From a virus (lineage: Duplodnaviria > Caudoviricetes), in the IMG/VR virus record IMGVR_UViG_3300047554_000738, positions 1-55,683 of that record: a stretch of DNA of 55,683 bases. One strand, written 5' to 3'. The translations under genes were made by a program, and so were the position numbers. The notes under the pieces were generated by a model. It did no database searches. It was not told where the DNA came from and saw only the letters and a list, made by a program, of their open reading frames with translations. Below, one piece after another: positions 1-55,683 of this stretch; within the stretch, counting starts at the first letter, position 1, and each line of letters opens with the position of its first letter.

Positions 1-107
1 GTTATTAATAATACTATATAATATGATTACAATGATGATTAAAGAAAGTTAATAAAGGGTAGTATGGAGTTCCAACCACAAACCCAACCTTCTCCCTCTC
101 CCACCAC

Positions 108-136
108 TTGCAATTCACAAATTTTTGGTTTATTTT
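108..136 (+). promoter_or_regulatory. Sigma70-like promoter for the early region
   Basis: TTGCAA (108-113)-N17-TATTTT (131-136) directly upstream of the first ORF; same -35 hexamer as the portal promoter. Confidence 0.5.
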
Positions 137-144
137 AGGAGTAT

Positions 145-357
145 ATGGAAGAGATAAATGATTATGAAAACAGCACAACGATAGAGAGGGATATCGGAAA
201 TGCTGTTAAATCTTTAGAAGAAGCTATTGAGCAAGTTAAATCTTGTTATGAGTTTTTAGCCACTTACAGGAAGCGAGAGTTACTGTATGGGTACACAGAT
301 GACCTTACGAGCTTTTTGGAGCTCTGGAGGACCGGAGAGTGGGAAAAAATGGGATAA
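145..357 (+). CDS. Hypothetical protein (70 aa)
   Basis: ORF with AGGAG upstream of ATG. Confidence 0.7.
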   Translation: MEEINDYENSTTIERDIGNAVKSLEEAIEQVKSCYEFLATYRKRELLYGYTDDLTSFLELWRTGEWEKMG

Positions 358-363
358 TATAAA

Positions 364-433
364 GGGTACAGTCCTTCATTCCCTTGCATATCTGGTTGCT
401 GCATTTCTCCTTGTATGCAATAGGGCTGTACCT
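364..433. other. Long intergenic stem-loop (candidate structured RNA or regulatory hairpin)
   Basis: GGTACAGTCCT (365-375) pairs with AGGGCTGTACC (422-432); inner TTGCATA (384-390) pairs with TATGCAA (414-420). Confidence 0.6.
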
Positions 434-462
434 AAATTTTTAAATATTTATAAGGAACTATT

Positions 463-930
463 ATGACAATATTCAAACACATTAAGTTGATGTGGAAGCA
501 TGAGGTAGAAGAGATTGAAGGGTGGCCGATGGAAGTGTCGGTGGATGACTTCAAGAAACAATTCCATGAGAAGTATGATAATGCTATCAGGGATATTGCA
601 GCTTTGTATGAAAATACAGATACTGACTTATGGGAACAGATTGATTCTTATATCGAGAATAATCTGTTATCTAAACCCGGGGAAGCAGAACCGGAGGTAA
701 CAAAGAAACCAACTTTAGAAGAAGAGGTGGAGTACGCTACGAACTTATCAATTAAAATGCACAAAGAGCTTGGAGAAGAATGGGATAAATTATTAGAATT
801 AGGTTATGACAAGAAAGGTGCTATTACTATTCTAACTTCATCCTATGGCAACGTTTTTATTACTTTCTTGAAGAAAGCGTATAGAGAACCTTTAATGATT
901 CTTATGAAATTATTTGCAAATACACAATGA
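463..930 (+). CDS. Hypothetical protein (155 aa)
   Basis: ORF with AAGGA RBS. Confidence 0.75.
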   Translation: MTIFKHIKLMWKHEVEEIEGWPMEVSVDDFKKQFHEKYDNAIRDIAALYENTDTDLWEQIDSYIENNLLSKPGEAEPEVTKKPTLEEEVEYATNLSIKMHKELGEEWDKLLELGYDKKGAITILTSSYGNVFITFLKKAYREPLMILMKLFANTQ

Positions 931-939
931 AGGTGAAAG

Positions 940-1128
940 ATGAAAGTAAAAACAGACATTGAGTTGTGTCTGCATGATATTCAGAAGGACATTGAACGTG
1001 TCAAAGAGAATATTCCAAAACTCACTAAACGAGATATGTTTAGTATCCTTTCTGAAATCAAGAAGATAGACATACAAATAACAAGTATTTATTCACTGTT
1101 AAGCAAAACTTATGATGACGTTAAATAG
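940..1128 (+). CDS. Hypothetical coiled-coil protein (62 aa)
   Basis: ORF with AGGTG RBS, tiles with neighbours. Confidence 0.65.
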   Translation: MKVKTDIELCLHDIQKDIERVKENIPKLTKRDMFSILSEIKKIDIQITSIYSLLSKTYDDVK

Positions 1129-1351
1129 AATCGAGATGGAATGCAGGCTCGATGAACATTTGAGATGGAATTTTCAACCGTCAATTGAGCATACAGATTA
1201 TATCAAAAGCATATTCAATATGTATTGGGACAACAGATTAAACCTTGAAGGAGCGAAGCAAAGACTTTGCAATTTGTACGATGAATATACTGTTGATAAA
1301 ATATTCGATATAGTATTTTTAAAGGAGGAAGATACCGATGTGCGTAGCTAA
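1112..1351 (+). CDS. Hypothetical protein (79 aa)
   Basis: ORF tiling between neighbours. Confidence 0.65.
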   Translation: MMTLNRIEMECRLDEHLRWNFQPSIEHTDYIKSIFNMYWDNRLNLEGAKQRLCNLYDEYTVDKIFDIVFLKEEDTDVRS

Positions 1352-1586
1352 TTTCCCAGTACCCGAAATATATGGGTTACTAAAATCGCTATATCCCGCA
1401 CTTAAAGAAAATGCGTGGGAAGTATTAGAATGTCAATATAACATTCGGCATGACGGTTATATCTTGTTAGCGTTCAAAGAGCCAAGCAAGATGTTTAAGA
1501 CTAAACTAAAAGTCAAGTTCGCTAAAAGAGACGGCGAAAATAAATATGATGTCTCGTGTGAATCAACTAATGTGAGAGTAATATAA
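1338..1586 (+). CDS. Hypothetical protein (82 aa)
   Basis: ORF with AGGAGG RBS; TAATG coupling to next gene. Confidence 0.7.
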   Translation: MCVANFPVPEIYGLLKSLYPALKENAWEVLECQYNIRHDGYILLAFKEPSKMFKTKLKVKFAKRDGENKYDVSCESTNVRVI

Positions 1587-2023
1587 TGGGAACAAGGTCT
1601 CATACAGTAATAAAAATGGATTGCACCAAGGAAGTGAATCCAGGCGATGTAACAATGTATCGCCAATTTGACGGTTATCCTGAAGGCCATGGATTGGATT
1701 TGGCTAATTATCTAAAAGATATTCGAATAGTTGATGGTATCAGTCCAAAAGATGAAAAAGATAAAATAGCTAATGGCATGCGTTGTCTTGCTGCTCAACT
1801 AATAGCTCATTTCAAAAATGGACCAGGTGATATTTATTTGTCTAATAATGAACAAGCACCAGGATGGCAAGAATACACTTATGTGATTTATAAAGATAAG
1901 GGAAGTGGCCAAATCAAAATGTTGGTTGATGGCATATCTAATGACAATGAAGATGAAAGTTTGTTCGATGGTACGCCACAAGAATTTATTAACAGATTCG
2001 GGAAGGAACAAAATAATGGATAA
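1586..2023 (+). CDS. Conserved phage protein of unknown function (MGTRS...YRQFDGYPEGHG...CLAAQL type)
   Basis: Motif pattern I recognise from diverse phage hypothetical proteins. Confidence 0.8.
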   Translation: MGTRSHTVIKMDCTKEVNPGDVTMYRQFDGYPEGHGLDLANYLKDIRIVDGISPKDEKDKIANGMRCLAAQLIAHFKNGPGDIYLSNNEQAPGWQEYTYVIYKDKGSGQIKMLVDGISNDNEDESLFDGTPQEFINRFGKEQNNG

Positions 2024-2396
2024 TGTATTAGCATTCGTATTGTTTACATTGCTATTTATGACTATATTTATAGTCGCAGACATGCTTATTGTAAAGTGGT
2101 CAGAAAAGAAATTTAAAGAGAATGCCACATGGGCAATTACTCTGTATGTCGAAAAGACAAAAGAAGCGAATAAGGAGATATTTATGTCAATCCTTAAAGA
2201 CAGACCTTATAGACCGAGAAGGCAAGATTTCAATAATCACGCTTCTGCTTGGCGGAAAAAAGGTGAGAAAGATTGGAAACGAACAGGCAGAGAAGATAAA
2301 AAACTTGATGAGTTCTTTGAACAGAAGCTTGTCGATGCTAAAGTGGAAGAACAAGAATTTGGTGATAAAATGTCAGATATTATATTAAATAAATAA
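2016..2396 (+). CDS. Membrane-anchored hypothetical protein
   Basis: Likely start ATG 2016 (AAGGA RBS); N-terminal hydrophobic helix VLAFVLFTLLFMTIFIVA. Confidence 0.7.
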   Translation: MDNVLAFVLFTLLFMTIFIVADMLIVKWSEKKFKENATWAITLYVEKTKEANKEIFMSILKDRPYRPRRQDFNNHASAWRKKGEKDWKRTGREDKKLDEFFEQKLVDAKVEEQEFGDKMSDIILNK

Positions 2397-2416
2397 AAAT
2401 ATCAGGAGTAATTAAA

Positions 2417-2503
2417 ATGAAGAAAAAAGAACGCATAATGGTAGATTGGACTAACGATATAATGTGGCTGAAAGCTGTTGACCGATTGGTAAGGTTAAGA
2501 TAA
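2417..2503 (+). CDS. Small ORF (28 aa, MKKKERIMVDWTNDIMWLKAVDRLVRLR), possible leader peptide
   Basis: CAGGAG RBS; runs into the tRNA-like element. Confidence 0.35.
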   Translation: MKKKERIMVDWTNDIMWLKAVDRLVRLR

Positions 2504-2557
2504 TATCGAACTCGTAATGGGTCTGCAGGTTCTAATCCTGTCAGCAAGTAAGCCACA
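2463..2557 (+). ncRNA. tRNA-like structured RNA without a canonical anticodon arm or CCA end
   Basis: D-arm GACC-GATTGGTAA-GGTT (2480-2496); long variable arm ACTCG-TAA-TGGGT; T-arm GCAGG-TTCTAAT-CCTGT (2525-2541); GCTG/CAGC acceptor-like pairs; closing stem TGTGGCT/AGCCACA. Confidence 0.6.
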
Positions 2558-2573
2558 ACTTTAAAAAGCGGTC

Positions 2574-2657
2574 TCCATAGCTGCTATATATTGTGAGGAT
2601 ATGGAAAGTACTAACCGAAACAAATTACGGTTAATAGTGTTTGGAGTAGGTTAGTAT
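2574..2657 (+). ncRNA. Second structured element: TCCATA/TATGGA hairpin plus hairpin with GAAA/GAGTA internal loop
   Basis: TACTAACC (2609-2616) pairs with GGTTAGTA (2649-2656); inner CAAA/TTTG; same internal loop as the upstream element. Confidence 0.5.
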
Positions 2658-2681
2658 GATTTAATTAACTTAGGAGGAATT

Positions 2682-3158
2682 ATGTTTGATAAACAAAGTC
2701 TAATAGAGAAATCATTAGATTATAAGAAAATGCACTATAACACGGAAAATGCTATAGCTAAAATGAATGTTGATAACACATGGGATAAGATAAGAATACT
2801 TGATGAATTTGGGTTCTATGTATATTCACTACCAGGATTCAAATTGGATATTTATATGTCAATGTATCATAATAAATATAAAACAGGTTACGAAGAAGAT
2901 TATCAGTTCTTTGAAGAATGTTTGGAACGGATTAAGATTCTTGGTAAGTTAGAGAATATTAGACAGAACTTTGAAGAAGATTCAGGAATGAAAAAGATAC
3001 AAGGTGATATAAACATTAATCCATACACTGTTATCCATGTTACTTTGACAGCAGAGTGTATAGGTGAAGAAATCATAGAAGAAATTGAGCATGAAGCTTA
3101 TACCGAAACAGTTACTAAATATGTATGTAAAGATGAAACATTTGCAAGAGGTATCTAA
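2682..3158 (+). CDS. Hypothetical protein (158 aa)
   Basis: ORF with AGGAGG RBS. Confidence 0.8.
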   Translation: MFDKQSLIEKSLDYKKMHYNTENAIAKMNVDNTWDKIRILDEFGFYVYSLPGFKLDIYMSMYHNKYKTGYEEDYQFFEECLERIKILGKLENIRQNFEEDSGMKKIQGDININPYTVIHVTLTAECIGEEIIEEIEHEAYTETVTKYVCKDETFARGI

Positions 3159-3598
3159 TGAACTCAACACAATCACAAATCGACAAGCTGAATAATCAGC
3201 CGTATGAGACTGCTACTCAAAAAGCACAAATAATGACTGACGCCGACAAAAAGGGGGCAAAGGTGTTCATTCAACGTTATAACGATAAATGGCACGAACT
3301 TACTGACAGCCCATCATGGAATTGGAGCCGATACCGTTACGCCGTTCTACTTCCCGAAGACATGAAACCAACTTACAGACCATACACAAAGGTAAATCCT
3401 GAGTGGAAAAGTAAATGGATTAAAAGAATTGGTATGAGTACTAAGGACGAAGTCATAACAGACGAATATCAAATAACAGGTATATCTATAAGAACGGATA
3501 ATGTTTATGCTATTGGATGGAGAACACTACCCGAACTATTCAATGATTTCACTTGGTCAGACGGCACACCGTTTGGGGAGGTAGATAATGGAAACTAA
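3158..3598 (+). CDS. Hypothetical phage protein (146 aa)
   Basis: TAATG coupling; PSWNWSRYRY and WSDGTPFG motifs typical of small phage early proteins. Confidence 0.75.
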   Translation: MNSTQSQIDKLNNQPYETATQKAQIMTDADKKGAKVFIQRYNDKWHELTDSPSWNWSRYRYAVLLPEDMKPTYRPYTKVNPEWKSKWIKRIGMSTKDEVITDEYQITGISIRTDNVYAIGWRTLPELFNDFTWSDGTPFGEVDNGN

Positions 3599-3902
3599 AT
3601 ACAGACTAAAAAAGGACATCGGGACTATGCCAAAAGGAAAAGAATTGAATCATAATAAATCTGATAATTATTGGTTTACCGAGAAAGGGTTGTATCAAAC
3701 CGATTTGATAATATCAGATAGAGATATTTATCTTTTCATTGAACAGGGCATAATCGAGGAAGTGGAAGAAAAGGAATTTACAAGGAGTGAAGTAGAATCA
3801 ATATGCAAAAAATATCAGCGAGATAGATGGCAGGGATATTTTGACAAAGAATTATTAGCAGGTATTGTAAAAGAACACATTAAACAGCGAGGTAACAAAT
3901 GA
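3588..3902 (+). CDS. Hypothetical protein (104 aa)
   Basis: GGAGG RBS. Confidence 0.75.
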   Translation: METKYRLKKDIGTMPKGKELNHNKSDNYWFTEKGLYQTDLIISDRDIYLFIEQGIIEEVEEKEFTRSEVESICKKYQRDRWQGYFDKELLAGIVKEHIKQRGNK

Positions 3903-4174
3903 ATGAAGAGTATATAAAAGAGTTATTTTTAAGGAATCAATTTAGAATAACATTAGCGGAAGAAGACGGTACAAACGGCACTGTAAAATACGCTATTCAT
4001 GTAATAGACGAAACTATATTTAAAAGGATATTAGACCAAGCCATGACAGCCCAGAGGGAAGCGTGTTATAATGATATTTGTGAACATTTAGATAACAGCG
4101 GCTCTTACGAAGGTTGGATTAAGCAAGAAAAGGAAAGATATAAATTTATCCTTAACGCAGAGGTGAAGCCATGA
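3899..4174 (+). CDS. Hypothetical protein (91 aa, ends EVKP)
   Basis: ATGA overlap, GAGGT RBS. Confidence 0.75.
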   Translation: MNEEYIKELFLRNQFRITLAEEDGTNGTVKYAIHVIDETIFKRILDQAMTAQREACYNDICEHLDNSGSYEGWIKQEKERYKFILNAEVKP

Positions 4175-4395
4175 AAAAAGTATTCAGGAAAAATGAAAAT
4201 ATGCATATAATCTTAGTAGCCGATATGGATGATATGCAAGTTACTTATGGTTGGTATTTAATACCGACTTTGATTTTCTCTAACGATACTTATCCGAGCA
4301 GTTATGATATTTATTATACTTACATGCTTGATTTTGTATGGTTAAAATTCCATTTATCAATTTGTTTTGGCAAGACCAAAGAGGTGAAGCCATGA
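4171..4395 (+). CDS. Hypothetical protein (74 aa, ends EVKP)
   Basis: Bounded by identical junction repeats. Confidence 0.7.
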   Translation: MKKVFRKNENMHIILVADMDDMQVTYGWYLIPTLIFSNDTYPSSYDIYYTYMLDFVWLKFHLSICFGKTKEVKP

Positions 4396-4619
4396 AAGTA
4401 ATTATTAATGACATTGGAGTAACAAATTATGTTAGTTTCATATTTGGTTTAAAGAGTCAAATAGAAAAATCAAATGGGTCAATTTATGGTATCGAAATGA
4501 CAAAGGGCGAAATAGAAGCAACAAAAAATTATGTTATAAATACTTTTAGAGTAGTTGGAACGAGCAAAAATCAAGCGACTAAATTATTTGATATACCGAT
4601 ATTCGAGGTGAAAAAATGA
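4392..4619 (+). CDS. Hypothetical protein (75 aa, ends EVKK)
   Basis: Start at ATG 4392 inside junction repeat. Confidence 0.7.
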   Translation: MKVIINDIGVTNYVSFIFGLKSQIEKSNGSIYGIEMTKGEIEATKNYVINTFRVVGTSKNQATKLFDIPIFEVKK

Positions 4620-5032
4620 GAGAGATTAAATTTAGAGCGTGGGACGGTGAAAACGGATTTATGATTTATCCAAATTTTAACAATGTCATTGAATTTCATG
4701 TCGACCCCAATGGTAAAAGTTATAGTGTTGTATTTGAGGATTTGGAGCGTGTTAATAATTGTGAGGTTATGCAATACACAGGCTTAAAAGACAAGAACGG
4801 TAAGGAGATTTACGAAGGGGATATAATCAAAGGTGAAGTCCAACAAAGTAGCGGTTCTCATCCTATGGAAGTTGTTTGGAATAAACGGGGATACTGGCAA
4901 GTCAAATTCAGAGATAGGGGAATAACGTATCATGATAGTCTATTCGATACTATATGTGATGATAACTATTATGGTTACTTTGTCATCGGCAACATTTACG
5001 AAAACCCTGAATTATTAGAGGTGAAGAAATGA
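4616..5032 (+). CDS. YopX family protein
   Basis: MREIKFRAWD...MQYTGLKDKNGKEIYEGDI...VIGNIYENPELL signature. Confidence 0.95.
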   Translation: MREIKFRAWDGENGFMIYPNFNNVIEFHVDPNGKSYSVVFEDLERVNNCEVMQYTGLKDKNGKEIYEGDIIKGEVQQSSGSHPMEVVWNKRGYWQVKFRDRGITYHDSLFDTICDDNYYGYFVIGNIYENPELLEVKK

Positions 5033-5271
5033 AAAAGAAAAGACCTTTTAGTAATGGTTCTGAATTTATGTATTGGCAAGAGCATAATTGTTGTCAATGC
5101 AAACGTTATACCAACCCAATGTCAAGCGAGAAAAAGGATTGCTGTCCACATGAATACGAATTAGCGATAGGACTTGTCGGAGATGGTGAAATACCAATTA
5201 GGAATTATAATATTATCTTTGGCAAAAGACAGCCGCAATCATGCAAATCGTTCAAGGAGGTGAAGCCATGA
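5029..5271 (+). CDS. Cys-rich (putative Zn-binding) phage protein
   Basis: FSNGSE...CCQC...CC...C; ends EVKP. Confidence 0.75.
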   Translation: MKKKRPFSNGSEFMYWQEHNCCQCKRYTNPMSSEKKDCCPHEYELAIGLVGDGEIPIRNYNIIFGKRQPQSCKSFKEVKP

Positions 5272-5480
5272 AAGTATATTGTAAGGATTGTACAAAGTCT
5301 TATTATTGTGAAAATGTGTACTTTATACCCGACGGTTACTATTGCAGTATTAAACCTATCGTTCCAAGAGTGGTGTTTAGGGATATGCAAGAGTGGGAAG
5401 CAAACCCTAACAACGACTGCCCTGACTTCAGCCCGAAGTTGTGGTATAGGATTAAGATGTTATTAAAGTGGGTTGGGTGA
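5268..5480 (+). CDS. Cys-rich small protein
   Basis: Start ATG 5268 in junction repeat; CKDC...C...C...NNDCPDF. Confidence 0.7.
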   Translation: MKVYCKDCTKSYYCENVYFIPDGYYCSIKPIVPRVVFRDMQEWEANPNNDCPDFSPKLWYRIKMLLKWVG

Positions 5481-5543
5481 CGAGAAACCTCCTATTTGAC
5501 AAAAGAGTTAATCGTGACAAGCGGGGAGAGACCCGCCTATTTT
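5480..5543 (+). other. Intergenic two-hairpin element (possible terminator or small structured RNA)
   Basis: GCGGG-GAGAGA-CCCGC (5521-5536) followed by CTATTTT; upstream imperfect hairpin ACGA...TCGT. Confidence 0.45.
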
Positions 5544-5566
5544 AAACAATTATTCAGGAGGATTAA

Positions 5567-5755
5567 ATGAAAGCGAAAACAGTAACGGTGAAAATAAAAA
5601 CCAAAAAAGAAAATGAATGCTCAATAAGATGTCCGCATATAATTATGAAGTTTATGCCTAACATAGAATTTTGCATACTCTTTAACTCGGAATTGCGAAC
5701 AAATAATGGGCAAATATTGCGTTGTCCACAATGTCTTAAATCGGAGGTCAAATGA
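5567..5755 (+). CDS. Cys-rich small protein (62 aa)
   Basis: AGGAGG RBS; CxxxC...C...RCPQC. Confidence 0.75.
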   Translation: MKAKTVTVKIKTKKENECSIRCPHIIMKFMPNIEFCILFNSELRTNNGQILRCPQCLKSEVK

Positions 5756-6189
5756 AAGCACTAACGACACACGAATTTGTAATATTGCCATATCAAAAGA
5801 AAATTGATTTACTTCGTTATTTGGGTTTAGAAGAAAAATGCGTAACAATTCCTATAAAAACAATCTTGCCAAGTGAACTGACTTTGATTGCAAGATACGC
5901 TCAATTTACCAGCCAACCCTTCAAGCCAGAACTCATAACAGAGTTGTTTGAGGGGTGGGAATTAATAGGGGGTATTTATACGAGTTCAGTCCAATTAGAC
6001 AAAATAAATTATAAAGATAAGGTATATCTTTTACAATTTTATTGGAATAGTTGGCAAATCAATTATAGAGCAAAAGGTGAAAAATATATTACACAATGTA
6101 AGGATAATTATTTGCCTAAAACCCTCGACCGCTTTATCTGTCACTGTCAAGATGCAGGTATTGAATTACAATTTAAGGAGGTGGGTTGA
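5752..6189 (+). CDS. Hypothetical protein (145 aa)
   Basis: ATGA overlap with GGAGGT RBS. Confidence 0.75.
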   Translation: MKALTTHEFVILPYQKKIDLLRYLGLEEKCVTIPIKTILPSELTLIARYAQFTSQPFKPELITELFEGWELIGGIYTSSVQLDKINYKDKVYLLQFYWNSWQINYRAKGEKYITQCKDNYLPKTLDRFICHCQDAGIELQFKEVG

Positions 6190-6479
6190 AAATTCAAGAT
6201 AGTTATGGGTATTGTGAATACGCTTTTGAGCATGATTCGTTTGGTGATTATGTCCATATTTACAATCTTTTTGTTTGTCCTGAGTTCAGAAGGCAAGGGC
6301 ATGCAAAAGACCTATTGCGAACAGCTGTTGGACGAATAAGAGAGACAGGGTATAAAGGTGAGATTCAGATTGTAGCTAAACCCGCCGATGATTCTATCCC
6401 CAAAGAAAAACTACGAGAATTTTATAAAAAAATGGGGCTTGAAGTATTTGACTATTATATGATTGGAGCAAAGCAATGA
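6186..6479 (+). CDS. GNAT family N-acetyltransferase (minimal)
   Basis: Acetyl-CoA motif A LFVCPEFRRQGHAKDLL and C-terminal FYKKMG; TTG start with GGAGGT RBS. Confidence 0.85.
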   Translation: MKIQDSYGYCEYAFEHDSFGDYVHIYNLFVCPEFRRQGHAKDLLRTAVGRIRETGYKGEIQIVAKPADDSIPKEKLREFYKKMGLEVFDYYMIGAKQ

Positions 6480-6775
6480 ATAATGAAATGACAATGCACG
6501 AATTTATAGAGCGAACAGCTTGGGGGCTACGCAAGATGGAATATACGCCAGAATATTTAATAGTTAGAACAGAACAATTTGAACATTGGCAATTTGATAT
6601 GGATAAATTATGCGATATTCCAATTATTAAAGCATCAATGGACTGTGTAGATGGTCATGCGGGACGCAACTATCCTGTATATCCTGCCTTCATAGATATG
6701 CACGAACATGAAATATACAGACAAACATATTTTTTCCAGCGGGGATTTGATGATTATTATTTGGAGCTAAAATGA
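6476..6775 (+). CDS. Hypothetical protein (99 aa, ends LELK)
   Basis: ATGA overlaps at both ends. Confidence 0.75.
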   Translation: MNNEMTMHEFIERTAWGLRKMEYTPEYLIVRTEQFEHWQFDMDKLCDIPIIKASMDCVDGHAGRNYPVYPAFIDMHEHEIYRQTYFFQRGFDDYYLELK

Positions 6776-6954
6776 CAAAGATTGAATTCTGTTTTGTTAG
6801 CGAATGTGCAGTTGATGGATGTTATAAGAAAAAAGTCAATAAGCGGATGTTCTGCAAACAACACGAAAAAGAGTATCAAGAAGGCAAACCTATGGAATGT
6901 TTTTATGGAAAAATTATTAAGAAAAAATTACAAGAGCAAAGCAATGAGCAATGA
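6772..6954 (+). CDS. Small Cys/His (putative Zn-finger) protein
   Basis: CAVDGC...FCKQH. Confidence 0.65.
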   Translation: MTKIEFCFVSECAVDGCYKKKVNKRMFCKQHEKEYQEGKPMECFYGKIIKKKLQEQSNEQ

Positions 6955-7345
6955 AATATTTTGTAAGAAAAACACAGTAATAGGCGAGTGTTCAAACGAA
7001 ATCAACGGTCAGTGTCTGTATGATGGTGAATGTGAATCACAAATCAAGGAAAAAGCAATGACAAAGAATGAAGAGATAATGAGAAAAATAGAAGGGTCAT
7101 TTAACGACTATATGAACGGCGAGATGAAAGACGATGACGAATTTCTGAATGCTATTCATAGTGCAATCAAAGACCACCTTCGAACCGAGAGAGATGAGTT
7201 GCTGATAAAGTTGGGGTTACTTGACTTTGAACTCGCAGGATTAGATTGGCATATTGGGGGAATAGAACTTGAAGAACGAAGGATTGATTTAGAAAAAGAA
7301 AATTTACTCAAACAATTACAGGAGCAAAGCAATGACAAAGGATGA
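6944..7345 (+). CDS. Hypothetical protein; apparent in-frame fusion of a Cys-rich unit (6944) and a second unit starting at ATG 7058
   Basis: Junction-type RBS before both 6944 and 7058; second unit is paralogous to 7593..7859. Confidence 0.65.
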   Translation: MSNEIFCKKNTVIGECSNEINGQCLYDGECESQIKEKAMTKNEEIMRKIEGSFNDYMNGEMKDDDEFLNAIHSAIKDHLRTERDELLIKLGLLDFELAGLDWHIGGIELEERRIDLEKENLLKQLQEQSNDKG

Positions 7346-7382
7346 AGAAATAATAGATTTTATTAACAAATTTAAGGATTAA
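7332..7382 (+). pseudogene. 16-codon stub duplicating the start of the 7058 unit
   Basis: ATGACAAAGGATGAAGAAATAAT (MTKDEEI) vs ATGACAAAGAATGAAGAGATAAT (MTKNEEI). Confidence 0.45.
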
Positions 7383-7385
7383 GAA

Positions 7386-7571
7386 ATGGGTTTTTTATCA
7401 GACATGATAAGCGGGGCGATTAAAACAGTGATGATACCTTTTGCTGTTATTGACGATACAATAAATATTACATCAGGAGAGGACACAAACTCAACGCCTG
7501 AGTTATTGGAAAGTATAGCAGAAGATGCAACTGACGCTATTGATGATTTTTTCGATGGTGATTTATTGTAA
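7386..7571 (+). CDS. Small acidic phage protein (61 aa)
   Basis: AAGGA RBS; amphipathic N-terminus and very acidic C-terminus. Confidence 0.75.
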   Translation: MGFLSDMISGAIKTVMIPFAVIDDTINITSGEDTNSTPELLESIAEDATDAIDDFFDGDLL

Positions 7572-7592
7572 CAAACTTAAGGAGCAAAGACC

Positions 7593-7859
7593 ATGACACC
7601 GAAGATTGATAGAATAAAACAACGGATTGAATTTGTTATTTCCGCCCACGATTGTGGTAATGATGACGATTTTGCCTTCGAGAGCAAACATACATTAGAA
7701 TTACTTGACGAACTCCGCCCCCACCTCCGCACCGAGAGAGATGAGTTGAATGAGAAAATAGTCAAATTGCTAATTAATTACAGGGAATCAGCGAACCCAA
7801 ATATGTCGGTTGGTAGTGAATTATTAGAATTACTCAAACAATTACAGGAGCTAAAATGA
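7593..7859 (+). CDS. Hypothetical protein, paralog of 7058-7345 unit
   Basis: Shared HLRTERDEL and LLKQLQE. Confidence 0.75.
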   Translation: MTPKIDRIKQRIEFVISAHDCGNDDDFAFESKHTLELLDELRPHLRTERDELNEKIVKLLINYRESANPNMSVGSELLELLKQLQELK

Positions 7860-8134
7860 ACCTATCTGAAAAATTAGCCAGAGCAATCTGGTGCAATTAC
7901 AAGATGCTTGATACTATGAACTTCGGGATAACAAGTCAAGAGGAAATCCAATATCGAACATATTCCATGCAAACAATCTTAGACCGTTGCAAAGAACTTA
8001 CAGCGGATAATGTCTATGATGAATTTATGAAATATCATATAGCAGACTGGTCTTCGGTTGATGCTGTTTTGCCGAAAGAAAGTCAACTATCAATATTGCA
8101 CACAATTCGAGAGGTATTGAATGAAAACACTTGA
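7856..8134 (+). CDS. Hypothetical protein (92 aa)
   Basis: ATGA overlap, GGAG RBS. Confidence 0.7.
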   Translation: MNLSEKLARAIWCNYKMLDTMNFGITSQEEIQYRTYSMQTILDRCKELTADNVYDEFMKYHIADWSSVDAVLPKESQLSILHTIREVLNENT

Positions 8135-8339
8135 AGAGCAAAGAAAAATTGAGTTAGCTGAATTTTGTTTGGCAAACTACAAAGAGTCAGTTTCGACTGG
8201 TCATATTGTTATCGAGAATGCTAATGTTTTCAAAATATTAGTCATGCAATGCGAAGACAAAACATGGCTTGAACCGAACTACAAAGAAGAACGATTTACA
8301 GAACAATATGAGGGTTTCCACGATGAAGATTATAAATAA
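8121..8339 (+). CDS. Hypothetical protein (72 aa)
   Basis: GAGGT RBS. Confidence 0.7.
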   Translation: MKTLEEQRKIELAEFCLANYKESVSTGHIVIENANVFKILVMQCEDKTWLEPNYKEERFTEQYEGFHDEDYK

Positions 8340-8430
8340 AATAAGCGACTGTGGTATTTATACCATTGGTGGAATTGTTTTAGCAATATTAATTGGATTT
8401 GCTATTTATTGTCTATTGGAGTTGAAATGA
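8323..8430 (+). CDS. Small single-TM protein (35 aa, not in ORF track)
   Basis: MKIINKISDCGIYTIGGIVLAILIGFAIYCLLELK; fills the gap and ends in a family B junction (LELK, ATGA overlap). Confidence 0.6.
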   Translation: MKIINKISDCGIYTIGGIVLAILIGFAIYCLLELK

Positions 8431-8711
8431 CAGATAAACCACAAGGATTATGGGAAATGAAACCGAAAACAGTTGTTGGCTATTATAAAGATGGTTATCG
8501 CTCTTATCTCTTAGGGGAAACCGATAAATACCATCCTAAATATGGTAAGTGTGTAAAGATACTTTATGAAGGAACGAGACCAAGAGATTTTGTTTTGATT
8601 ATATTCGAAACAGGCAAAGTATTAAAAATCTTCTGCCCTGATAGAGTTGAATATGAATATGATGAAGAAATTAAGAAATCTTACATAAGAGATGGAGATA
8701 TCGTATTATGA
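8427..8711 (+). CDS. Hypothetical protein
   Basis: ATG 8427 with GGAG RBS. Confidence 0.7.
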   Translation: MTDKPQGLWEMKPKTVVGYYKDGYRSYLLGETDKYHPKYGKCVKILYEGTRPRDFVLIIFETGKVLKIFCPDRVEYEYDEEIKKSYIRDGDIVL

Positions 8712-8902
8712 GACTATCAAGAAAGAAATGTGAAGATTATCTCAATTGGCTTGGTGAGGGAAAAGAAGAAAAGTATATCATAGGAGGTAAAATGAGGTGG
8801 TCTTTGTATGCAAAGAAGAAATATGGGACTTGTCTTAGAAGGCATGACCCAATAGCGTTTGAAGTTTATTATTGTTATTGGAGAGGAGAACATGGAGGAT
8901 GA
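8708..8902 (+). CDS. Hypothetical protein (64 aa)
   Basis: ATGA overlap; YGTCLRRHDPIAFEV motif typical of small phage proteins. Confidence 0.7.
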   Translation: MRLSRKKCEDYLNWLGEGKEEKYIIGGKMRWSLYAKKKYGTCLRRHDPIAFEVYYCYWRGEHGG

Positions 8903-9404
8903 CTATTATAGCCCTGGAAAATGGCTTTACAATGGCAAACAATATCCTACGAGAGAAATGATGAAAGCTGATATGAAGCGAGATGAAGAAGAAGGGAAAC
9001 CGAATCCTTTAATCAGAGCTCAGGAAATAGCAGATGATATGCACCAAAGAGATTGGGATGATATGTTTGGTGCTATGAAGCGTGATGCAGAATGGCTCAA
9101 AAAAAAAGACGAAGAGAATCTACTCAGGTCACAGGATAAAGAATCCCCACGTAAAATGGCAGGAGTGCAGGAGTTTATAAAAGAACAAGCAGAAGCTGAT
9201 TGGGACAGAGTGTATCATCATCTAATCCCAGAGACAGATAAAGCTTCATTTATTCAATTTCTAACGGAATTAAAATGGCAAAAAGCAAAAGGTCAGGAGT
9301 TGCACAAGGCAAGTACCTGGAAAAGCGAACTGAAAAGTGGTTGGAACAAAATGGCTGGTTGGTGCATACAGTGCATTCGCCACCTGCAATTCAAAGAACC
9401 ATAG
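8892..9404 (+). CDS. Hypothetical protein
   Basis: ATG 8892 with GAGGAG RBS; 3' end overlaps the resolvase gene by 130 nt. Confidence 0.7.
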   Translation: MEDDYYSPGKWLYNGKQYPTREMMKADMKRDEEEGKPNPLIRAQEIADDMHQRDWDDMFGAMKRDAEWLKKKDEENLLRSQDKESPRKMAGVQEFIKEQAEADWDRVYHHLIPETDKASFIQFLTELKWQKAKGQELHKASTWKSELKSGWNKMAGWCIQCIRHLQFKEP

Positions 9405-9760
9405 GAGATAAGACATTCTTCATGGCAAGTAGCAATCAGGACTTGTTCGGACTGTGGGACCATATAGCAGTCTTAAAACCAAGAGACAAATGGGCACAAT
9501 TAATGGGAGAAGAAGAAAATGTATTGACAATGATGATACTTGAAGATGTCCCAACATTTGGAGCATTGACATTAGAAGAGAAAGCAATACAGAAATGTGA
9601 CAATTACCCATATGTTATCTTTATCCAAACTAAGTCATCTAAACAGTATGGTAAACAACTCGACAAGTACAAGGATTTCCCTTACAAGTATTGTTATATA
9701 TTTGTCTGGGAGAAGAATAAGAGTAACAGATATGAATTAACTATACAGAGGTGTAAATGA
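9275..9760 (+). CDS. Holliday junction resolvase-like PD-(D/E)XK nuclease (Hjc-type)
   Basis: GKYLEK...LEQNGWLV...DLFGLWDHIAV...IFIQTKS pattern. Confidence 0.75.
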   Translation: MAKSKRSGVAQGKYLEKRTEKWLEQNGWLVHTVHSPPAIQRTIGDKTFFMASSNQDLFGLWDHIAVLKPRDKWAQLMGEEENVLTMMILEDVPTFGALTLEEKAIQKCDNYPYVIFIQTKSSKQYGKQLDKYKDFPYKYCYIFVWEKNKSNRYELTIQRCK

Positions 9761-10566
9761 AAGAAAATATTTTATTAACGACATTGTTACAGTCAAAGAG
9801 ATTCGTTAAAGAGAATTCTCCAGTAACATTCCCAGCTCCGGCTGAAATTTTAACTCCGTTCATTACGGCTATTGAACCTTTACCAATTGAAGGGCAATGG
9901 CATGTCCAAGTTCAAAATCCGGTAGTGAACATGAATGTAGATGGCAGTGAGAATATTGCTTATCCAAGGATGCTTATAGAGAAACGGTTTAAAATTGTTG
10001 AATCAGAAGAGAACCCATTCAATTTAAACAATACGTTCACTATAGGATTACTTTGTGCCTTAGACATACAAAACCCTTCCTTGAAGTTATATCAGGGCAT
10101 AGTGGCTTCCGCATGCACTAATTTGAGTATCTTCAGAGCAGAGGACATACGTAGTATCAATTTGCTTGGAGATTTTGAATCTGTCCCAAGACTGACAGAA
10201 GAATTTGCTAATAAAATGGCAAATACTGTTTCCGTTTACAAGGATATAAACGACATGCTCGAAACGACAGAATTGGATGATGGATATCTCGTTGACCAAT
10301 TACTTGGCAGATTAATCAATACCGCAACAAGGAAGTCTAATCCTATCCCAACAAGTGCTATTATCAACGCTGCTAAATTGCTGCAAGACCGTAACAGTAA
10401 ATACTATTGGAATCAGAAAAAATCTTTGCCAATTGCTCAGGTATATCAGGCAGTGACACAAGGCATTACAGATTCACCTGAGATATTCTCAAAACCGGAA
10501 AAGACTTTGGCTGTTTCGAAAGCAATTTATGATTGGGGGATAGGACATGTCATTAATCACAACTAA
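9757..10566 (+). CDS. DUF932/DUF3871-like protein
   Basis: LKLYQGIVASACTNLSIF core motif; position beside Rad52-like gene. Confidence 0.6.
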   Translation: MKENILLTTLLQSKRFVKENSPVTFPAPAEILTPFITAIEPLPIEGQWHVQVQNPVVNMNVDGSENIAYPRMLIEKRFKIVESEENPFNLNNTFTIGLLCALDIQNPSLKLYQGIVASACTNLSIFRAEDIRSINLLGDFESVPRLTEEFANKMANTVSVYKDINDMLETTELDDGYLVDQLLGRLINTATRKSNPIPTSAIINAAKLLQDRNSKYYWNQKKSLPIAQVYQAVTQGITDSPEIFSKPEKTLAVSKAIYDWGIGHVINHN

Positions 10567-11218
10567 AGAAATGTCTGGAATTCCTCAAGAAGTGATTGAC
10601 AAAATTCTTGGTGCAGTCAAAGAGAAAAATCTTCGTATGCGTTCTGCTAAAACCAATAAGAAAGATGTTAAAACTCGTGAAGGCAAGAAGAAGAAAGTTG
10701 GAGATGTGTGGGTCCCGATGGTGTTCAAATATGTCAGTTGGGGGACTGCCGCAAAGCAACTTGATATCCACTATCCAGGGTGGAGTTGGGAGATTATCCC
10801 CGGCTCTTTCCAGTCTTATGGTGGCTATATCAATTGTCTTGGTAAATTGACAGTTATCGAGAGTGGTCGCTTCCAAAGAGTCATTACAGAGCCGGGCAGC
10901 ATGGAAATCAGACTTAAACAGGAATCAAATGAACCGGTTGTGTTGGATTATTACAAAGCTGCCGCTTCAGATGCTTTCAAAAGATGTTGTGCAAGGTTAG
11001 GTTTCTTTAATGACCTGTACCAAGAAGATAGCTTTGATAGTAGTGAAGTTGCCGATGAAACTGAAATTAATCGTTTCTATGAAGAAATTTTACCAGAATT
11101 GATTAATTTAGTAAGAAGCGAAGGTAAATTTAAAGCAAAACATTTGTTCAATGTAATTAATAAGTTCGTCACCGGAGAGTTAAAGGTTGACGAGATTAAA
11201 AATATTTATGGAGTGTAA
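10547..11218 (+). CDS. Rad52/Rad22-family single-strand annealing protein (Sak-like)
   Basis: FKYVSW...LDIHYPGWSWEI...YKAAASDAFKRCCARLGFFNDLY. Confidence 0.85.
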   Translation: MSLITTKEMSGIPQEVIDKILGAVKEKNLRMRSAKTNKKDVKTREGKKKKVGDVWVPMVFKYVSWGTAAKQLDIHYPGWSWEIIPGSFQSYGGYINCLGKLTVIESGRFQRVITEPGSMEIRLKQESNEPVVLDYYKAAASDAFKRCCARLGFFNDLYQEDSFDSSEVADETEINRFYEEILPELINLVRSEGKFKAKHLFNVINKFVTGELKVDEIKNIYGV

Positions 11219-11220
11219 TA

Positions 11221-12225
11221 ATGGCAGTACCACAATTTAGCAAAGAGCGGAGTTTCCGCAAGAAAGAAGATTTGAAAACAGGCGAGAGAGTAGATGTGAT
11301 TATTCTCGGTTATGACTACCCGGCTGATTATTTAATAGCTTTGGCAGAAGCTAATAAAAAGTCTGAAGAGAAAGCTAATGAATTAGGGATTGATTTCAGT
11401 CCTAAGAAACCTTCCTTTAAGGAAAGTGGCATTTCTTGGCATTTAGCTGTTTTGAGACGAGCAGGTATGGATGCAGAACCAAAAGAAATGGTCTTTAAAT
11501 CAGGGGAAACAAGTATGATTGCACCTGACTATCCTGCTGTGTGTTGGTTTGATGTTCTTGCTCCGTCTGTGCACAAAACGAAGAAGGTGGGGAAGAATGG
11601 TTTTCTGATTGGGGATATGATGCGTGAAGGTGGTGGTGATTTTATTGGGAGAAATAAAAACAAACCGGCTATTATTGATTTATTCCCTGAAGCCAATTAT
11701 TCTTCCGACCCAAATAAAGAAGTTCCAAGAGCCAAGAAAAGAAGATTCCATGAACTATCTGATGCTGAGATTGAGAGATATACCGAATGGAATAAGATTG
11801 AGAGAAAACGATTGAGTGATTGGGATAAATTACTTGATTGGTGGAATAAACTTTCAGAAGAAGAAGCGTTCGAAAATCTACTCGAATATAGTGCAAGACG
11901 CTTGTTCTTGTTTGATAAACAAGCTATGGAAAACAGTGAAATCAAATATTTAACTCCGGTTAAAGGCATGATATTCAGAGGAGCTATTGAGAGATATAAA
12001 GAAGAAAGTCCTTTCATCAATATTGTAGCTTTCAGTAGATGGCAGCAAGAACAGGAAACAGGAGCATGGACAAGAACAATTTACTCTACCGGTGGGACAT
12101 TAAACGATTATGGTGAAACTATTGCAGAGAGCGTTTTAAACTGCTTGACAGTTAAGACACTTGACCAACAGGAAGATACGGAAGATGAGGAATCCCCTTT
12201 CGTTGATGATAAACCAAAATTCTAA
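11221..12225 (+). CDS. Putative single-stranded DNA-binding protein
   Basis: Between recombinase and helicase; acidic tail ending EDEESPFVDDKPKF. Confidence 0.45.
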   Translation: MAVPQFSKERSFRKKEDLKTGERVDVIILGYDYPADYLIALAEANKKSEEKANELGIDFSPKKPSFKESGISWHLAVLRRAGMDAEPKEMVFKSGETSMIAPDYPAVCWFDVLAPSVHKTKKVGKNGFLIGDMMREGGGDFIGRNKNKPAIIDLFPEANYSSDPNKEVPRAKKRRFHELSDAEIERYTEWNKIERKRLSDWDKLLDWWNKLSEEEAFENLLEYSARRLFLFDKQAMENSEIKYLTPVKGMIFRGAIERYKEESPFINIVAFSRWQQEQETGAWTRTIYSTGGTLNDYGETIAESVLNCLTVKTLDQQEDTEDEESPFVDDKPKF

Positions 12226-12233
12226 GGTAGGCA

Positions 12234-13658
12234 ATGAATGATGAGGTACGTAAATTATATGATGATGCAAGTTCAAATTTGCACACGTACGATGATATCG
12301 AAACTTCTTTTATTGCTGCTATAATGTTGAATACTGAATTCTTGAATAGAGTTTCAGGTGATATTGTTATAAGGGAATCATTCCTTTATTTACTGGATAT
12401 GGCAAAAAGTGCTAATGTGAAAAGTATTCCAAGACCTTATGTGTTAAGCAAGGCAGTTGATAATAAACTACCAATACCTAAATACGAGATAGATGCAGTC
12501 TATCAAAGAGTTGAGGAATTTAAACTGATTAGTAACGAAAGTCTTGCTGATGAGTTCATGTCAGCACTATTTTTGCTTAATGAAAGACAGGAACGTAATG
12601 ATATTGGCATGGAGTTATCTTATGCTATGGACTTACTCAAAAGAGGGAAAGTCAAAGAGTGTATCGCTCATGTCAAAACATTACCGTTCCGGAATACCAA
12701 AGCATTGAAAAATACTAAGGACTTAATGGTGGAAGCAGTTGATAAGACTAATGGATTTAAAACAGGTATTAAAACTATTGACAATACTTATGGTGGATTA
12801 TTGAGAGCTAACATGATGTCTCTATTCGGAGATAGTGGAGCTCAAAAGACAAGATTCAGTATATGGTTTTGTTTAAGTATTCTGTTAGAAAATCCTGACT
12901 TCACTTGTCTATATTTCGAAAAGGAAATGTTAGAGAAGGATATCGCTTCTTATATAACTCAACATTTAGTCGAGATATCAATGGATGAAATACTACGTAT
13001 GTGTTTGGACGAGGATGAACGGAGGAGGAACGACCTTAAGAAAACTATTCAGGTAGCTATGGAAACAGATGATGCTTTAGTAAATGCTATAAACCGGTTA
13101 CATGTAGTACCATTGACAAGCTTCTATACGGCAACAGATATCTATGAATGGGTTGAAAGCAGGAAACCTGATATTTGGTGTTTAGATTATCTAACTTTGT
13201 TGCGTGAGAAAAAGCAAGGCAGAGAAGAAAACCGTACAGAAGCAGTTGAACGTAGCTTGGGTGTGCTTAAAGAGTGCACCCTTACTACCAATAGTTTTGG
13301 TATTGTGTTAAGTCAGTTAAATAAAGGGACAGTAGAAGCGAGATATAATAAAATTCCTATCATTGATGATATGCCTTATGGTAATTCATTAAAACATTTC
13401 AGTGCTTATGTATGGGCATTGTTTAGTCCGAAGAAATATTATCCGAGAGGTTTGGTTTTAGATGATTTCTCAAACGAACCATCAGATTTCTACTTAGTGA
13501 ATCACAAAACAAGGCATAGTGATTTGCAGGATGTATATTTCAGAGCTAACCCGGCTCATCTCAAATATACTGAAATATTGGAATTGCCGGATGCTAAAGA
13601 TTATTACAGGATGTTACAATGGATGATAAGATACCAAAGGCCACCGTCAAAGAGATAG
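12234..13658 (+). CDS. DnaB-like (SF4) replicative helicase
   Basis: KTGIKTID..YGGL, Walker A GDSGAQKT, YFEKEM, Walker B IWCLDYL, VLSQLN, KTR. Confidence 0.9.
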   Translation: MNDEVRKLYDDASSNLHTYDDIETSFIAAIMLNTEFLNRVSGDIVIRESFLYLLDMAKSANVKSIPRPYVLSKAVDNKLPIPKYEIDAVYQRVEEFKLISNESLADEFMSALFLLNERQERNDIGMELSYAMDLLKRGKVKECIAHVKTLPFRNTKALKNTKDLMVEAVDKTNGFKTGIKTIDNTYGGLLRANMMSLFGDSGAQKTRFSIWFCLSILLENPDFTCLYFEKEMLEKDIASYITQHLVEISMDEILRMCLDEDERRRNDLKKTIQVAMETDDALVNAINRLHVVPLTSFYTATDIYEWVESRKPDIWCLDYLTLLREKKQGREENRTEAVERSLGVLKECTLTTNSFGIVLSQLNKGTVEARYNKIPIIDDMPYGNSLKHFSAYVWALFSPKKYYPRGLVLDDFSNEPSDFYLVNHKTRHSDLQDVYFRANPAHLKYTEILELPDAKDYYRMLQWMIRYQRPPSKR

Positions 13659-13834
13659 ACAACAAGGCATGTGGCAATAGCAATACATGTGATTTAACAT
13701 GTGCGAGGAAGGGGAGACAGAACAGTCCTCTTTGGTTCGGAGCCTGGATTGACGGCACGGCTAAGGAGGACTGTGAATTTAGGCAGTTGTTAAGAGATGA
13801 TAAATTATTACTTAAACTATTCGAGGATTTTTGA
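13619..13834 (+). CDS. Small Cys-containing hypothetical protein
   Basis: Four Cys; TGATG coupling to next gene. Confidence 0.6.
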   Translation: MDDKIPKATVKEIDNKACGNSNTCDLTCARKGRQNSPLWFGAWIDGTAKEDCEFRQLLRDDKLLLKLFEDF

Positions 13835-14709
13835 TGCAGATAACAAACAGATTTAATTTACCCGAATCATTTGTAGTAGCAGTAGAGAACTATTTCGGGG
13901 ACTACGATTTTGATGCTACAAGACTGAATGCAATAAGTGTTACAACTTTATTGAAACCACCAACTATCAGAAGATTATGGAACGAGCATTATGATGAACT
14001 CGTGATTGACGTAGCGGACTGTATTGATATGATAAGGGGAAGTGCCTTACATAACATACTCGAGCATGCAGCAAAGAACAATCACAATATTTTGACAGAA
14101 ATACGGCATGAAACTAAATTTAACGGTTACTATATTAGTGGGAAATTTGATGTTTACGATATAGCCAATAAGGAATTACTGGATTATAAGGATACAACGG
14201 TTTACAAGGTTAAATCAGGTGGCACAGGTGATATTGACCACCATAGACAATTGAATATTTTGAAATGGATATTACACAGGGAAACGGATATCAAAGTAGA
14301 AAAAATGACTTTATTCTATTTCCTCAAAGACTGGCAGAAAAATCAATATTTAAGGGACCAGGAGAATTATCCTGAACGGAAATGGACAATGATAAATGTT
14401 GAACCCATGGATATAGAATCGTTCATATCGGATAGGTTACAGTATCACTTTGTCAATCCACCGGAATATTGTTCAATGGAAGAAAGATGGGGCAATGATG
14501 AAGCATGGGCAGTATTGAATCAAAAAGGAACGAGAGCATTACCGGGTGGAGTATGTAAGACACAAGAAGAAGCGGAGGAATTGGCATCAAGGAAAGCAAA
14601 TGGTGGTATTGAATACAGACCGGCAGAAGATAAGAGATGTGAAAATTATTGCTCAGTCAAACAATTCTGCACGTATTGGCAAAGCAAGAAAGAAAAAGGT
14701 CAAGTATGA
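13834..14709 (+). CDS. PD-(D/E)XK exonuclease, Cas4/RecB-like with C-terminal Cys cluster
   Basis: ISVTTLL, RGSALHNILE, ISGKFD, DYKDT, QLNI, RCENYCSVKQFC. Confidence 0.85.
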   Translation: MQITNRFNLPESFVVAVENYFGDYDFDATRLNAISVTTLLKPPTIRRLWNEHYDELVIDVADCIDMIRGSALHNILEHAAKNNHNILTEIRHETKFNGYYISGKFDVYDIANKELLDYKDTTVYKVKSGGTGDIDHHRQLNILKWILHRETDIKVEKMTLFYFLKDWQKNQYLRDQENYPERKWTMINVEPMDIESFISDRLQYHFVNPPEYCSMEERWGNDEAWAVLNQKGTRALPGGVCKTQEEAEELASRKANGGIEYRPAEDKRCENYCSVKQFCTYWQSKKEKGQV

Positions 14710-14966
14710 ATTTAGCTGACATTATTGAGCAAATGTATTGTATTACAGGAAGAACAGACGTGCCTGATGAAGTTTTCGCAGTGATAAGAGAGAACTATAA
14801 CAGGCCATTAAGAAAGGATGAAGAAGAATGGTTAGAGAAATGGAAAGCGAAATCAGTAAGAGCTCAAAAATTGGAAGCAATAAAATTCATTGAAGGTTTA
14901 ATCAAGTTAGGTGGCGATATACAAGCAGAACAAGATAAGTTAAATTGGCAAAATAGAAAGAATTAG
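14706..14966 (+). CDS. Hypothetical protein (86 aa)
   Basis: ATGA overlap at 14706. Confidence 0.7.
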   Translation: MNLADIIEQMYCITGRTDVPDEVFAVIRENYNRPLRKDEEEWLEKWKAKSVRAQKLEAIKFIEGLIKLGGDIQAEQDKLNWQNRKN

Positions 14967-14991
14967 TGAAAAGATAAAGTGCTGTCTCTAT

Positions 14992-15030
14992 AATATAGTG
15001 TGGTTACCCAACCACGCTATATTTTTTTTT
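14992..15030 (+). terminator. Rho-independent terminator ending the early/replication block
   Basis: AATATAGTGTGGTT-ACCC-AACCACGCTATATT stem followed by T run. Confidence 0.9.
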
Positions 15031-15038
15031 GGTAAGTA

Positions 15039-15069
15039 TTGCAAGTTGTTTATATTTAGCATATATTTG
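15039..15069 (+). promoter_or_regulatory. Promoter of the structural operon
   Basis: TTGCAA-N17-TATATT; also matches Bacteroidota-type TTG-N20-TAnnTTTG (TATATTTG 15062-15069); GAGGAGG RBS follows. Confidence 0.7.
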
Positions 15070-15084
15070 TATTGAGGAGGGAGC

Positions 15085-17310
15085 ATGACAGAGGAAGTTA
15101 AGAAATATAACAAGTGGTTTACGAGAGCATCTGCTGCAAGAACAGATATGTTCAAAACCCGAAAAGAATGGGAAGAGTTCTACTACAATGATGTGGAAAG
15201 TACCCTAAGCCAATTCACTGCAAATCAATCAAATTCTATAGCTGATTCGTATAATATCCCTATCTCAACCAAGTTATCCTATCCTATCATTGAACAGCTA
15301 ATAAGTTTCTTAACAGGCACTAAACCTTTCCCAAGAATTATAGCTCCTACTGAAGCTACCTCTGATTTCACTTCTACTTATTCAGGAGCGTTCCACGGTA
15401 TATGGTATGAAAGTAAGGGTGATAGAGAACTTAAACTGTGTATAAAAGATGCTTTCGTCACTGGCAGTGGTTTTATCCGAACAAGGAAAGCTAACTTCTT
15501 CAATGAATCTACTTTCAATATACTTATAGAGCATGTCCCATGGAAATGGCTTGTTATTGACCCTCATTCGAAAAAAGAAGATTTCTCCGATGCTGAGTAT
15601 ATTTTTATTTCAAGGAGCATGCTTGTATCCCAAGCAGAGAAGGAATATGATATAAAGATTCCGGAAACTGATTTTGAAGGTACACCGCACAATGTTAACA
15701 CGGATGATTTGGAAACTAACGAAATGACTGAAGGTTATGGGACAATGAAGGATGAGAAATATGTTTCCATCAGGGAATTGTTCTATAAGGAAGATGTCAA
15801 TTTATATATCTCCGAGAATGGAGATATTTCTTTAAAAAGACCAAAATCCATAATGCTGCCTAATCAGGAGAAGGTTAAATTAGGTGAAGCTATAAATCAA
15901 GCAATGCAGGAACTGCAGGAACAGCAGGCAACAGGACAACAGTTAGGACAGTCTAATCAGGATATTGATGCTGAACAATCTCAAATGAAAAGTACACAGC
16001 AATTTACTGAAGATGCTAATGCAAATACTGCTTTAAAAGGAGTTACCGAAGATACGGCAATAGCAACTGCTGACCTTACCAAAGAAATTGAAATGATGAG
16101 ACAGCAGTATTATCAGATGCCTGACGAGATACCCGGTTTCGAAATGGAAATTGAGAACAAAGATATTGAATTTGGAGCAGATGCTCCTAAGAAAGAGAAA
16201 ATCAGAGTTGAAAATATATCTAAAGTCATTAAACGGAGAATCAAGACTGTATTCTTAGTTGGGAACAAAGTGATAGACAGGGATGTTTTGCATATGAACA
16301 AATATCCTATTCATCATTTATCATTCCAACATTATCTATCTCCTAACAGGACTTTTGGTACAATCCACTATATATATGACTTAATCAATGCCCAAAACAA
16401 ATTCTGGTCAATGCTATTATTTGACATGCAGGTAAATAACAACCGAAGAGTTTTGTATCCTCGTGGGGCAATTGCTGATAAGACTGTAGTGGAAAAGGCA
16501 TGGCGACAACCTAATGCTTGGTTAGAGTGGATACCTAATCCGGCATTGCCTGATGCAGGCCGTCCTTCTATCATGGAGCCGTCTCCACTTAATCAAGCCA
16601 CTACTTATGTCATAGAAACACTGAAACAGCTTGTAGAGTACGTAACAGGCATATTTGGGGTAATGCAGGGTGATAGTGCTGCAGCTCCAAACACTATGGG
16701 AGCAACACAGTCATTACAGACATTCGGTTCTCAAAGACCTAAACTATACGCAAGAAGTTTGGAATATGTACTGCAAGACTTAGCTTACACAACTATTTGT
16801 ATGGCACAGGTTTATACCCCAAAAGAGAAAGTTCTCCAATACTTTGATACAAATGGTGACCAGAAGGAAGTTGAGATTATGAATTCAGCAGTCGATATGC
16901 AATTCAAGGTTAGAGTTGATATCGCCAATTCACTTCCTACTGACAGACAGTTATTTGCACAATTACTCAGTATGGTAGCAGGGCAGACCAAAAATCCGTA
17001 TGTAGCTGACTTTCTCACAAAGAATATGCTTAAACAACTTGATATGCCGGAAGCACTTAAAATGGCTGAAGATTTGGACACTATCAAACAACTTGAAGGG
17101 CAACTACAACAATTACAGCAACAGTTGGATGCAGAATCCAAACGTAATAAAGCTTTGGAGAATAACCTATATCAGAAAGACTTATCACATAAAGTTGATT
17201 TGGCTGCTGAGAAAGCAAAAAGTGATGTTGCTATTGAAGAACAAAAAGCTATTGATGAAATTCCCGATTCCGAAACAACCGAAACTGAAAACGATGTCCC
17301 AATACTTTGA
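15085..17310 (+). CDS. Portal protein (podovirus P22/crAss-like type)
   Basis: 741 aa first gene of the head module; DAFVTGSGF, DP...DFSDAEY, YPI, DLINAQNK, VTGIFGVMQG, C-terminal coiled coil. Confidence 0.88.
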   Translation: MTEEVKKYNKWFTRASAARTDMFKTRKEWEEFYYNDVESTLSQFTANQSNSIADSYNIPISTKLSYPIIEQLISFLTGTKPFPRIIAPTEATSDFTSTYSGAFHGIWYESKGDRELKLCIKDAFVTGSGFIRTRKANFFNESTFNILIEHVPWKWLVIDPHSKKEDFSDAEYIFISRSMLVSQAEKEYDIKIPETDFEGTPHNVNTDDLETNEMTEGYGTMKDEKYVSIRELFYKEDVNLYISENGDISLKRPKSIMLPNQEKVKLGEAINQAMQELQEQQATGQQLGQSNQDIDAEQSQMKSTQQFTEDANANTALKGVTEDTAIATADLTKEIEMMRQQYYQMPDEIPGFEMEIENKDIEFGADAPKKEKIRVENISKVIKRRIKTVFLVGNKVIDRDVLHMNKYPIHHLSFQHYLSPNRTFGTIHYIYDLINAQNKFWSMLLFDMQVNNNRRVLYPRGAIADKTVVEKAWRQPNAWLEWIPNPALPDAGRPSIMEPSPLNQATTYVIETLKQLVEYVTGIFGVMQGDSAAAPNTMGATQSLQTFGSQRPKLYARSLEYVLQDLAYTTICMAQVYTPKEKVLQYFDTNGDQKEVEIMNSAVDMQFKVRVDIANSLPTDRQLFAQLLSMVAGQTKNPYVADFLTKNMLKQLDMPEALKMAEDLDTIKQLEGQLQQLQQQLDAESKRNKALENNLYQKDLSHKVDLAAEKAKSDVAIEEQKAIDEIPDSETTETENDVPIL

Positions 17311-17318
17311 AGGTTATA

Positions 17319-18497
17319 ATGGATTTTGACGAAACAACTGGCAGTGAATACGAATATAATGATGCAGAAGAAGATTTCTCATCAGAGTTCGATACTGTAG
17401 ATGATATCTATAATGATAGTTATTCCCAGGATAACGAAATAGAAGATACCACTACTGAAACAGAAGATACTCCCGATACTACGGAGGAGGAGGAGGAAGA
17501 TGTTGATGATGGGAGTGGTTATTATGATGAAGAGGAGAAAGATGATTTTGGGGATGATGATGAAGAAGGAGAGAGTACTGAAGATGGTGAGCAAGAAAAT
17601 AGTGAGCCAAGTGAAGATAGCGATGAAGCTGAAACTGATATAGCTATACCTCCATACTTGCCTGAAGATTTAGTCCCTAAAAAATTCGAGACAGAAGAAG
17701 AAGCGAACAAATTCTACAAAGAGAATTATGGCAAACTTATAGAATACTATACTTCCCAGGAGTTTAATAAACAATTCCTCAACACATTTGAGGATGTACT
17801 GTTAAGTAGAGAACAATATGTCGAGGAGTTAAAAGCAGTGCGTTCCGCTCTTACAGGCGAGAATGCAGAGTTAATGTTGAAGATATATTTCCCCCAGATT
17901 TTGGCTGATTATGGCAAAGCACCACAATTGTCAGATAACGAAATGGCTACCATAGTGCACAACCAATTAGCTAATAAATTCGGTGAGGACTATATGGAGC
18001 GATTTAAGAAAGAGGATTTATTGAAACCTGATAGCATAAGTTCCAAGATACTTCAGTTCGAGCAGGACGTAATCAGACAGGTAAGGGAACATAATGAAAC
18101 GGAATGGAAGAAACAGCAAGAAACAGTGCCACAGGAAAACAATATTAGCGTACCGGAAATTGCAGAACTGTTGGAAAAGCAGTATAAGGAGTATTTCGCT
18201 GAATCGGGCGTAACCGAAGAAGAGTATGGTGACTTCGTACAACAGCTTAGTAACTATCAAATCACCACAAAAGATTTACATAGAGCTATGTACTTTGACG
18301 ACTACATCAATGAGGCTTTTCGACAGGGAATCGAAACAGGTAAGAAAGGTCTTGCAGCAGAAATTACTAAAGCGAACGGTATGCCTTTAAAGCGTGCCGT
18401 ACCCCAACAGGATAAACGGACAAACCGCAACGATGATGCTGAGAATATTTATTTTTCAGATGACAGACTAATAGCCAATGGGGGCTTAATTTATTAA
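17319..18497 (+). CDS. Putative capsid scaffolding/assembly protein
   Basis: Between portal and MCP; extremely acidic low-complexity N-terminus and helical C-terminus. Confidence 0.65.
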   Translation: MDFDETTGSEYEYNDAEEDFSSEFDTVDDIYNDSYSQDNEIEDTTTETEDTPDTTEEEEEDVDDGSGYYDEEEKDDFGDDDEEGESTEDGEQENSEPSEDSDEAETDIAIPPYLPEDLVPKKFETEEEANKFYKENYGKLIEYYTSQEFNKQFLNTFEDVLLSREQYVEELKAVRSALTGENAELMLKIYFPQILADYGKAPQLSDNEMATIVHNQLANKFGEDYMERFKKEDLLKPDSISSKILQFEQDVIRQVREHNETEWKKQQETVPQENNISVPEIAELLEKQYKEYFAESGVTEEEYGDFVQQLSNYQITTKDLHRAMYFDDYINEAFRQGIETGKKGLAAEITKANGMPLKRAVPQQDKRTNRNDDAENIYFSDDRLIANGGLIY

Positions 18498-18516
18498 TTT
18501 TTAAGGAGAGTTTAGC

Positions 18517-20004
18517 ATGGCAATGACATCGCAAACAACAAGAGAAGGACAAGAAGTCGCTGGTCTCTTCACGTCAGGGCAAATACCTGAAAGACTAATC
18601 AAGAGAGGGATAACTAATCTTGGTAAAATGTCTTTTATTACAAGAGGTATGACTTCATTCAGTTCAATGCTGCACACACGATTCCCTGCCGGAAAGACAG
18701 TGGATACCAGAGAACACAAGGTTTACGAAATCACGGAATTGGACAGAACGTTCATGTGTACCGTAGCTTCGACAGACCCGGGTGCTCCTAATAATGCACA
18801 CGACATATTCGGCATGACTAATGCACAGGCAGCACAATTACAGGCAAACGATATTATATATCGTATCAATGGTTTTGTATTTGTGCAGTCAACAGCAATG
18901 CAAATGGGTCAGGTTATTCCTGGCACACCGGTAACGCTACCTGCCAATTCACCTAATCCGTTAGACCCGGGGATGGGTGGAGACCCGACAGGTATCGTAT
19001 TCAGCAATAACTTTGGTATCGATGCGCAGGGTAATGTATTTGTCGATTACGAGCAGATGCTTATCTTGTCAATCAGTGCACCTAACAGTGCAGGTTTGGG
19101 CCACACCAACGTCAGAGTACAGCGTTGTTTCAAAGGCCCGGGTGGAGCCGATTACGGTGGCCGCATGGTACCACTTGGTTTGGTTAATACAGGTATCAGA
19201 GCAAACGCAGCAGCAGCTACTATCAACGTAGGTGACATTATGCTCCGTGGTGGTTCTGCATGGCGTGAAGGTACCAATGCACCGACAGGATTGACAAAGA
19301 ATCCTGTTATTGATAACAACTTCACACAGGAATTCAAGTATGCAGTTGAAATGACTAAAGAATCAGAGATTGAAGCTTTATGGTCGGACAAGAAACCGCT
19401 TGACATTAATCGTATGTTGCTCCGCAAGAGAATGACAATGGATGTCGAAAGAAAATTCTTGTTCGGGCAGAAAGGCAAATCACTTGACGCACAGGGACGT
19501 GTACTTTATACTATGGGTGGAGTAGTTGAATTTATCAAAAAAGACCCACAGCATATTATTGTAAACACTCAGGGTTTGTCTTATCCTGCATTACTCAATC
19601 TTGGTCCGTCAATATTCGGACTTGGAGGTTCTGCAGAAAGAGATGTCTATGTAGGTTATACTTTGCATTCAAGACTGAAACAACAGTTCTACAACTCAGG
19701 TTTCATGAGAACTAATCCTGAAATGTCAAAGAATTTCAGACTTCAGATTGACACAATCGAAACAACTGGTGGTATCCTCAATATTATTCCATGTTTCTCG
19801 ATGGAAGAAGCAGGATGGGGTACAAGAGGTATTGCACTTGACCCGGGTTATCCTTCATTCATACCTGTAACTCACGAGGGTTGGGATATGAAAATTGAGA
19901 AGGACATTCAGGAAAAGGGAGCTCAGGTTTACAAAGAGCAGGTTGTTGGTATCAAGGGTCTTGAGAGACGTTATTCTCAGTACCATTCAATAATCCAATT
20001 CTAA
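18517..20004 (+). CDS. Major capsid protein (HK97 fold, SU10/DUF5309-like motifs)
   Basis: NFTQEFKYAVEMT, DVERKFLFG, TMGGVVEFI; position after scaffold; strong RBS. Confidence 0.85.
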   Translation: MAMTSQTTREGQEVAGLFTSGQIPERLIKRGITNLGKMSFITRGMTSFSSMLHTRFPAGKTVDTREHKVYEITELDRTFMCTVASTDPGAPNNAHDIFGMTNAQAAQLQANDIIYRINGFVFVQSTAMQMGQVIPGTPVTLPANSPNPLDPGMGGDPTGIVFSNNFGIDAQGNVFVDYEQMLILSISAPNSAGLGHTNVRVQRCFKGPGGADYGGRMVPLGLVNTGIRANAAAATINVGDIMLRGGSAWREGTNAPTGLTKNPVIDNNFTQEFKYAVEMTKESEIEALWSDKKPLDINRMLLRKRMTMDVERKFLFGQKGKSLDAQGRVLYTMGGVVEFIKKDPQHIIVNTQGLSYPALLNLGPSIFGLGGSAERDVYVGYTLHSRLKQQFYNSGFMRTNPEMSKNFRLQIDTIETTGGILNIIPCFSMEEAGWGTRGIALDPGYPSFIPVTHEGWDMKIEKDIQEKGAQVYKEQVVGIKGLERRYSQYHSIIQF

Positions 20005-20015
20005 GTGGAGGTAAC

Positions 20016-20540
20016 ATGAAAAAACTAACATTAATCGCAGTATTCGTATTGTCGTCTTTGATGGCATTGTCACAGATACCTAACTATAGATATGATGTGG
20101 ACGTATTGTTAGACAGGACAGACCGTTTCAGTGCTGCAGGAGATACTACAAGAAGCGACAGAGATACTATTTTCTTTGTTTCTGATGTATTCACAACCGA
20201 CGCTTGTGACAGCTTGTTCTTCGCTTGGGAACTCAAAGGAGACTCTACTCTGATAGGAACACCGAAAGACAGTTTTATCGTTTATCTGAGGATTCAGTGG
20301 GTTAGTCCTTCTAACTGGACAAATACAGGCACAGCTTTAACAGAAACTGTATTCGCTACACAGGATAGCGTATTTCTTAAAGCAAAGACACTCACAGGTA
20401 ATTATATAACCGCTAAGGCACCTGCCACATATAATGGCATGAAAACAAAGGCAAAAGTTTGGGTTAGGATTGTAAATGTCCGAACTGTAGCACAAGCAGG
20501 AAGTATAAAAGTATATGCTATAAAGAGATGGGTTGATTAG
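20016..20540 (+). CDS. Secreted beta-rich protein with Sec signal peptide (capsid module)
   Basis: MKKLTLIAVFVLSSLMALS|Q; six D-(S/T) motifs. Confidence 0.8.
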   Translation: MKKLTLIAVFVLSSLMALSQIPNYRYDVDVLLDRTDRFSAAGDTTRSDRDTIFFVSDVFTTDACDSLFFAWELKGDSTLIGTPKDSFIVYLRIQWVSPSNWTNTGTALTETVFATQDSVFLKAKTLTGNYITAKAPATYNGMKTKAKVWVRIVNVRTVAQAGSIKVYAIKRWVD

Positions 20541-20548
20541 GAGGTAAT

Positions 20549-20968
20549 ATGAAAAAACTTCTTATCATACTGGCTTTAATAGCGATACCAATAATTGCAG
20601 GAACTCCTACAAGGTCGTTACTTTACTCCTATTCGAAAGCATTAGGAGCAGGCAGTAGCGATACCACTGCAATCAGTAATATCCAATTAGAAGGCGATTC
20701 TGTGGGTATTATGGTAGAAATCAGTCAGGACAGCATATCAGGTAAAATTGTTTACGAGTACACAACTCCAAATGGTTACACAGATGGTACAGCATTTGGT
20801 TCATTGGCTTCTATAAAGACAATATCCAATAACGAGAAAGGTGTGTTCACTTCAAAGATACCTAATATAGCAGGAGCCGAAAAAGTCAGGATATATCTAA
20901 TATCCAAGAACAACAAAACGGCTTTGCAGACAATTAACTATTATGTTTACAAAATTAAATGGAGATAA
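20549..20968 (+). CDS. Secreted beta-rich protein with Sec signal peptide, paralog of 20016..20540
   Basis: MKKLLIILALIAIPIIA|G; shared DSxxxxxExxxDS and NxxTxxQ...VYxIK patterns. Confidence 0.8.
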   Translation: MKKLLIILALIAIPIIAGTPTRSLLYSYSKALGAGSSDTTAISNIQLEGDSVGIMVEISQDSISGKIVYEYTTPNGYTDGTAFGSLASIKTISNNEKGVFTSKIPNIAGAEKVRIYLISKNNKTALQTINYYVYKIKWR

Positions 20969-20970
20969 CT

Positions 20971-21333
20971 ATGTTTGGTGGATTATTCAGACTGGTAAAT
21001 TACGAGAACAGATGGGGCGAAGGGCCTGGTGACAAAATTGCTATTCTAAGGGACGTGGCACTCGATGCCAATGGTCAGGCAATTATTGATTTAACCGGAC
21101 TTGTAAAACCCGGAGCACAAGTTGACTATGTCTTGTTTTCGAGAACGAATGTAGCAGGTACAGACAGCTTGACATTCGGTACAGCAGGAATTGCTTACGG
21201 CATTGGGGATATCGGAGTTTCTTTGACAGCAGTCGCAGTATCCGGTAATGAACCTGCAGTAGTAATACCTGCAGCAAGTCAGACGGTTTTGTGCTTAATC
21301 ATCATTGATGCTACCGATATTGCGGAAGCGTAA
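20971..21333 (+). CDS. Putative capsid decoration/structural protein
   Basis: Small Gly/Ala/Val-rich beta protein in head module; GGAG RBS before ATG 20971. Confidence 0.55.
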   Translation: MFGGLFRLVNYENRWGEGPGDKIAILRDVALDANGQAIIDLTGLVKPGAQVDYVLFSRTNVAGTDSLTFGTAGIAYGIGDIGVSLTAVAVSGNEPAVVIPAASQTVLCLIIIDATDIAEA

Positions 21334-21403
21334 TGTACGTTATAGTGCCAATAGAGGTGTACCTTGTGTACTTATTTCTAACAGATGGTGACTGGAGGGA
21401 CAA

Positions 21404-22180
21404 TTGAAAATTTGGGAAGTACATAGGGATTTATCTCTTGCATTGGGTGAAAGTGTTGGGTTAGAGAGTTATACGCTCTCTAATCCACCTTCTTTTATAC
21501 CCGATGGGGCAAGATATTCAAAAAGTTTACGTGACAGTTATATTTACAGAGCCATGTTGCATCTGTATAATATCATGTTAAGAGAGATTGTAAGTTTACC
21601 AAGACAAGCTGCTGCTGAAATCATATTCAGGTTATACCCTAATGTAATCAAAAGGGCAGAACTATCAACTTCAGTCAGGACAGAAACAAGTTTATGGTTA
21701 AGACCTGCAGACTTAGAAGGTTACTCTATTTTGTACTTATTATCCTTACAGGCGATGAAGGTACAGACAAACAATATCAAACAAAGTTATCCTATCCCGA
21801 TTAAAAGCACTCATTACAAAAATGCTTTAATGAATCCAAGGAATGTTCAAAGGTGTGATGCTTTTTGTACCATTTACAAACAAATTAACGGAGCATTCGG
21901 GGCAGAACAGGATTTGCAATTATTCATCTATGACCCTAACAAGACATTATGGGATTATCAGGACTTGGCAGTTACATTCCTGCCTTATCCTAAGAATCCG
22001 GTTAATCAGGAATTGGATGAAGATTTAGTATATGAAGAATCGTATATAAGTTTAGTACTGCAATATGCCACTTTATACGGTATGGGTGACAGCCAGGAAG
22101 TCCAAGCGGTTGATAGATTTTATCCCAATACATTAGACAGTTCAATAAAAGGAGGAAGCAATGGTTCATCTGCTCAATAA
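21404..22180 (+). CDS. Putative head-tail adaptor/ring protein 1
   Basis: TTG start with GGAGG RBS; helical N- and C-termini around a beta core, YPKNP motif; position. Confidence 0.55.
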   Translation: MKIWEVHRDLSLALGESVGLESYTLSNPPSFIPDGARYSKSLRDSYIYRAMLHLYNIMLREIVSLPRQAAAEIIFRLYPNVIKRAELSTSVRTETSLWLRPADLEGYSILYLLSLQAMKVQTNNIKQSYPIPIKSTHYKNALMNPRNVQRCDAFCTIYKQINGAFGAEQDLQLFIYDPNKTLWDYQDLAVTFLPYPKNPVNQELDEDLVYEESYISLVLQYATLYGMGDSQEVQAVDRFYPNTLDSSIKGGSNGSSAQ

Positions 22181-23063
22181 TAGTTTTATCAACATCAAAA
22201 CCTTATCATCGTTTTGGACGCACCAGTCAATAGCGTCAGAAGCTATGGTACTTACAAACACGATAGATAACGAGAGCATCCAGTTAGACAACATAAGACA
22301 TCACGTCAATGCCAATATAGCTCATTTGGCTAATCTACTTAATTTAGCAATGTCCCCCTGGTATGGAGTATGGTTCCAGTTTAGTATAGAGAATCAGTTA
22401 CATGCTTCTGGTTTAGAGTATTGTGATTTAACAGGTTCAAGTGGGTTACTTGGATACAATGTTTATCCATTGTTGCACAGTATCCGCAGGGTAAATGCGA
22501 TAGCCGAGAATGGAGCACCAACAGATGCTTGGGTAGGGAACTGTACTAAATTGGACATATCGCAATTAACTGAACTCATGTCTTTAAAGAACATCCAATA
22601 CAGGCAATCAATATGTTGGACACACAATGGCAGTGAATTGTTGATATTCACAGGTGGTCAGGTAGAAACACCCAACCATTCTGAAAGAGCTCCTTACAAA
22701 GCTATGACTTTAACAGACACACACTTTGTAGCTTGGGGGTACAGAAAGCCAATACTTGATGCTTTGGTACCTGAAGTAATAACCAATGGCAATATCTATA
22801 ATGACCCTCACAGAGGTTTACTAACACAGAATTATAAATCTTATATAGACTTACCTGATGAACATGCTTTGTTACTGATTAAAATGACACAAAAGAGTAT
22901 TTTGGAGCAATTGAGAGAGCAAGTACCTCAGCAATTAGAAGCAGAAGTTAATCAGGGATTAAGCATGATAACTCAAAATCTCCAGTTAGACCTTGACCTT
23001 GAGAAGAGCGAGAGAGAAAAGAGGAAGTATGGTAATCAGCAAAGAAGTCCAGGAGCTATGTAA
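22161..23063 (+). CDS. Putative head-tail adaptor/ring protein 2
   Basis: GYRKP...IDLPDEHALLLI pattern typical of podovirus adaptor rings. Confidence 0.6.
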   Translation: MVHLLNNSFINIKTLSSFWTHQSIASEAMVLTNTIDNESIQLDNIRHHVNANIAHLANLLNLAMSPWYGVWFQFSIENQLHASGLEYCDLTGSSGLLGYNVYPLLHSIRRVNAIAENGAPTDAWVGNCTKLDISQLTELMSLKNIQYRQSICWTHNGSELLIFTGGQVETPNHSERAPYKAMTLTDTHFVAWGYRKPILDALVPEVITNGNIYNDPHRGLLTQNYKSYIDLPDEHALLLIKMTQKSILEQLREQVPQQLEAEVNQGLSMITQNLQLDLDLEKSEREKRKYGNQQRSPGAM

Positions 23064-23299
23064 TGGAGCATTGTAAGTTCTTTATCAGCGAGAAATGCAG
23101 ATGTAAAGCAAAACAGAGAGAAGTATTCGGAATAATCCCTGACAGTATTAAGAGAAAAGGGATGAAATATAGCAAGATGTGTAAGAAATGTGAATATAGG
23201 CAAGAACATGACAGCAGCAGAACTAAACCAAGCGATAATCAGCAGAGCGAATTCTTATATCGGGCAGAAGGAAAAGTCGAGGAACTCCGGCTTTTTTGA
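23063..23299 (+). CDS. Small basic Cys-rich protein
   Basis: GGAG RBS, TAATG coupling; C..C.C...CKKC; overlaps endolysin start. Confidence 0.45.
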   Translation: MEHCKFFISEKCRCKAKQREVFGIIPDSIKRKGMKYSKMCKKCEYRQEHDSSRTKPSDNQQSEFLYRAEGKVEELRLF

Positions 23300-23735
23300 C
23301 GAAGATTTCGAGATGAAAATGAAACAGGCAGGATGGGTAAAAGGGTATCCATGGTGCGCTTCTTTTGTAAGACTTGTTTACATAGAAATCATATCAGAGT
23401 TATTCCCTGGCAGGAAAGATTTGATAGATTTCTTGAAAAGGAATTTAAAGCATGGTGTTCTACTGACTTACAAGAATTTAAAAACAGACAACCTGTTTTT
23501 CGAAGTGGTTGATGAAATAGTTCCGGGTGGCATTGTGTTTTACAAGACATCAGAAGCACACGGTCACACAGGCATAGCAAAAGAGGTTATATCAAAAACC
23601 ACGTTTAAATCAATTGAGGGCAACACAAATGCTCAAGGCAGTAGAGAAGGCGAATACGTAGCAGAAAAGCTCAGGACGGTCACGCAAAGGGCTAATTGGG
23701 TGTTTTTAGGATGTGCCAAGCTAAAAGGATTGTAA
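23208..23735 (+). CDS. CHAP/NlpC-P60-type peptidoglycan hydrolase (endolysin)
   Basis: YPWCASFV (catalytic Cys), GHTGIA (His), SIEGNTN..GSREG. Confidence 0.88.
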   Translation: MTAAELNQAIISRANSYIGQKEKSRNSGFFDEDFEMKMKQAGWVKGYPWCASFVRLVYIEIISELFPGRKDLIDFLKRNLKHGVLLTYKNLKTDNLFFEVVDEIVPGGIVFYKTSEAHGHTGIAKEVISKTTFKSIEGNTNAQGSREGEYVAEKLRTVTQRANWVFLGCAKLKGL

Positions 23736-23736
23736 A

Positions 23737-24876
23737 ATGGCTATTACCACACATAAAATATTATCAACTGTCCAGAACGCTATAGGTGATATAGCTATGG
23801 AAAGGATACAACCTGCTGAATGGATTGATATGCTTAATGAAATTATCAATGATGTCAGCAAGGAAACTGAGATATACTTAGGAAGATATATAACTACTCC
23901 GAACAAAGGAGTGGAAGATTGGGTGGATAATAAAAGTTATGCTCTGAATGCAATTGTAGTTGACCCGGTTGATGGTCTTTTCTACCGTTGTGTAGGGACT
24001 ACTTATGATTATGGTGGTGGAGTTGTTGGTTACAATGTGAATAAAACTCCAAGTGCTGATGTGACTAATCTTTATTGGTTGGTTATACCGCAATATGACG
24101 ATGCTGCTACTTACGCTATTGGCAAATATGTTTATATAGACACTCCCTTGCAATTCTTTGAATCTACTAAAAGTTTCAATACAAACGAACCTCCGGGTGC
24201 TTATGGGAATGCAAGTTGGAACGCTATAAGTATTGCTCAGGAACATACTGTTACAATTCCTTATATAGACCCTACGACAAATCAGGTATTGAGCCCTCAC
24301 AGGATAGTCAGAGTTGTTAGAAGTGATACCAATACTTTGCCTGTCATAACAGGGGATAATATTCCAAGATGGCAGGAAACGAGAGAATATTCCTTGCAGG
24401 CAGTAAGTGCTCAGAATGCCAATAATGTTCCATTCGCTATTAACGAAAGGGATATAGGAAGATTCGGGTTTGGCACTCATTTCATGGACAGGAGCAAAAA
24501 CGATGTCCTCGATGGTCGCAGTTTGGTATTCGCTACCGGTTTCGAAGTTGGAGAACAGGTTATCATAGATTTTATTCAATCACAACCTTTTGAGACTACT
24601 GCATGGATGGGGTATCAGGGACAGGGTTTGGTAGCAACTACTGTTTACCCTCCATTTGATATTCCTGACTTCCTGCAAAAGTCATATCGTTGGGGACTGC
24701 AATGGATGGCAATGGAAACATTGTATTCAAGAGGTGATGAAACATTAGCACAAAGAACTGACAGAGCAAAAGGATTTTATGATTTTTATTTGAGGGAAGC
24801 TATGGGTTACTCTCAAATGTTATTGGATAAGAATTCATTTATACAATCACAACCTATTAATTGGTTACCAAGATAG
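23737..24876 (+). CDS. Putative adaptor/ring protein 3 with inserted CBM5/12-like repeats
   Basis: Adaptor-like N-terminus (WIDMLNEIINDV) and C-terminus (DIPDFLQ); two W/Y-xxxxxY-xxG-xxV...Y/F repeats. Confidence 0.6.
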   Translation: MAITTHKILSTVQNAIGDIAMERIQPAEWIDMLNEIINDVSKETEIYLGRYITTPNKGVEDWVDNKSYALNAIVVDPVDGLFYRCVGTTYDYGGGVVGYNVNKTPSADVTNLYWLVIPQYDDAATYAIGKYVYIDTPLQFFESTKSFNTNEPPGAYGNASWNAISIAQEHTVTIPYIDPTTNQVLSPHRIVRVVRSDTNTLPVITGDNIPRWQETREYSLQAVSAQNANNVPFAINERDIGRFGFGTHFMDRSKNDVLDGRSLVFATGFEVGEQVIIDFIQSQPFETTAWMGYQGQGLVATTVYPPFDIPDFLQKSYRWGLQWMAMETLYSRGDETLAQRTDRAKGFYDFYLREAMGYSQMLLDKNSFIQSQPINWLPR

Positions 24877-24885
24877 GAGAATATA

Positions 24886-25089
24886 ATGGCAAAGTTAATG
24901 AAAATCACACCTGATAAAACTGCTGTAAAGAAACAAAGTCCTTCTAATATCAAGAAGGAAGTTGAGTATATAGCCAGCAAGGTAAATCAGCAGAAGAAGA
25001 ATAAGGAATTGGAAGAACAGAACAGAAAAGAAAAAGCAGCAGCTAAGAAATCAGGTTCTTCGGGTGGATATGGTATAGTAGAAAGATAA
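24886..25089 (+). CDS. Small basic protein (67 aa)
   Basis: AGGAG RBS, TAATG coupling. Confidence 0.7.
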   Translation: MAKLMKITPDKTAVKKQSPSNIKKEVEYIASKVNQQKKNKELEEQNRKEKAAAKKSGSSGGYGIVER

Positions 25090-28000
25090 TGGCAAAACAG
25101 GAACAAATACAAATTGTTTTTGCAGGTGGTATTAACGAGAATATCAAGCAAGACATTAATGTAGAAGCAGGGAAAGCTCCTACATCTTTACTATGGCTTG
25201 AGAACTATAATCCTAATTTGGAGTTCGAATCACTTGTTAAACGTTTTGGTATTAGACCTTTAATGGACTACTTATCATTAAGACAATATTCGCGTAATTT
25301 ATTTGAAGCGTCACTTGGTATAGATACTTTTACTCTGCTTAAAAATCTGGTTAAGCATAGCACGGTAATACACACAATCAATCCTATAAGCAACGAAACT
25401 CACCTCTTTTTTTTAAGCAGAGTACCTTTTGGCAGTGAGAGAGATTATTTGCCTGCAGGGCATCCATTACTTGACAGTGGTGACTTACACGAAGCCACGG
25501 CACTTGTAAGCCATACAGTTGAGTACAGGACAGAAACTGAGAAGATGGCTATGTGGACAGAGCCATTCATGGCCAATGCAACAAGCCAATTACCTGTTAT
25601 GGAATTCCCGGGTTGGTATGTATTCGGAACATTCCAAGATGCCTGTAAATATGGTGAAAGTATTATCTATGTAACTAAATTGATGGGGATAAAGAATAAT
25701 CTCGGAGAATACATAGATTTCAATGGTAAGAAAATAGATGCTGATTATTACGACAGTGTGAATAACCGCAAGGAGATTTGCAACTATATGTATCCTTGTT
25801 ATTTATGGAAAAGATGGGATATAACGAAAGCAAGGGATGATGACCGTGCTGCATATTGGAACGGATTAGAATTAGACAATCAAGACCCTGATGGCAAACT
25901 ATCAGCAAGGCAATATTTCTCAAGATGGAAAACAATGAAACCTTCAATGTCTTTAATCAGAGAGAAGGAATTTGGAGTTGCCTATATAGATGATGCTAAG
26001 AAAGTAATTGACTTAACCACAGGCCTGGAATCCAAGAGAAAAGTAGCATTAGTGATATGGGAAGAAAGTTTATTTGACAATCCATATTTTTACGACAAGT
26101 TTGCAAGTGATAGCAAAAAAACTACTTATCCTGTATGGGAAGGTATATTCGCAAATCAAATTCACGCTATTACAAGTTACAATATTGTCACAACCATAGA
26201 AGAGTTGAATAATGAAAGATTAGTTAGTGGTCTAATAGAGCGTAGTGATATGTTTATGAATATTCCCCAAATTTTCACTACTGCTCCCTACCAACTAATC
26301 CCTAAATTAGAGTACCCTGATGGCAAAGCTGTCAGATACCAACATAGAAACAGAGCAGGAGATGCCTTCAAATGTGTTATTTATGGGGAAGAGGAAAAAG
26401 ACCGGGCTACAGGATATGCAGAAACTATGTACAAGGCTGTCACATTCGGTTTACCCGATTACCTGTCTTTAGGCATTCCGAGATGTTGGTTACAGGGTGA
26501 CAAAATTCCAATACTGTTGACAGCAAAAATTAATGGCATAGAAGTGATAGTCGCTGAGGAAATTTATACTGTAAGAAAAGAATTAATCCTCAATCCTACG
26601 ACTACATATCCTTATAACGTGGAACAAATGGATTTGATGTGGTTGGCGAGTTATGATAATGGAACCGCCGTACCTAATGGAACAGTTGATAGAGTTACTG
26701 ACCCTGCTCTACCAGTAGCCAAACATGCAAGAGTATGCGGGATATTACCGAGTAATCCCCCTGAACCTTGGGAATATGCTTCACTAAATGATTATACCGT
26801 GCTTTATTTTAGTTTGAAACTTGACCCTGATTATATCATAGATGCTGACATTGAGAGTATCCAAGTTTATGTAGCGAGACCGTTAACTACCGAACCGGGC
26901 TTATTCAACCATATTGGAGTATATAACCCTATGACACAACCTCCACAGGGATTATATGCGAAACCGTTCTTACCAAGGAAAGAGGATAAAGATTATTCGA
27001 AATATGGTCTTATCAAAACATTCGTTATCAAGGGCAAAGGTGAACCACAATATAGTTGGCATTACAAGCATTACGATTTCTTCAAGAACGGCCCTGCAAG
27101 AACAAACGCTTGGGGCAAACTGGATATTGCAGAGAATAGCATTTGGGCATTACCACAAGAGGATAATAACCCTGAAGTAGCGGCAGATGAAAACAGATTC
27201 CCTTATGTAAGGAATATCATGCCTGATAATACATTTTCTGTTTCTCCGATTGATGTGAACAATGCACACAATGGTACTAATGGAGAATTTGACCCTGAAA
27301 AGACATGGACACCTGATTTTATGTTATGGGATTATCCATTGAATACACCGCCTTTGAATTTACAATCTAATGGTAAGTATTGGGAAGGACTGGGAGCGAG
27401 ACTTTGCATTGTTGTTCAAGGGCGGACTATATTAGGTGGCTGTATTAACAAAGAGGGCGAAGAGGAACAGGGATTAATCAGACCGAGTGCAGTTCAAGGA
27501 GCAGCTATAAGCCCTGATGTTTTTAACGAATTAGACAAACTGAAAGTAGGGCATTTGCCACACACGGCAGTTGTTGAATTCAGAGAGCAGATGATATGGT
27601 TCAATCGTCAAGCCAATTACAGAATAATCACTCCGAGAATCGGACAGATGGCAACTTGGGAATTTCTTGATGCACAGCAAGGACAGGGTACATTCAGTCA
27701 AAAGACTGTTTGTGTAACACCGCAGGGAGTTGTGTATGGGAATGAGAGTGGTATTTGGATAAGTGACGGTAGAAAAGCAGAGAGCATGAGTGAATCGAGA
27801 AATAACGAAATGTCAATAACAAGTTTATGGCAGAAGTTATCGACAAACAAACCGTATCTGTTTTTACAGCAGACAGACCCTGGAGAAGTATATGTAAACG
27901 AAGAAGGGTATAATTCTTACTTAGAATTTGTCTATGACGAAGGTAACAACGAGCTTAACATTATCACTCCTGTATCAAGAAAAGCACAGAAAATAGTTGA

Positions 28001-28937
28001 CCCATGGGCAGAAATCTTGCAGGCAGATTCAGGATTAAGTATTAATCTAAACCTTGACACAGAATTGAGGTTAATCTATTCTTTCAGTGCAAATAACTGG
28101 AGAGTAGAGACTTACGACTTATTTGATGACTACACAGCAGGGACAATAACTCATCCTAACGGCATGGCAATAGCAGTCAAGACTTATTCTGACAATCACA
28201 AAGTCCATTATTCAAGGAACAAGTTATTTACAAGCAGGATGTATTACAGTCCGTATAGTTTAGACAGTATTTCGGATATACAATATGAAATAGCAGTACC
28301 TGACAATCAGTTATTATATGACCATTATTTGTATGAGAATAATGTTGCTATGTCTCAAAGGAAGAACATAATAGGCAGTTTAGTAACTCACGAATATGGC
28401 AATGGCAGGGACGACTATCATCTTGACAGGGTTATACTTGAGTTAATCCCAAAAGACAGTGATGCTTTCAGAGCAGGGTGGGACCAATATGTATATCAGC
28501 TTTACAACACAAGCAAAGAGATTAACGAGAATATAATTGACGGTTCAGACCCGATGTTGTGGTTAGAATTACGTAATATCCAATGGACAGAAAGTAAGTA
28601 CTTTAACATGCTCAAAAGGTTTAAGACTTATCTTATAAATCTGATAGAAACTAATTTCCTTACAAAGATAGGGCAGTATAACCAAACAAACCCTGACTTA
28701 ACTGGAGCTACAAACCCATTTTTATCCCCTTTGCAGACCCCTGGTGGCATTTTAAGTGAAGAAGGGTATACTAACAGTGTTTTACAGCAAACAACCCCTG
28801 CAAACGAATCTATGGTGCTTTTGTCTCCGTTCCATACAAAGTTCAGACATGCAAGATTTATGTTCATATCTGAGATAGTAGCTAAGATAAAATCAATTTC
28901 TGTAAGTATTGTCGAATTCAGAAGGAGAAGTTACTAA
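25089..28937 (+). CDS. Putative tail nozzle/stabilization protein (tubular protein B-like)
   Basis: 1282 aa; FAGGIN...LVKRFG start, beta-propeller-like C-half (GTFSQKTV, GIWISDG), position after rings. Confidence 0.65.
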   Translation: MAKQEQIQIVFAGGINENIKQDINVEAGKAPTSLLWLENYNPNLEFESLVKRFGIRPLMDYLSLRQYSRNLFEASLGIDTFTLLKNLVKHSTVIHTINPISNETHLFFLSRVPFGSERDYLPAGHPLLDSGDLHEATALVSHTVEYRTETEKMAMWTEPFMANATSQLPVMEFPGWYVFGTFQDACKYGESIIYVTKLMGIKNNLGEYIDFNGKKIDADYYDSVNNRKEICNYMYPCYLWKRWDITKARDDDRAAYWNGLELDNQDPDGKLSARQYFSRWKTMKPSMSLIREKEFGVAYIDDAKKVIDLTTGLESKRKVALVIWEESLFDNPYFYDKFASDSKKTTYPVWEGIFANQIHAITSYNIVTTIEELNNERLVSGLIERSDMFMNIPQIFTTAPYQLIPKLEYPDGKAVRYQHRNRAGDAFKCVIYGEEEKDRATGYAETMYKAVTFGLPDYLSLGIPRCWLQGDKIPILLTAKINGIEVIVAEEIYTVRKELILNPTTTYPYNVEQMDLMWLASYDNGTAVPNGTVDRVTDPALPVAKHARVCGILPSNPPEPWEYASLNDYTVLYFSLKLDPDYIIDADIESIQVYVARPLTTEPGLFNHIGVYNPMTQPPQGLYAKPFLPRKEDKDYSKYGLIKTFVIKGKGEPQYSWHYKHYDFFKNGPARTNAWGKLDIAENSIWALPQEDNNPEVAADENRFPYVRNIMPDNTFSVSPIDVNNAHNGTNGEFDPEKTWTPDFMLWDYPLNTPPLNLQSNGKYWEGLGARLCIVVQGRTILGGCINKEGEEEQGLIRPSAVQGAAISPDVFNELDKLKVGHLPHTAVVEFREQMIWFNRQANYRIITPRIGQMATWEFLDAQQGQGTFSQKTVCVTPQGVVYGNESGIWISDGRKAESMSESRNNEMSITSLWQKLSTNKPYLFLQQTDPGEVYVNEEGYNSYLEFVYDEGNNELNIITPVSRKAQKIVDPWAEILQADSGLSINLNLDTELRLIYSFSANNWRVETYDLFDDYTAGTITHPNGMAIAVKTYSDNHKVHYSRNKLFTSRMYYSPYSLDSISDIQYEIAVPDNQLLYDHYLYENNVAMSQRKNIIGSLVTHEYGNGRDDYHLDRVILELIPKDSDAFRAGWDQYVYQLYNTSKEINENIIDGSDPMLWLELRNIQWTESKYFNMLKRFKTYLINLIETNFLTKIGQYNQTNPDLTGATNPFLSPLQTPGGILSEEGYTNSVLQQTTPANESMVLLSPFHTKFRHARFMFISEIVAKIKSISVSIVEFRRRSY

Positions 28938-29872
28938 TGGCCACAAGATTCGGACAAACAAGTTTCATCCATGATGACCATAAAGTTCAAAGAGAATTTG
29001 AACGTTTGGCTCAGGATAATGAAGCAATAGCTGCTGCGGTAGAAGCTGTATTGCCCGAAGATATGACTGTTGATGATGCTAATGGGAATACCGGTAAGAC
29101 AAAAGATGAAATTACTTCTGAAATAAAGAATAATATATGGGCATTGACAGTAGAACATAATCAGAGAATAGTGTCAAGAAAGACAGTACAGGATTTGACT
29201 ATACACGATACTGGCAGAAGTACAGAAAAGTATAAATTAGTTACATGGTGGGATATACAGGAACAAAGTTTAACTCCCGACCTTGGTACTATACCAGAAG
29301 CGACAAGAGTATTGATGAAAGTATTTGCAGGGACAAGTCCTGAACAATTCTTAAGTTGGTTGACAGGTGGTTTACAACATACTATGTCTGTCTATGAATA
29401 CTTCGACTACAATAACTATATAATGAAAGTTAAATTAGTCAATGATGAACAGGCCCCCGATGCATGGAAATATTATGGTACAAACGAAAGCGGTACAAAA
29501 GGATGGCAATCTGTAAGTTTCCCTATTTGCATAGCCGTTCCTTTTGATAAAGATGATACTGTCGTTACTTCAAACATGATAATCCCTGATGGGTGGTATG
29601 TAACAAAAGTGGATGTTCATGTTACGACTGCTTTCTATAAAGCTACAACTTTCAATCCTACTGTAAAAGTAGATTTAAGTTATTTCGGTGGTGCTATTAA
29701 TTTGATTGACACGGATGTGGTTAATTTAAAAGAAGATGGGTTGTTCACTACTAATTGGTACATAGAAAATGATTCAGGGACTAACACAACTGTCAAAGTA
29801 ACTGTCACTCCCGATGGTTCAACTGCAGGAGTAGGAGTTGCTTATGTTTGGTGTATGAGGATATTATCATGA
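28937..29872 (+). CDS. Tail fibre/appendage protein
   Basis: LVNDEQAP..KYYGTNESGTKGW fibre motif; beta-sandwich C-terminus. Confidence 0.6.
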   Translation: MATRFGQTSFIHDDHKVQREFERLAQDNEAIAAAVEAVLPEDMTVDDANGNTGKTKDEITSEIKNNIWALTVEHNQRIVSRKTVQDLTIHDTGRSTEKYKLVTWWDIQEQSLTPDLGTIPEATRVLMKVFAGTSPEQFLSWLTGGLQHTMSVYEYFDYNNYIMKVKLVNDEQAPDAWKYYGTNESGTKGWQSVSFPICIAVPFDKDDTVVTSNMIIPDGWYVTKVDVHVTTAFYKATTFNPTVKVDLSYFGGAINLIDTDVVNLKEDGLFTTNWYIENDSGTNTTVKVTVTPDGSTAGVGVAYVWCMRILS

Positions 29873-30603
29873 CAATGAAAAAACAATATAACACAAACTT
29901 ACTGAACTGGATGCGTGGGATTCGGTATAACATGAAACATTTTCTTGAGATAGGGATGGGTAATGATTACAGTACTGATGCTACCAAAGCTGATGGTGGA
30001 GCGAAAGTTTCCGATGGTGCTGATTATGGAATTGCTATTGGACATGACTGCTTTGCCGATAAAGACAATTCTATTGCATTCGGTTCTTTCCAAAAAGCAC
30101 TTGAAGTGCACACAATAGCAGAAGGGCAGTATTTCTGTAAAGTAGAAAGATTCGGTGAAAAAAGGAGAGCATTTGCAGGTGATAATAATTATTACAGCAG
30201 GTCATGGTTTGAATGGATGGGCAGAGTTACTCCAATAGCAGAACCTCCCGGGCCGAACTATGTACCGATTACACTGCATAATCAAACTTCACTTAATCTT
30301 GATTTAGTGAACTATAGTGCTCTCATATTTAACATAAAGGTGATTGGCTCTAATGAAAACTCTTCCCCTGATGTGAATGGATACCATATATCAGGGGTTA
30401 TCAAAAGAGGAGCTAACGCAGGTACGACAGCATTGGTAGGAACACCAATAGTTGATGCTTGGGAAGATAACACTTCCCTCGATTTTAGAGTAGTGGCCGA
30501 TACAGGTAATGGGTCACTTGTCCTTGAAGCTTTGACACACCCTTCAGAATATTGGAGGTGGGTAGCTTCGGGGTGGGTTTCAGAAATGAGATGGACAATT
30601 TAA
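29869..30603 (+). CDS. Tail fibre/adhesin-like protein
   Basis: YadA-head-like repeats (YGIAIG, NSIAFG). Confidence 0.55.
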   Translation: MTMKKQYNTNLLNWMRGIRYNMKHFLEIGMGNDYSTDATKADGGAKVSDGADYGIAIGHDCFADKDNSIAFGSFQKALEVHTIAEGQYFCKVERFGEKRRAFAGDNNYYSRSWFEWMGRVTPIAEPPGPNYVPITLHNQTSLNLDLVNYSALIFNIKVIGSNENSSPDVNGYHISGVIKRGANAGTTALVGTPIVDAWEDNTSLDFRVVADTGNGSLVLEALTHPSEYWRWVASGWVSEMRWTI

Positions 30604-30618
30604 CCAATAGGAGATATT

Positions 30619-31314
30619 ATGATACCAGTAACAATAACGAACAAAAAGAACGAGATGCTCGGGTTCATGCAGGCAGAAACAGTACAATTGGCAGCCACGA
30701 ATGTCAATATAGTAACTGTAACATATTTAGGATATGATAAATTCAGGAACGGAGCGGATAAGTACAAATGGCGAGTAACCGTTGCTGCTTTAACTGCGCA
30801 AGCTGTACCGGGCATGAAAGTCTTAATAGCCGGGACTAATAGTTGGAACGGTATTTGGGAAGTTGCAAGTTGGGATACTACTAACGCAACAGTTGATTTT
30901 TGGTGTTCTGTTCCGAGTACGACTGCAGGAGGTGCAGTAGGCACTATAAGAGCTACAGGAGTGGCTACCGACAATGAAAGAGTGGCAGGTAACGCTATTG
31001 TTAATGCGGATGGTGAACAACTTGGGTTCTCTTATACGACTAACCAATCATTTGTTCGCAGATTTACTAACGTAGATGGTCTTACACCGTGTGTGCAGGT
31101 TGTTAATGGTGGCATAGCTCAATGTACAGTAACTATCACATACAGTTTGAATAAAGTCAACTGGTTACCTTTCGTGACTCCTATTTCGACTGTAGTTGTT
31201 GGGGCAGGTACTTCGGTAGGATTTATCCTCAATCAATTTAATTTCAATGATGTTTTTATCCGTATTGATATTGTTGCAACAGCAGGAGCATCATATTACG
31301 TAATAGCGAGGTAA
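30619..31314 (+). CDS. Virion structural protein (beta-rich)
   Basis: Thr/Val/Gly-rich; C-terminal YSLNKVNW...FIRI beta-sandwich pattern. Confidence 0.55.
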   Translation: MIPVTITNKKNEMLGFMQAETVQLAATNVNIVTVTYLGYDKFRNGADKYKWRVTVAALTAQAVPGMKVLIAGTNSWNGIWEVASWDTTNATVDFWCSVPSTTAGGAVGTIRATGVATDNERVAGNAIVNADGEQLGFSYTTNQSFVRRFTNVDGLTPCVQVVNGGIAQCTVTITYSLNKVNWLPFVTPISTVVVGAGTSVGFILNQFNFNDVFIRIDIVATAGASYYVIAR

Positions 31315-31316
31315 GT

Positions 31317-31787
31317 ATGCCAAATTCAACATTTAATAGCATGCCGACTACAATGGTACAAGGTAACTCCAAAATCAGGTTTAATGATGATGGTGGATTA
31401 GAGTTATTACTCGTGAATAAAACAGGTGCTCCGTCTGTTAAAGGGACGGTGGTATCATCACACACTACTGATTTCGGAGTAATTAAAACAATCATAGACA
31501 GACCTGACCCTTATGGCATTATTGCTGAGAGCGATGTGGCTGATGGTGATAATGTTTGGGTAACGGTAAGCGGTATAGCAGAAGTTTTGTTTGTTGGGGA
31601 TGCAGTTGCAGGCCATTTTGCGAGGATATGTGTTGCAGGCGATGCAGATGCTGCAGACGGCAAAGCTATATCAGAAGTAAGACCTTCAAGTCCGTTCGCT
31701 ACTGATAAGCACTTTATGGAAATTGGTCATGTAATTACAAGCCATACAGGAGCAGGATTAGCTAAGGTGATATTACATTTTAATTAA
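31317..31787 (+). CDS. Virion structural protein, DUF2190/capsid-fibre-like
   Basis: NKTGAPSVKGTVV...PYGIIAESDVADGDNVWVTVSG. Confidence 0.55.
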   Translation: MPNSTFNSMPTTMVQGNSKIRFNDDGGLELLLVNKTGAPSVKGTVVSSHTTDFGVIKTIIDRPDPYGIIAESDVADGDNVWVTVSGIAEVLFVGDAVAGHFARICVAGDADAADGKAISEVRPSSPFATDKHFMEIGHVITSHTGAGLAKVILHFN

Positions 31788-31795
31788 GGATAGCT

Positions 31796-32158
31796 ATGAA
31801 CTCTACAAAGATATATAAAAGTAACGAGACGATAGTAAGAGGTGATTCACAAGATTTGCCCGTGACCTTCACTATGAACAGTTTGCCAATTGATATCACA
31901 GGATGGACAGTATATTGCCAGGTTAAATCTGATTTACTCAATGGTTCCGCTGCTTTGATACCGACTAAAACAGTTACAGTCCATACAGACCCTACGAACG
32001 GTGAAAGTCTTATCGAGTTTACAGCAACAGAAACAGAAGGTTTAATAGAAGGCGAAGCTTACTTTATTATCAAACTCCAAACTGATGATGTAGTTCCGAA
32101 AGTAAGTACTCCGGTTATAATAATTGCTCAGGTTATTGAAGGAGGGGATTTCGTATGA
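31796..32158 (+). CDS. BppU N-terminal-like domain protein
   Basis: RGDS...PIDITGWTV..QVK...DPTNG...T.TET. Confidence 0.65.
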   Translation: MNSTKIYKSNETIVRGDSQDLPVTFTMNSLPIDITGWTVYCQVKSDLLNGSAALIPTKTVTVHTDPTNGESLIEFTATETEGLIEGEAYFIIKLQTDDVVPKVSTPVIIIAQVIEGGDFV

Positions 32159-32460
32159 TGTCCGTGACGGTGAATAAGGTTAATAATACAATTACTGTCG
32201 ATTATGATAGTAACCTACGGCCTGTCTCAGTGAATACGACTAATAACAGTCCTACTGTCAATTTAAACAGCTTGAGCATTGCGTGTACAATGGGGACAAT
32301 GGTAAAGTTAGCTAATATCCCTTGGGGGAGCAAATCATCTTCTGTCGATGAAGGCGTATTAGGAGAAACTTCGATGATAGATGATTGGTTATTCCTCTGT
32401 GTACAGGCAGGCACAGCAGGGAACGCTAAATGGAAAAAAATACCTTTATTAAATACATAG
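32155..32460 (+). CDS. Short fibre-associated protein
   Basis: C-terminal GETSMIDDWLFLCV...WKKIPL fibre motif. Confidence 0.55.
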   Translation: MMSVTVNKVNNTITVDYDSNLRPVSVNTTNNSPTVNLNSLSIACTMGTMVKLANIPWGSKSSSVDEGVLGETSMIDDWLFLCVQAGTAGNAKWKKIPLLNT

Positions 32461-32468
32461 GAGTTATA

Positions 32469-32738
32469 ATGGCAAAATCACAAAATCCAAGAAAGAAGAA
32501 GCAAGAACTTGTCAAACAGTTAGAAGAGACAGAAAAATTGCTTAAACAAGCAGAAGAAGAAGATGCTGCTGAAATTAAATCATTAGAAGAAATGATAGCA
32601 AATACAGAAAAAGATAAAAATGTTTTCTTCGGAGTAATACTAAATATCAAGGATATAGCAGTTATCATAGAAAGCATGGTAATATCAGGCAAGGACAGAA
32701 TAGAAATTCCAACAAAAGTTTATCATAGAGAGGTATAA
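32469..32738 (+). CDS. Coiled-coil protein (possible fibre assembly chaperone)
   Basis: ATG 32469 with AGGAG RBS; charged helical sequence among fibre genes. Confidence 0.55.
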   Translation: MAKSQNPRKKKQELVKQLEETEKLLKQAEEEDAAEIKSLEEMIANTEKDKNVFFGVILNIKDIAVIIESMVISGKDRIEIPTKVYHREV

Positions 32739-32740
32739 TT

Positions 32741-33796
32741 ATGGCAACAAATGATATTGTATTAGCACAATTAGATGCGAGTTCTGACTTTCAGATGCGA
32801 GCTCTCACAATGGCAAAAGGTGGCTTAATCACAGGAAATGCTTCAGGAGTGGCAACATTACTAAGTGCAGGCACTGATGGCTATATGCTTGTTAGAGATG
32901 ACGTAGAAGCCACAGGTTTAAAGTGGGTAGCTATTTCAGCAGGGCATACACAGAATACAGACACAGGCACAACAGGTAATACTTTCACTATTGACAGCGA
33001 TAGTACAACAGGCAAAATGATACTTGATGTAGCTTTGGGTGCAAGTGACAATTCAATCACATTGACAAATGAAGCATTAACAGGCAATAGAACTTGGACA
33101 TTTCCTAACACAGATGGCACAGTAGCGTCGCAGGCTTATGCACAAGCGTTATTTGCTTCTAACGATGCTATGCTATTCAAAGGCACAATCGGCACAGGCG
33201 GTACACACACAATTGCAGCGTTTAATGCTCTAACCACCTATGATGCAGGATGGACATATAGAGTAATTGAAGCAGGAACAATCAGAGGTAATGTATGCCA
33301 AATCGGTGATTTGGTTATGGTCATAGTTGATAGAGCAGGTTCAGGTAATCTTGATTCTGATTTTACAGTAGCTCAGACCAATCTTGATGGTGCTGTAATT
33401 GGTCCTGCAAGTGTTTCAGACGGTTATTTAGTTCTATTCGATGGGACAACAGGGAAGCTTATTAAAGCAGGCACAGGAGCGCCAGGAACAATGGCTTATG
33501 AAGCAGCCACCGATTATGTTGCCAAATCACTTTACGATGCAAACAGCATACTTTACGCTACTTCTGACAACACACCTGTTGCACTCACAGTAGGGGCAAG
33601 TACGATTGTTGGTAGAAAAGCATCAGGTGATATAGTAGCATTGACACCTGCAGAAGCTATGAATGTATTATATGTAGCTGCACCTGCAAGCAAAACAGCG
33701 GCAGGCACAACAGGGCAAATTGCTTGGGATGATAGTTGGTTTTATCTGTGTGTAGCGACTAATGATTGGAAACGTACACCAATAATGTACTGGTAA
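32741..33796 (+). CDS. Tail fibre protein
   Basis: Gly/Thr/Ala-rich fibre motifs (GTDGYML..D.....GLKW, FDGTTGKLIK, GQIAWDDSWFYLCV). Confidence 0.75.
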   Translation: MATNDIVLAQLDASSDFQMRALTMAKGGLITGNASGVATLLSAGTDGYMLVRDDVEATGLKWVAISAGHTQNTDTGTTGNTFTIDSDSTTGKMILDVALGASDNSITLTNEALTGNRTWTFPNTDGTVASQAYAQALFASNDAMLFKGTIGTGGTHTIAAFNALTTYDAGWTYRVIEAGTIRGNVCQIGDLVMVIVDRAGSGNLDSDFTVAQTNLDGAVIGPASVSDGYLVLFDGTTGKLIKAGTGAPGTMAYEAATDYVAKSLYDANSILYATSDNTPVALTVGASTIVGRKASGDIVALTPAEAMNVLYVAAPASKTAAGTTGQIAWDDSWFYLCVATNDWKRTPIMYW

Positions 33797-33799
33797 TAT

Positions 33800-34489
33800 A
33801 TGGCAACAGGCGATGTTATAATACCGCAATTAGATTCTTCTGCTGATTTACAACAGAGGACTATGACATTTGTCAAAGGTTCTTTAATAGTTGGAGGTAA
33901 CAGTGGAGTATTAGAAATACTTAACGTAGGTGCATTAGCGACAAACAAAGTATTGACTGTTACAAATGGAGATGGTACACTCGGTTGGGTAACACCTACA
34001 AGTGGTATGACTAATCCTATGACAACAGCAGGCGATATCATAAAAGGTGGGACATCAGGTACAGCAGAAAGATTAGGTATAGGAACAGCTAAACAAGTTC
34101 TTAGGACTAACTCAGGAGCAACTGCACCTGAATGGGCAAATAACTTAATATTGACTAAATCGATAGCAGTTGAATTGCCAACAAACGCAGAAGATATAGG
34201 GTGGTTTTATACAGATATTGCAATCACAGTAACCAAGTTAGCAGCAGTATTAGTAGGTTCTTCGACACCTTCAGTTACATGGACGGTTAGACATTCTACT
34301 GACAGAAGTGCAACAGGGAACGAAGTAGTAACAAGTGGAACAACTACAACAAGCGTAACAACAGGAAGCGTAGTAACAAGTTTTAACGATGCAACGATAC
34401 CAGCAGATAGTTGGGTGTGGTTAGAAACAACAGCAAAGAGTGGTACAGTTAATCAGATTATTGTTTCATTAGAATATACAGAAGATTAA
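33800..34489 (+). CDS. Tail fibre protein, N-terminus paralogous to 32741..33796
   Basis: NPMTTAGDII.GG.SG...RLGIGT..QVL......PEW motif. Confidence 0.75.
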   Translation: MATGDVIIPQLDSSADLQQRTMTFVKGSLIVGGNSGVLEILNVGALATNKVLTVTNGDGTLGWVTPTSGMTNPMTTAGDIIKGGTSGTAERLGIGTAKQVLRTNSGATAPEWANNLILTKSIAVELPTNAEDIGWFYTDIAITVTKLAAVLVGSSTPSVTWTVRHSTDRSATGNEVVTSGTTTTSVTTGSVVTSFNDATIPADSWVWLETTAKSGTVNQIIVSLEYTED

Positions 34490-35157
34490 TGGCTATAACA
34501 TTAGGCACACCATCCAATTCAGGGAACCAAACGAACAAAACTACGTTTAGTTTTAATCATACGTGCGAAACACAAGCCAAATGTTTAGTAGTTGTGATAA
34601 CAGGTTATGATTCAAACTCTACAGATACTACAGTGACTTCCTGCACTTATAACGGGCAGACAATGACACAAATAGCTTCAGGTGCTTATTGGGTAACTTC
34701 TATGTTTTGTACTATCTTTTATCTAAGAAACCCTAATATTGGGGGTGCTTATTCTGTGTCGATAACTACGCAAGGCACGTGTACCGATATCCAAGCGACA
34801 GCAATAGCTTTAATAGATGATACTGTAGGATACATAACATACGATACTTCTAATAGGGTAAATGATACCACAACATTGTTTGTCGATGTAGTAGTTAGTT
34901 CTGTGACAACTGGGGCTTATGCTATTGGGGGAGTTGTTGGTTTGTTCCCTACAACAGGAAGTATAGGTGTCACAACAGGTTCACTTATAACAGGTTCTGA
35001 AGCAGACATGGGTTCGCAAGTAGCGGAATGTGCGACTAATACAGAATCAGGAGGGTCAGCACAAATAAAGTGGAATAAATCAGGTTCTAATAGTTCAATT
35101 GGTTTGGTAGCTACATTCAAAGGGGTGGGAAATCCAAGAAGAATATTTATATCATAG
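34489..35157 (+). CDS. Putative fibre-tip/receptor-binding beta-sandwich protein
   Basis: Ser/Thr-rich; SFNHT, LVVVI, TYNGQTMT pattern; follows fibres. Confidence 0.55.
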   Translation: MAITLGTPSNSGNQTNKTTFSFNHTCETQAKCLVVVITGYDSNSTDTTVTSCTYNGQTMTQIASGAYWVTSMFCTIFYLRNPNIGGAYSVSITTQGTCTDIQATAIALIDDTVGYITYDTSNRVNDTTTLFVDVVVSSVTTGAYAIGGVVGLFPTTGSIGVTTGSLITGSEADMGSQVAECATNTESGGSAQIKWNKSGSNSSIGLVATFKGVGNPRRIFIS

Positions 35158-35166
35158 GAGAAACGA

Positions 35167-35469
35167 ATGGAAAAAGAGACAACAGACTTAATAGCAATAA
35201 TCGCAGGATTAGTTGGCATAGGTGGTGGTATATTTATGACTGTAATAAAGATACAGATTGCTGCTATGTTCAAGAAGTTCGAAACACTATGGGATACCCA
35301 AATTGGTCAAACAAAAGATATCAAACAAAATACTAAAGAAATAGGTTTGTTATGGGCAAAGACAAATGCACATGAAAAGCATTTAGCCAAACATGACAAT
35401 GAACTAAATTCTATAAAGACAATGCACGATATTACTCACCCTGATAAACCAATACCGTCATATGATTGA
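35167..35469 (+). CDS. Single-TM coiled-coil protein (holin/XhlA-like)
   Basis: N-terminal TM LIAIIAGLVGIGGGIFMTVI followed by a helical region. Confidence 0.5.
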   Translation: MEKETTDLIAIIAGLVGIGGGIFMTVIKIQIAAMFKKFETLWDTQIGQTKDIKQNTKEIGLLWAKTNAHEKHLAKHDNELNSIKTMHDITHPDKPIPSYD

Positions 35470-35629
35470 AGAAGAGTATATATGTATTAATGGGAAATAC
35501 ATTCCATTAAGCGAGTATCCTGAATCAATACCAGAGATACTGCCAAGAAAAGGTTGGAAATTAAGTTTTTCAATTAAACTAAGTAAGATAATGAAATTGA
35601 TTAGGAGGATACATGGGATATTCAGATGA
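35462..35629 (+). CDS. Small hypothetical ORF (55 aa, not in ORF track)
   Basis: MIEEEYICINGKYIPL...; fills the gap exactly; no clear RBS. Confidence 0.3.
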   Translation: MIEEEYICINGKYIPLSEYPESIPEILPRKGWKLSFSIKLSKIMKLIRRIHGIFR

Positions 35630-36437
35630 CCCTTATGGGTTAAATACTTTAAAACCGAAAGTGCCGTTTTCTTTGCAACGGCCAGAAGAGCAAGGGACTG
35701 ATAATACTACGGCACAAGGCCCTACTACACCTCCGGGTGGAGTAAAACCATTAGTATTGCCAAACACTAACCCTGATGTTGACCCTAATGCGAGTAAGGA
35801 TGATAACAAAGTAACTGTACAGCATGGCTTGATTGATATGGGTGAAGCTGACAGAATGGCTCAAGAGATGACTAATCTTCAGATGCTATATGGCAAACCT
35901 ATCAGAAGAGAAGAAATGACTGACAGGACAAGGCGAGGTATCCAGATAGCAGACCAGGGCATGGAAGAAGCAAGGAACATGAATCCAATGTCAACTTATT
36001 TACTTGGCAACCAAGCTTTACAGGATGCTCAAAAACAAGCCATAGATGCTGCAGCAAGCGGCGCAACAGGTGCAGGTGCATGGTCAGGTGGGGAAGTGTC
36101 CAATAATGCAATGGCAGCCACGCAAATAGCAAATGCGACTATGCCGGTAGCCGCACAGTTCGGAGGACAGAGAGCACAATTATCGCAGGACTTGTTAAAT
36201 AACCAAATGAATAGAAACAATCTGATAGAGCAGAGAAATCAAGATGCTATCAGTCACAGTAATACAAGAGAAATGATAAACGAAGACCACCCTCTAAAAG
36301 CTTTGCTATATCAGATGCAAAACAAACGGAATGCTATGGGTATGTTAGCAGACCAAGCGGCTTTACAAAGAGGAGAAGATATTTTCAGATATAATCCTGA
36401 TATGGACAAACGCAAAGGAGGAGAGTATGGCAACTGA
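35613..36437 (+). CDS. Putative internal virion (ejection) protein
   Basis: Q/N/A/G/M-rich helical protein upstream of giant virion protein; AGGAGG RBS. Confidence 0.6.
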   Translation: MGYSDDPYGLNTLKPKVPFSLQRPEEQGTDNTTAQGPTTPPGGVKPLVLPNTNPDVDPNASKDDNKVTVQHGLIDMGEADRMAQEMTNLQMLYGKPIRREEMTDRTRRGIQIADQGMEEARNMNPMSTYLLGNQALQDAQKQAIDAAASGATGAGAWSGGEVSNNAMAATQIANATMPVAAQFGGQRAQLSQDLLNNQMNRNNLIEQRNQDAISHSNTREMINEDHPLKALLYQMQNKRNAMGMLADQAALQRGEDIFRYNPDMDKRKGGEYGN

Positions 36438-36750
36438 TTGGATGGGATTAGCAGCTAATGCAGCACCTGCAATAGGGAGTATGTTCGGACCGATAGGTTC
36501 AGCAGTTGGAGGTTTAGCCGGTATTGGTTTGAATTTACTTAAACCGAAGGATAAAACGGCTGATTATAAAGCACAGATAGAGAAGATGGCACAAGCAGAA
36601 GCAGGGAAGTATGGTGTCCAATTACCTAATATGACACAACAGGGAGGTGTCAATATGGGTGACCCTGCGTTTGGAAGTATCTTCCAAAAACTTGCAACAA
36701 TGATAAGTGGTAACAATGCTCAGGGACAAGCAGTTCCTCCAGTAAAATAG
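36427..36750 (+). CDS. Putative ejection/DNA-pilot protein
   Basis: Gly-rich hydrophobic N-terminus (AAPAIGSMFGPIGSAVGGLAGIG). Confidence 0.6.
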   Translation: MATDWMGLAANAAPAIGSMFGPIGSAVGGLAGIGLNLLKPKDKTADYKAQIEKMAQAEAGKYGVQLPNMTQQGGVNMGDPAFGSIFQKLATMISGNNAQGQAVPPVK

Positions 36751-36759
36751 GAGTTTACA

Positions 36760-38421
36760 ATGGCAAGTGTACAAAGAACAGGGTTTCAGGACAATACAGG
36801 TGGTATAGATAAAGCTATAATGACCTCAACAGCAGGTATGGCTGACAATCTTGGCAAAGCTGTTGATTTCGCGAGAGAACAAAGGTTACGCAATACAGCA
36901 GCTGCAATGGATATACTCAATGGCATGGCTGCCAATCCTGAGAGATTCAGGGACAAGAATGGTGCTGCTGAACTTACAATCGATGCTTTTGGTGGTTATA
37001 ACGGTAACAAGCAATTTGATTCAGGCAGGACTGCTAAATATGTAGATTTATCAAGAGAAGGTACAGGATTTAATTCGACCCAAAACGAATTGAACAAGGA
37101 AGCTAATGCAAAACAAGTATTAGATGCCCAAAATGCAAGAAATAGTTTGTTATCTCCTATACCTGAATTGCAGCAACAATTAGCTCAGGGTGGTGGCAGT
37201 CCTATACCGACAAGGTCATTAACAGATACTAACCAATTAGTTGATGAGAAACAGAATAAAGCGATGGCTTCCGCTTTTGACTACCAACAGAAAATGAAGG
37301 AATTGCAAAAAACAGATAAAGACGGTAAAACAGAATACAACCGAACTAAAATATACGAACAGTTAAAGAAAGAATTCCCGGATATTGAAAAAATGTCATT
37401 ATCTGAAAAAGAAGATATTGTCAATAACCGCATTGAAGATTTAGATAAGGAGAAGAAATCCTTGTTGGAAGACCCTGACTTAAAGGCAGCAGGTGGTGTT
37501 GATGAAAACGGTAATTTCAGATTAGAAGGTTGGAGCAAAGACAAAGATGGGAAAATGAAAATCTCCACTTCGCAAAACAATAAGGATTCTCAAACAGTTG
37601 GTAGTTCAATAGGAATGAAAGAATCATTTTCTATGACTGCTGATGTTGACCCTACTGAATTAACACAGGTAACAGGCGAGAAAACGACTACTTATGACCC
37701 TACTCTAAAAGATGAGATTAAGACTGATGTAGCCAGTTTGAGTTTCTTGTCTACATTGAAACAGGCAAGTGATAGGATGTCAGGAACTTATCAGGCAGGA
37801 ACACAGAATCAGTATGACAATCTTGTCAACAAGAGACTGGCATGGTTAGATGATGCTCAGAAAGAGATGAACAAGAAGGGTACTGTGAAAGAACTTATTA
37901 CGGCAACCCAAAAGATTGGTGGAGCAAAGAAGAGTATTACTCATGAAGTTGATACAAAAGATAACAGGAATATCAATAATGTTAATGTTGGAGGTAGTTC
38001 GTTCAGTGCGAACACAAATAATGGGGGCGGGGACAAGGTAAAAACAGGGACAGTTATTATAGATGGAGCAGCTGGTGTTGATTTTGGGAATGTCTCTATT
38101 TATAAAGACGCTAATGGGAGGTCTTTGTTCAGTGACGAGACTCCACAATTCCCAATAAATAGAGAATGGCTACCAAAAAATAAAGTGTATAATGGTGGGT
38201 GGAAGGTTTCTGAATTTAACGAAGAGATGAAAAAGAAAGGAAGCGGATACACTATGTCAGAAGGTGGAGTAATATCAAAAGGAGGTGTAAAATTAGGTTT
38301 TTATACTTTTGAAGATAACAAATTAAAATTTAAAGCAAGTCAGGGAGCCCCAACAAATTGGGTCGCAGATTTTACTGGTATTGATTTTAAAGAGTCATCA
38401 ACTACTGGAAGTTCAATTTAG
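36760..38421 (+). CDS. Putative internal virion (ejection) protein (553 aa)
   Basis: Position, composition, AGGAG RBS. Confidence 0.6.
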   Translation: MASVQRTGFQDNTGGIDKAIMTSTAGMADNLGKAVDFAREQRLRNTAAAMDILNGMAANPERFRDKNGAAELTIDAFGGYNGNKQFDSGRTAKYVDLSREGTGFNSTQNELNKEANAKQVLDAQNARNSLLSPIPELQQQLAQGGGSPIPTRSLTDTNQLVDEKQNKAMASAFDYQQKMKELQKTDKDGKTEYNRTKIYEQLKKEFPDIEKMSLSEKEDIVNNRIEDLDKEKKSLLEDPDLKAAGGVDENGNFRLEGWSKDKDGKMKISTSQNNKDSQTVGSSIGMKESFSMTADVDPTELTQVTGEKTTTYDPTLKDEIKTDVASLSFLSTLKQASDRMSGTYQAGTQNQYDNLVNKRLAWLDDAQKEMNKKGTVKELITATQKIGGAKKSITHEVDTKDNRNINNVNVGGSSFSANTNNGGGDKVKTGTVIIDGAAGVDFGNVSIYKDANGRSLFSDETPQFPINREWLPKNKVYNGGWKVSEFNEEMKKKGSGYTMSEGGVISKGGVKLGFYTFEDNKLKFKASQGAPTNWVADFTGIDFKESSTTGSSI

Positions 38422-38429
38422 GAGATATC

Positions 38430-39038
38430 ATGGGACTGATAAATGAAAATAAGAAAATAAGGAAAAATTCGGAAGAAACGACAAAAACCGGGGGTTCTTC
38501 AGCCACTGCACGTAAAGATAGAGAATCTGCATTGAAGAAACTCGAAGAGTTGGCTCATGTCACAGCAGGGACTGACGAGAATGTTAAAGGAGAAGGCAAA
38601 GACCCGAATAAAAGGATAGCTTCTTATAAGCATTATGTTAGCAGATACCGGAAAAACAAACTAACGGATGCTGATAATGCTTTGTACAATACACTAACGC
38701 CTGACGAACAAAAAGGAATTCAAGCTTTACTGTACCACGATAAAGAAACACGTAGAATAGAGAGAGAAGAAGGTGTTGACCATGAAATTGACAGATGGGC
38801 AATAGACAGTGGTACATATAATAAGAAATCATCCAAGACGGGCAAAACTGCCCAAACCAATACAAATGGTGCCTCAACTAATAAAAACGTTGCTACGGTC
38901 ACGCAAAGCCCTAAAATCACGGCTCCTAAGCAAAGTCCGTTGGCGAACTTATTCAAACAAGACAGTAAAAAAAAAACGGTACCAGTACCCAAACCGGAAC
39001 CGAACCCATTTCTCCCCTTGGAGAAGCTAATGTCATAG
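38430..39038 (+). CDS. 202-aa protein; probable true N-terminus of the giant virion RNAP protein
   Basis: Strong AGGAG RBS; contains A10 run where the giant ORF frame opens. Confidence 0.75.
   Translation: MGLINENKKIRKNSEETTKTGGSSATARKDRESALKKLEELAHVTAGTDENVKGEGKDPNKRIASYKHYVSRYRKNKLTDADNALYNTLTPDEQKGIQALLYHDKETRRIEREEGVDHEIDRWAIDSGTYNKKSSKTGKTAQTNTNGASTNKNVATVTQSPKITAPKQSPLANLFKQDSKKKTVPVPKPEPNPFLPLEKLMS
38967..38976 (+). promoter_or_regulatory. A10 candidate -1 frameshift / transcriptional slippage site
   Basis: GAC AGT AAA AAA AAA ACG; the -1 frame is closed by TAA 38966-38968 and then open to 52711. Confidence 0.6.
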
Positions 39039-39148
39039 ACAATCAACAGACTGTAGATTTATATAATACTAAGCAGTCTGCTCCCTACAATTACTACGAT
39101 GTAAATAAGAAACTTATCACAAGCACCGATAAAGGTACTGCTCAATGG

Positions 39149-42100
39149 ATGCACCAAATGGCAGACTATGATGATAAGTTGAAACAACCTTCTCAGGAAT
39201 CTTTACTACTCGGTCAGAAACTTGCTAAAACAGGTGGTACTACTGCAGGGCCGTTTGGCCTGTCTTATGATATGATGCACCCGATACGGCCTGAACCTGT
39301 CGCCCCTAAGAAATTCGATAAGGAAATCAATGACTTACTTAGCAATACTGTTAAATTCAGAAAAGATAAAGCAGGACTTAAGTGGCAATACACCTTAGAC
39401 CCAAAAGAGATTGAAGCTTCTGAAAAGATGCTTGATATGTATTGGCAGGATAAACTCACAGAATTTGGCAAGAAAGGTGGTTATGCTAAGGATATCAGAG
39501 AAGGTGGTACTTATTCTGCATTGCATGAAACAAGAGGATTCTTCTCAGGCTTGGCTGAGTTCTTTACAGACCCTATAACAGCAATAGCGAGGACACAAAC
39601 CGGCACGTTCCATGAAAACAGTGAAATGAAAGAGATAAGAGAATTTACTAAAGCATGGATGGCAGCTAAGGAAGATTTGAATGCTCTCAAATTGAAATAT
39701 AGAACTGAAGATTCCTACCGTAAACCTGTAGCCGAACAAACTAAGTTTTTACAGAATCAAATAGCAGGGACAGGCCACGATTCGAAAGCTATGACCGATT
39801 ACAAACCTGATGAATGGAAACCGAAGGAACCGAAACCTGCTTATGATGTTGATTATGATTATGATGCTGCTGATGTAACTGAGTTGTATGTGAATAAAGC
39901 TGCGAAAGGTGCTTTGGTAGGCATAGCTGAAGGAGTGTTGAGAACCAATATCGTAGGCAATACAAGTGGTGTTGAAATGCAAGACCACTTAGCAAGATTT
40001 GTCCAAGCAAGTCAGGATGGGATTGATTCCGAAAAAGCAAAAGAAATAGCAGGATATATCCAAAACAGGTCTGAACAGGGTGGAGCTATCCAGGATGTAG
40101 CTATCAAGACTATTGGTGATTTGGTAGAAATGACAAGTTCTATGTATTCCCCTGTTGGTGGTTTTGCATTAGGAACAAAAGCTTTCAATGCAGCATATCA
40201 GGCAGCTAAGGCATCTAAGTTTGCAAGGATATTGAGAGCTGTGGATGCAGGGAAATTGACTAAGATGAATCCTGAGTTTAGAAAAAGATATGAAATATTT
40301 AACAAGATATTAAACCCGAAAGCAAGTGCTCCTGTGAACGGTAGTTATATACTGCCGAAAGTGTCTGACATGATTGGGACTAAAAGCGAATATATCGGCA
40401 GATTGGTAGCTTCAAGTTTTGTTGACCAGATGCTGACAGCAGACCATAAACTAACACCTGATGAAGTTATAGAGAACTTAAAGAACATGACAATATTAGG
40501 TGGTATGAACTATGCCTTCTCGAAAGCTTTTATGAAAGGTGCACAACATTTGTTACTCACAAAGACTTTGGCAGGGACTAAGATAGGTGGCTTGGCTCAG
40601 AAACAGTTGAACACTACTGCTGCTGCTATGGTAGGAATAGGACAGTTGGTAGCTCAACCTGCACAGAGTTTGGTACTAAACAGTCTTGATGGCAGGGATA
40701 TAACAGCAGAACAATTTGTTGCTGATATGATTATGGGTTTGGGTATGTCTTATGGTGATTTCTATAAGACAGCACAAGCAAAGGGTGATTCGTGGAAAGT
40801 CAAGAAGTTCGATGAAATCCTGAAAGAGAATTATGACGAAATGGGTTTTGTCCCGAATGTCCCTATAAAAGACCAGACTAACCGTCAGGAAAGTATGGAA
40901 CAGCAAAGTAAGGTTATTGAAGAAGTTGTTAAAACAACTCAGGAACAGAACCCTACCAAGGTAGTTAGAACTGTTCAAGGTACAAAAGATGGACAAGCAG
41001 GAACTATTATTATAGGAAAACAGACTTATGGTCAGGAATTAGTTGGTGAAACAAGAAAAAGATTAGGTCTCAAAGAAGATGAAGCTATAACCGGTAAACA
41101 TTTAATAGATGCTTTCAGTGATGATTTCAAGAAGTCAAGAGTTAAGAAAACTATATTCTCGTTAATCGGGAAGATAGCACCTGATGTCAAGGTAGAATTG
41201 TCGGAGGATATAAATGCACCTGCTGCTTACAAAGACGGTGTGTTGTATCTGAATAATAAAGATGCTTACACACTCAAAAAGGGTGGTATCGGCAAAGCTG
41301 CTACTGTCACTATTGCTCACGAGTTAGTACATGGTTTAGTAGAAGAAAGACTGAAGAATGACGAAGTGTTTGGCAAGAAGATGTATGATATATACTATAA
41401 ATTCAAAGAGAAAGCATCCAATTGGTTAGAGCATCATCCTGACGCTTTTAATTCTATGTCGGAGACTCAAAAAGAAATGATAATGAAGATATTGGGCAAC
41501 ACTTATGAAACAACTGATGAATCAGGGCAGGTAATAAGAGAGATTGATGATGAAGTAAACTTGAATGAACTAATAGCTATCATGTACGAACCTTCAACTG
41601 CTGCCAATACAGTTCGGAAGTTTTTGTACACGGTTGACCCTTCTTTAAAGAATGATATATTAAGCAAGATAGGTGGAGCACTAGGTATTGAATCGGATTT
41701 ATTCAAAGAGATTGATAATGTAATAGTCAATTCAGAAAAGACTTTAATCAATGACAGGCCTGAAGCTTACAAACTATCTGAAGCAAAAGAACCGACAGCA
41801 CTCCCGGGTGAACAAGACCTATATGATGAAGAAGGGGATATGCTCGGCAGTAACGATGATTACGACAGTCCTTTTGAAATGTCCAAAATGTCCATTACGG
41901 AAGCTATGGACTTTATGAGTGCTGAAGAGAATTTCACAAAAGTTGCTGAAGTAAAGAAGGCATTAACAACTGAAGTAGAAGAAGAAAATATAACTGAATC
42001 AAGGAACAGGGATTTTGAAGTTGAGGTTAAGGTTAATTCTCTCAAAAGAAGGTTAGAAGTTGCAACTGATGAAAGACTTGATAAATTGTTAGCATCCACT

Positions 42101-45100
42101 GATGATGAAATTAAGCAGCATATTGCCAAATATGTCCAAGATGCAACTGAACAGCAGAACACTTTTAGAAAAATCAAGAATCTCCGTAAAGTAGAATCAC
42201 TTGGTATAAATGTTACTTTAAGTAAAAAGAAAGGTATTTCAGTAACAAAGGTAGCTCCTATTAACGGGATGACACCTAAAAACAGGCCTGTAAAGGGTTA
42301 TACAGGTAAACAGGTATATTTAGATAAGGGACTGGCTTTAATGGCCGTAGAAGCGACAGGAAGTGGCTTATTTAATGGCATAGGGTTGAATACCTTAGCA
42401 GAATTGGCTAATCCTGACAATATCACTCTAATTGAAGGTTATTATCCAAGTAGTACAAAGAAGGTAGGTGATAATTTTGTTACAAGTCCGATTAAAAACA
42501 AAATATCAGATAAACTTGACCCGAACATATTCGCAACTACTGATTTAGGTGGGAAGTTACTTGCTCAGGGTTATTTCCTTATGCCGAAAGTTAAGGGACA
42601 GAGAGCTATTAAATTGCCAGGGATAGCTGAAACGTTAAAAGACCGCAGGAACTTTGTAACCGGTATTGATAATTTCTTTATTAAGAAGATGCTTGTGAAC
42701 GAAGCTACTTATGATTACAATTATGAGAAAGCTACACAGATTAAATCGTTCATGGAGAATTTCGATTCAGGGAAGTTACTAAAAGTCATAACAAATAAGA
42801 TAAATGCCGAAATGGAAGGCAGGGAACTCCCTTTCTATGTAAAAGACATAATCAAAGACGGTGAAACTCCCGAGAAGATAACAGCACTCACCAAGCAGGC
42901 AGAAGCTTTTAAACCGATGATGGATGAAATCAAACAGATAGTCAAGAAATATTACACAGACAATACAGGCAAAATAAGACTACCTGAATGGGTTAATGAA
43001 AAATCTGCTATTCCTGACCAAGCTGTTTACGATAGATTAGTGAGAGTTATTTACGGTTTGACTGACAATGGTTTCAAAACTTCATGGAACAAAGTTGACA
43101 GTAAAGAAGTCACTCCTGTCAAATCTACTGATAAGTATTTGAACATATTGACTGCAGACCATTATAACAGATTAGGGGATATGGGACAATTAGCTGACTT
43201 AGCAGGGGATATCCGGCTTGAGACTGGCGGCTATGACACAGACCATATGAAGCAGAAATATGGCATGGATGTGAACTCCGATGGAGATGGTGTATTAAGG
43301 ACATTAAGTGTATCTGATGATTATTTAAAAGATAACTTAGGTTTCTCAGATGAAGATATTGCAGAATATACACGGTTTATTACAATGTTTTCTGAACAGG
43401 AAACTGATGGTGTGCTAATGTCACTTAATGACAATACATATAGTTTGTTAGCCAAGACACTCGGAATTAAAGAAGATGCATGGCAGAAAGTACCCGGGTT
43501 GAAACCGAAAGGTGTTGAATTTAACAATGGGAATGTTCGCATAACAAAAGGTATGTTATGGAATATTAACAATATGAAAGATATTGCAAACCGTAATCCA
43601 TGGTTAGCTAAGATTATACAAGCTGCTAAGGATAATAACATAGCAGTCCTTTATATGCCAACTGCAAGTAAAGGTAAACATACTGCAAAAGTTAAGTTTG
43701 TCGATATTGATGAAAAAACAAGAGCAGTTGTGGATAATGACAATACTCTGTTGTCAGTTGAAATCAAATCAGGGGATAAATGGAAAACTGACCCTGATGT
43801 CACAAAAGCTTATAAATCAGAATTTGCATTAGGGTTTATGAACGGCATTGTTCCTGAATGGGCAATAGGGCATATGAAGATAACAGGTGATGATGCTCTG
43901 ACTTTTGAGAATTATGTGCATGGTTCCGATATTGCATTAGGAGCTAATGGATTTGAAACAATCTTAGCCACTCAAAGAACGAGTAATTTATTTGCAGGAG
44001 AACAAGGGCAGAAGGTATATGATATTTTACAGAATCACATAAACTACAATATCCAAAAGAGTTCAGGTAAAATCAAAGATATCATGTTATCATCTGAAAT
44101 CGGAGCAAGAATGATGCAGGGTATTGGCAAACTTAAACCTGATTTCAAAGTGACTGCTGCCGAGCATAAAGCACTTGGCAGTTTTGTGCAACAGGCACTC
44201 GACTATTTCGAAAGACAAATTGATGCTGACAGGACAGATGATACTATCCATACTTACGGTGAAAATGCTTACGTCCTATACGACAGGTTATCACAAATGG
44301 TAGATAGCAGAGGGAATTTTCTTCTGAACAAACTACCTTTACTGATTACAATGAACAATATACTCGCAGGCAGGACTTTGACCGAAGGCAACAATAGTTT
44401 GGGTGCAACTTTAATGAGATACGCTGTTGAGGACATGATAAAAGGTAGAGTGCCTGTAATGGCTTCCAAGATAATGCCTGACTTCAACGCAGAATCTGCT
44501 GTAATCTATACTATCAACAAGATTGCACAGGATAGGTTAGATGAAGCGATGAACAAGGATATTGATGCAAGAGACCAGAATGGCAGGATTATATGGAATT
44601 CTCAAAAACAACAATTATACCGTGACCTTGTTAAAATGGAACTTGGTTCTATGTATGGCATCGAAAACTATGACGAGCATGTAGAAGTTTACGGCATAGC
44701 TAATAAAGGCACAACCGAGATAGAAGGTTTTGAAGTAGCGAAGGAAGTAAAAGCTTTAACTGCTTCAATATTGACACCAAAAGAGAGGTTAGACTTACTC
44801 GGCAGCAAGTTCATTGACGAGAATGGCAAATTGCGTAATCGTGGTGTGATACTTGGTAGAGATAATTACGAAAAGGAAATTAAGTATAGACAAAAAATGC
44901 ACAGATTATATCCTGACAAAGGGTTTGATAAACCGTTAATGCCAGGCGATAAAATGCTATTTGTCAAGATACCTTCTGATGACTATACCAATACTTTGAT
45001 GCCTTTATACTTTGCAGGAGTGACCGAGCAGGAGGGTGTGGTTATAACTGAAAGTGGTATTATCAAGTTTACAGGAGGTGATTTTGACGGTGACGGAATA

Positions 45101-48100
45101 ACTAAGTTTATGGTTGACGAGAATCTCACATTTGAACAATACGAAGAAGTATTTGACCATTTGTTGTCTTTGCAACCTGAAATTCAGAATGGCAAGAATT
45201 TAGCCAACGACCTGAAAAAGATGTGCTATACCAAAATAGGTAACGAAAGGATGATAAACCGTTATCTCGGAGTACCATTTAAGGACGACAACAACAGCCC
45301 TCAATTTGCAGGATTAGGCAGGAGATTAGCAGGGCATCAGGTAGGACAAGACCAAGGTATTGTCGTAATAAACAATATTGCGAGAGCGTTCCAACAGATA
45401 AATAATGATATATCCGCAGGCAAAGCATCTGATGTTATAACCAAGAATGAACTTATAGATATGCTTCCTGAAGGATTTGAATTTGGGAATATCCCTGGAT
45501 TCGAATCACTGCAGGGTATCAAAATGAATATAGATATAGAAACAGTGAAATCAGCTATATTCTCATTTCTCAAGCAGACTTATGTTGATACTTATGAAAT
45601 GGTGCCTTTGGACAGGTATCAGGGTGTTATTGCAGGGTTAGTGAATGATTTCGAGTTAGTGTACGATGAATCAAGGAATGTTAACCAAGATGGATTCCCT
45701 GAAAGACTTTCATTATTCCATTTAGGAGGTGAGTTTAATCCTACGATGGAGAAACCTGCTGACTTTGACAAGTTAACAATGATGAATCCGAACTACAAAG
45801 GCCAGGAACTGAAGTTAATGTTAGGCGAAGCTATCTTAAAGCACATGTTCAGTATAGCAGGTATTAATTATAAATCATTGGACAAGGTAGAAAATCCGCA
45901 TGAGATGATAGACAAAGTAATGGAAACTACCAAGGTGGAGAATCCGGGGAATACTTATACAAGAACATTAGAAGCTGTAAGGGATATTCTAAGAGACGAA
46001 ACTGTAAAAAAACCGGAACTACCTCCAATTGATGTACCATTAGAAACTGACGTGTTTATGGAGAGAACTACTCCACAAGCAGAACAACCTAAACCTATTG
46101 AACCGGTAGAGGAAGTTACCAAACCTGAACAGGAGATGACAGAAACTCAACCACAAGAACCGGAAGCAATTGCTAAGGTAGGAGAAGAACCTGCAAAACC
46201 TGAATTTGTCCCAACAGCAGGGAAGATGCTAGAATCTCTTAAAGTACCTATGGGAGCTCAATATGGTATATTGCAAGGGTTAAAGAAGAGATACCAAAGA
46301 GCATCAAAGTTAATTTGGGGAAACACTATGTCGGGTGAGGTTTATGACCAAATCCGCAATAGTGATTTAACTAATAATGGCATGTATAATGAGGACGATG
46401 TGGTAGGCATGTATCCTGATTTCTTGTCTGAACCTGACTGGATAGAAATTGACAAAGCTATTGCAGGGAATGTCAAAGGGTTTATATTAAAGACCGAGAA
46501 TAAGAAACATAACAGTAAGGAAACATTGCCTTTATATACAGCGATGCAGATAGCAGATTATTTACAAGAGAACGGTTATACCAGATGGACAAACAAGAAA
46601 GGTGAATTAACGGACAATTATGTTAGAAAAGACATTTTAAAGCCTTCTACAGAGACTTTTACTCAAGAGGTGGCTTCTGATATGCCTGAGCAGATAAAAA
46701 CGCGACAGGAAGCTTCTACTGAGGTTAAATCTGCAATACCGTCACTCAAAGATATCAAGATTGACACAAGTAAGGCAAAAGGTGCAGGTGCTATTGCAAA
46801 AGCTGTTGCTGATATGAAATCTCCTGTCGGAGTAATTAACGGTGGCTCTTATATCAAGACTAAGGTTAACAGTGAAGGGGTATATGAGGATGATGCTAAC
46901 CTTATGGCTCAGATTAGAGAGAAATACCCTGATGCTATTGTAGTTAAAGAAGCTATGGAACCGACCGAAATAGACAAATTACGTGACAGGACTTTTGTCG
47001 TATTCAACAAAACAGGCAATAAAGCAAATGTCAACTATCTCGCTAAGAACAAATACGATTATGTAATTGCTGGGTATGAAGATGTTGGTTTCTCTCTTGG
47101 CGGAGAATCTTATCCTTCCTCTAACGGTCTTGAAATTGCATCAACTATATTAAGGTCCGAGATAGCTAATGAAGTGCAAAGTTTAGTAGGAACTAAACTT
47201 AGGGATATCCTTAACAAACAAATTGTTAATGGGACTATGGCTAAATACAGTTTTGATGATTTCTACGAATCGAAAATAAAGAACAAGAAAGGTTATTCAG
47301 TTAGAGGGCCGATTGAACTTGTCCAGGGTTTGATATCGAACATTATGTACGGTGGTAAGCCGACTGCTTCAGAAAATGCTTTATCACCTTTCGAGATTAA
47401 AACGGAAGATGGCAAAATAAAGAACAAAGATTTTCTCAAAACTTTGACTGAATTTAAAGATACTGAAGGTCATTATTTGTTTGCTCAGGACAGGTACATA
47501 CCATTCAAAATAGCTGCAGGTACTGTATTGAAACACATGATTGACAACAATGTACCAAGACTTGGGGATTATGTATTAAGAAGCAGCAACGATATAGCTA
47601 CTTTGCTATATTCTGATGGTGTTATATCAGATAACCAAGGGAATAGTACAACACTTGAAAATGTATTTGCAGAGAATGGCGAACTGCAAGCTGCATGGAT
47701 ACCTGCCGAGTTCTTGCAAAGTCCTGATTTCAGAGATTTGATTACATTCAATAAAGGTATAGATGCGAGAGAACTCGAATTACTCAAATCTAAAGTGTTA
47801 GTTAATATAACAGATTCGATGCACAGTATATTATCAAACTTTGGTGTCAATATTGACAAGGGACTTCTTTACACTGCCAATGCTTTTTATGAAGTCCAAA
47901 GAGATAAGGCATTTAGAGAGAAAAATCTGTATAAGGGTAGTTTAGCTAATATGCGTGGTACTCACATGGCAGACCCGAAATGGAACTATGCTTATGAAAC
48001 AGGACAATGGCTTACTAAAACTCACTTAGGAGGTAAGACAAGCGAAGATATCATGCGAGAGCATGGTAGTAAGTTTCTTAACGAGCATTCTGATACTAAT

Positions 48101-51100
48101 ATATGGCAACTAATCAAAAGTGCAAGAGACGCAGGTATTATTCCGAAAGTTGCTAATGATGTTACATTGGAAGACTTTATGATTGACAAGCTGAACAAAA
48201 AGGGTGAAAGTATAGGGTTAGAAATGTCAGCTTCTTCTATTGAAGATGTGTCATGGAAGGATAAATCAGTGAAAGACTTTTTCCGGACTATCCGTGAACA
48301 TGCGGCTAAATCATCTAATCAGAAAATATTAGATGCTGTTAATAAGCCAATGTCAGAATGGGACAATGAAACTATGATGGCAATTAGCAGAGAGATTATA
48401 AAACCATATCTTGAAAAGGTACTGCCACCATTAGCATTAGGTACAGGTAAAGGGACTATCGAAGAAGCACAAAGCTGGTCTGATTATACAATTCAGAAAC
48501 TCATGGCAGGGTTCATGCCGGGTAATTCGGGTTATATGAATAAACTTGAAGCTATGTATGATAAAATATCAGGCGAGAATTCACATAGCAGAACAATTGC
48601 CAGAAACTTTATGAATCAAAACTATCTTGCATCAATAGCTGAACTAATCTTAGAATTAAGAAAGACTAAATCAGGAACTTGGTGGAGCAATATCAAAATA
48701 TGGGGTTCTAAGTTACCTACTGAGATGTTGAAGAGACATAGTATGAACAAACAGGTCTTCAATGCTACTGATGAGATTATGGATATTCCTGAAGTAGTTA
48801 ATGGCGAAGCAGGGCAGGTTGATACAATCAGATTGAAAGATGAAGCCGATTGGGAATTGGGAGTGCAATTACCTTATGTTTTGTTGCCTAAACAGTATCC
48901 AATGATATTGGCAGCTACAAGATTGACTAAATTGAAGAACAATCTTGCAGCAGAAACTAACAGGATTAAAGAGGATTTCGAAAGTATAGAGAATAATACC
49001 GATACTGAAATTGCTTCAGGTATCGAAAGTTTGGATAATGTAATTATCGCTAAGAACAAAGGGTTTGATGAATATACGCAATCGGATGTTGTTGACCCGG
49101 GTAATTTATTAGATGAGATTAAATTCCAGACCAAAACTAAGAACGGTGTTGTGCAGGATGGTAAGGTTACATTCAATATCCGTAAACCTGAGAATAAGGT
49201 TGAATCTATTATATTCGATGTCCAGAATGATGCTGATTTGAGAGATGGTATAAATACTTTCCTCAATAGTTGGAATGCTAATGTTGACCCGACTATAAAG
49301 ACTAAGTTATTCAATTATATCAAATATAAGACTGCATTAGAGAATTATCGTAACATGCTTGTCAGTTATACTAAAGCTATCGAGAGTTTTGCTAATAGGT
49401 ACAAAAATGGTAGAATAGATGGTACAGGTATCAATGCCAAGGATAATTTGCAGAGACTTAACAGTTTTATAGCGAAGATGGGCAAATTGAATCCGACTGA
49501 AGTGGCTATGATGACAAGAGATATCAGAGATGATGTTGACATGAGTGATGCTGTCCAATATTTCCAGGACAATTTTATAACTCCTAATGAAGAATCGTTT
49601 ATTGAGCAAAGGAACATTCAATTTGAATTCAACTCGAAACTGAGAGAGAAGTACAAGAATTACAGCAGAGTGAAGAAAGGAAGAACAGGGCAGGGTGATT
49701 TCATGGGCTCTATCCGTACTGAAATCAAGAAGTTATTAGCAGGAGAAACTAAACAGAATGCAACTGCCGGTGAAGCTATTGTATCTGAAAATGACAGGTA
49801 TGAGATAGACAGACAAATTAAAGCAGGGACCGGTTCAACTTATGTATTAAGCAGATGGGGAGAACAGATAGCAAGTATTATTTCCGAGAATATTAATGGT
49901 ACTGGTTTAATAGTAGGCAAAGATGCAAACGGCAAAGCAGTAACCAAGGCGTTGACAAGTGCGGAACAGAAACAATTGTTCAATGAAGTCTTATCTGATG
50001 TCCGGAATCTTATTGATGAATTCTACAAAGGGGATAATGCTTATTACGATTTATTCCGTAAACTCGGGATTAAAGGTTATGACCAAGCGTTACATTATAT
50101 CAAAACTGCTAAGGAGTGGGATGCCGTTCTGAATGCACGTAGAGAAATTAGCAAAGCAGTCAAGAATCAAATGCACAAATTAGCAAAGGATGCTCAGGTT
50201 AATTACTTTAATCAGTTTGTTGCAAGTAAAGATGTGACCGAAGATATTAGAGCACATTATAACTTCACAGAACTCTTCCAGAAGGTGTTTGCGGACAAAA
50301 CCGATGCAGAGGGTAGGGTAGTGGATAAATTCTTTACTACAAGGCTGGATAAGGCCTCAAATGACATTGATTGGGTTATGACCAATTCATTAATTGATTT
50401 GAACAATACCATGCTCCACAATTATCTTGAATTTGATAGGGAAACAAGCAAAATAGCCGATATGAATACAATCTCTGTATTGACCAATACAATTGGTATG
50501 CCTTACAAATATGGGCAGGAATTGCCGATTGGACAGTTTAATGATGAATTCAAAGCTACTGAACTTACTGAACCGGGTAGTTATTATATACCATCTGACT
50601 TGAAAGTAGGGGATATCGTTACTATGAGATTAAAGGATAACAAGACATTCACTGCGAGACTATTATGTGGTGTAAAATGTAAAGAGAATGTATTAAACAA
50701 GGATACCAAGAAAGCAGAGGTACGTGATGTGCCTTATTATGTGTTCAGCAACGATATAAACAATTCACCGAATCAATCATTTATAGCTGCGGATATGATA
50801 GCCACTATGAGAAAAGGTGAATCACCTGATTGGACATTAAATGCAGTCCAGGGAAGAATGCGGCATCATATCCAAAATTCTATATCTGATATGGCGGAAG
50901 AGTTTAAACATTATATAACACAGCGAGTTAACGATAAAGGCAGGACAGACAACATAGCACAAAGACGTGCTTCTAATAAGACTATCCATTATATCCAGGA
51001 CTTTAACAATGATAAGAGCGTGGCTAAATTTGTCAGATGGGGACAGAAAGTAGCGGATGCAGGGCAGGTAGGTTTATACTATCTCAGAGCAAGACACATA

Positions 51101-52711
51101 TTAACAGGTCTATCGGGTGTAGCATTTAGTGGCAGTCTTGGTGGTGCTGTTTATTATGGTGGTAAAGGAATAACCAAATATCTTATGGGAATAGGCAAAC
51201 TGTTTCTTCAAAATAGAATGGGTTATACCGATAATCTTGTTTATCATCCGGTAGTCAAACGGAACCAACGTGCAATAACTGCTCAATTAATGAGAGGTCT
51301 AAGTGGTGTAAAGAACATTTGGTCAGGTGCTGAAAAAGAAGCGTCAGCTACAATTGCAAGGCAGCATATGAGTGAACTTGTGGCTTTGGAAAGTACTTCT
51401 GAAATGGGACATCTTAACGAACAAATGGGTGAAGTTATTGACCGTATCATGCAAAACAATGAAGAAGGGCATAAATACTTTAAAAACAAGCTGCTTAAAA
51501 CGAGGGCAGTAAATAAGTTAGCTAAAGGTATTAAAGAGATTACTCAGGAAATGACCGAAGATACTGAGATTGCCGAGCAAATGAGGGAAGGTGAAGAACA
51601 TGTATCAAGAGTTGTTAGGAAAGTTGCTGATAAAATTGAATGGCTTAAAGTCACTATGAAAGAAGCTGAATTTGATAATGGTGAATATGTAATGAAAAAC
51701 AAATCAGTTCATGTACCTAAAATCAAAGGGTTGTCTGACCACGACAGTTTGACGGTTATTACTTTATGGGACCAACTATTATATTTGGCTTCCTTAAGAG
51801 GTGGTATCCTAACTTCCGAAAAGACTTCAGCCGGTGCTGCTGTACGCAAATTCTATGAAGAGAAAGTAAAAACATTCTCTGATGAATATGGTGGGCATAT
51901 AAGTAATTCATTTACAAGTAACTTATTAGAGAGAGAAGCATCTATGGGTTACGGTAATTACAAACGGAACATGGCACAAAAGACATGGTTAATCAGGAAC
52001 TTAAACAGATTTTCTCCTTTCGGATATGAGAAAGGGCAGAACATCACTAAGTATAACATGTCAAGACAGGATATGTATAAAGCTTACAAGGAATCCAATG
52101 GTGCTGAATTTGACCGTTTTATAGGCGACATGGCTCAATTGGGGATACCTATTGGCGAGTGGTTCCTCGAACAAAGCAATTCGTTACCAAAAGCATTTGC
52201 AGTCCGTTCAGTTCAACTGGCTATTAAGACACTAATCAAGTATGGTGCTATGGGAATATTAGGCACTGCCGGTAAAGCTATCAATACTATATTCAGTGAC
52301 CCTTCTGAAGATATTGACGAGATACTGTCATTACAGGGATTCGCTTTCGGGCCGTTAGAAATGTCAATGCAAATGATAGCTACAATAATTAACGCTTTGT
52401 TAGTATCCGAAAGCATAGGTGATTTAACTGAAGCTAAGAAAGCAACTATTGCAAGTGACATGTTAAAGATGCCGGGACAATCTTTGCGTGGAGTTATGGG
52501 TAAAGGAGCAACTGATGCTTTAAATGCTCTAACTGTAACATTATATGCAGCTTGGAAAGGAATGACAGGAGAAGAACTTGCAGGTATTGTAGATAAAACT
52601 AAAAAAATAGAAAAGAATAATTTGAAAACTGCAACAGATTTAGTAAATTGGATGGCACCCGGAGTGGGAACTATCACAAATGAATATATTAACCAATCAT
52701 GGAGGAAGTAA
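39149..52711 (+). CDS. Giant virion polyprotein with zincin-like protease and two-barrel (beta/beta' fused) RNA polymerase domains
   Basis: HELVH (41318-41332) with downstream NELIA; ETDG, TKGML, PTASK, GDKMLFVKIP and GGDFDGD (45080-45094); frame open from 38969. Confidence 0.85.
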   Translation: MHQMADYDDKLKQPSQESLLLGQKLAKTGGTTAGPFGLSYDMMHPIRPEPVAPKKFDKEINDLLSNTVKFRKDKAGLKWQYTLDPKEIEASEKMLDMYWQDKLTEFGKKGGYAKDIREGGTYSALHETRGFFSGLAEFFTDPITAIARTQTGTFHENSEMKEIREFTKAWMAAKEDLNALKLKYRTEDSYRKPVAEQTKFLQNQIAGTGHDSKAMTDYKPDEWKPKEPKPAYDVDYDYDAADVTELYVNKAAKGALVGIAEGVLRTNIVGNTSGVEMQDHLARFVQASQDGIDSEKAKEIAGYIQNRSEQGGAIQDVAIKTIGDLVEMTSSMYSPVGGFALGTKAFNAAYQAAKASKFARILRAVDAGKLTKMNPEFRKRYEIFNKILNPKASAPVNGSYILPKVSDMIGTKSEYIGRLVASSFVDQMLTADHKLTPDEVIENLKNMTILGGMNYAFSKAFMKGAQHLLLTKTLAGTKIGGLAQKQLNTTAAAMVGIGQLVAQPAQSLVLNSLDGRDITAEQFVADMIMGLGMSYGDFYKTAQAKGDSWKVKKFDEILKENYDEMGFVPNVPIKDQTNRQESMEQQSKVIEEVVKTTQEQNPTKVVRTVQGTKDGQAGTIIIGKQTYGQELVGETRKRLGLKEDEAITGKHLIDAFSDDFKKSRVKKTIFSLIGKIAPDVKVELSEDINAPAAYKDGVLYLNNKDAYTLKKGGIGKAATVTIAHELVHGLVEERLKNDEVFGKKMYDIYYKFKEKASNWLEHHPDAFNSMSETQKEMIMKILGNTYETTDESGQVIREIDDEVNLNELIAIMYEPSTAANTVRKFLYTVDPSLKNDILSKIGGALGIESDLFKEIDNVIVNSEKTLINDRPEAYKLSEAKEPTALPGEQDLYDEEGDMLGSNDDYDSPFEMSKMSITEAMDFMSAEENFTKVAEVKKALTTEVEEENITESRNRDFEVEVKVNSLKRRLEVATDERLDKLLASTDDEIKQHIAKYVQDATEQQNTFRKIKNLRKVESLGINVTLSKKKGISVTKVAPINGMTPKNRPVKGYTGKQVYLDKGLALMAVEATGSGLFNGIGLNTLAELANPDNITLIEGYYPSSTKKVGDNFVTSPIKNKISDKLDPNIFATTDLGGKLLAQGYFLMPKVKGQRAIKLPGIAETLKDRRNFVTGIDNFFIKKMLVNEATYDYNYEKATQIKSFMENFDSGKLLKVITNKINAEMEGRELPFYVKDIIKDGETPEKITALTKQAEAFKPMMDEIKQIVKKYYTDNTGKIRLPEWVNEKSAIPDQAVYDRLVRVIYGLTDNGFKTSWNKVDSKEVTPVKSTDKYLNILTADHYNRLGDMGQLADLAGDIRLETGGYDTDHMKQKYGMDVNSDGDGVLRTLSVSDDYLKDNLGFSDEDIAEYTRFITMFSEQETDGVLMSLNDNTYSLLAKTLGIKEDAWQKVPGLKPKGVEFNNGNVRITKGMLWNINNMKDIANRNPWLAKIIQAAKDNNIAVLYMPTASKGKHTAKVKFVDIDEKTRAVVDNDNTLLSVEIKSGDKWKTDPDVTKAYKSEFALGFMNGIVPEWAIGHMKITGDDALTFENYVHGSDIALGANGFETILATQRTSNLFAGEQGQKVYDILQNHINYNIQKSSGKIKDIMLSSEIGARMMQGIGKLKPDFKVTAAEHKALGSFVQQALDYFERQIDADRTDDTIHTYGENAYVLYDRLSQMVDSRGNFLLNKLPLLITMNNILAGRTLTEGNNSLGATLMRYAVEDMIKGRVPVMASKIMPDFNAESAVIYTINKIAQDRLDEAMNKDIDARDQNGRIIWNSQKQQLYRDLVKMELGSMYGIENYDEHVEVYGIANKGTTEIEGFEVAKEVKALTASILTPKERLDLLGSKFIDENGKLRNRGVILGRDNYEKEIKYRQKMHRLYPDKGFDKPLMPGDKMLFVKIPSDDYTNTLMPLYFAGVTEQEGVVITESGIIKFTGGDFDGDGITKFMVDENLTFEQYEEVFDHLLSLQPEIQNGKNLANDLKKMCYTKIGNERMINRYLGVPFKDDNNSPQFAGLGRRLAGHQVGQDQGIVVINNIARAFQQINNDISAGKASDVITKNELIDMLPEGFEFGNIPGFESLQGIKMNIDIETVKSAIFSFLKQTYVDTYEMVPLDRYQGVIAGLVNDFELVYDESRNVNQDGFPERLSLFHLGGEFNPTMEKPADFDKLTMMNPNYKGQELKLMLGEAILKHMFSIAGINYKSLDKVENPHEMIDKVMETTKVENPGNTYTRTLEAVRDILRDETVKKPELPPIDVPLETDVFMERTTPQAEQPKPIEPVEEVTKPEQEMTETQPQEPEAIAKVGEEPAKPEFVPTAGKMLESLKVPMGAQYGILQGLKKRYQRASKLIWGNTMSGEVYDQIRNSDLTNNGMYNEDDVVGMYPDFLSEPDWIEIDKAIAGNVKGFILKTENKKHNSKETLPLYTAMQIADYLQENGYTRWTNKKGELTDNYVRKDILKPSTETFTQEVASDMPEQIKTRQEASTEVKSAIPSLKDIKIDTSKAKGAGAIAKAVADMKSPVGVINGGSYIKTKVNSEGVYEDDANLMAQIREKYPDAIVVKEAMEPTEIDKLRDRTFVVFNKTGNKANVNYLAKNKYDYVIAGYEDVGFSLGGESYPSSNGLEIASTILRSEIANEVQSLVGTKLRDILNKQIVNGTMAKYSFDDFYESKIKNKKGYSVRGPIELVQGLISNIMYGGKPTASENALSPFEIKTEDGKIKNKDFLKTLTEFKDTEGHYLFAQDRYIPFKIAAGTVLKHMIDNNVPRLGDYVLRSSNDIATLLYSDGVISDNQGNSTTLENVFAENGELQAAWIPAEFLQSPDFRDLITFNKGIDARELELLKSKVLVNITDSMHSILSNFGVNIDKGLLYTANAFYEVQRDKAFREKNLYKGSLANMRGTHMADPKWNYAYETGQWLTKTHLGGKTSEDIMREHGSKFLNEHSDTNIWQLIKSARDAGIIPKVANDVTLEDFMIDKLNKKGESIGLEMSASSIEDVSWKDKSVKDFFRTIREHAAKSSNQKILDAVNKPMSEWDNETMMAISREIIKPYLEKVLPPLALGTGKGTIEEAQSWSDYTIQKLMAGFMPGNSGYMNKLEAMYDKISGENSHSRTIARNFMNQNYLASIAELILELRKTKSGTWWSNIKIWGSKLPTEMLKRHSMNKQVFNATDEIMDIPEVVNGEAGQVDTIRLKDEADWELGVQLPYVLLPKQYPMILAATRLTKLKNNLAAETNRIKEDFESIENNTDTEIASGIESLDNVIIAKNKGFDEYTQSDVVDPGNLLDEIKFQTKTKNGVVQDGKVTFNIRKPENKVESIIFDVQNDADLRDGINTFLNSWNANVDPTIKTKLFNYIKYKTALENYRNMLVSYTKAIESFANRYKNGRIDGTGINAKDNLQRLNSFIAKMGKLNPTEVAMMTRDIRDDVDMSDAVQYFQDNFITPNEESFIEQRNIQFEFNSKLREKYKNYSRVKKGRTGQGDFMGSIRTEIKKLLAGETKQNATAGEAIVSENDRYEIDRQIKAGTGSTYVLSRWGEQIASIISENINGTGLIVGKDANGKAVTKALTSAEQKQLFNEVLSDVRNLIDEFYKGDNAYYDLFRKLGIKGYDQALHYIKTAKEWDAVLNARREISKAVKNQMHKLAKDAQVNYFNQFVASKDVTEDIRAHYNFTELFQKVFADKTDAEGRVVDKFFTTRLDKASNDIDWVMTNSLIDLNNTMLHNYLEFDRETSKIADMNTISVLTNTIGMPYKYGQELPIGQFNDEFKATELTEPGSYYIPSDLKVGDIVTMRLKDNKTFTARLLCGVKCKENVLNKDTKKAEVRDVPYYVFSNDINNSPNQSFIAADMIATMRKGESPDWTLNAVQGRMRHHIQNSISDMAEEFKHYITQRVNDKGRTDNIAQRRASNKTIHYIQDFNNDKSVAKFVRWGQKVADAGQVGLYYLRARHILTGLSGVAFSGSLGGAVYYGGKGITKYLMGIGKLFLQNRMGYTDNLVYHPVVKRNQRAITAQLMRGLSGVKNIWSGAEKEASATIARQHMSELVALESTSEMGHLNEQMGEVIDRIMQNNEEGHKYFKNKLLKTRAVNKLAKGIKEITQEMTEDTEIAEQMREGEEHVSRVVRKVADKIEWLKVTMKEAEFDNGEYVMKNKSVHVPKIKGLSDHDSLTVITLWDQLLYLASLRGGILTSEKTSAGAAVRKFYEEKVKTFSDEYGGHISNSFTSNLLEREASMGYGNYKRNMAQKTWLIRNLNRFSPFGYEKGQNITKYNMSRQDMYKAYKESNGAEFDRFIGDMAQLGIPIGEWFLEQSNSLPKAFAVRSVQLAIKTLIKYGAMGILGTAGKAINTIFSDPSEDIDEILSLQGFAFGPLEMSMQMIATIINALLVSESIGDLTEAKKATIASDMLKMPGQSLRGVMGKGATDALNALTVTLYAAWKGMTGEELAGIVDKTKKIEKNNLKTATDLVNWMAPGVGTITNEYINQSWRK

Positions 52712-53070
52712 TGAACTTACTGAACAAACCGATACGTGTTAAATACACGGTAAAAAATGACCAAACAATTAATATGAAAGTAGGCAAGACTTATTGGGCA
52801 ATTGCTTTGGTAAATGAAAGTGGATATTTGAAATATGTTGTTATCAATGACAATGATACAGCGGAGATAGTCCCTGCACATTTATATCCTATTGTGTTAG
52901 AGGATATCGGGATTCACGATACCCCTGTTGAACAAGAACCTAAAAAGGAAATTCTTTATCCTAAACCAGTGCAAGAAGAGGTGACAGAACTTCCCAAGGA
53001 AGAAGAGAACATTACTGAAGCAGGGCCAAAGAAAAAAAACATGTTCGAGGTGAAACGTGTCAGAAATTAG
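52711..53070 (+). CDS. Hypothetical protein
   Basis: TAATG coupling, GGAGG RBS; SH3-like N-half and acidic tail. Confidence 0.65.
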   Translation: MNLLNKPIRVKYTVKNDQTINMKVGKTYWAIALVNESGYLKYVVINDNDTAEIVPAHLYPIVLEDIGIHDTPVEQEPKKEILYPKPVQEEVTELPKEEENITEAGPKKKNMFEVKRVRN

Positions 53071-53581
53071 TCCGGAATATAGACCAATAGAGAAATCAGA
53101 AATTCATGTTGAGCAACCGAAACTTGCCAATATGACAAAAGATGAACTTATAGAGAAACTTATCAAGACCAGTATTGACAAAGCAAAGTTGCAGACTTAC
53201 TATTCGAAATATCATGGAATTGAAGTAACTTTAGGTGTTGATGACTATTGGAATATAGTAGTGGCTAAAGCGAGTGATTTGATTAAAATTGTCAAGTTTG
53301 CACCATGGCTGTTAACATCTGCAGTCAGGTTAGTAGATATTTTACAACTTATTAAAGGAGTTAATATGAAGGGCAAAAGTTGGTTCTGGTGGTTTACTAC
53401 CATAGTGGGACTACTTACAGCAATAGGCACAGCATGGAACGCAGTAGCTACCGATGCAGATTGGTGGGCTTATGTCACAGCAGCGTTAATTGCTATATTC
53501 AGTTTCTTGTCTGATAAAGTCAAGAAAGCAGTTGGTGTTATTGCGATAACATTATGGCCATATTTCAGTCGGGTTATTTAA
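53057..53581 (+). CDS. Holin-like membrane protein with in-frame internal start
   Basis: GTG start with GAGGTG RBS; 2-3 C-terminal TM helices; second RBS AAGGAG before ATG 53366. Confidence 0.55.
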   Translation: MSEISPEYRPIEKSEIHVEQPKLANMTKDELIEKLIKTSIDKAKLQTYYSKYHGIEVTLGVDDYWNIVVAKASDLIKIVKFAPWLLTSAVRLVDILQLIKGVNMKGKSWFWWFTTIVGLLTAIGTAWNAVATDADWWAYVTAALIAIFSFLSDKVKKAVGVIAITLWPYFSRVI

Positions 53582-53582
53582 T

Positions 53583-55400
53583 ATGACCCATACGGAGCTA
53601 TTAGCATCGTTCTTAGATAATACAGCATCTCCCGAAAATTTCAGAGAGTTGGGTATACTCAAATTCGGGAAGATGCTGTTTCCTGATATATTCACAAATG
53701 ACTTCTCAATAATGCACTATGAAATGGCTTTGCTATTACTCGAAATGCTCCACCCGAAATATACTCGCAGGATAGAGAGACAAAGATATTTCAATGTGCA
53801 TAGAGAAGCGAGTAAATCTACTATTGGGACATTTCTATTACCTATATATTTCATATACTTAAAAGGTTACAGTCCTTATATCAAGATTAATGGTGAAGTT
53901 ATCAAACTGCCACCTATTAAGGAAGATTTTATAGTAATTACTTCAGAAACATCTACAAGAGCAGAACAGTTCGTAAATGACCTTAGAGGAGTAATCGAAT
54001 CGAGAGGGGATTTATCCCAACTGTTTGGTGAGAAGCATCCTGAAATGATTGAAACTGATGAAGATGATAGAACTTCAAGCAATATATGGCGTAAGAACGC
54101 TTTTATAACAGCAGACAAAACAGTTGTATGGGCATTAGGAGCAGGGCAGAGAATACGTGGTATCAAGGTAGCTGGTAACAGACCTACCCTTATAATTGTT
54201 GACGACATGTATTCCCGTGTCAATACCAAGACAGAGCAAACAAGAGAGCATCTTAACTATTGGTTCTTTAGTGAGTTAGCGAATTCAACCGATTCAGTAC
54301 GTGGTAAGATATTATGGCTTGGTACTATGGTGCATCCTGAAACTGTATTAGCTAAGTTTGAACACAGCGATACATGGTCAGGTGTTAAGAGAGCTATTAT
54401 TGACAAATTAGAGTTATTCGAGTTAATAGCGAGATGGAAAGAGTATGGTGTTGAAGAAGTGCCACCGAAAGATGTCTGTAAAGGCTGGCAGAAGGACTTT
54501 AAAACGCTGTCATGGCCCGATAGACATGATTTGTGGTATATTCTTCACCTATACAAAGATTCGGCCGATAACAATGATTTAAACTACTTTTGGCAAGAGT
54601 ACATGAATGAACCGCATGACCCACTTGCTCAGGACTTTGGTTTGGATTCGTTTGCTGAAACTCCACTTAACATTTATCGGAGTAATGATTATAACATGGA
54701 CATACAATATGTTGAATTTATGTATAAAGGGATAAGGCATAGAGGTGAAATCGTACTTTGTATTGGGGTTGACCCTGCTGTTGCTACTTCTGCAACTGCT
54801 GACGATACTGTTATATTTGTATCAGGGTTTTGCCGGGTATATCCATATATTGAGGGATATGATACGGAAGGACTTGAAAGAAGGTATAAGGAAGGAATAG
54901 TATTCCCTGTTATAGCCCATATTGAAGGTGGCAGGTATGCTATACATGATTACGAGGAGAGGAAAGGTATTGCAGAAGCTTTGATGAAACTATGTGATAG
55001 GTATAAAATAAGTTATGTGACTATTGAAGCACAAGGTCAACAGAAAGCTATTGTAGATGAGATAAGAAGAACCTTCTATGAGAAAGGTTACCATATACCA
55101 ATTGTAGAGGAATATACTAATATGAAGAAAGAAGAGAAGATTAACTCTATCGCTATATCTATTGTCCAAAGATATAAGGTAGTTATATGCGAACCTAATC
55201 CTGCTGTTAAAAAGAAATTATTTACTCAATTGGTTAATTTAGGTATTGGTGGTCATGATGATTATCCTGATGCCTGGAGCATATCAATGAAGATGATACA
55301 GCCACCTGAACCAAGGATTATTCATGAGACACGGCACTTACCTCCTCGACTAGAGGAACAGAATGCGAAGGCTCGGAAACTGGAATGGATGTTCCGATAA
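53583..55400 (+). CDS. terL: Terminase large subunit
   Basis: Walker A HREASKST, GQRIRG, Walker B LIIVDD, GTMVH, FWQEYMN, nuclease IGVDPA and HDDYPDA. Confidence 0.93.
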   Translation: MTHTELLASFLDNTASPENFRELGILKFGKMLFPDIFTNDFSIMHYEMALLLLEMLHPKYTRRIERQRYFNVHREASKSTIGTFLLPIYFIYLKGYSPYIKINGEVIKLPPIKEDFIVITSETSTRAEQFVNDLRGVIESRGDLSQLFGEKHPEMIETDEDDRTSSNIWRKNAFITADKTVVWALGAGQRIRGIKVAGNRPTLIIVDDMYSRVNTKTEQTREHLNYWFFSELANSTDSVRGKILWLGTMVHPETVLAKFEHSDTWSGVKRAIIDKLELFELIARWKEYGVEEVPPKDVCKGWQKDFKTLSWPDRHDLWYILHLYKDSADNNDLNYFWQEYMNEPHDPLAQDFGLDSFAETPLNIYRSNDYNMDIQYVEFMYKGIRHRGEIVLCIGVDPAVATSATADDTVIFVSGFCRVYPYIEGYDTEGLERRYKEGIVFPVIAHIEGGRYAIHDYEERKGIAEALMKLCDRYKISYVTIEAQGQQKAIVDEIRRTFYEKGYHIPIVEEYTNMKKEEKINSIAISIVQRYKVVICEPNPAVKKKLFTQLVNLGIGGHDDYPDAWSISMKMIQPPEPRIIHETRHLPPRLEEQNAKARKLEWMFR

Positions 55401-55629
55401 AATTATCAATATCATTCTGTTGGATATTGAATGTGTTCTTAGTTATTTCAGGTCTTTTATCATTGATTATATTCATTGCACTCTCTAATGCCCATTTCTT
55501 TAATTGAACATTATCTTTGTGAGTTTCTTCATCCAAAATTGCAATGATTTTGTCAGCAATATATTCGCCTGTAATACCTTTATTTTCAAATGATTTGCGT
55601 AGATTGTCCATGTAACCTAATCCTTCCAA
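55318..55629 (-). CDS. Putative terminase small subunit-like protein; start uncertain
   Basis: GITGEYIADKIIAIL...QLKKWALE helical pattern; frame is open to the window edge (55683); ATG 55611 has an AAGGA RBS. Confidence 0.45.
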   Translation of the reverse strand: MEGLGYMDNLRKSFENKGITGEYIADKIIAILDEETHKDNVQLKKWALESAMNIINDKRPEITKNTFNIQQNDIDNFIGTSIPVSEPSHSVPLVEEVSAVSHE

Positions 55630-55683
55630 ATATGTAATGAATTTATCCGATTGGATAATATTATCTAATATATTATAATTAAC

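Follow-up and report, generated by a model that had tools for sequence, protein, structure and literature searches.

The heads of tailed phages are assembled in the cytoplasm, and their decoration or cement proteins, such as lambda gpD, T4 Soc/Hoc and phage L Dec, are small, beta-rich accessory proteins encoded beside the major capsid gene. To our knowledge, all of them attach to heads within the cytoplasm and none has a signal peptide. Phage envelope proteins with Sec signals include lambda Bor and the periplasmic T4 Spackle and Imm, T5 Llp and PBSX XepA; they are products of early, lysogenic or lysis-cassette genes, and several are lipoproteins. The periplasmic ones known to us are encoded by early or moron genes, none of them embedded in a head operon. 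The general O-glycosylation system of the Bacteroidota acts on the sequon D-(S/T)-(A/I/L/V/M/T). Capsid glycosylation of mycobacteriophages takes place in the cytoplasm. The capsids of these tailed phages bear sugars, and the capsid protein itself is the presumed target of glycosyltransferases that the phages encode (PMC11256854). In the literature search, no described route adding a periplasmic protein to tailed-phage heads and no report of an exported or host-glycosylated head protein in a tailed phage were found.

The DNA analysed here (the window, 55,683 nucleotides) comes from an uncultured short-tailed phage. Two adjacent genes, ORFs A and B, combine the position of decoration genes with N-terminal secretion signals and a high density of the Bacteroidota sequon. 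This observation is real and generalises to a whole phage protein family.

Gene block and protein family

The major capsid protein gene (SU10-like HK97 fold family; 18517..20004, + strand) lies directly upstream of ORF A. Its product matched SU10_MCP of Pfam at 3.9e-19 and PHROG 1328, 'major head protein', at 7e-11, and it is preceded by a P22-like portal gene and an acidic scaffold-like ORF. ORF A (20016..20540, +; 174 aa) and ORF B (20549..20968, +; 139 aa) are the A-type and B-type members of one family of jelly-roll proteins with predicted export. Both have strong ribosome-binding sites, read from the sequence as Shine-Dalgarno-like GGAGGT at 20007..20012 (+) for ORF A and at 20540..20545 (+) for ORF B, the latter overlapping the stop codon of ORF A. 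The gap between the capsid gene and A is 11 nt and that between A and B 8 nt, while the end of B overlaps by 10 nt the next gene of the block (20959..21333, +; 124 aa, without family match). Coordinates and SU10_MCP/PHROG matches thus agree with the first-pass annotation, which had placed both ORFs directly after the capsid gene. Genes are tightly packed from the portal to the ORF at 20959, and no convincing + strand terminator was found in this interval. A moron was considered and rejected, as the pair is without its own promoter or terminator and its GC is as in the neighbouring genes.

Relatives of the capsid protein were found in 18 viral contigs, at 43–78% identity. A synteny survey of signal-peptide genes after the capsid gene, suggested as a check by the first-pass annotation, detected them in 17 of these contigs, which correspond to approximately 10 distinct lineages. 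The slot ORF is 149–183 aa long and starts ~11–26 nt past the match of the capsid gene. L001 and L016 each have two copies and L018 lacks the slot gene; with 0–2 copies among relatives, it is dispensable in some lineages. At all 18 loci the next gene is an ORF of 92–126 aa, which comes after the slot gene except in L018, where it comes after the capsid gene. The closest relatives of A were P0002 (84% identity) and the first slot gene of L001 (46–49%).

The paralogy of A and B proposed earlier was backed at the profile level. Pairwise BLASTP was weak (23% identity, E 0.01), and the profile-profile comparison of A-type and B-type alignments, most rows of which still included signal peptides, gave 99.2% (E 1.6e-19). 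The family profile was built from signal-trimmed sequences, so that signal peptides could not drive the selection; it retrieved 65 representative proteins at E ≤ 1e-3, 36 of them at E ≤ 1e-10. Nearly all matched proteins were 135–193 aa long, the exceptions being an 83-aa fragment and a weak match of 2588 aa (P0062), and most matches started near residue 20, with ~20 hydrophobic N-terminal residues ahead. Identity within the family was 13–49%, against 43–78% for the capsid protein, and the family therefore diverges much faster. A and B are paralogues in a phage-only family of small jelly-roll proteins of ~120–155 aa when mature.

The ESM Atlas neighbours of B were 'hypothetical protein' clusters, 91–98% viral. 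No PHROG family was retrieved for A or B at E ≤ 0.1; Pfam gave no match for A and only a sub-threshold Catalase_C match for B (E 0.036, 14.1 bits against a cut-off of 24.6 bits). With the capsid, portal, A and B proteins as queries, tblastn searches of 50,697 phage records yielded no match and no cultured relative; among phage records, the terminase had only N4-like and other distant matches (21–25% identity) and the DnaB-like helicase four distant ones. Regarding prophage relatives, the capsid alignment run against genome contigs gave 43 pattern stretches, none of them confirmed, and a scan of viral contigs with the B-type alignment recovered the contig of L001 alone.

Export signals, fold and sequons

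ORFs A and B are the only two of 69 ORFs (at least 40 aa) with an N-terminal hydrophobic, signal-like segment, and they share the start GGAGGTAA(C/T)ATGAAAAAACT. Cleavage sites were predicted by inspection and with a crude scorer of our own. The predicted signal peptide of A comprises residues 1–19 (20016..20072, +), with two Lys, a hydrophobic stretch, small residues at −3/−1 and Gln at +1, and its cleavage would expose Gln20. That of B comprises residues 1–17 (20549..20599, +) and is followed by Gly-Thr-Pro, with no Gln; its hydrophobic stretch is ~14 residues as counted from the translation, with Lys/Arg before it and small −3/−1 residues after it. Both N-termini thus have a basic n-region, an h-region of ~7–15 residues, small residues at −3/−1 and no lipobox Cys. 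On re-reading of the translations, the N-termini and the common start were as quoted in the first-pass annotation. Its description of classical signals with neither a lipobox nor a further transmembrane segment also held, since each protein has one N-terminal hydrophobic segment and no Cys near the predicted cleavage site. A lipoprotein was rejected for want of a Cys at that site. A spanin pair was rejected for the missing lipobox Cys and for a B model that is all-beta, the lower-confidence A model being nearly so. No T9SS C-terminal domain was matched by Pfam in A or B.

Signal-peptide-like N-termini are present in nearly all of the 69 listed family members, P0040 (probably truncated) and P0064 being the exceptions. 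Judged by eye, 10 of 14 distinct slot proteins have Gln directly after the predicted cleavage site, A with its Gln20 among them; the crude scorer placed Gln there in 22 of 69 family members, mostly non-B-type. In B and the B-type relatives read, position +1 is Gly, Ser, Thr or Ala, not Gln, and in many B-type relatives a small residue and then (T/S)-P come after the hydrophobic stretch. Frequent Gln at this position fits the Q-rule of the Bacteroidetes, whose mean Q-value is given as 71% (PMC5837995), and Gln at +1, as in A, is found in most signal peptidase I substrates of the Bacteroidota. Judging from the N-terminal sequences, A and B are likely exported. They probably function outside the cytoplasm, because secretion signals occur together with an unusual density of a sugar-attachment motif.

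The AlphaFold2 model of B (residues 18–139) was a confident eight-strand beta sandwich (pLDDT 96.5, pTM 0.87), in accordance with the fold proposed at first. The model of A, obtained from 14 sequences, was nearly all-beta and was kept out of the fold searches because its pLDDT was only 61.7. Foldseek searches against PDB and BFVD and a wide VIA-align search were performed with B, and no specific structural neighbour stood out. The fold is generic, as top matches were tied at Z 9.7–9.0 across unrelated families and 35 chains reached at least Z 8. Matches included PirA, YPM, GOLD domains, GH2 sugar-binding domains, carbohydrate-binding modules and viral capsid jelly-rolls, and also, among the ties, the XepA N-terminal domain (6i56, Z 9.3), the KHP40 cement protein and the lysozyme inhibitor PliG (4dxz). 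The trimeric cement protein of the Helicobacter pylori phage KHP40 (7dou) gave a TM of 0.40, no better than dozens of unrelated jelly-rolls.

In A and B, Ser or Thr comes next after nine of the 18 Asp residues, the count given in the first-pass annotation; the remaining 65 ORFs have 106 such cases among 1156 Asp (Fisher p 1.4e-5). The first-pass list of the nine triplets also held, but only eight are canonical sequons; DSF fits only the extended motif that admits Phe (PMC8729774). The conserved sites 1, 2 and 3 (all coordinates on the + strand) are occupied in A by DTI (Asp50; 20163..20171), DSL (Asp65; 20208..20216) and the triplet DSF (Asp85; 20268..20276), and in B by DTT (Asp38; 20660..20668), DSV (Asp50; 20696..20704) and DSI (Asp61; 20729..20737). 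In the profile comparison, Asp50 and Asp65 of A align with Asp38 and Asp50 of B, respectively. In the model, site 1 of B lies at the start of strand 2, and sites 2 and 3 at the loop junctions to strands 3 and 4. Three extra sequons of A are DTT (Asp43; 20142..20150), DST (Asp76; 20241..20249) and DSV (Asp117; 20364..20372).

The canonical motif occurs 8 times in the 313 aa of A and B (five in A and three in B, all downstream of the predicted signal peptides) and 31 times in the 17,851 aa of the other ORFs. The enrichment test envisaged at first was thus positive (2.56 against 0.17 per 100 aa, 15-fold, binomial p 1e-7). In motif density, A and B ranked first and second among 67 ORFs, and shuffling of each protein gave p 0.005 (A) and 0.002 (B). 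The slot protein had the highest motif density at 17 of 17 loci (61 motifs in 3142 aa against 122 in 46,442 aa). Third residues of the 263 D[ST] triplets of the family were V (65), L (55), I (51), T (42), A (15), C (15), S (10), F (1) and Y (1), and never W. This spectrum matches the glycoproteomic preference for L/I/V/T/A/S, with occasional G/F/C, stated in PMC12871550 and PMC8729774. Outside the three conserved sites, 60 motifs were counted in 9947 aa, where 24.1 were expected from shuffling (2.5-fold), over 17 alignment columns.

D[ST] is present at site 1 in 56, at site 2 in 68 and at site 3 in 63 of 70 relatives. Asp85 of A is invariant in the 17-row alignment, and the Asp and Ser of sites 2 and 3 of B (Asp50 and Asp61) are invariant in 24 B-type rows. 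Two Asp are thus near-invariant although the mean identity of the family is 18%. Such conservation exceeds that usual for glycosylation sites and would also be compatible with residues that serve structure or ligand binding where strands 2–4 begin.

A and B resemble the O-glycosylation substrates of the Bacteroidota in signal peptide, motif and third-residue preference (PMC12871550 and PMC8729774), and likewise are without cytoplasmic retention features. According to the review PMC12871550, motifs in exported proteins are almost fully occupied and engineered motifs become glycosylated. In contrast to those substrates, A and B are phage-encoded, and no cellular homologue was found. The family also stands apart by its three almost invariant sites, and its motif load is far higher, with 3–5 sites per 120–155 residues, whereas the 145 glycoproteins of P. 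gingivalis have 257 sites between them (PMC8729774). Glycosylation of A and B at the D-(S/T)-hydrophobic triplets is plausible and, on the motif evidence, slightly favoured, depending on the host.

Host of the phage

The Bacteroidota host presumed in the first-pass annotation was only partly sustained. Gln at +1 and the endolysin cousins argue for it; translation signals argue against it, as Shine-Dalgarno cores precede 46 of 67 ORFs, compared with a background of 15%, unlike in four cultured phages of Bacteroidia: Bacteroides phage B40-8 (5/46), Flavobacterium phage 11b (4/65), crAss001 (8/45) and phi18:3 (4/40). The motif TANNTTTG, which we take to be the Bacteroidota −7 promoter motif, was not enriched (61 found, 62.5 expected). 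Endolysin cousins were detected in Sphingobacteriales and Bacteroidales MAGs (35–39% identity, the cousins' endolysins serving as query). The ESM Atlas neighbours of the CHAP enzyme of the phage were viral clusters, which gave no clue to the host. Nor did Pfam on the 4520-aa ORF and nine other ORFs give anything useful in this respect; no tRNA genes were found in the window, and a bS21 homologue was not present.

Ribosomes of Bacteroidia are reported to be blind to Shine-Dalgarno sequences (PMC13000457, PMC9976891 and PMC10798248). In an even sample of 151 genomes of the Bacteroidota phylum, 17 had AGGAGG-N4-8-ATG at least 3-fold more often than the reversed control, and Shine-Dalgarno use therefore does not rule out the phylum. 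Enrichment of the sequon is described for almost every family of the phylum (GTDB) and also for Fibrobacterota (PMC12871550), and high Q-values are given for Ignavibacterium (77%) and Chloroherpeton (55%) as well (PMC5837995). In a host lacking the O-glycosylation system, the motif would mean something else. Q-rule signals and heavy Shine-Dalgarno use are in conflict, which points to a host group still to be identified or to an uncommon strategy of translation.

Proposed role and rival explanations

The preferred reading, to which a probability of about 40% is assigned, is that A and B are an exported, glycosylated jelly-roll pair serving as accessory capsid proteins. They would be transcribed and translated together with the capsid gene block, exported via Sec late in infection and cleaved by signal peptidase I. 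In A, cleavage would expose Gln20, which a Q-rule host would cyclise, and the general O-glycosylation system of the host would modify the triplets of both proteins in the periplasm. The product would be a protease-resistant, sugar-bearing extracytoplasmic protein in capsid-like amounts. Its most likely role would be that of an accessory capsid protein, able to reach finished particles only after holin lesions or lysis have connected the two compartments.

For the coat of exported, host-glycosylated proteins suggested in the first-pass annotation, the signals, the homology, the conserved slot and the motif enrichment stood, and the Bacteroidota host was weakened. As with decoration and cement proteins, the genes lie beside the major capsid gene within the head module, in a slot kept at 17 of 18 loci, and the variation between 0, 1 and 2 copies is in keeping with an accessory head protein. 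Those proteins are cytoplasmic and without export signal, in contrast to the signal-like N-termini of nearly all members of the A and B family, and they have no sequence similarity to A and B. A complex prediction of the capsid protein with mature B gave no answer (score 0.00, no controls) and carries weight neither way. On the sequence data, attachment of A and B to virions is a tentative proposal, somewhat less probable than not. The wider notion, that tailed-phage heads may gain a sugar coat outside the cytoplasm through an exported jelly-roll that the periplasmic O-glycosylation system of the host modifies at three fixed sites and that docks onto finished heads just after holin lesions or lysis, the virion wearing the species-specific glycan of its host, is considered rather unlikely. 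Unlike in mycobacteriophages, a host periplasmic system would act on a separate exported protein, and no glycosyltransferase was found in Pfam scans of 30 of the larger ORFs of the window.

Signal and motif evidence would be identical if A and B were exported, glycosylated late effectors of the periplasm or envelope that never enter the particle, and such effectors would require no new assembly route. They might mask or block a receptor or DNA-entry route, sparing progeny from the dying cell and debris, or they might act in superinfection exclusion or in lysis modulation, for example by binding a wall hydrolase. The XepA N-terminal domain and PliG are among the fold matches, but these are many, tied and non-specific. 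The family evolves faster than the capsid protein, like host-interaction proteins, and the gene is missing from L018; against this, the gene has kept one position over ~10 lineages, after the capsid gene and before the following head/neck gene, with gaps of 8–11 nt and an overlap. The known phage envelope proteins, from which A and B differ in their head-operon location and in the absence of a lipobox, show no sequence similarity to them. An effector role is possible but rather improbable.

Less probable still is that the triplets are structural or ligand-binding elements (strand caps, or a metal or sugar site) of an ordinary secreted phage protein, in a Shine-Dalgarno-using host without a system of the Bacteroidota type. 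Conservation within the family is highest at the three sites, which open strands 2, 3 and 4 of the B model at loop-to-strand junctions, and both the heavy Shine-Dalgarno use, which speaks against Bacteroidia hosts, and the unenriched promoter motif agree with this explanation. It does not account for the 2.5-fold enrichment outside these sites, nor for the two aromatic third residues among 263 in a family with aromatic-rich strands, and it is further opposed by the frequent Gln at +1, the wide distribution of the motif in the phylum and Fibrobacterota (PMC12871550) and the Shine-Dalgarno-using genomes of the phylum. If the N-terminal segment were instead an inner-membrane tether, or were removed at head maturation, A and B would be conventional cytoplasmic decoration or assembly proteins; the topological problem would disappear, and the location in the head block and the B-type N-termini, without Gln and with a conserved small-residue-(T/S)-Pro, would be in line. 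This is judged quite unlikely: the ~14-residue stretch of B is short for a membrane anchor, its flanks have the classical Sec/signal peptidase I layout, no prohead protease was found in Pfam/PHROG scans of the head-block ORFs, and the motif enrichment would be left unexplained.

For the reading as accessory capsid proteins, gp085–087 of Cellulophaga phage phi18:3 (NC_021794) set a precedent, being signal-bearing proteins assigned to the virions of a phage of the Bacteroidota. They are late proteins with signal-like N-termini followed by Gln, as in A, annotated in the GenBank record as virion/tail proteins 'based on experimental MS/MS proteomics'. Together with the gene position, they would keep virion loading alive. 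They differ in being fibre/tail-type proteins of 547–785 aa, non-homologous to A and B and not encoded beside the capsid gene, in a phage that does not use Shine-Dalgarno sequences, and in being motif-poor (one motif each against ~3 expected; 0.13–0.18 per 100 aa).

If exported and glycosylated, A and B would offer a compact phage example of the use of host periplasmic glycosylation, with ~120 residues and three fixed sites. If particles carried them too, a portion of the tailed-phage head would be completed outside the cytoplasm and would display glycans of host type, which would matter for phage adhesion to mucus or polysaccharide, for evasion of recognition and for virome interpretation. 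The family is small and its fold is confident, which makes export and glycosylation testable in Bacteroides or Flavobacterium even though the clade is uncultured.

Gene context, predicted export signals and relatives of A and B

The window is a complete virus record of 55,683 bp (CheckV 100%) whose genes lie almost without exception on the + strand. Just 5' of the portal gene is a strong hairpin of 14 pairs followed by a T run (14992-15023, +), which of all sites in the region most resembles a terminator and probably marks the border between the replication and structural modules. The structural genes 3' of it begin with a P22-like portal (15085-17310, +), followed by an acidic scaffold-like ORF (17307-18497, +) and an SU10-like major capsid protein identified by Pfam and PHROG profile matches (18517-20004, +). 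ORF A (174 aa; 20016-20540, +) starts 11 nt past the capsid stop and ORF B (139 aa; 20549-20968, +) 8 nt past A, both with a GGAGGT ribosome-binding site; the next ORF (20959-21333, +) overlaps B. No convincing + strand terminator was found within the structural block holding A and B, and neither protein scored above threshold in any family in Pfam and PHROG scans.

Among the 69 ORFs of at least 40 aa, only A and B showed an N-terminal hydrophobic, signal-like segment, with no second hydrophobic stretch and no lipobox, in agreement with the first-pass annotation; the N-terminal start shared by both proteins was also confirmed from the sequence. Their proposed paralogy was borne out by comparison of alignments. 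Pairwise similarity of A and B is weak (E 0.01), but 14 relatives resembling A and 24 resembling B matched with a probability of 99.2% and E 1.6e-19, a score somewhat inflated by the signal peptides retained in most rows; the mature parts align across all three conserved motifs. In many B-type relatives (representative proteins P0004-P0054) the hydrophobic stretch is followed at +1 not by Gln but by a small residue that is conserved and precedes (T/S)-Pro, a second, distinct style of signal end inside one family.

A search of viral contigs with the capsid protein yielded 18 loci (43-78% identity). The suggested survey of signal-bearing genes after the capsid gene showed this slot to be kept in 17 of them, by a signal-like ORF of 149-183 aa starting about 11-26 nt past the capsid gene match; several loci are near-duplicates, and the 17 represent about 10 distinct lineages. 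Loci L001 and L016 have two slot genes, as in the window, and L018 has none: at L018 6293-6600 the capsid gene (protein 44% identical) directly precedes a conserved small ORF, with no signal-bearing gene. All slot proteins are alignable with each other, and the Asp of the DSF triplet of A is invariant (17/17 rows).

A profile built from signal-trimmed sequences was run against 1.84 billion representative proteins and gave 65 matches at E ≤ 1e-3, of which 36 reach ≤ 1e-10. Almost every matched protein is 135-193 aa long, except for an 83-aa fragment and one weak match in a 2588-aa protein (P0062, residues 2506-2549, E 3.1e-4), which is partial and covers profile positions 21-56, containing the first two conserved motifs. 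Matches start mostly near residue 20, with Lys/Arg and a hydrophobic run ahead of it. Since the trimmed profile could not select an N-terminal signal, such a signal is conserved across the family rather than due to chance in two ORFs. In the ESM Atlas, the neighbours of B are clusters named 'hypothetical protein' and 91-98% viral by label; no relatives of A or B were found among 50,697 deposited phage genomes, and no capsid relatives in 185,579 species genomes.

D-(S/T) motif and fold

The reported 9 of 18 Asp residues followed by Ser or Thr in A and B were confirmed, compared with 106/1156 elsewhere in the window (p 1.4e-5). The canonical sequon of the general Bacteroidota O-glycosylation system, D-(S/T)-(A/I/L/V/M/T), is enriched over the other phage proteins, as had been anticipated: 8 in the 313 aa of A and B versus 31 in the 17,851 aa of the other ORFs. 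A and B rank 1 and 2 of 67 ORFs, and shuffling of their own residues gave p values of 0.005 and 0.002, respectively. The slot protein has the top motif density among all ORFs in 17/17 loci (61 in 3142 aa versus 122 in 46,442 aa); loci and rows in these motif counts are related and are not independent events.

Three sites are conserved, Asp38, Asp50 and Asp61 of B, corresponding to Asp50, Asp65 and Asp85 of A, with D[ST] in 56, 68 and 63 of 70 alignment rows, respectively. Outside these sites, the family still has 60 canonical motifs in 9947 aa against 24.1 expected, over 17 alignment columns. The third residue of the 263 D[ST] triplets in the 70 rows is V (65), L (55), I (51), T (42), A (15), C (15) or S (10), and seldom aromatic (F 1, Y 1, W 0). 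In glycoproteomes it is reported to be L/I/V/T/A/S in about 90%, with G/F/C occasional, and the extended motif to be D(S/T)(A/I/L/V/M/T/S/G/F/C) (PMC12871550, PMC8729774). As judged from sequence, the preference of the A/B family is the same.

The model of mature B (70-row alignment) is an eight-strand beta sandwich (pLDDT 96.5, pTM 0.87), in which the three sites are loop-to-strand junctions opening strands 2, 3 and 4 (DSSP string); the model of A, from 14 rows, is poor (pLDDT 61.7). Foldseek and VIA-align with the B model returned generic jelly-rolls only, with TM at most about 0.55 and the best rows tied (Z 9.7-9.0). These include PirA, YPM, GOLD domains, GH2 sugar-binding domains and carbohydrate-binding modules, as well as viral capsid jelly-rolls, XepA, the KHP40 cement protein and PliG. 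No function is assignable from the predicted jelly-roll fold.

Host signals

A Bacteroidota host, as assumed in the first-pass annotation, is favoured by some signals and opposed by another. Of 14 distinct slot proteins, 10 have Gln directly after the predicted cleavage site, and our crude scorer places Gln at +1 in 22/69 family members, several others having a Gln site a few residues further. Mean Q-values given by Bochtler et al. are 71% for Bacteroidetes and below 9% for most Chlorobi, and values of 77% for Ignavibacterium album and 55% for Chloroherpeton are also given (PMC5837995). Also in favour, an alignment of the CHAP-type wall hydrolase from four cousin loci matched two genome contigs (35-39% identity). 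One comes from a Sphingobacteriales MAG, where the setting is prophage-like, and the other from a Bacteroidales MAG. In the former (L022 942-5628) the endolysin cousin is inside a phage-like block of another kind, whose translations read as a capsid-like and a sheath-like ORF along with a fusion of protease and scaffold.

Against such a host, a Shine-Dalgarno (SD) core is present within 20 nt upstream of 46/67 window ORFs, versus a background of 15%. The same count is at or below background in four cultured Bacteroidia phages: Bacteroides phage B40-8 (5/46), Flavobacterium phage 11b (4/65), crAss001 (8/45) and Cellulophaga phage phi18:3 (4/40). Ribosomes of Bacteroidia are described as blind to SD, and the lowest SD usage is reported for Bacteroidia, Verrucomicrobiales and Cyanobiaceae (PMC13000457, PMC9976891, PMC10798248). 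In an even sample of the phylum, AGGAGG-N4-8-ATG is at least 3-fold over the reversed control in 17/151 genomes, with a highest excess of 88 per Mb; the window has 144 per Mb (10 versus 2 matches). The Q-rule and the SD signals would both fit a lineage, within the phylum or among its relatives, that uses SD; motif enrichment is also reported in Fibrobacterota (PMC12871550). Either the host uses SD and has Bacteroidota-type secretion, or the phage relies on ribosomes whose anti-SD is free. The window encodes no bS21 homologue.

Proposed role of A and B, and candidate lysis genes

A and B combine a signal-type N-terminus, a head-operon slot, homology, a jelly-roll fold and an enriched and conserved motif. 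The proposal of an exported, host-glycosylated coat is partly supported: signal-like N-termini and motif enrichment agree with it, and the host signals are mixed. A and B would be expressed late together with the capsid protein, exported by Sec and cleaved by signal peptidase I, baring Gln20 in A, and then O-glycosylated in the periplasm. Motifs of exported proteins are described as nearly fully occupied, and an engineered motif becomes glycosylated (PMC12871550); by motif, A and B would behave as substrates of this system and are candidate glycoproteins. Known decoration proteins share their gene position but are made in the cytoplasm and are not known to carry a signal; A and B, with their signal-like N-termini, differ in this defining feature.

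Three other explanations were considered. The hydrophobic N-terminus could be something other than an export signal. The Asp-Ser/Thr sites could be structural or ligand-binding in a non-glycosylating host, a reading consistent with their position at strand openings and the SD cores; the motif excess outside the three sites and the third-residue preference speak against it. Finally, A and B could be purely periplasmic effectors, equally compatible with export. Head-operon position, tight coupling and 0-2 copies speak for putative accessory head proteins. As accessory head proteins, A and B would contact particles only after cytoplasm and periplasm have been connected by holin lesions or by lysis.

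In the GenBank record of Cellulophaga phage phi18:3, gp085-087 (L027 4892-10584) are annotated as virion or tail proteins on the basis of MS/MS proteomics, and each has a signal-like N-terminus followed by Gln; signal-bearing proteins can thus occur in Bacteroidota phage particles. Opposite to the A/B family, they are motif-poor (1 each versus about 3 expected by shuffling). Our literature search listed no tailed phage with a head protein that is exported or glycosylated by the host; the 'virion glycosylation' described in papers such as PMC11256854 concerns mycobacteriophages with their own glycosyltransferases.

The CHAP-type wall hydrolase gene (23190-23735, +; Pfam 1.4e-5, PHROG endolysin 1.8e-9) is within the head/neck block, four genes 3' of B, a place kept in relatives L002, L004, L005, L010, L011, L013 and L017. 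The enzyme could be virion-borne rather than a lysis enzyme; its ESM Atlas record begins at residue 7. A 100-aa ORF far from it (35167-35469, +), in which a hydrophobic segment starts at residue 7, is a candidate for a holin-like protein, and no spanin-like pair was seen in the window. A single ORF of 4520 aa (39149-52711, +) occupies a quarter of the genome and matched no Pfam family at E ≤ 0.01; the distant N4-like relatives of the terminase make a virion RNA polymerase or an ejection giant conceivable.

Follow-up and report, generated by a model that had tools for sequence, protein, structure and literature searches.

The locus analysed here raises the question of how translation reaches a giant ORF whose reading frame opens inside a shorter upstream ORF, at a run of ten A residues, long before the first start codon that the giant frame offers. 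The window, i.e. the whole stretch of DNA that was analysed, is a complete IMG/VR virus record of 55683 bases, linear and rated 100% complete. A first-pass annotation, made from the letters of the window and a list of its ORFs, had proposed that the A10 run joins a 202-residue ORF to the giant ORF, taken to encode a virion RNA polymerase (RNAP), by a -1 ribosomal frameshift or by transcriptional slippage. We have asked how well the junction, the codon usage around it, the assemblies, the RNA signals and the relatives agree with this proposal, and with the alternatives to it.

Genomic setting of the A10 locus

All gene-like ORFs of at least 90 aa in the window lie on the + strand, the GC content stays within 34-42% across it, and the A>T and G>C skews are constant. 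The genes recognised encode a DnaB-like helicase, a portal, a major capsid protein, a tail protein and a large terminase, with the last four positioned as follows:

15085-17310: P22-like portal
18517-20004: SU10-like major capsid protein
32741-33796: tail protein
53583-55400: large terminase

Portal, capsid, tail and terminase genes being recognisable, the A10 locus is therefore placed in the late/structural module of a podovirus-like phage. This phage had neither similar DNA (blastn) nor similar protein (tblastn) among 50,697 GenBank phage records, and the Rfam and tRNA scans of the window were empty, giving no known intron or RNA element.

Two open frames meet at the A10 run

The features of the junction are listed below, with the frame of the 202-residue ORF termed frame 0 and that of the giant ORF termed frame 2.

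38420..38424, + strand: AGGAG Shine-Dalgarno (SD) sequence of the 202-aa ORF, 5 nt 5' of its ATG; duplex energy -7.3 kcal/mol, near the median of 50 ORFs
38430..39038, + strand: short-form ORF of 202 aa (P0001), frame 0; its codons 1-182 would be the N-terminal part of the putative fusion
38966..38968, + strand: TAA, the last stop in the giant-ORF frame, overlapping the first two A of the run
38967..38976, + strand: A10 run, the proposed slippage site, inside ORF 38430-39038; the only run of 10 in 55683 bases
38969-38975: A_AAA_AAA heptamer (X_XXY_YYZ) in frame 0, with AAA codons at 38970 and 38973
38975..39148, + strand: leader of 58 codons in the giant-ORF frame, with no stop, no ATG, GTG or TTG, and coding-like codon usage
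39036..39038, + strand: TAG ending the unshifted 202-aa product
39149..39160, + strand: candidate independent starts of the giant ORF, namely ATG 39149, where the database calls the gene, and ATG 39158, which aligns with residue 1 of the only homologue
39149..52711, + strand: giant ORF (P0004; 4520 aa), which takes up 24% of the genome and lies in the late/structural module, flanked by portal, capsid and terminase genes

The anatomy of the junction is as the first-pass annotation had it, each coordinate of its layout (AGGAG, ATG 38430, A10, TAA 38966-38968 and the final TAG) being confirmed from the sequence. The arithmetic held as well: a -1 shift or one extra A yields 182 residues, up to the third Lys codon, plus 4578 from 38975, i.e. 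a product of 4760 aa, and the unshifted product ends 20 codons past the run. In frame 0, the A10 run spells three Lys codons, and its last A begins a Thr codon. The run sits exactly at the edge of a 70-nt overlap between the two open frames, as evidenced by the distribution of stop codons. Frame 0 is free of stops until 39036, with 8 of them from there to 39600; in frame 2, 24 stops interrupt the 180 codons ahead of the run (38430-38968), ending with the TAA at 38966, after which 4580 codons are stop-free and the frame is open from 38969 to 52711. Reading the TAG at 39036 as a sense codon was considered and rejected, as the two ORFs would still not be joined, with frame 0 stopping again at 39054 and 39102.

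The first ATG, GTG or TTG of the giant frame is the ATG at 39149. This start was said in the first-pass annotation to have no ribosome binding site, a claim that is overstated: the SD is indeed weak, but an AAAGG sits 13 nt upstream. Duplex energies to a generic anti-SD were -3.9 kcal/mol for ATG 39149 and -3.1 kcal/mol for ATG 39158, vs. a median of -6.95 kcal/mol for ORF starts, and an SD as weak as or weaker than that of ATG 39149 was found at 26% of 50 listed ORF starts, including that of the terminase gene. A weak SD at 39149 is thus unexceptional, which favors a reading of the locus as two independent genes, with the giant protein made from ATG 39158 (or 39149), the 202-residue ORF being lineage-specific, the leader being a relic or an accident, and any slippage product being noise. 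Two features of the junction argue against this reading: 1) the stretch from the upstream stop to the first start codon of the giant frame, 60 codons free of stops and starts, is the longest among 50 ORFs, the next being 26; 2) the only A10 of the genome lies exactly at the edge of the 70-nt frame overlap. Taken with the points for and against it that are given in the sections below, we consider two independent genes a rather unlikely arrangement, albeit one that deserves to be taken seriously.

Within the leader lies a GGAG (39020-39023); 6 nt further on comes ATG 39030, which is in frame 0 and only two codons ahead of the TAG that ends the short ORF. This SD-start pair can encode a dipeptide only, and it may be coincidental or may serve to load ribosomes close to the giant gene. 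The presence of the same GGAG and of near-cognate codons in the leader also speaks for initiation at a near-cognate start inside the leader, e.g. ATA 39035 (11 nt after the GGAG) or ATT 39008, whereby the giant frame would be entered with no frame change at all. Bacteria very rarely initiate at ATA or ATT, and the position of the GGAG suits ATG 39030 (frame 0) better; a start of this kind would also leave the open, coding-like frame back to 38975 unexplained. On balance, we find this explanation hardly credible.

The leader of the giant ORF has coding-like codon usage

To evaluate the leader as coding sequence, we used a codon log-likelihood score trained on the other genes. In sliding windows, the frame-0 score was positive in every window from 38430 to 38940, and the signal switched sharply to frame 2 at the run, the window starting at 38940 still favoring frame 0 and that starting at 38970 favoring frame 2. 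Stop codons were then left out of the model, a frame thus gaining nothing from being open. On this score, the leader (38975-39148) reached 7.76 as compared with a mean of 12.25 (sd 5.94, n=258) for in-frame pieces, 23.6% of which scored lower, and none of 18 same-strand off-frame open pieces matched it. The part of the leader that lies in the gap, comprising 37 codons past the short ORF (39038-39148), scored 7.66, which is the median of 418 in-frame pieces and was matched by 0 of 90 off-frame pieces. Non-coding nulls, drawn with pooled trinucleotide frequencies or with the base composition of the region itself, matched the leader and gap-part scores in 0.3-1.4% of 20000 draws. With a looser control, in which antisense and unlisted small ORFs were mixed in, the leader score was matched by 41 of 225 pieces (18%), and for the 20 codons directly 3' of the run, the score was close to zero and uninformative in either frame (frame 2, 0.06; frame 0, -0.96). 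These data support the view that 38975-39148 behaves as coding sequence in the giant-ORF frame, and that this leader, having no start codon of its own, has its sole entry from ORF 38430 at the A run. The same codon usage, matched by 0/18 and 0/90 off-frame controls, is difficult to reconcile with two independent genes.

The late region is densely coding. The replication and structural region, taken from about 13.6 kb onwards, has six other gaps of 70-212 nt between listed ORFs, and in five of them an open frame comes with a start codon; the leader stands apart in having none. Given that the genome has little non-coding sequence, an untranslated spacer of 110 nt that is nonetheless open and coding-like would be unlikely. 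Gaps of more than 100 nt between listed ORFs also occur elsewhere in the window, a point in favor of two independent genes that is offset by the small ORFs, each with its own start, held by the other gaps.

Some of these gaps have features of their own. A T9 at 15022-15030 lies just 5' of the portal gene, in the only gap without an open frame (14967-15084), and may be part of a terminator or promoter region. Downstream of the gene at 23737-24876, the frame remains open for 70 codons past its TAG (24877-25089), with ATG/GTG/TTG codons at 24886, 24898 and 25009; this stretch is a candidate for read-through or else a small ORF (about 67 aa) that fills the space between two genes. Small ORFs of this type also occupy the gaps 13619-13834, 23063-23299 and 35462-35629.

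Position of the run as its unusual property

Matches to A9 or T9 number 4 in the window vs. 4.87 +/- 3.05 expected from shuffles; the A10 run as such is within chance, and its position is the unusual part. An A9 at 9099-9107 is in frame (Lys-Lys-Lys) inside ORF 8859-9404 and is accompanied by no frame break, and long A runs are therefore not always recoding sites in this genome. For the junction, chance is an unlikely explanation: the genome's single A10 is the very point where the frame and codon signal changes over, and it offers the only way into the leader.

The A10 run in the assemblies

If the true run were A11, the 202-residue ORF and the giant ORF would be one continuous ORF of 4760 aa, and homopolymer length is a classic source of sequencing error. 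The run was read as A10, with no indel and no differing letter, in a Logan contig from run X1 (32359 nt, depth 21.2) and in another from run X2 (1274 nt, depth 8.4). These contigs and the IMG/VR record all come from one freshwater sample, with one contig possibly being the source of the record, and contigs hide minority variants such as A11 reads. Run X3, from another study, contained identical pieces of the phage, none of them spanning the A run. As the same A10 is present in the X1, X2 and IMG/VR assemblies, which were made by two pipelines from two runs, an assembly artefact, named as the main alternative in the first-pass annotation, is unlikely as its origin. Systematic read error or a mixed population at the run is possible. 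Weighing the error-prone nature of homopolymers and the single sample behind all of the data against the agreement of the three assemblies on A10, and against the presence of the exact 202-aa product on 2 contigs in the protein database, we regard a true A11 as very improbable. In a separate observation downstream of the junction, a depth spike of 195 at 39843-39875 in run X1 is an artefact of a low-complexity stretch, encoding YDVDYDYDAAD, that attracts unrelated ATG-repeat contigs.

The A10 may also be real but no evolved device: a gene of about 4760 aa, normally uninterrupted from 38430, would recently have lost one base at the run or would carry a hypervariable, phase-type tract there, and the phage would survive by slippage and/or internal initiation. 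The frame and codon evidence is the same for this reading as for the fusion, and its plausibility is enhanced by published work: homopolymers of 10 are replication-slippage hot spots, which is named as a reason for their avoidance (PMC4066793), and translational or transcriptional 'correction' of such indels has been described (PMC5009743). This is countered by a consensus of A10 at depth 21 and at depth 8 in two runs, and by the called protein of the relative described below, which has no in-frame N-terminal extension of this kind. We deem a recent indel improbable.

Route of the frame switch

A -1 ribosomal shift on A_AAA_AAA and a transcript with one A added encode an identical protein. In canonical bacterial -1 cassettes, the shift is stimulated either from downstream, by a stem-loop or pseudoknot set off by a spacer of some 5-9 nt, or from upstream, by an SD-like element. 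Two structured regions were found near the run:

38977-39002 and 39009-39026, + strand: two small hairpins 3' of the run; -14.9 kcal/mol, z = -3.0, 2 of 200 shuffles as good
39047..39080, + strand: hairpin in the leader (CAGACUG...CAGUCUG); -10.7 kcal/mol, z = -3.25, 1 of 200 shuffles as good, no T tract

The two small hairpins begin 1-2 nt and 33 nt past the heptamer and are thus no convincing match to the canonical -1 frameshift stimulator; the 67 nt upstream of the run are unstructured (z = +0.94) and contain no SD-like element. The hairpin in the leader, 34 nt long with 7 perfect basal pairs, is located 70 nt after the run and 70 nt before ATG 39149, where it could make ribosomes or polymerase pause or could hide the start that follows. 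Scanning the + strand of 38900-39150 for sigma-70 promoters and terminators revealed nothing notable, and a terminator-like match on the - strand (38997-38982) was dismissed as merely the complement of the A run.

Bacterial RNA polymerase is described as slipping efficiently on 9 A or T with no other signals needed (PMC5009743, PMC4256274), in support of the first-pass statement that A runs of at least 9 promote RNAP slippage. The literature also indicates that A_AAA_AAA is much less shift-prone than A_AAA_AAG in E. coli (PMC5009743), and that E. coli polymerase, in one reporter study, prefers T over A runs for slippage (PMC6260861). The locus displays two of the features of a slippage site, namely a run of at least 9 A inside an ORF and a longer, coding-like product in the alternative frame. 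Given a run of this length and the lack of a convincing ribosomal stimulator, we favor RNA polymerase slippage as the likelier route over a -1 ribosomal shift.

Comparison with relatives

In a 5.8-billion-cluster collection, the giant protein (query: the leader plus the first 640 residues) had one homologue, P0003, a protein of 4562 aa that is about 60% identical over the whole length and comes from a Logan contig of 54746 bases. For the 553-aa gene just upstream, a homologue with 72% identity was found on a contig of equal length. Residue 1 of P0003 aligns with the Met at 39158 (BLASTP; query residue 64, E 3e-49), three codons after 39149. A start at the homologous Met is as would be expected under independent initiation at 39158, and it lends some weight to the reading as two genes; the relative was compared by protein only, and a gene caller would start likewise behind a start-less leader and a frame break. 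The called giant protein of the relative has no in-frame N-terminal extension, and a copy of the 202-aa protein was not recognisable.

Broader searches added little. With the 202-aa protein, phmmer against 1.84 billion cluster representatives returned the protein itself only, and a search of the ESM Atlas gave no usable lead. Peptide-pattern scans of IMG/VR (with four queries), of JGI metagenomes and of GTDB genomes yielded no relatives, nor did a scan of JGI metagenomes and IMG/VR for the exact flanks of the run with a variable gap; shorter or fragmentary homologues of the leader plus N-terminus numbered 0 among 7999 candidates at E <= 0.001. In the 90% cluster of the giant protein, the members P0005 and P0006 cover residues 1451-4520 and 3239-3692, respectively, and not the start.

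That the 202-aa protein is without a homologue, despite flanking genes that are 60-72% identical in the relative, is a further argument for two independent genes, and it weakens the earlier idea of a conserved N-terminal, capsid-targeting domain. The proposed shared N-terminal module is not detectably conserved. Overall, the comparative evidence is thin and points against the fusion.

Identity of the giant protein

The giant protein, whole or in pieces, matched no Pfam or PHROG family, and a PDB profile search with it gave 0 matches at E up to 1. Two motifs in it are conserved in P0003:

41318..41332, + strand: HELVH (HExxH)
45080..45094, + strand: DFDGD, with 0.004 expected from composition

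The DFDGD motif occurs once in each protein, at residue 1978 of P0004 and at residue 2024 of P0003. DFDGD/DFDxD serves as the catalytic motif in multisubunit RNA polymerases and also in gp66, the virion polymerase of crAss-like phages (bioRxiv 10.1101/2020.03.07.982082). A DFDGD or DxDxD motif for metal binding marks the two-barrel (double-psi beta-barrel) RNA polymerases, crAss-like virion RNAP among them, in which the active site is formed by two such barrels. An hhalign comparison of the giant-protein profile with the 2180-aa gp66 of phi14:2 returned a probability of 0.5%, an ESM Atlas lead to PF05183 stood at 0.84, under the 0.9 bar, and two AlphaFold2 models (1000 aa and 351 aa, from two-sequence alignments) had a mean pLDDT of 32.6 and 35.3, too poor for a fold search. 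Of the RNAP identity assigned in the first pass, the DFDGD motif stands as the sole basis, with no match by family, PDB or profile; an RNA polymerase may be called a reasonable guess. Together, HELVH and DFDGD suggest that protease-like and polymerase-like modules may be combined in one ejection-type protein.

Discussion

We propose that the 202-aa ORF and the giant ORF could constitute one recoded expression unit. Ribosomes would start at ATG 38430 behind the strong AGGAG; on unaltered mRNA, they would stop at TAG 39036 and yield the 202-aa short form, whereas on mRNA with one extra A (or two fewer) in A10 they would proceed through the 58-codon leader into the giant ORF. Alternatively, a -1 slip of the ribosome on A_AAA_AAA would give the same entry into the leader. 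The resulting fusion would be about 4760 aa, with its first 182 residues common to the short form, and an independent start of the giant ORF at ATG 39158 may exist in addition. From the arrangement of the DNA, we infer that slippage occurs at the run, that the fusion is produced and used, and that the two forms are made at some ratio. The recoding interpretation gains from a coding-like leader that is entered only at the A run and from A10 in two further assemblies, and it loses from a relative that starts at the Met matching 39158. On this account, the locus is a probable recoding or 'saviour-slippage' site, a judgement that we hold at roughly half confidence, and we see about an even chance that a fusion product is made through the A10 run and used by the phage.

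The first-pass annotation had gone on to ascribe a low copy number to the virion RNAP, a high copy number to the short form and a possible capsid-targeting role to their common N-terminal region, an account that is pure conjecture. A related scenario can be formulated after the G/GT pair of lambda, wherein an abundant 202-aa form would bind an assembly partner in the procapsid or tail, and a rare slippage fusion, via the same N-terminal module, would load a few copies of the 4,500-aa ejection protein with its DFDGD motif, which might be a virion RNA polymerase of a new type, with slippage on A10 setting the dose. We offer this scenario as a speculative one and think it unlikely to be correct in full.

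The implications depend on which reading applies. If the fusion is real, 1) the locus would be a case of a giant virion protein of a phage receiving both its dose and its N-terminal module through homopolymer slippage; 2) the annotation would be corrected for a gene taking a quarter of the genome; 3) a concrete test would be at hand of how very large internal or ejected proteins get addressed to the particle; 4) the locus would add to hints of unconventional expression in polymerase-like giant genes of uncultured phages, such as the broken RNAP ORFs reported in Zeta crAss-like phages (PMC7886860). If instead a recent indel is rescued by slippage, the locus would show how an abundant environmental phage tolerates such a lesion.

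Among known systems, one that is comparable in protein type is gp66 of phi14:2, which is likewise a very large protein among structural genes with a DFDxD-type motif, and for which no frame break is described in the accessible portion of the report (bioRxiv 10.1101/2020.03.07.982082). The giant protein is twice as long as gp66 and also has HELVH, and the hhalign probability between the two is as low as given above. Our search of the literature on frameshifts in phage virion RNA polymerase genes yielded, in the text examined, the broken RNAP ORFs reported in Zeta crAss-like phages (PMC7886860).

With respect to genomic setting, the G/GT pair of lambda resembles our locus in being part of a phage structural module, just upstream of a very long structural gene, and in combining an abundant short form with a rare long form of common N-terminus, such a pair being what is proposed here. 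According to PMC5009743, the lambda pair results from a ribosomal -1 shift near the end of G, before the tape-measure gene, in long-tailed phages. In contrast, the present window has a P22-like portal and an SU10-like capsid protein with no tape-measure gene identified, and the long form would include the giant protein itself.

With respect to mechanism, slippage on such runs is used by Thermus dnaX, IS elements and spa13. In Thermus thermophilus dnaX, the orfA-orfB genes of IS elements and Shigella spa13, a homopolymer of at least 9 A/T lies inside an ORF, as it does here, and the polymerase generates a mixed mRNA population from which two products are made at a set ratio, as we propose for A10; the run and the frame arrangement are conserved across many homologues in those cases, whereas here they are read at one locus (PMC5009743). 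Another close parallel is tssM1 of Citrobacter rodentium, in which an A11 run just before a stop gives two needed TssM length variants (PMC4256274). The differences are that tssM1 is a bacterial secretion gene with A11 and our locus a phage virion-module gene with A10; that slippage in tssM1 was proven by cDNA mass spectrometry and genetics and is deduced here from sequence; and that the long form here would be about 24x the length of the short form, unlike in tssM1. As in our locus, tssM1 has a long A run shortly before the stop of the short form; its two forms have a common N-terminus, as the two proposed here would have. Its description includes no SD-like or structural stimulator, and none was convincing at our locus. 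In tssM1, the frame is restored by extra A's in the mRNA to give the long form, which is the very step that we propose for the A10 run.
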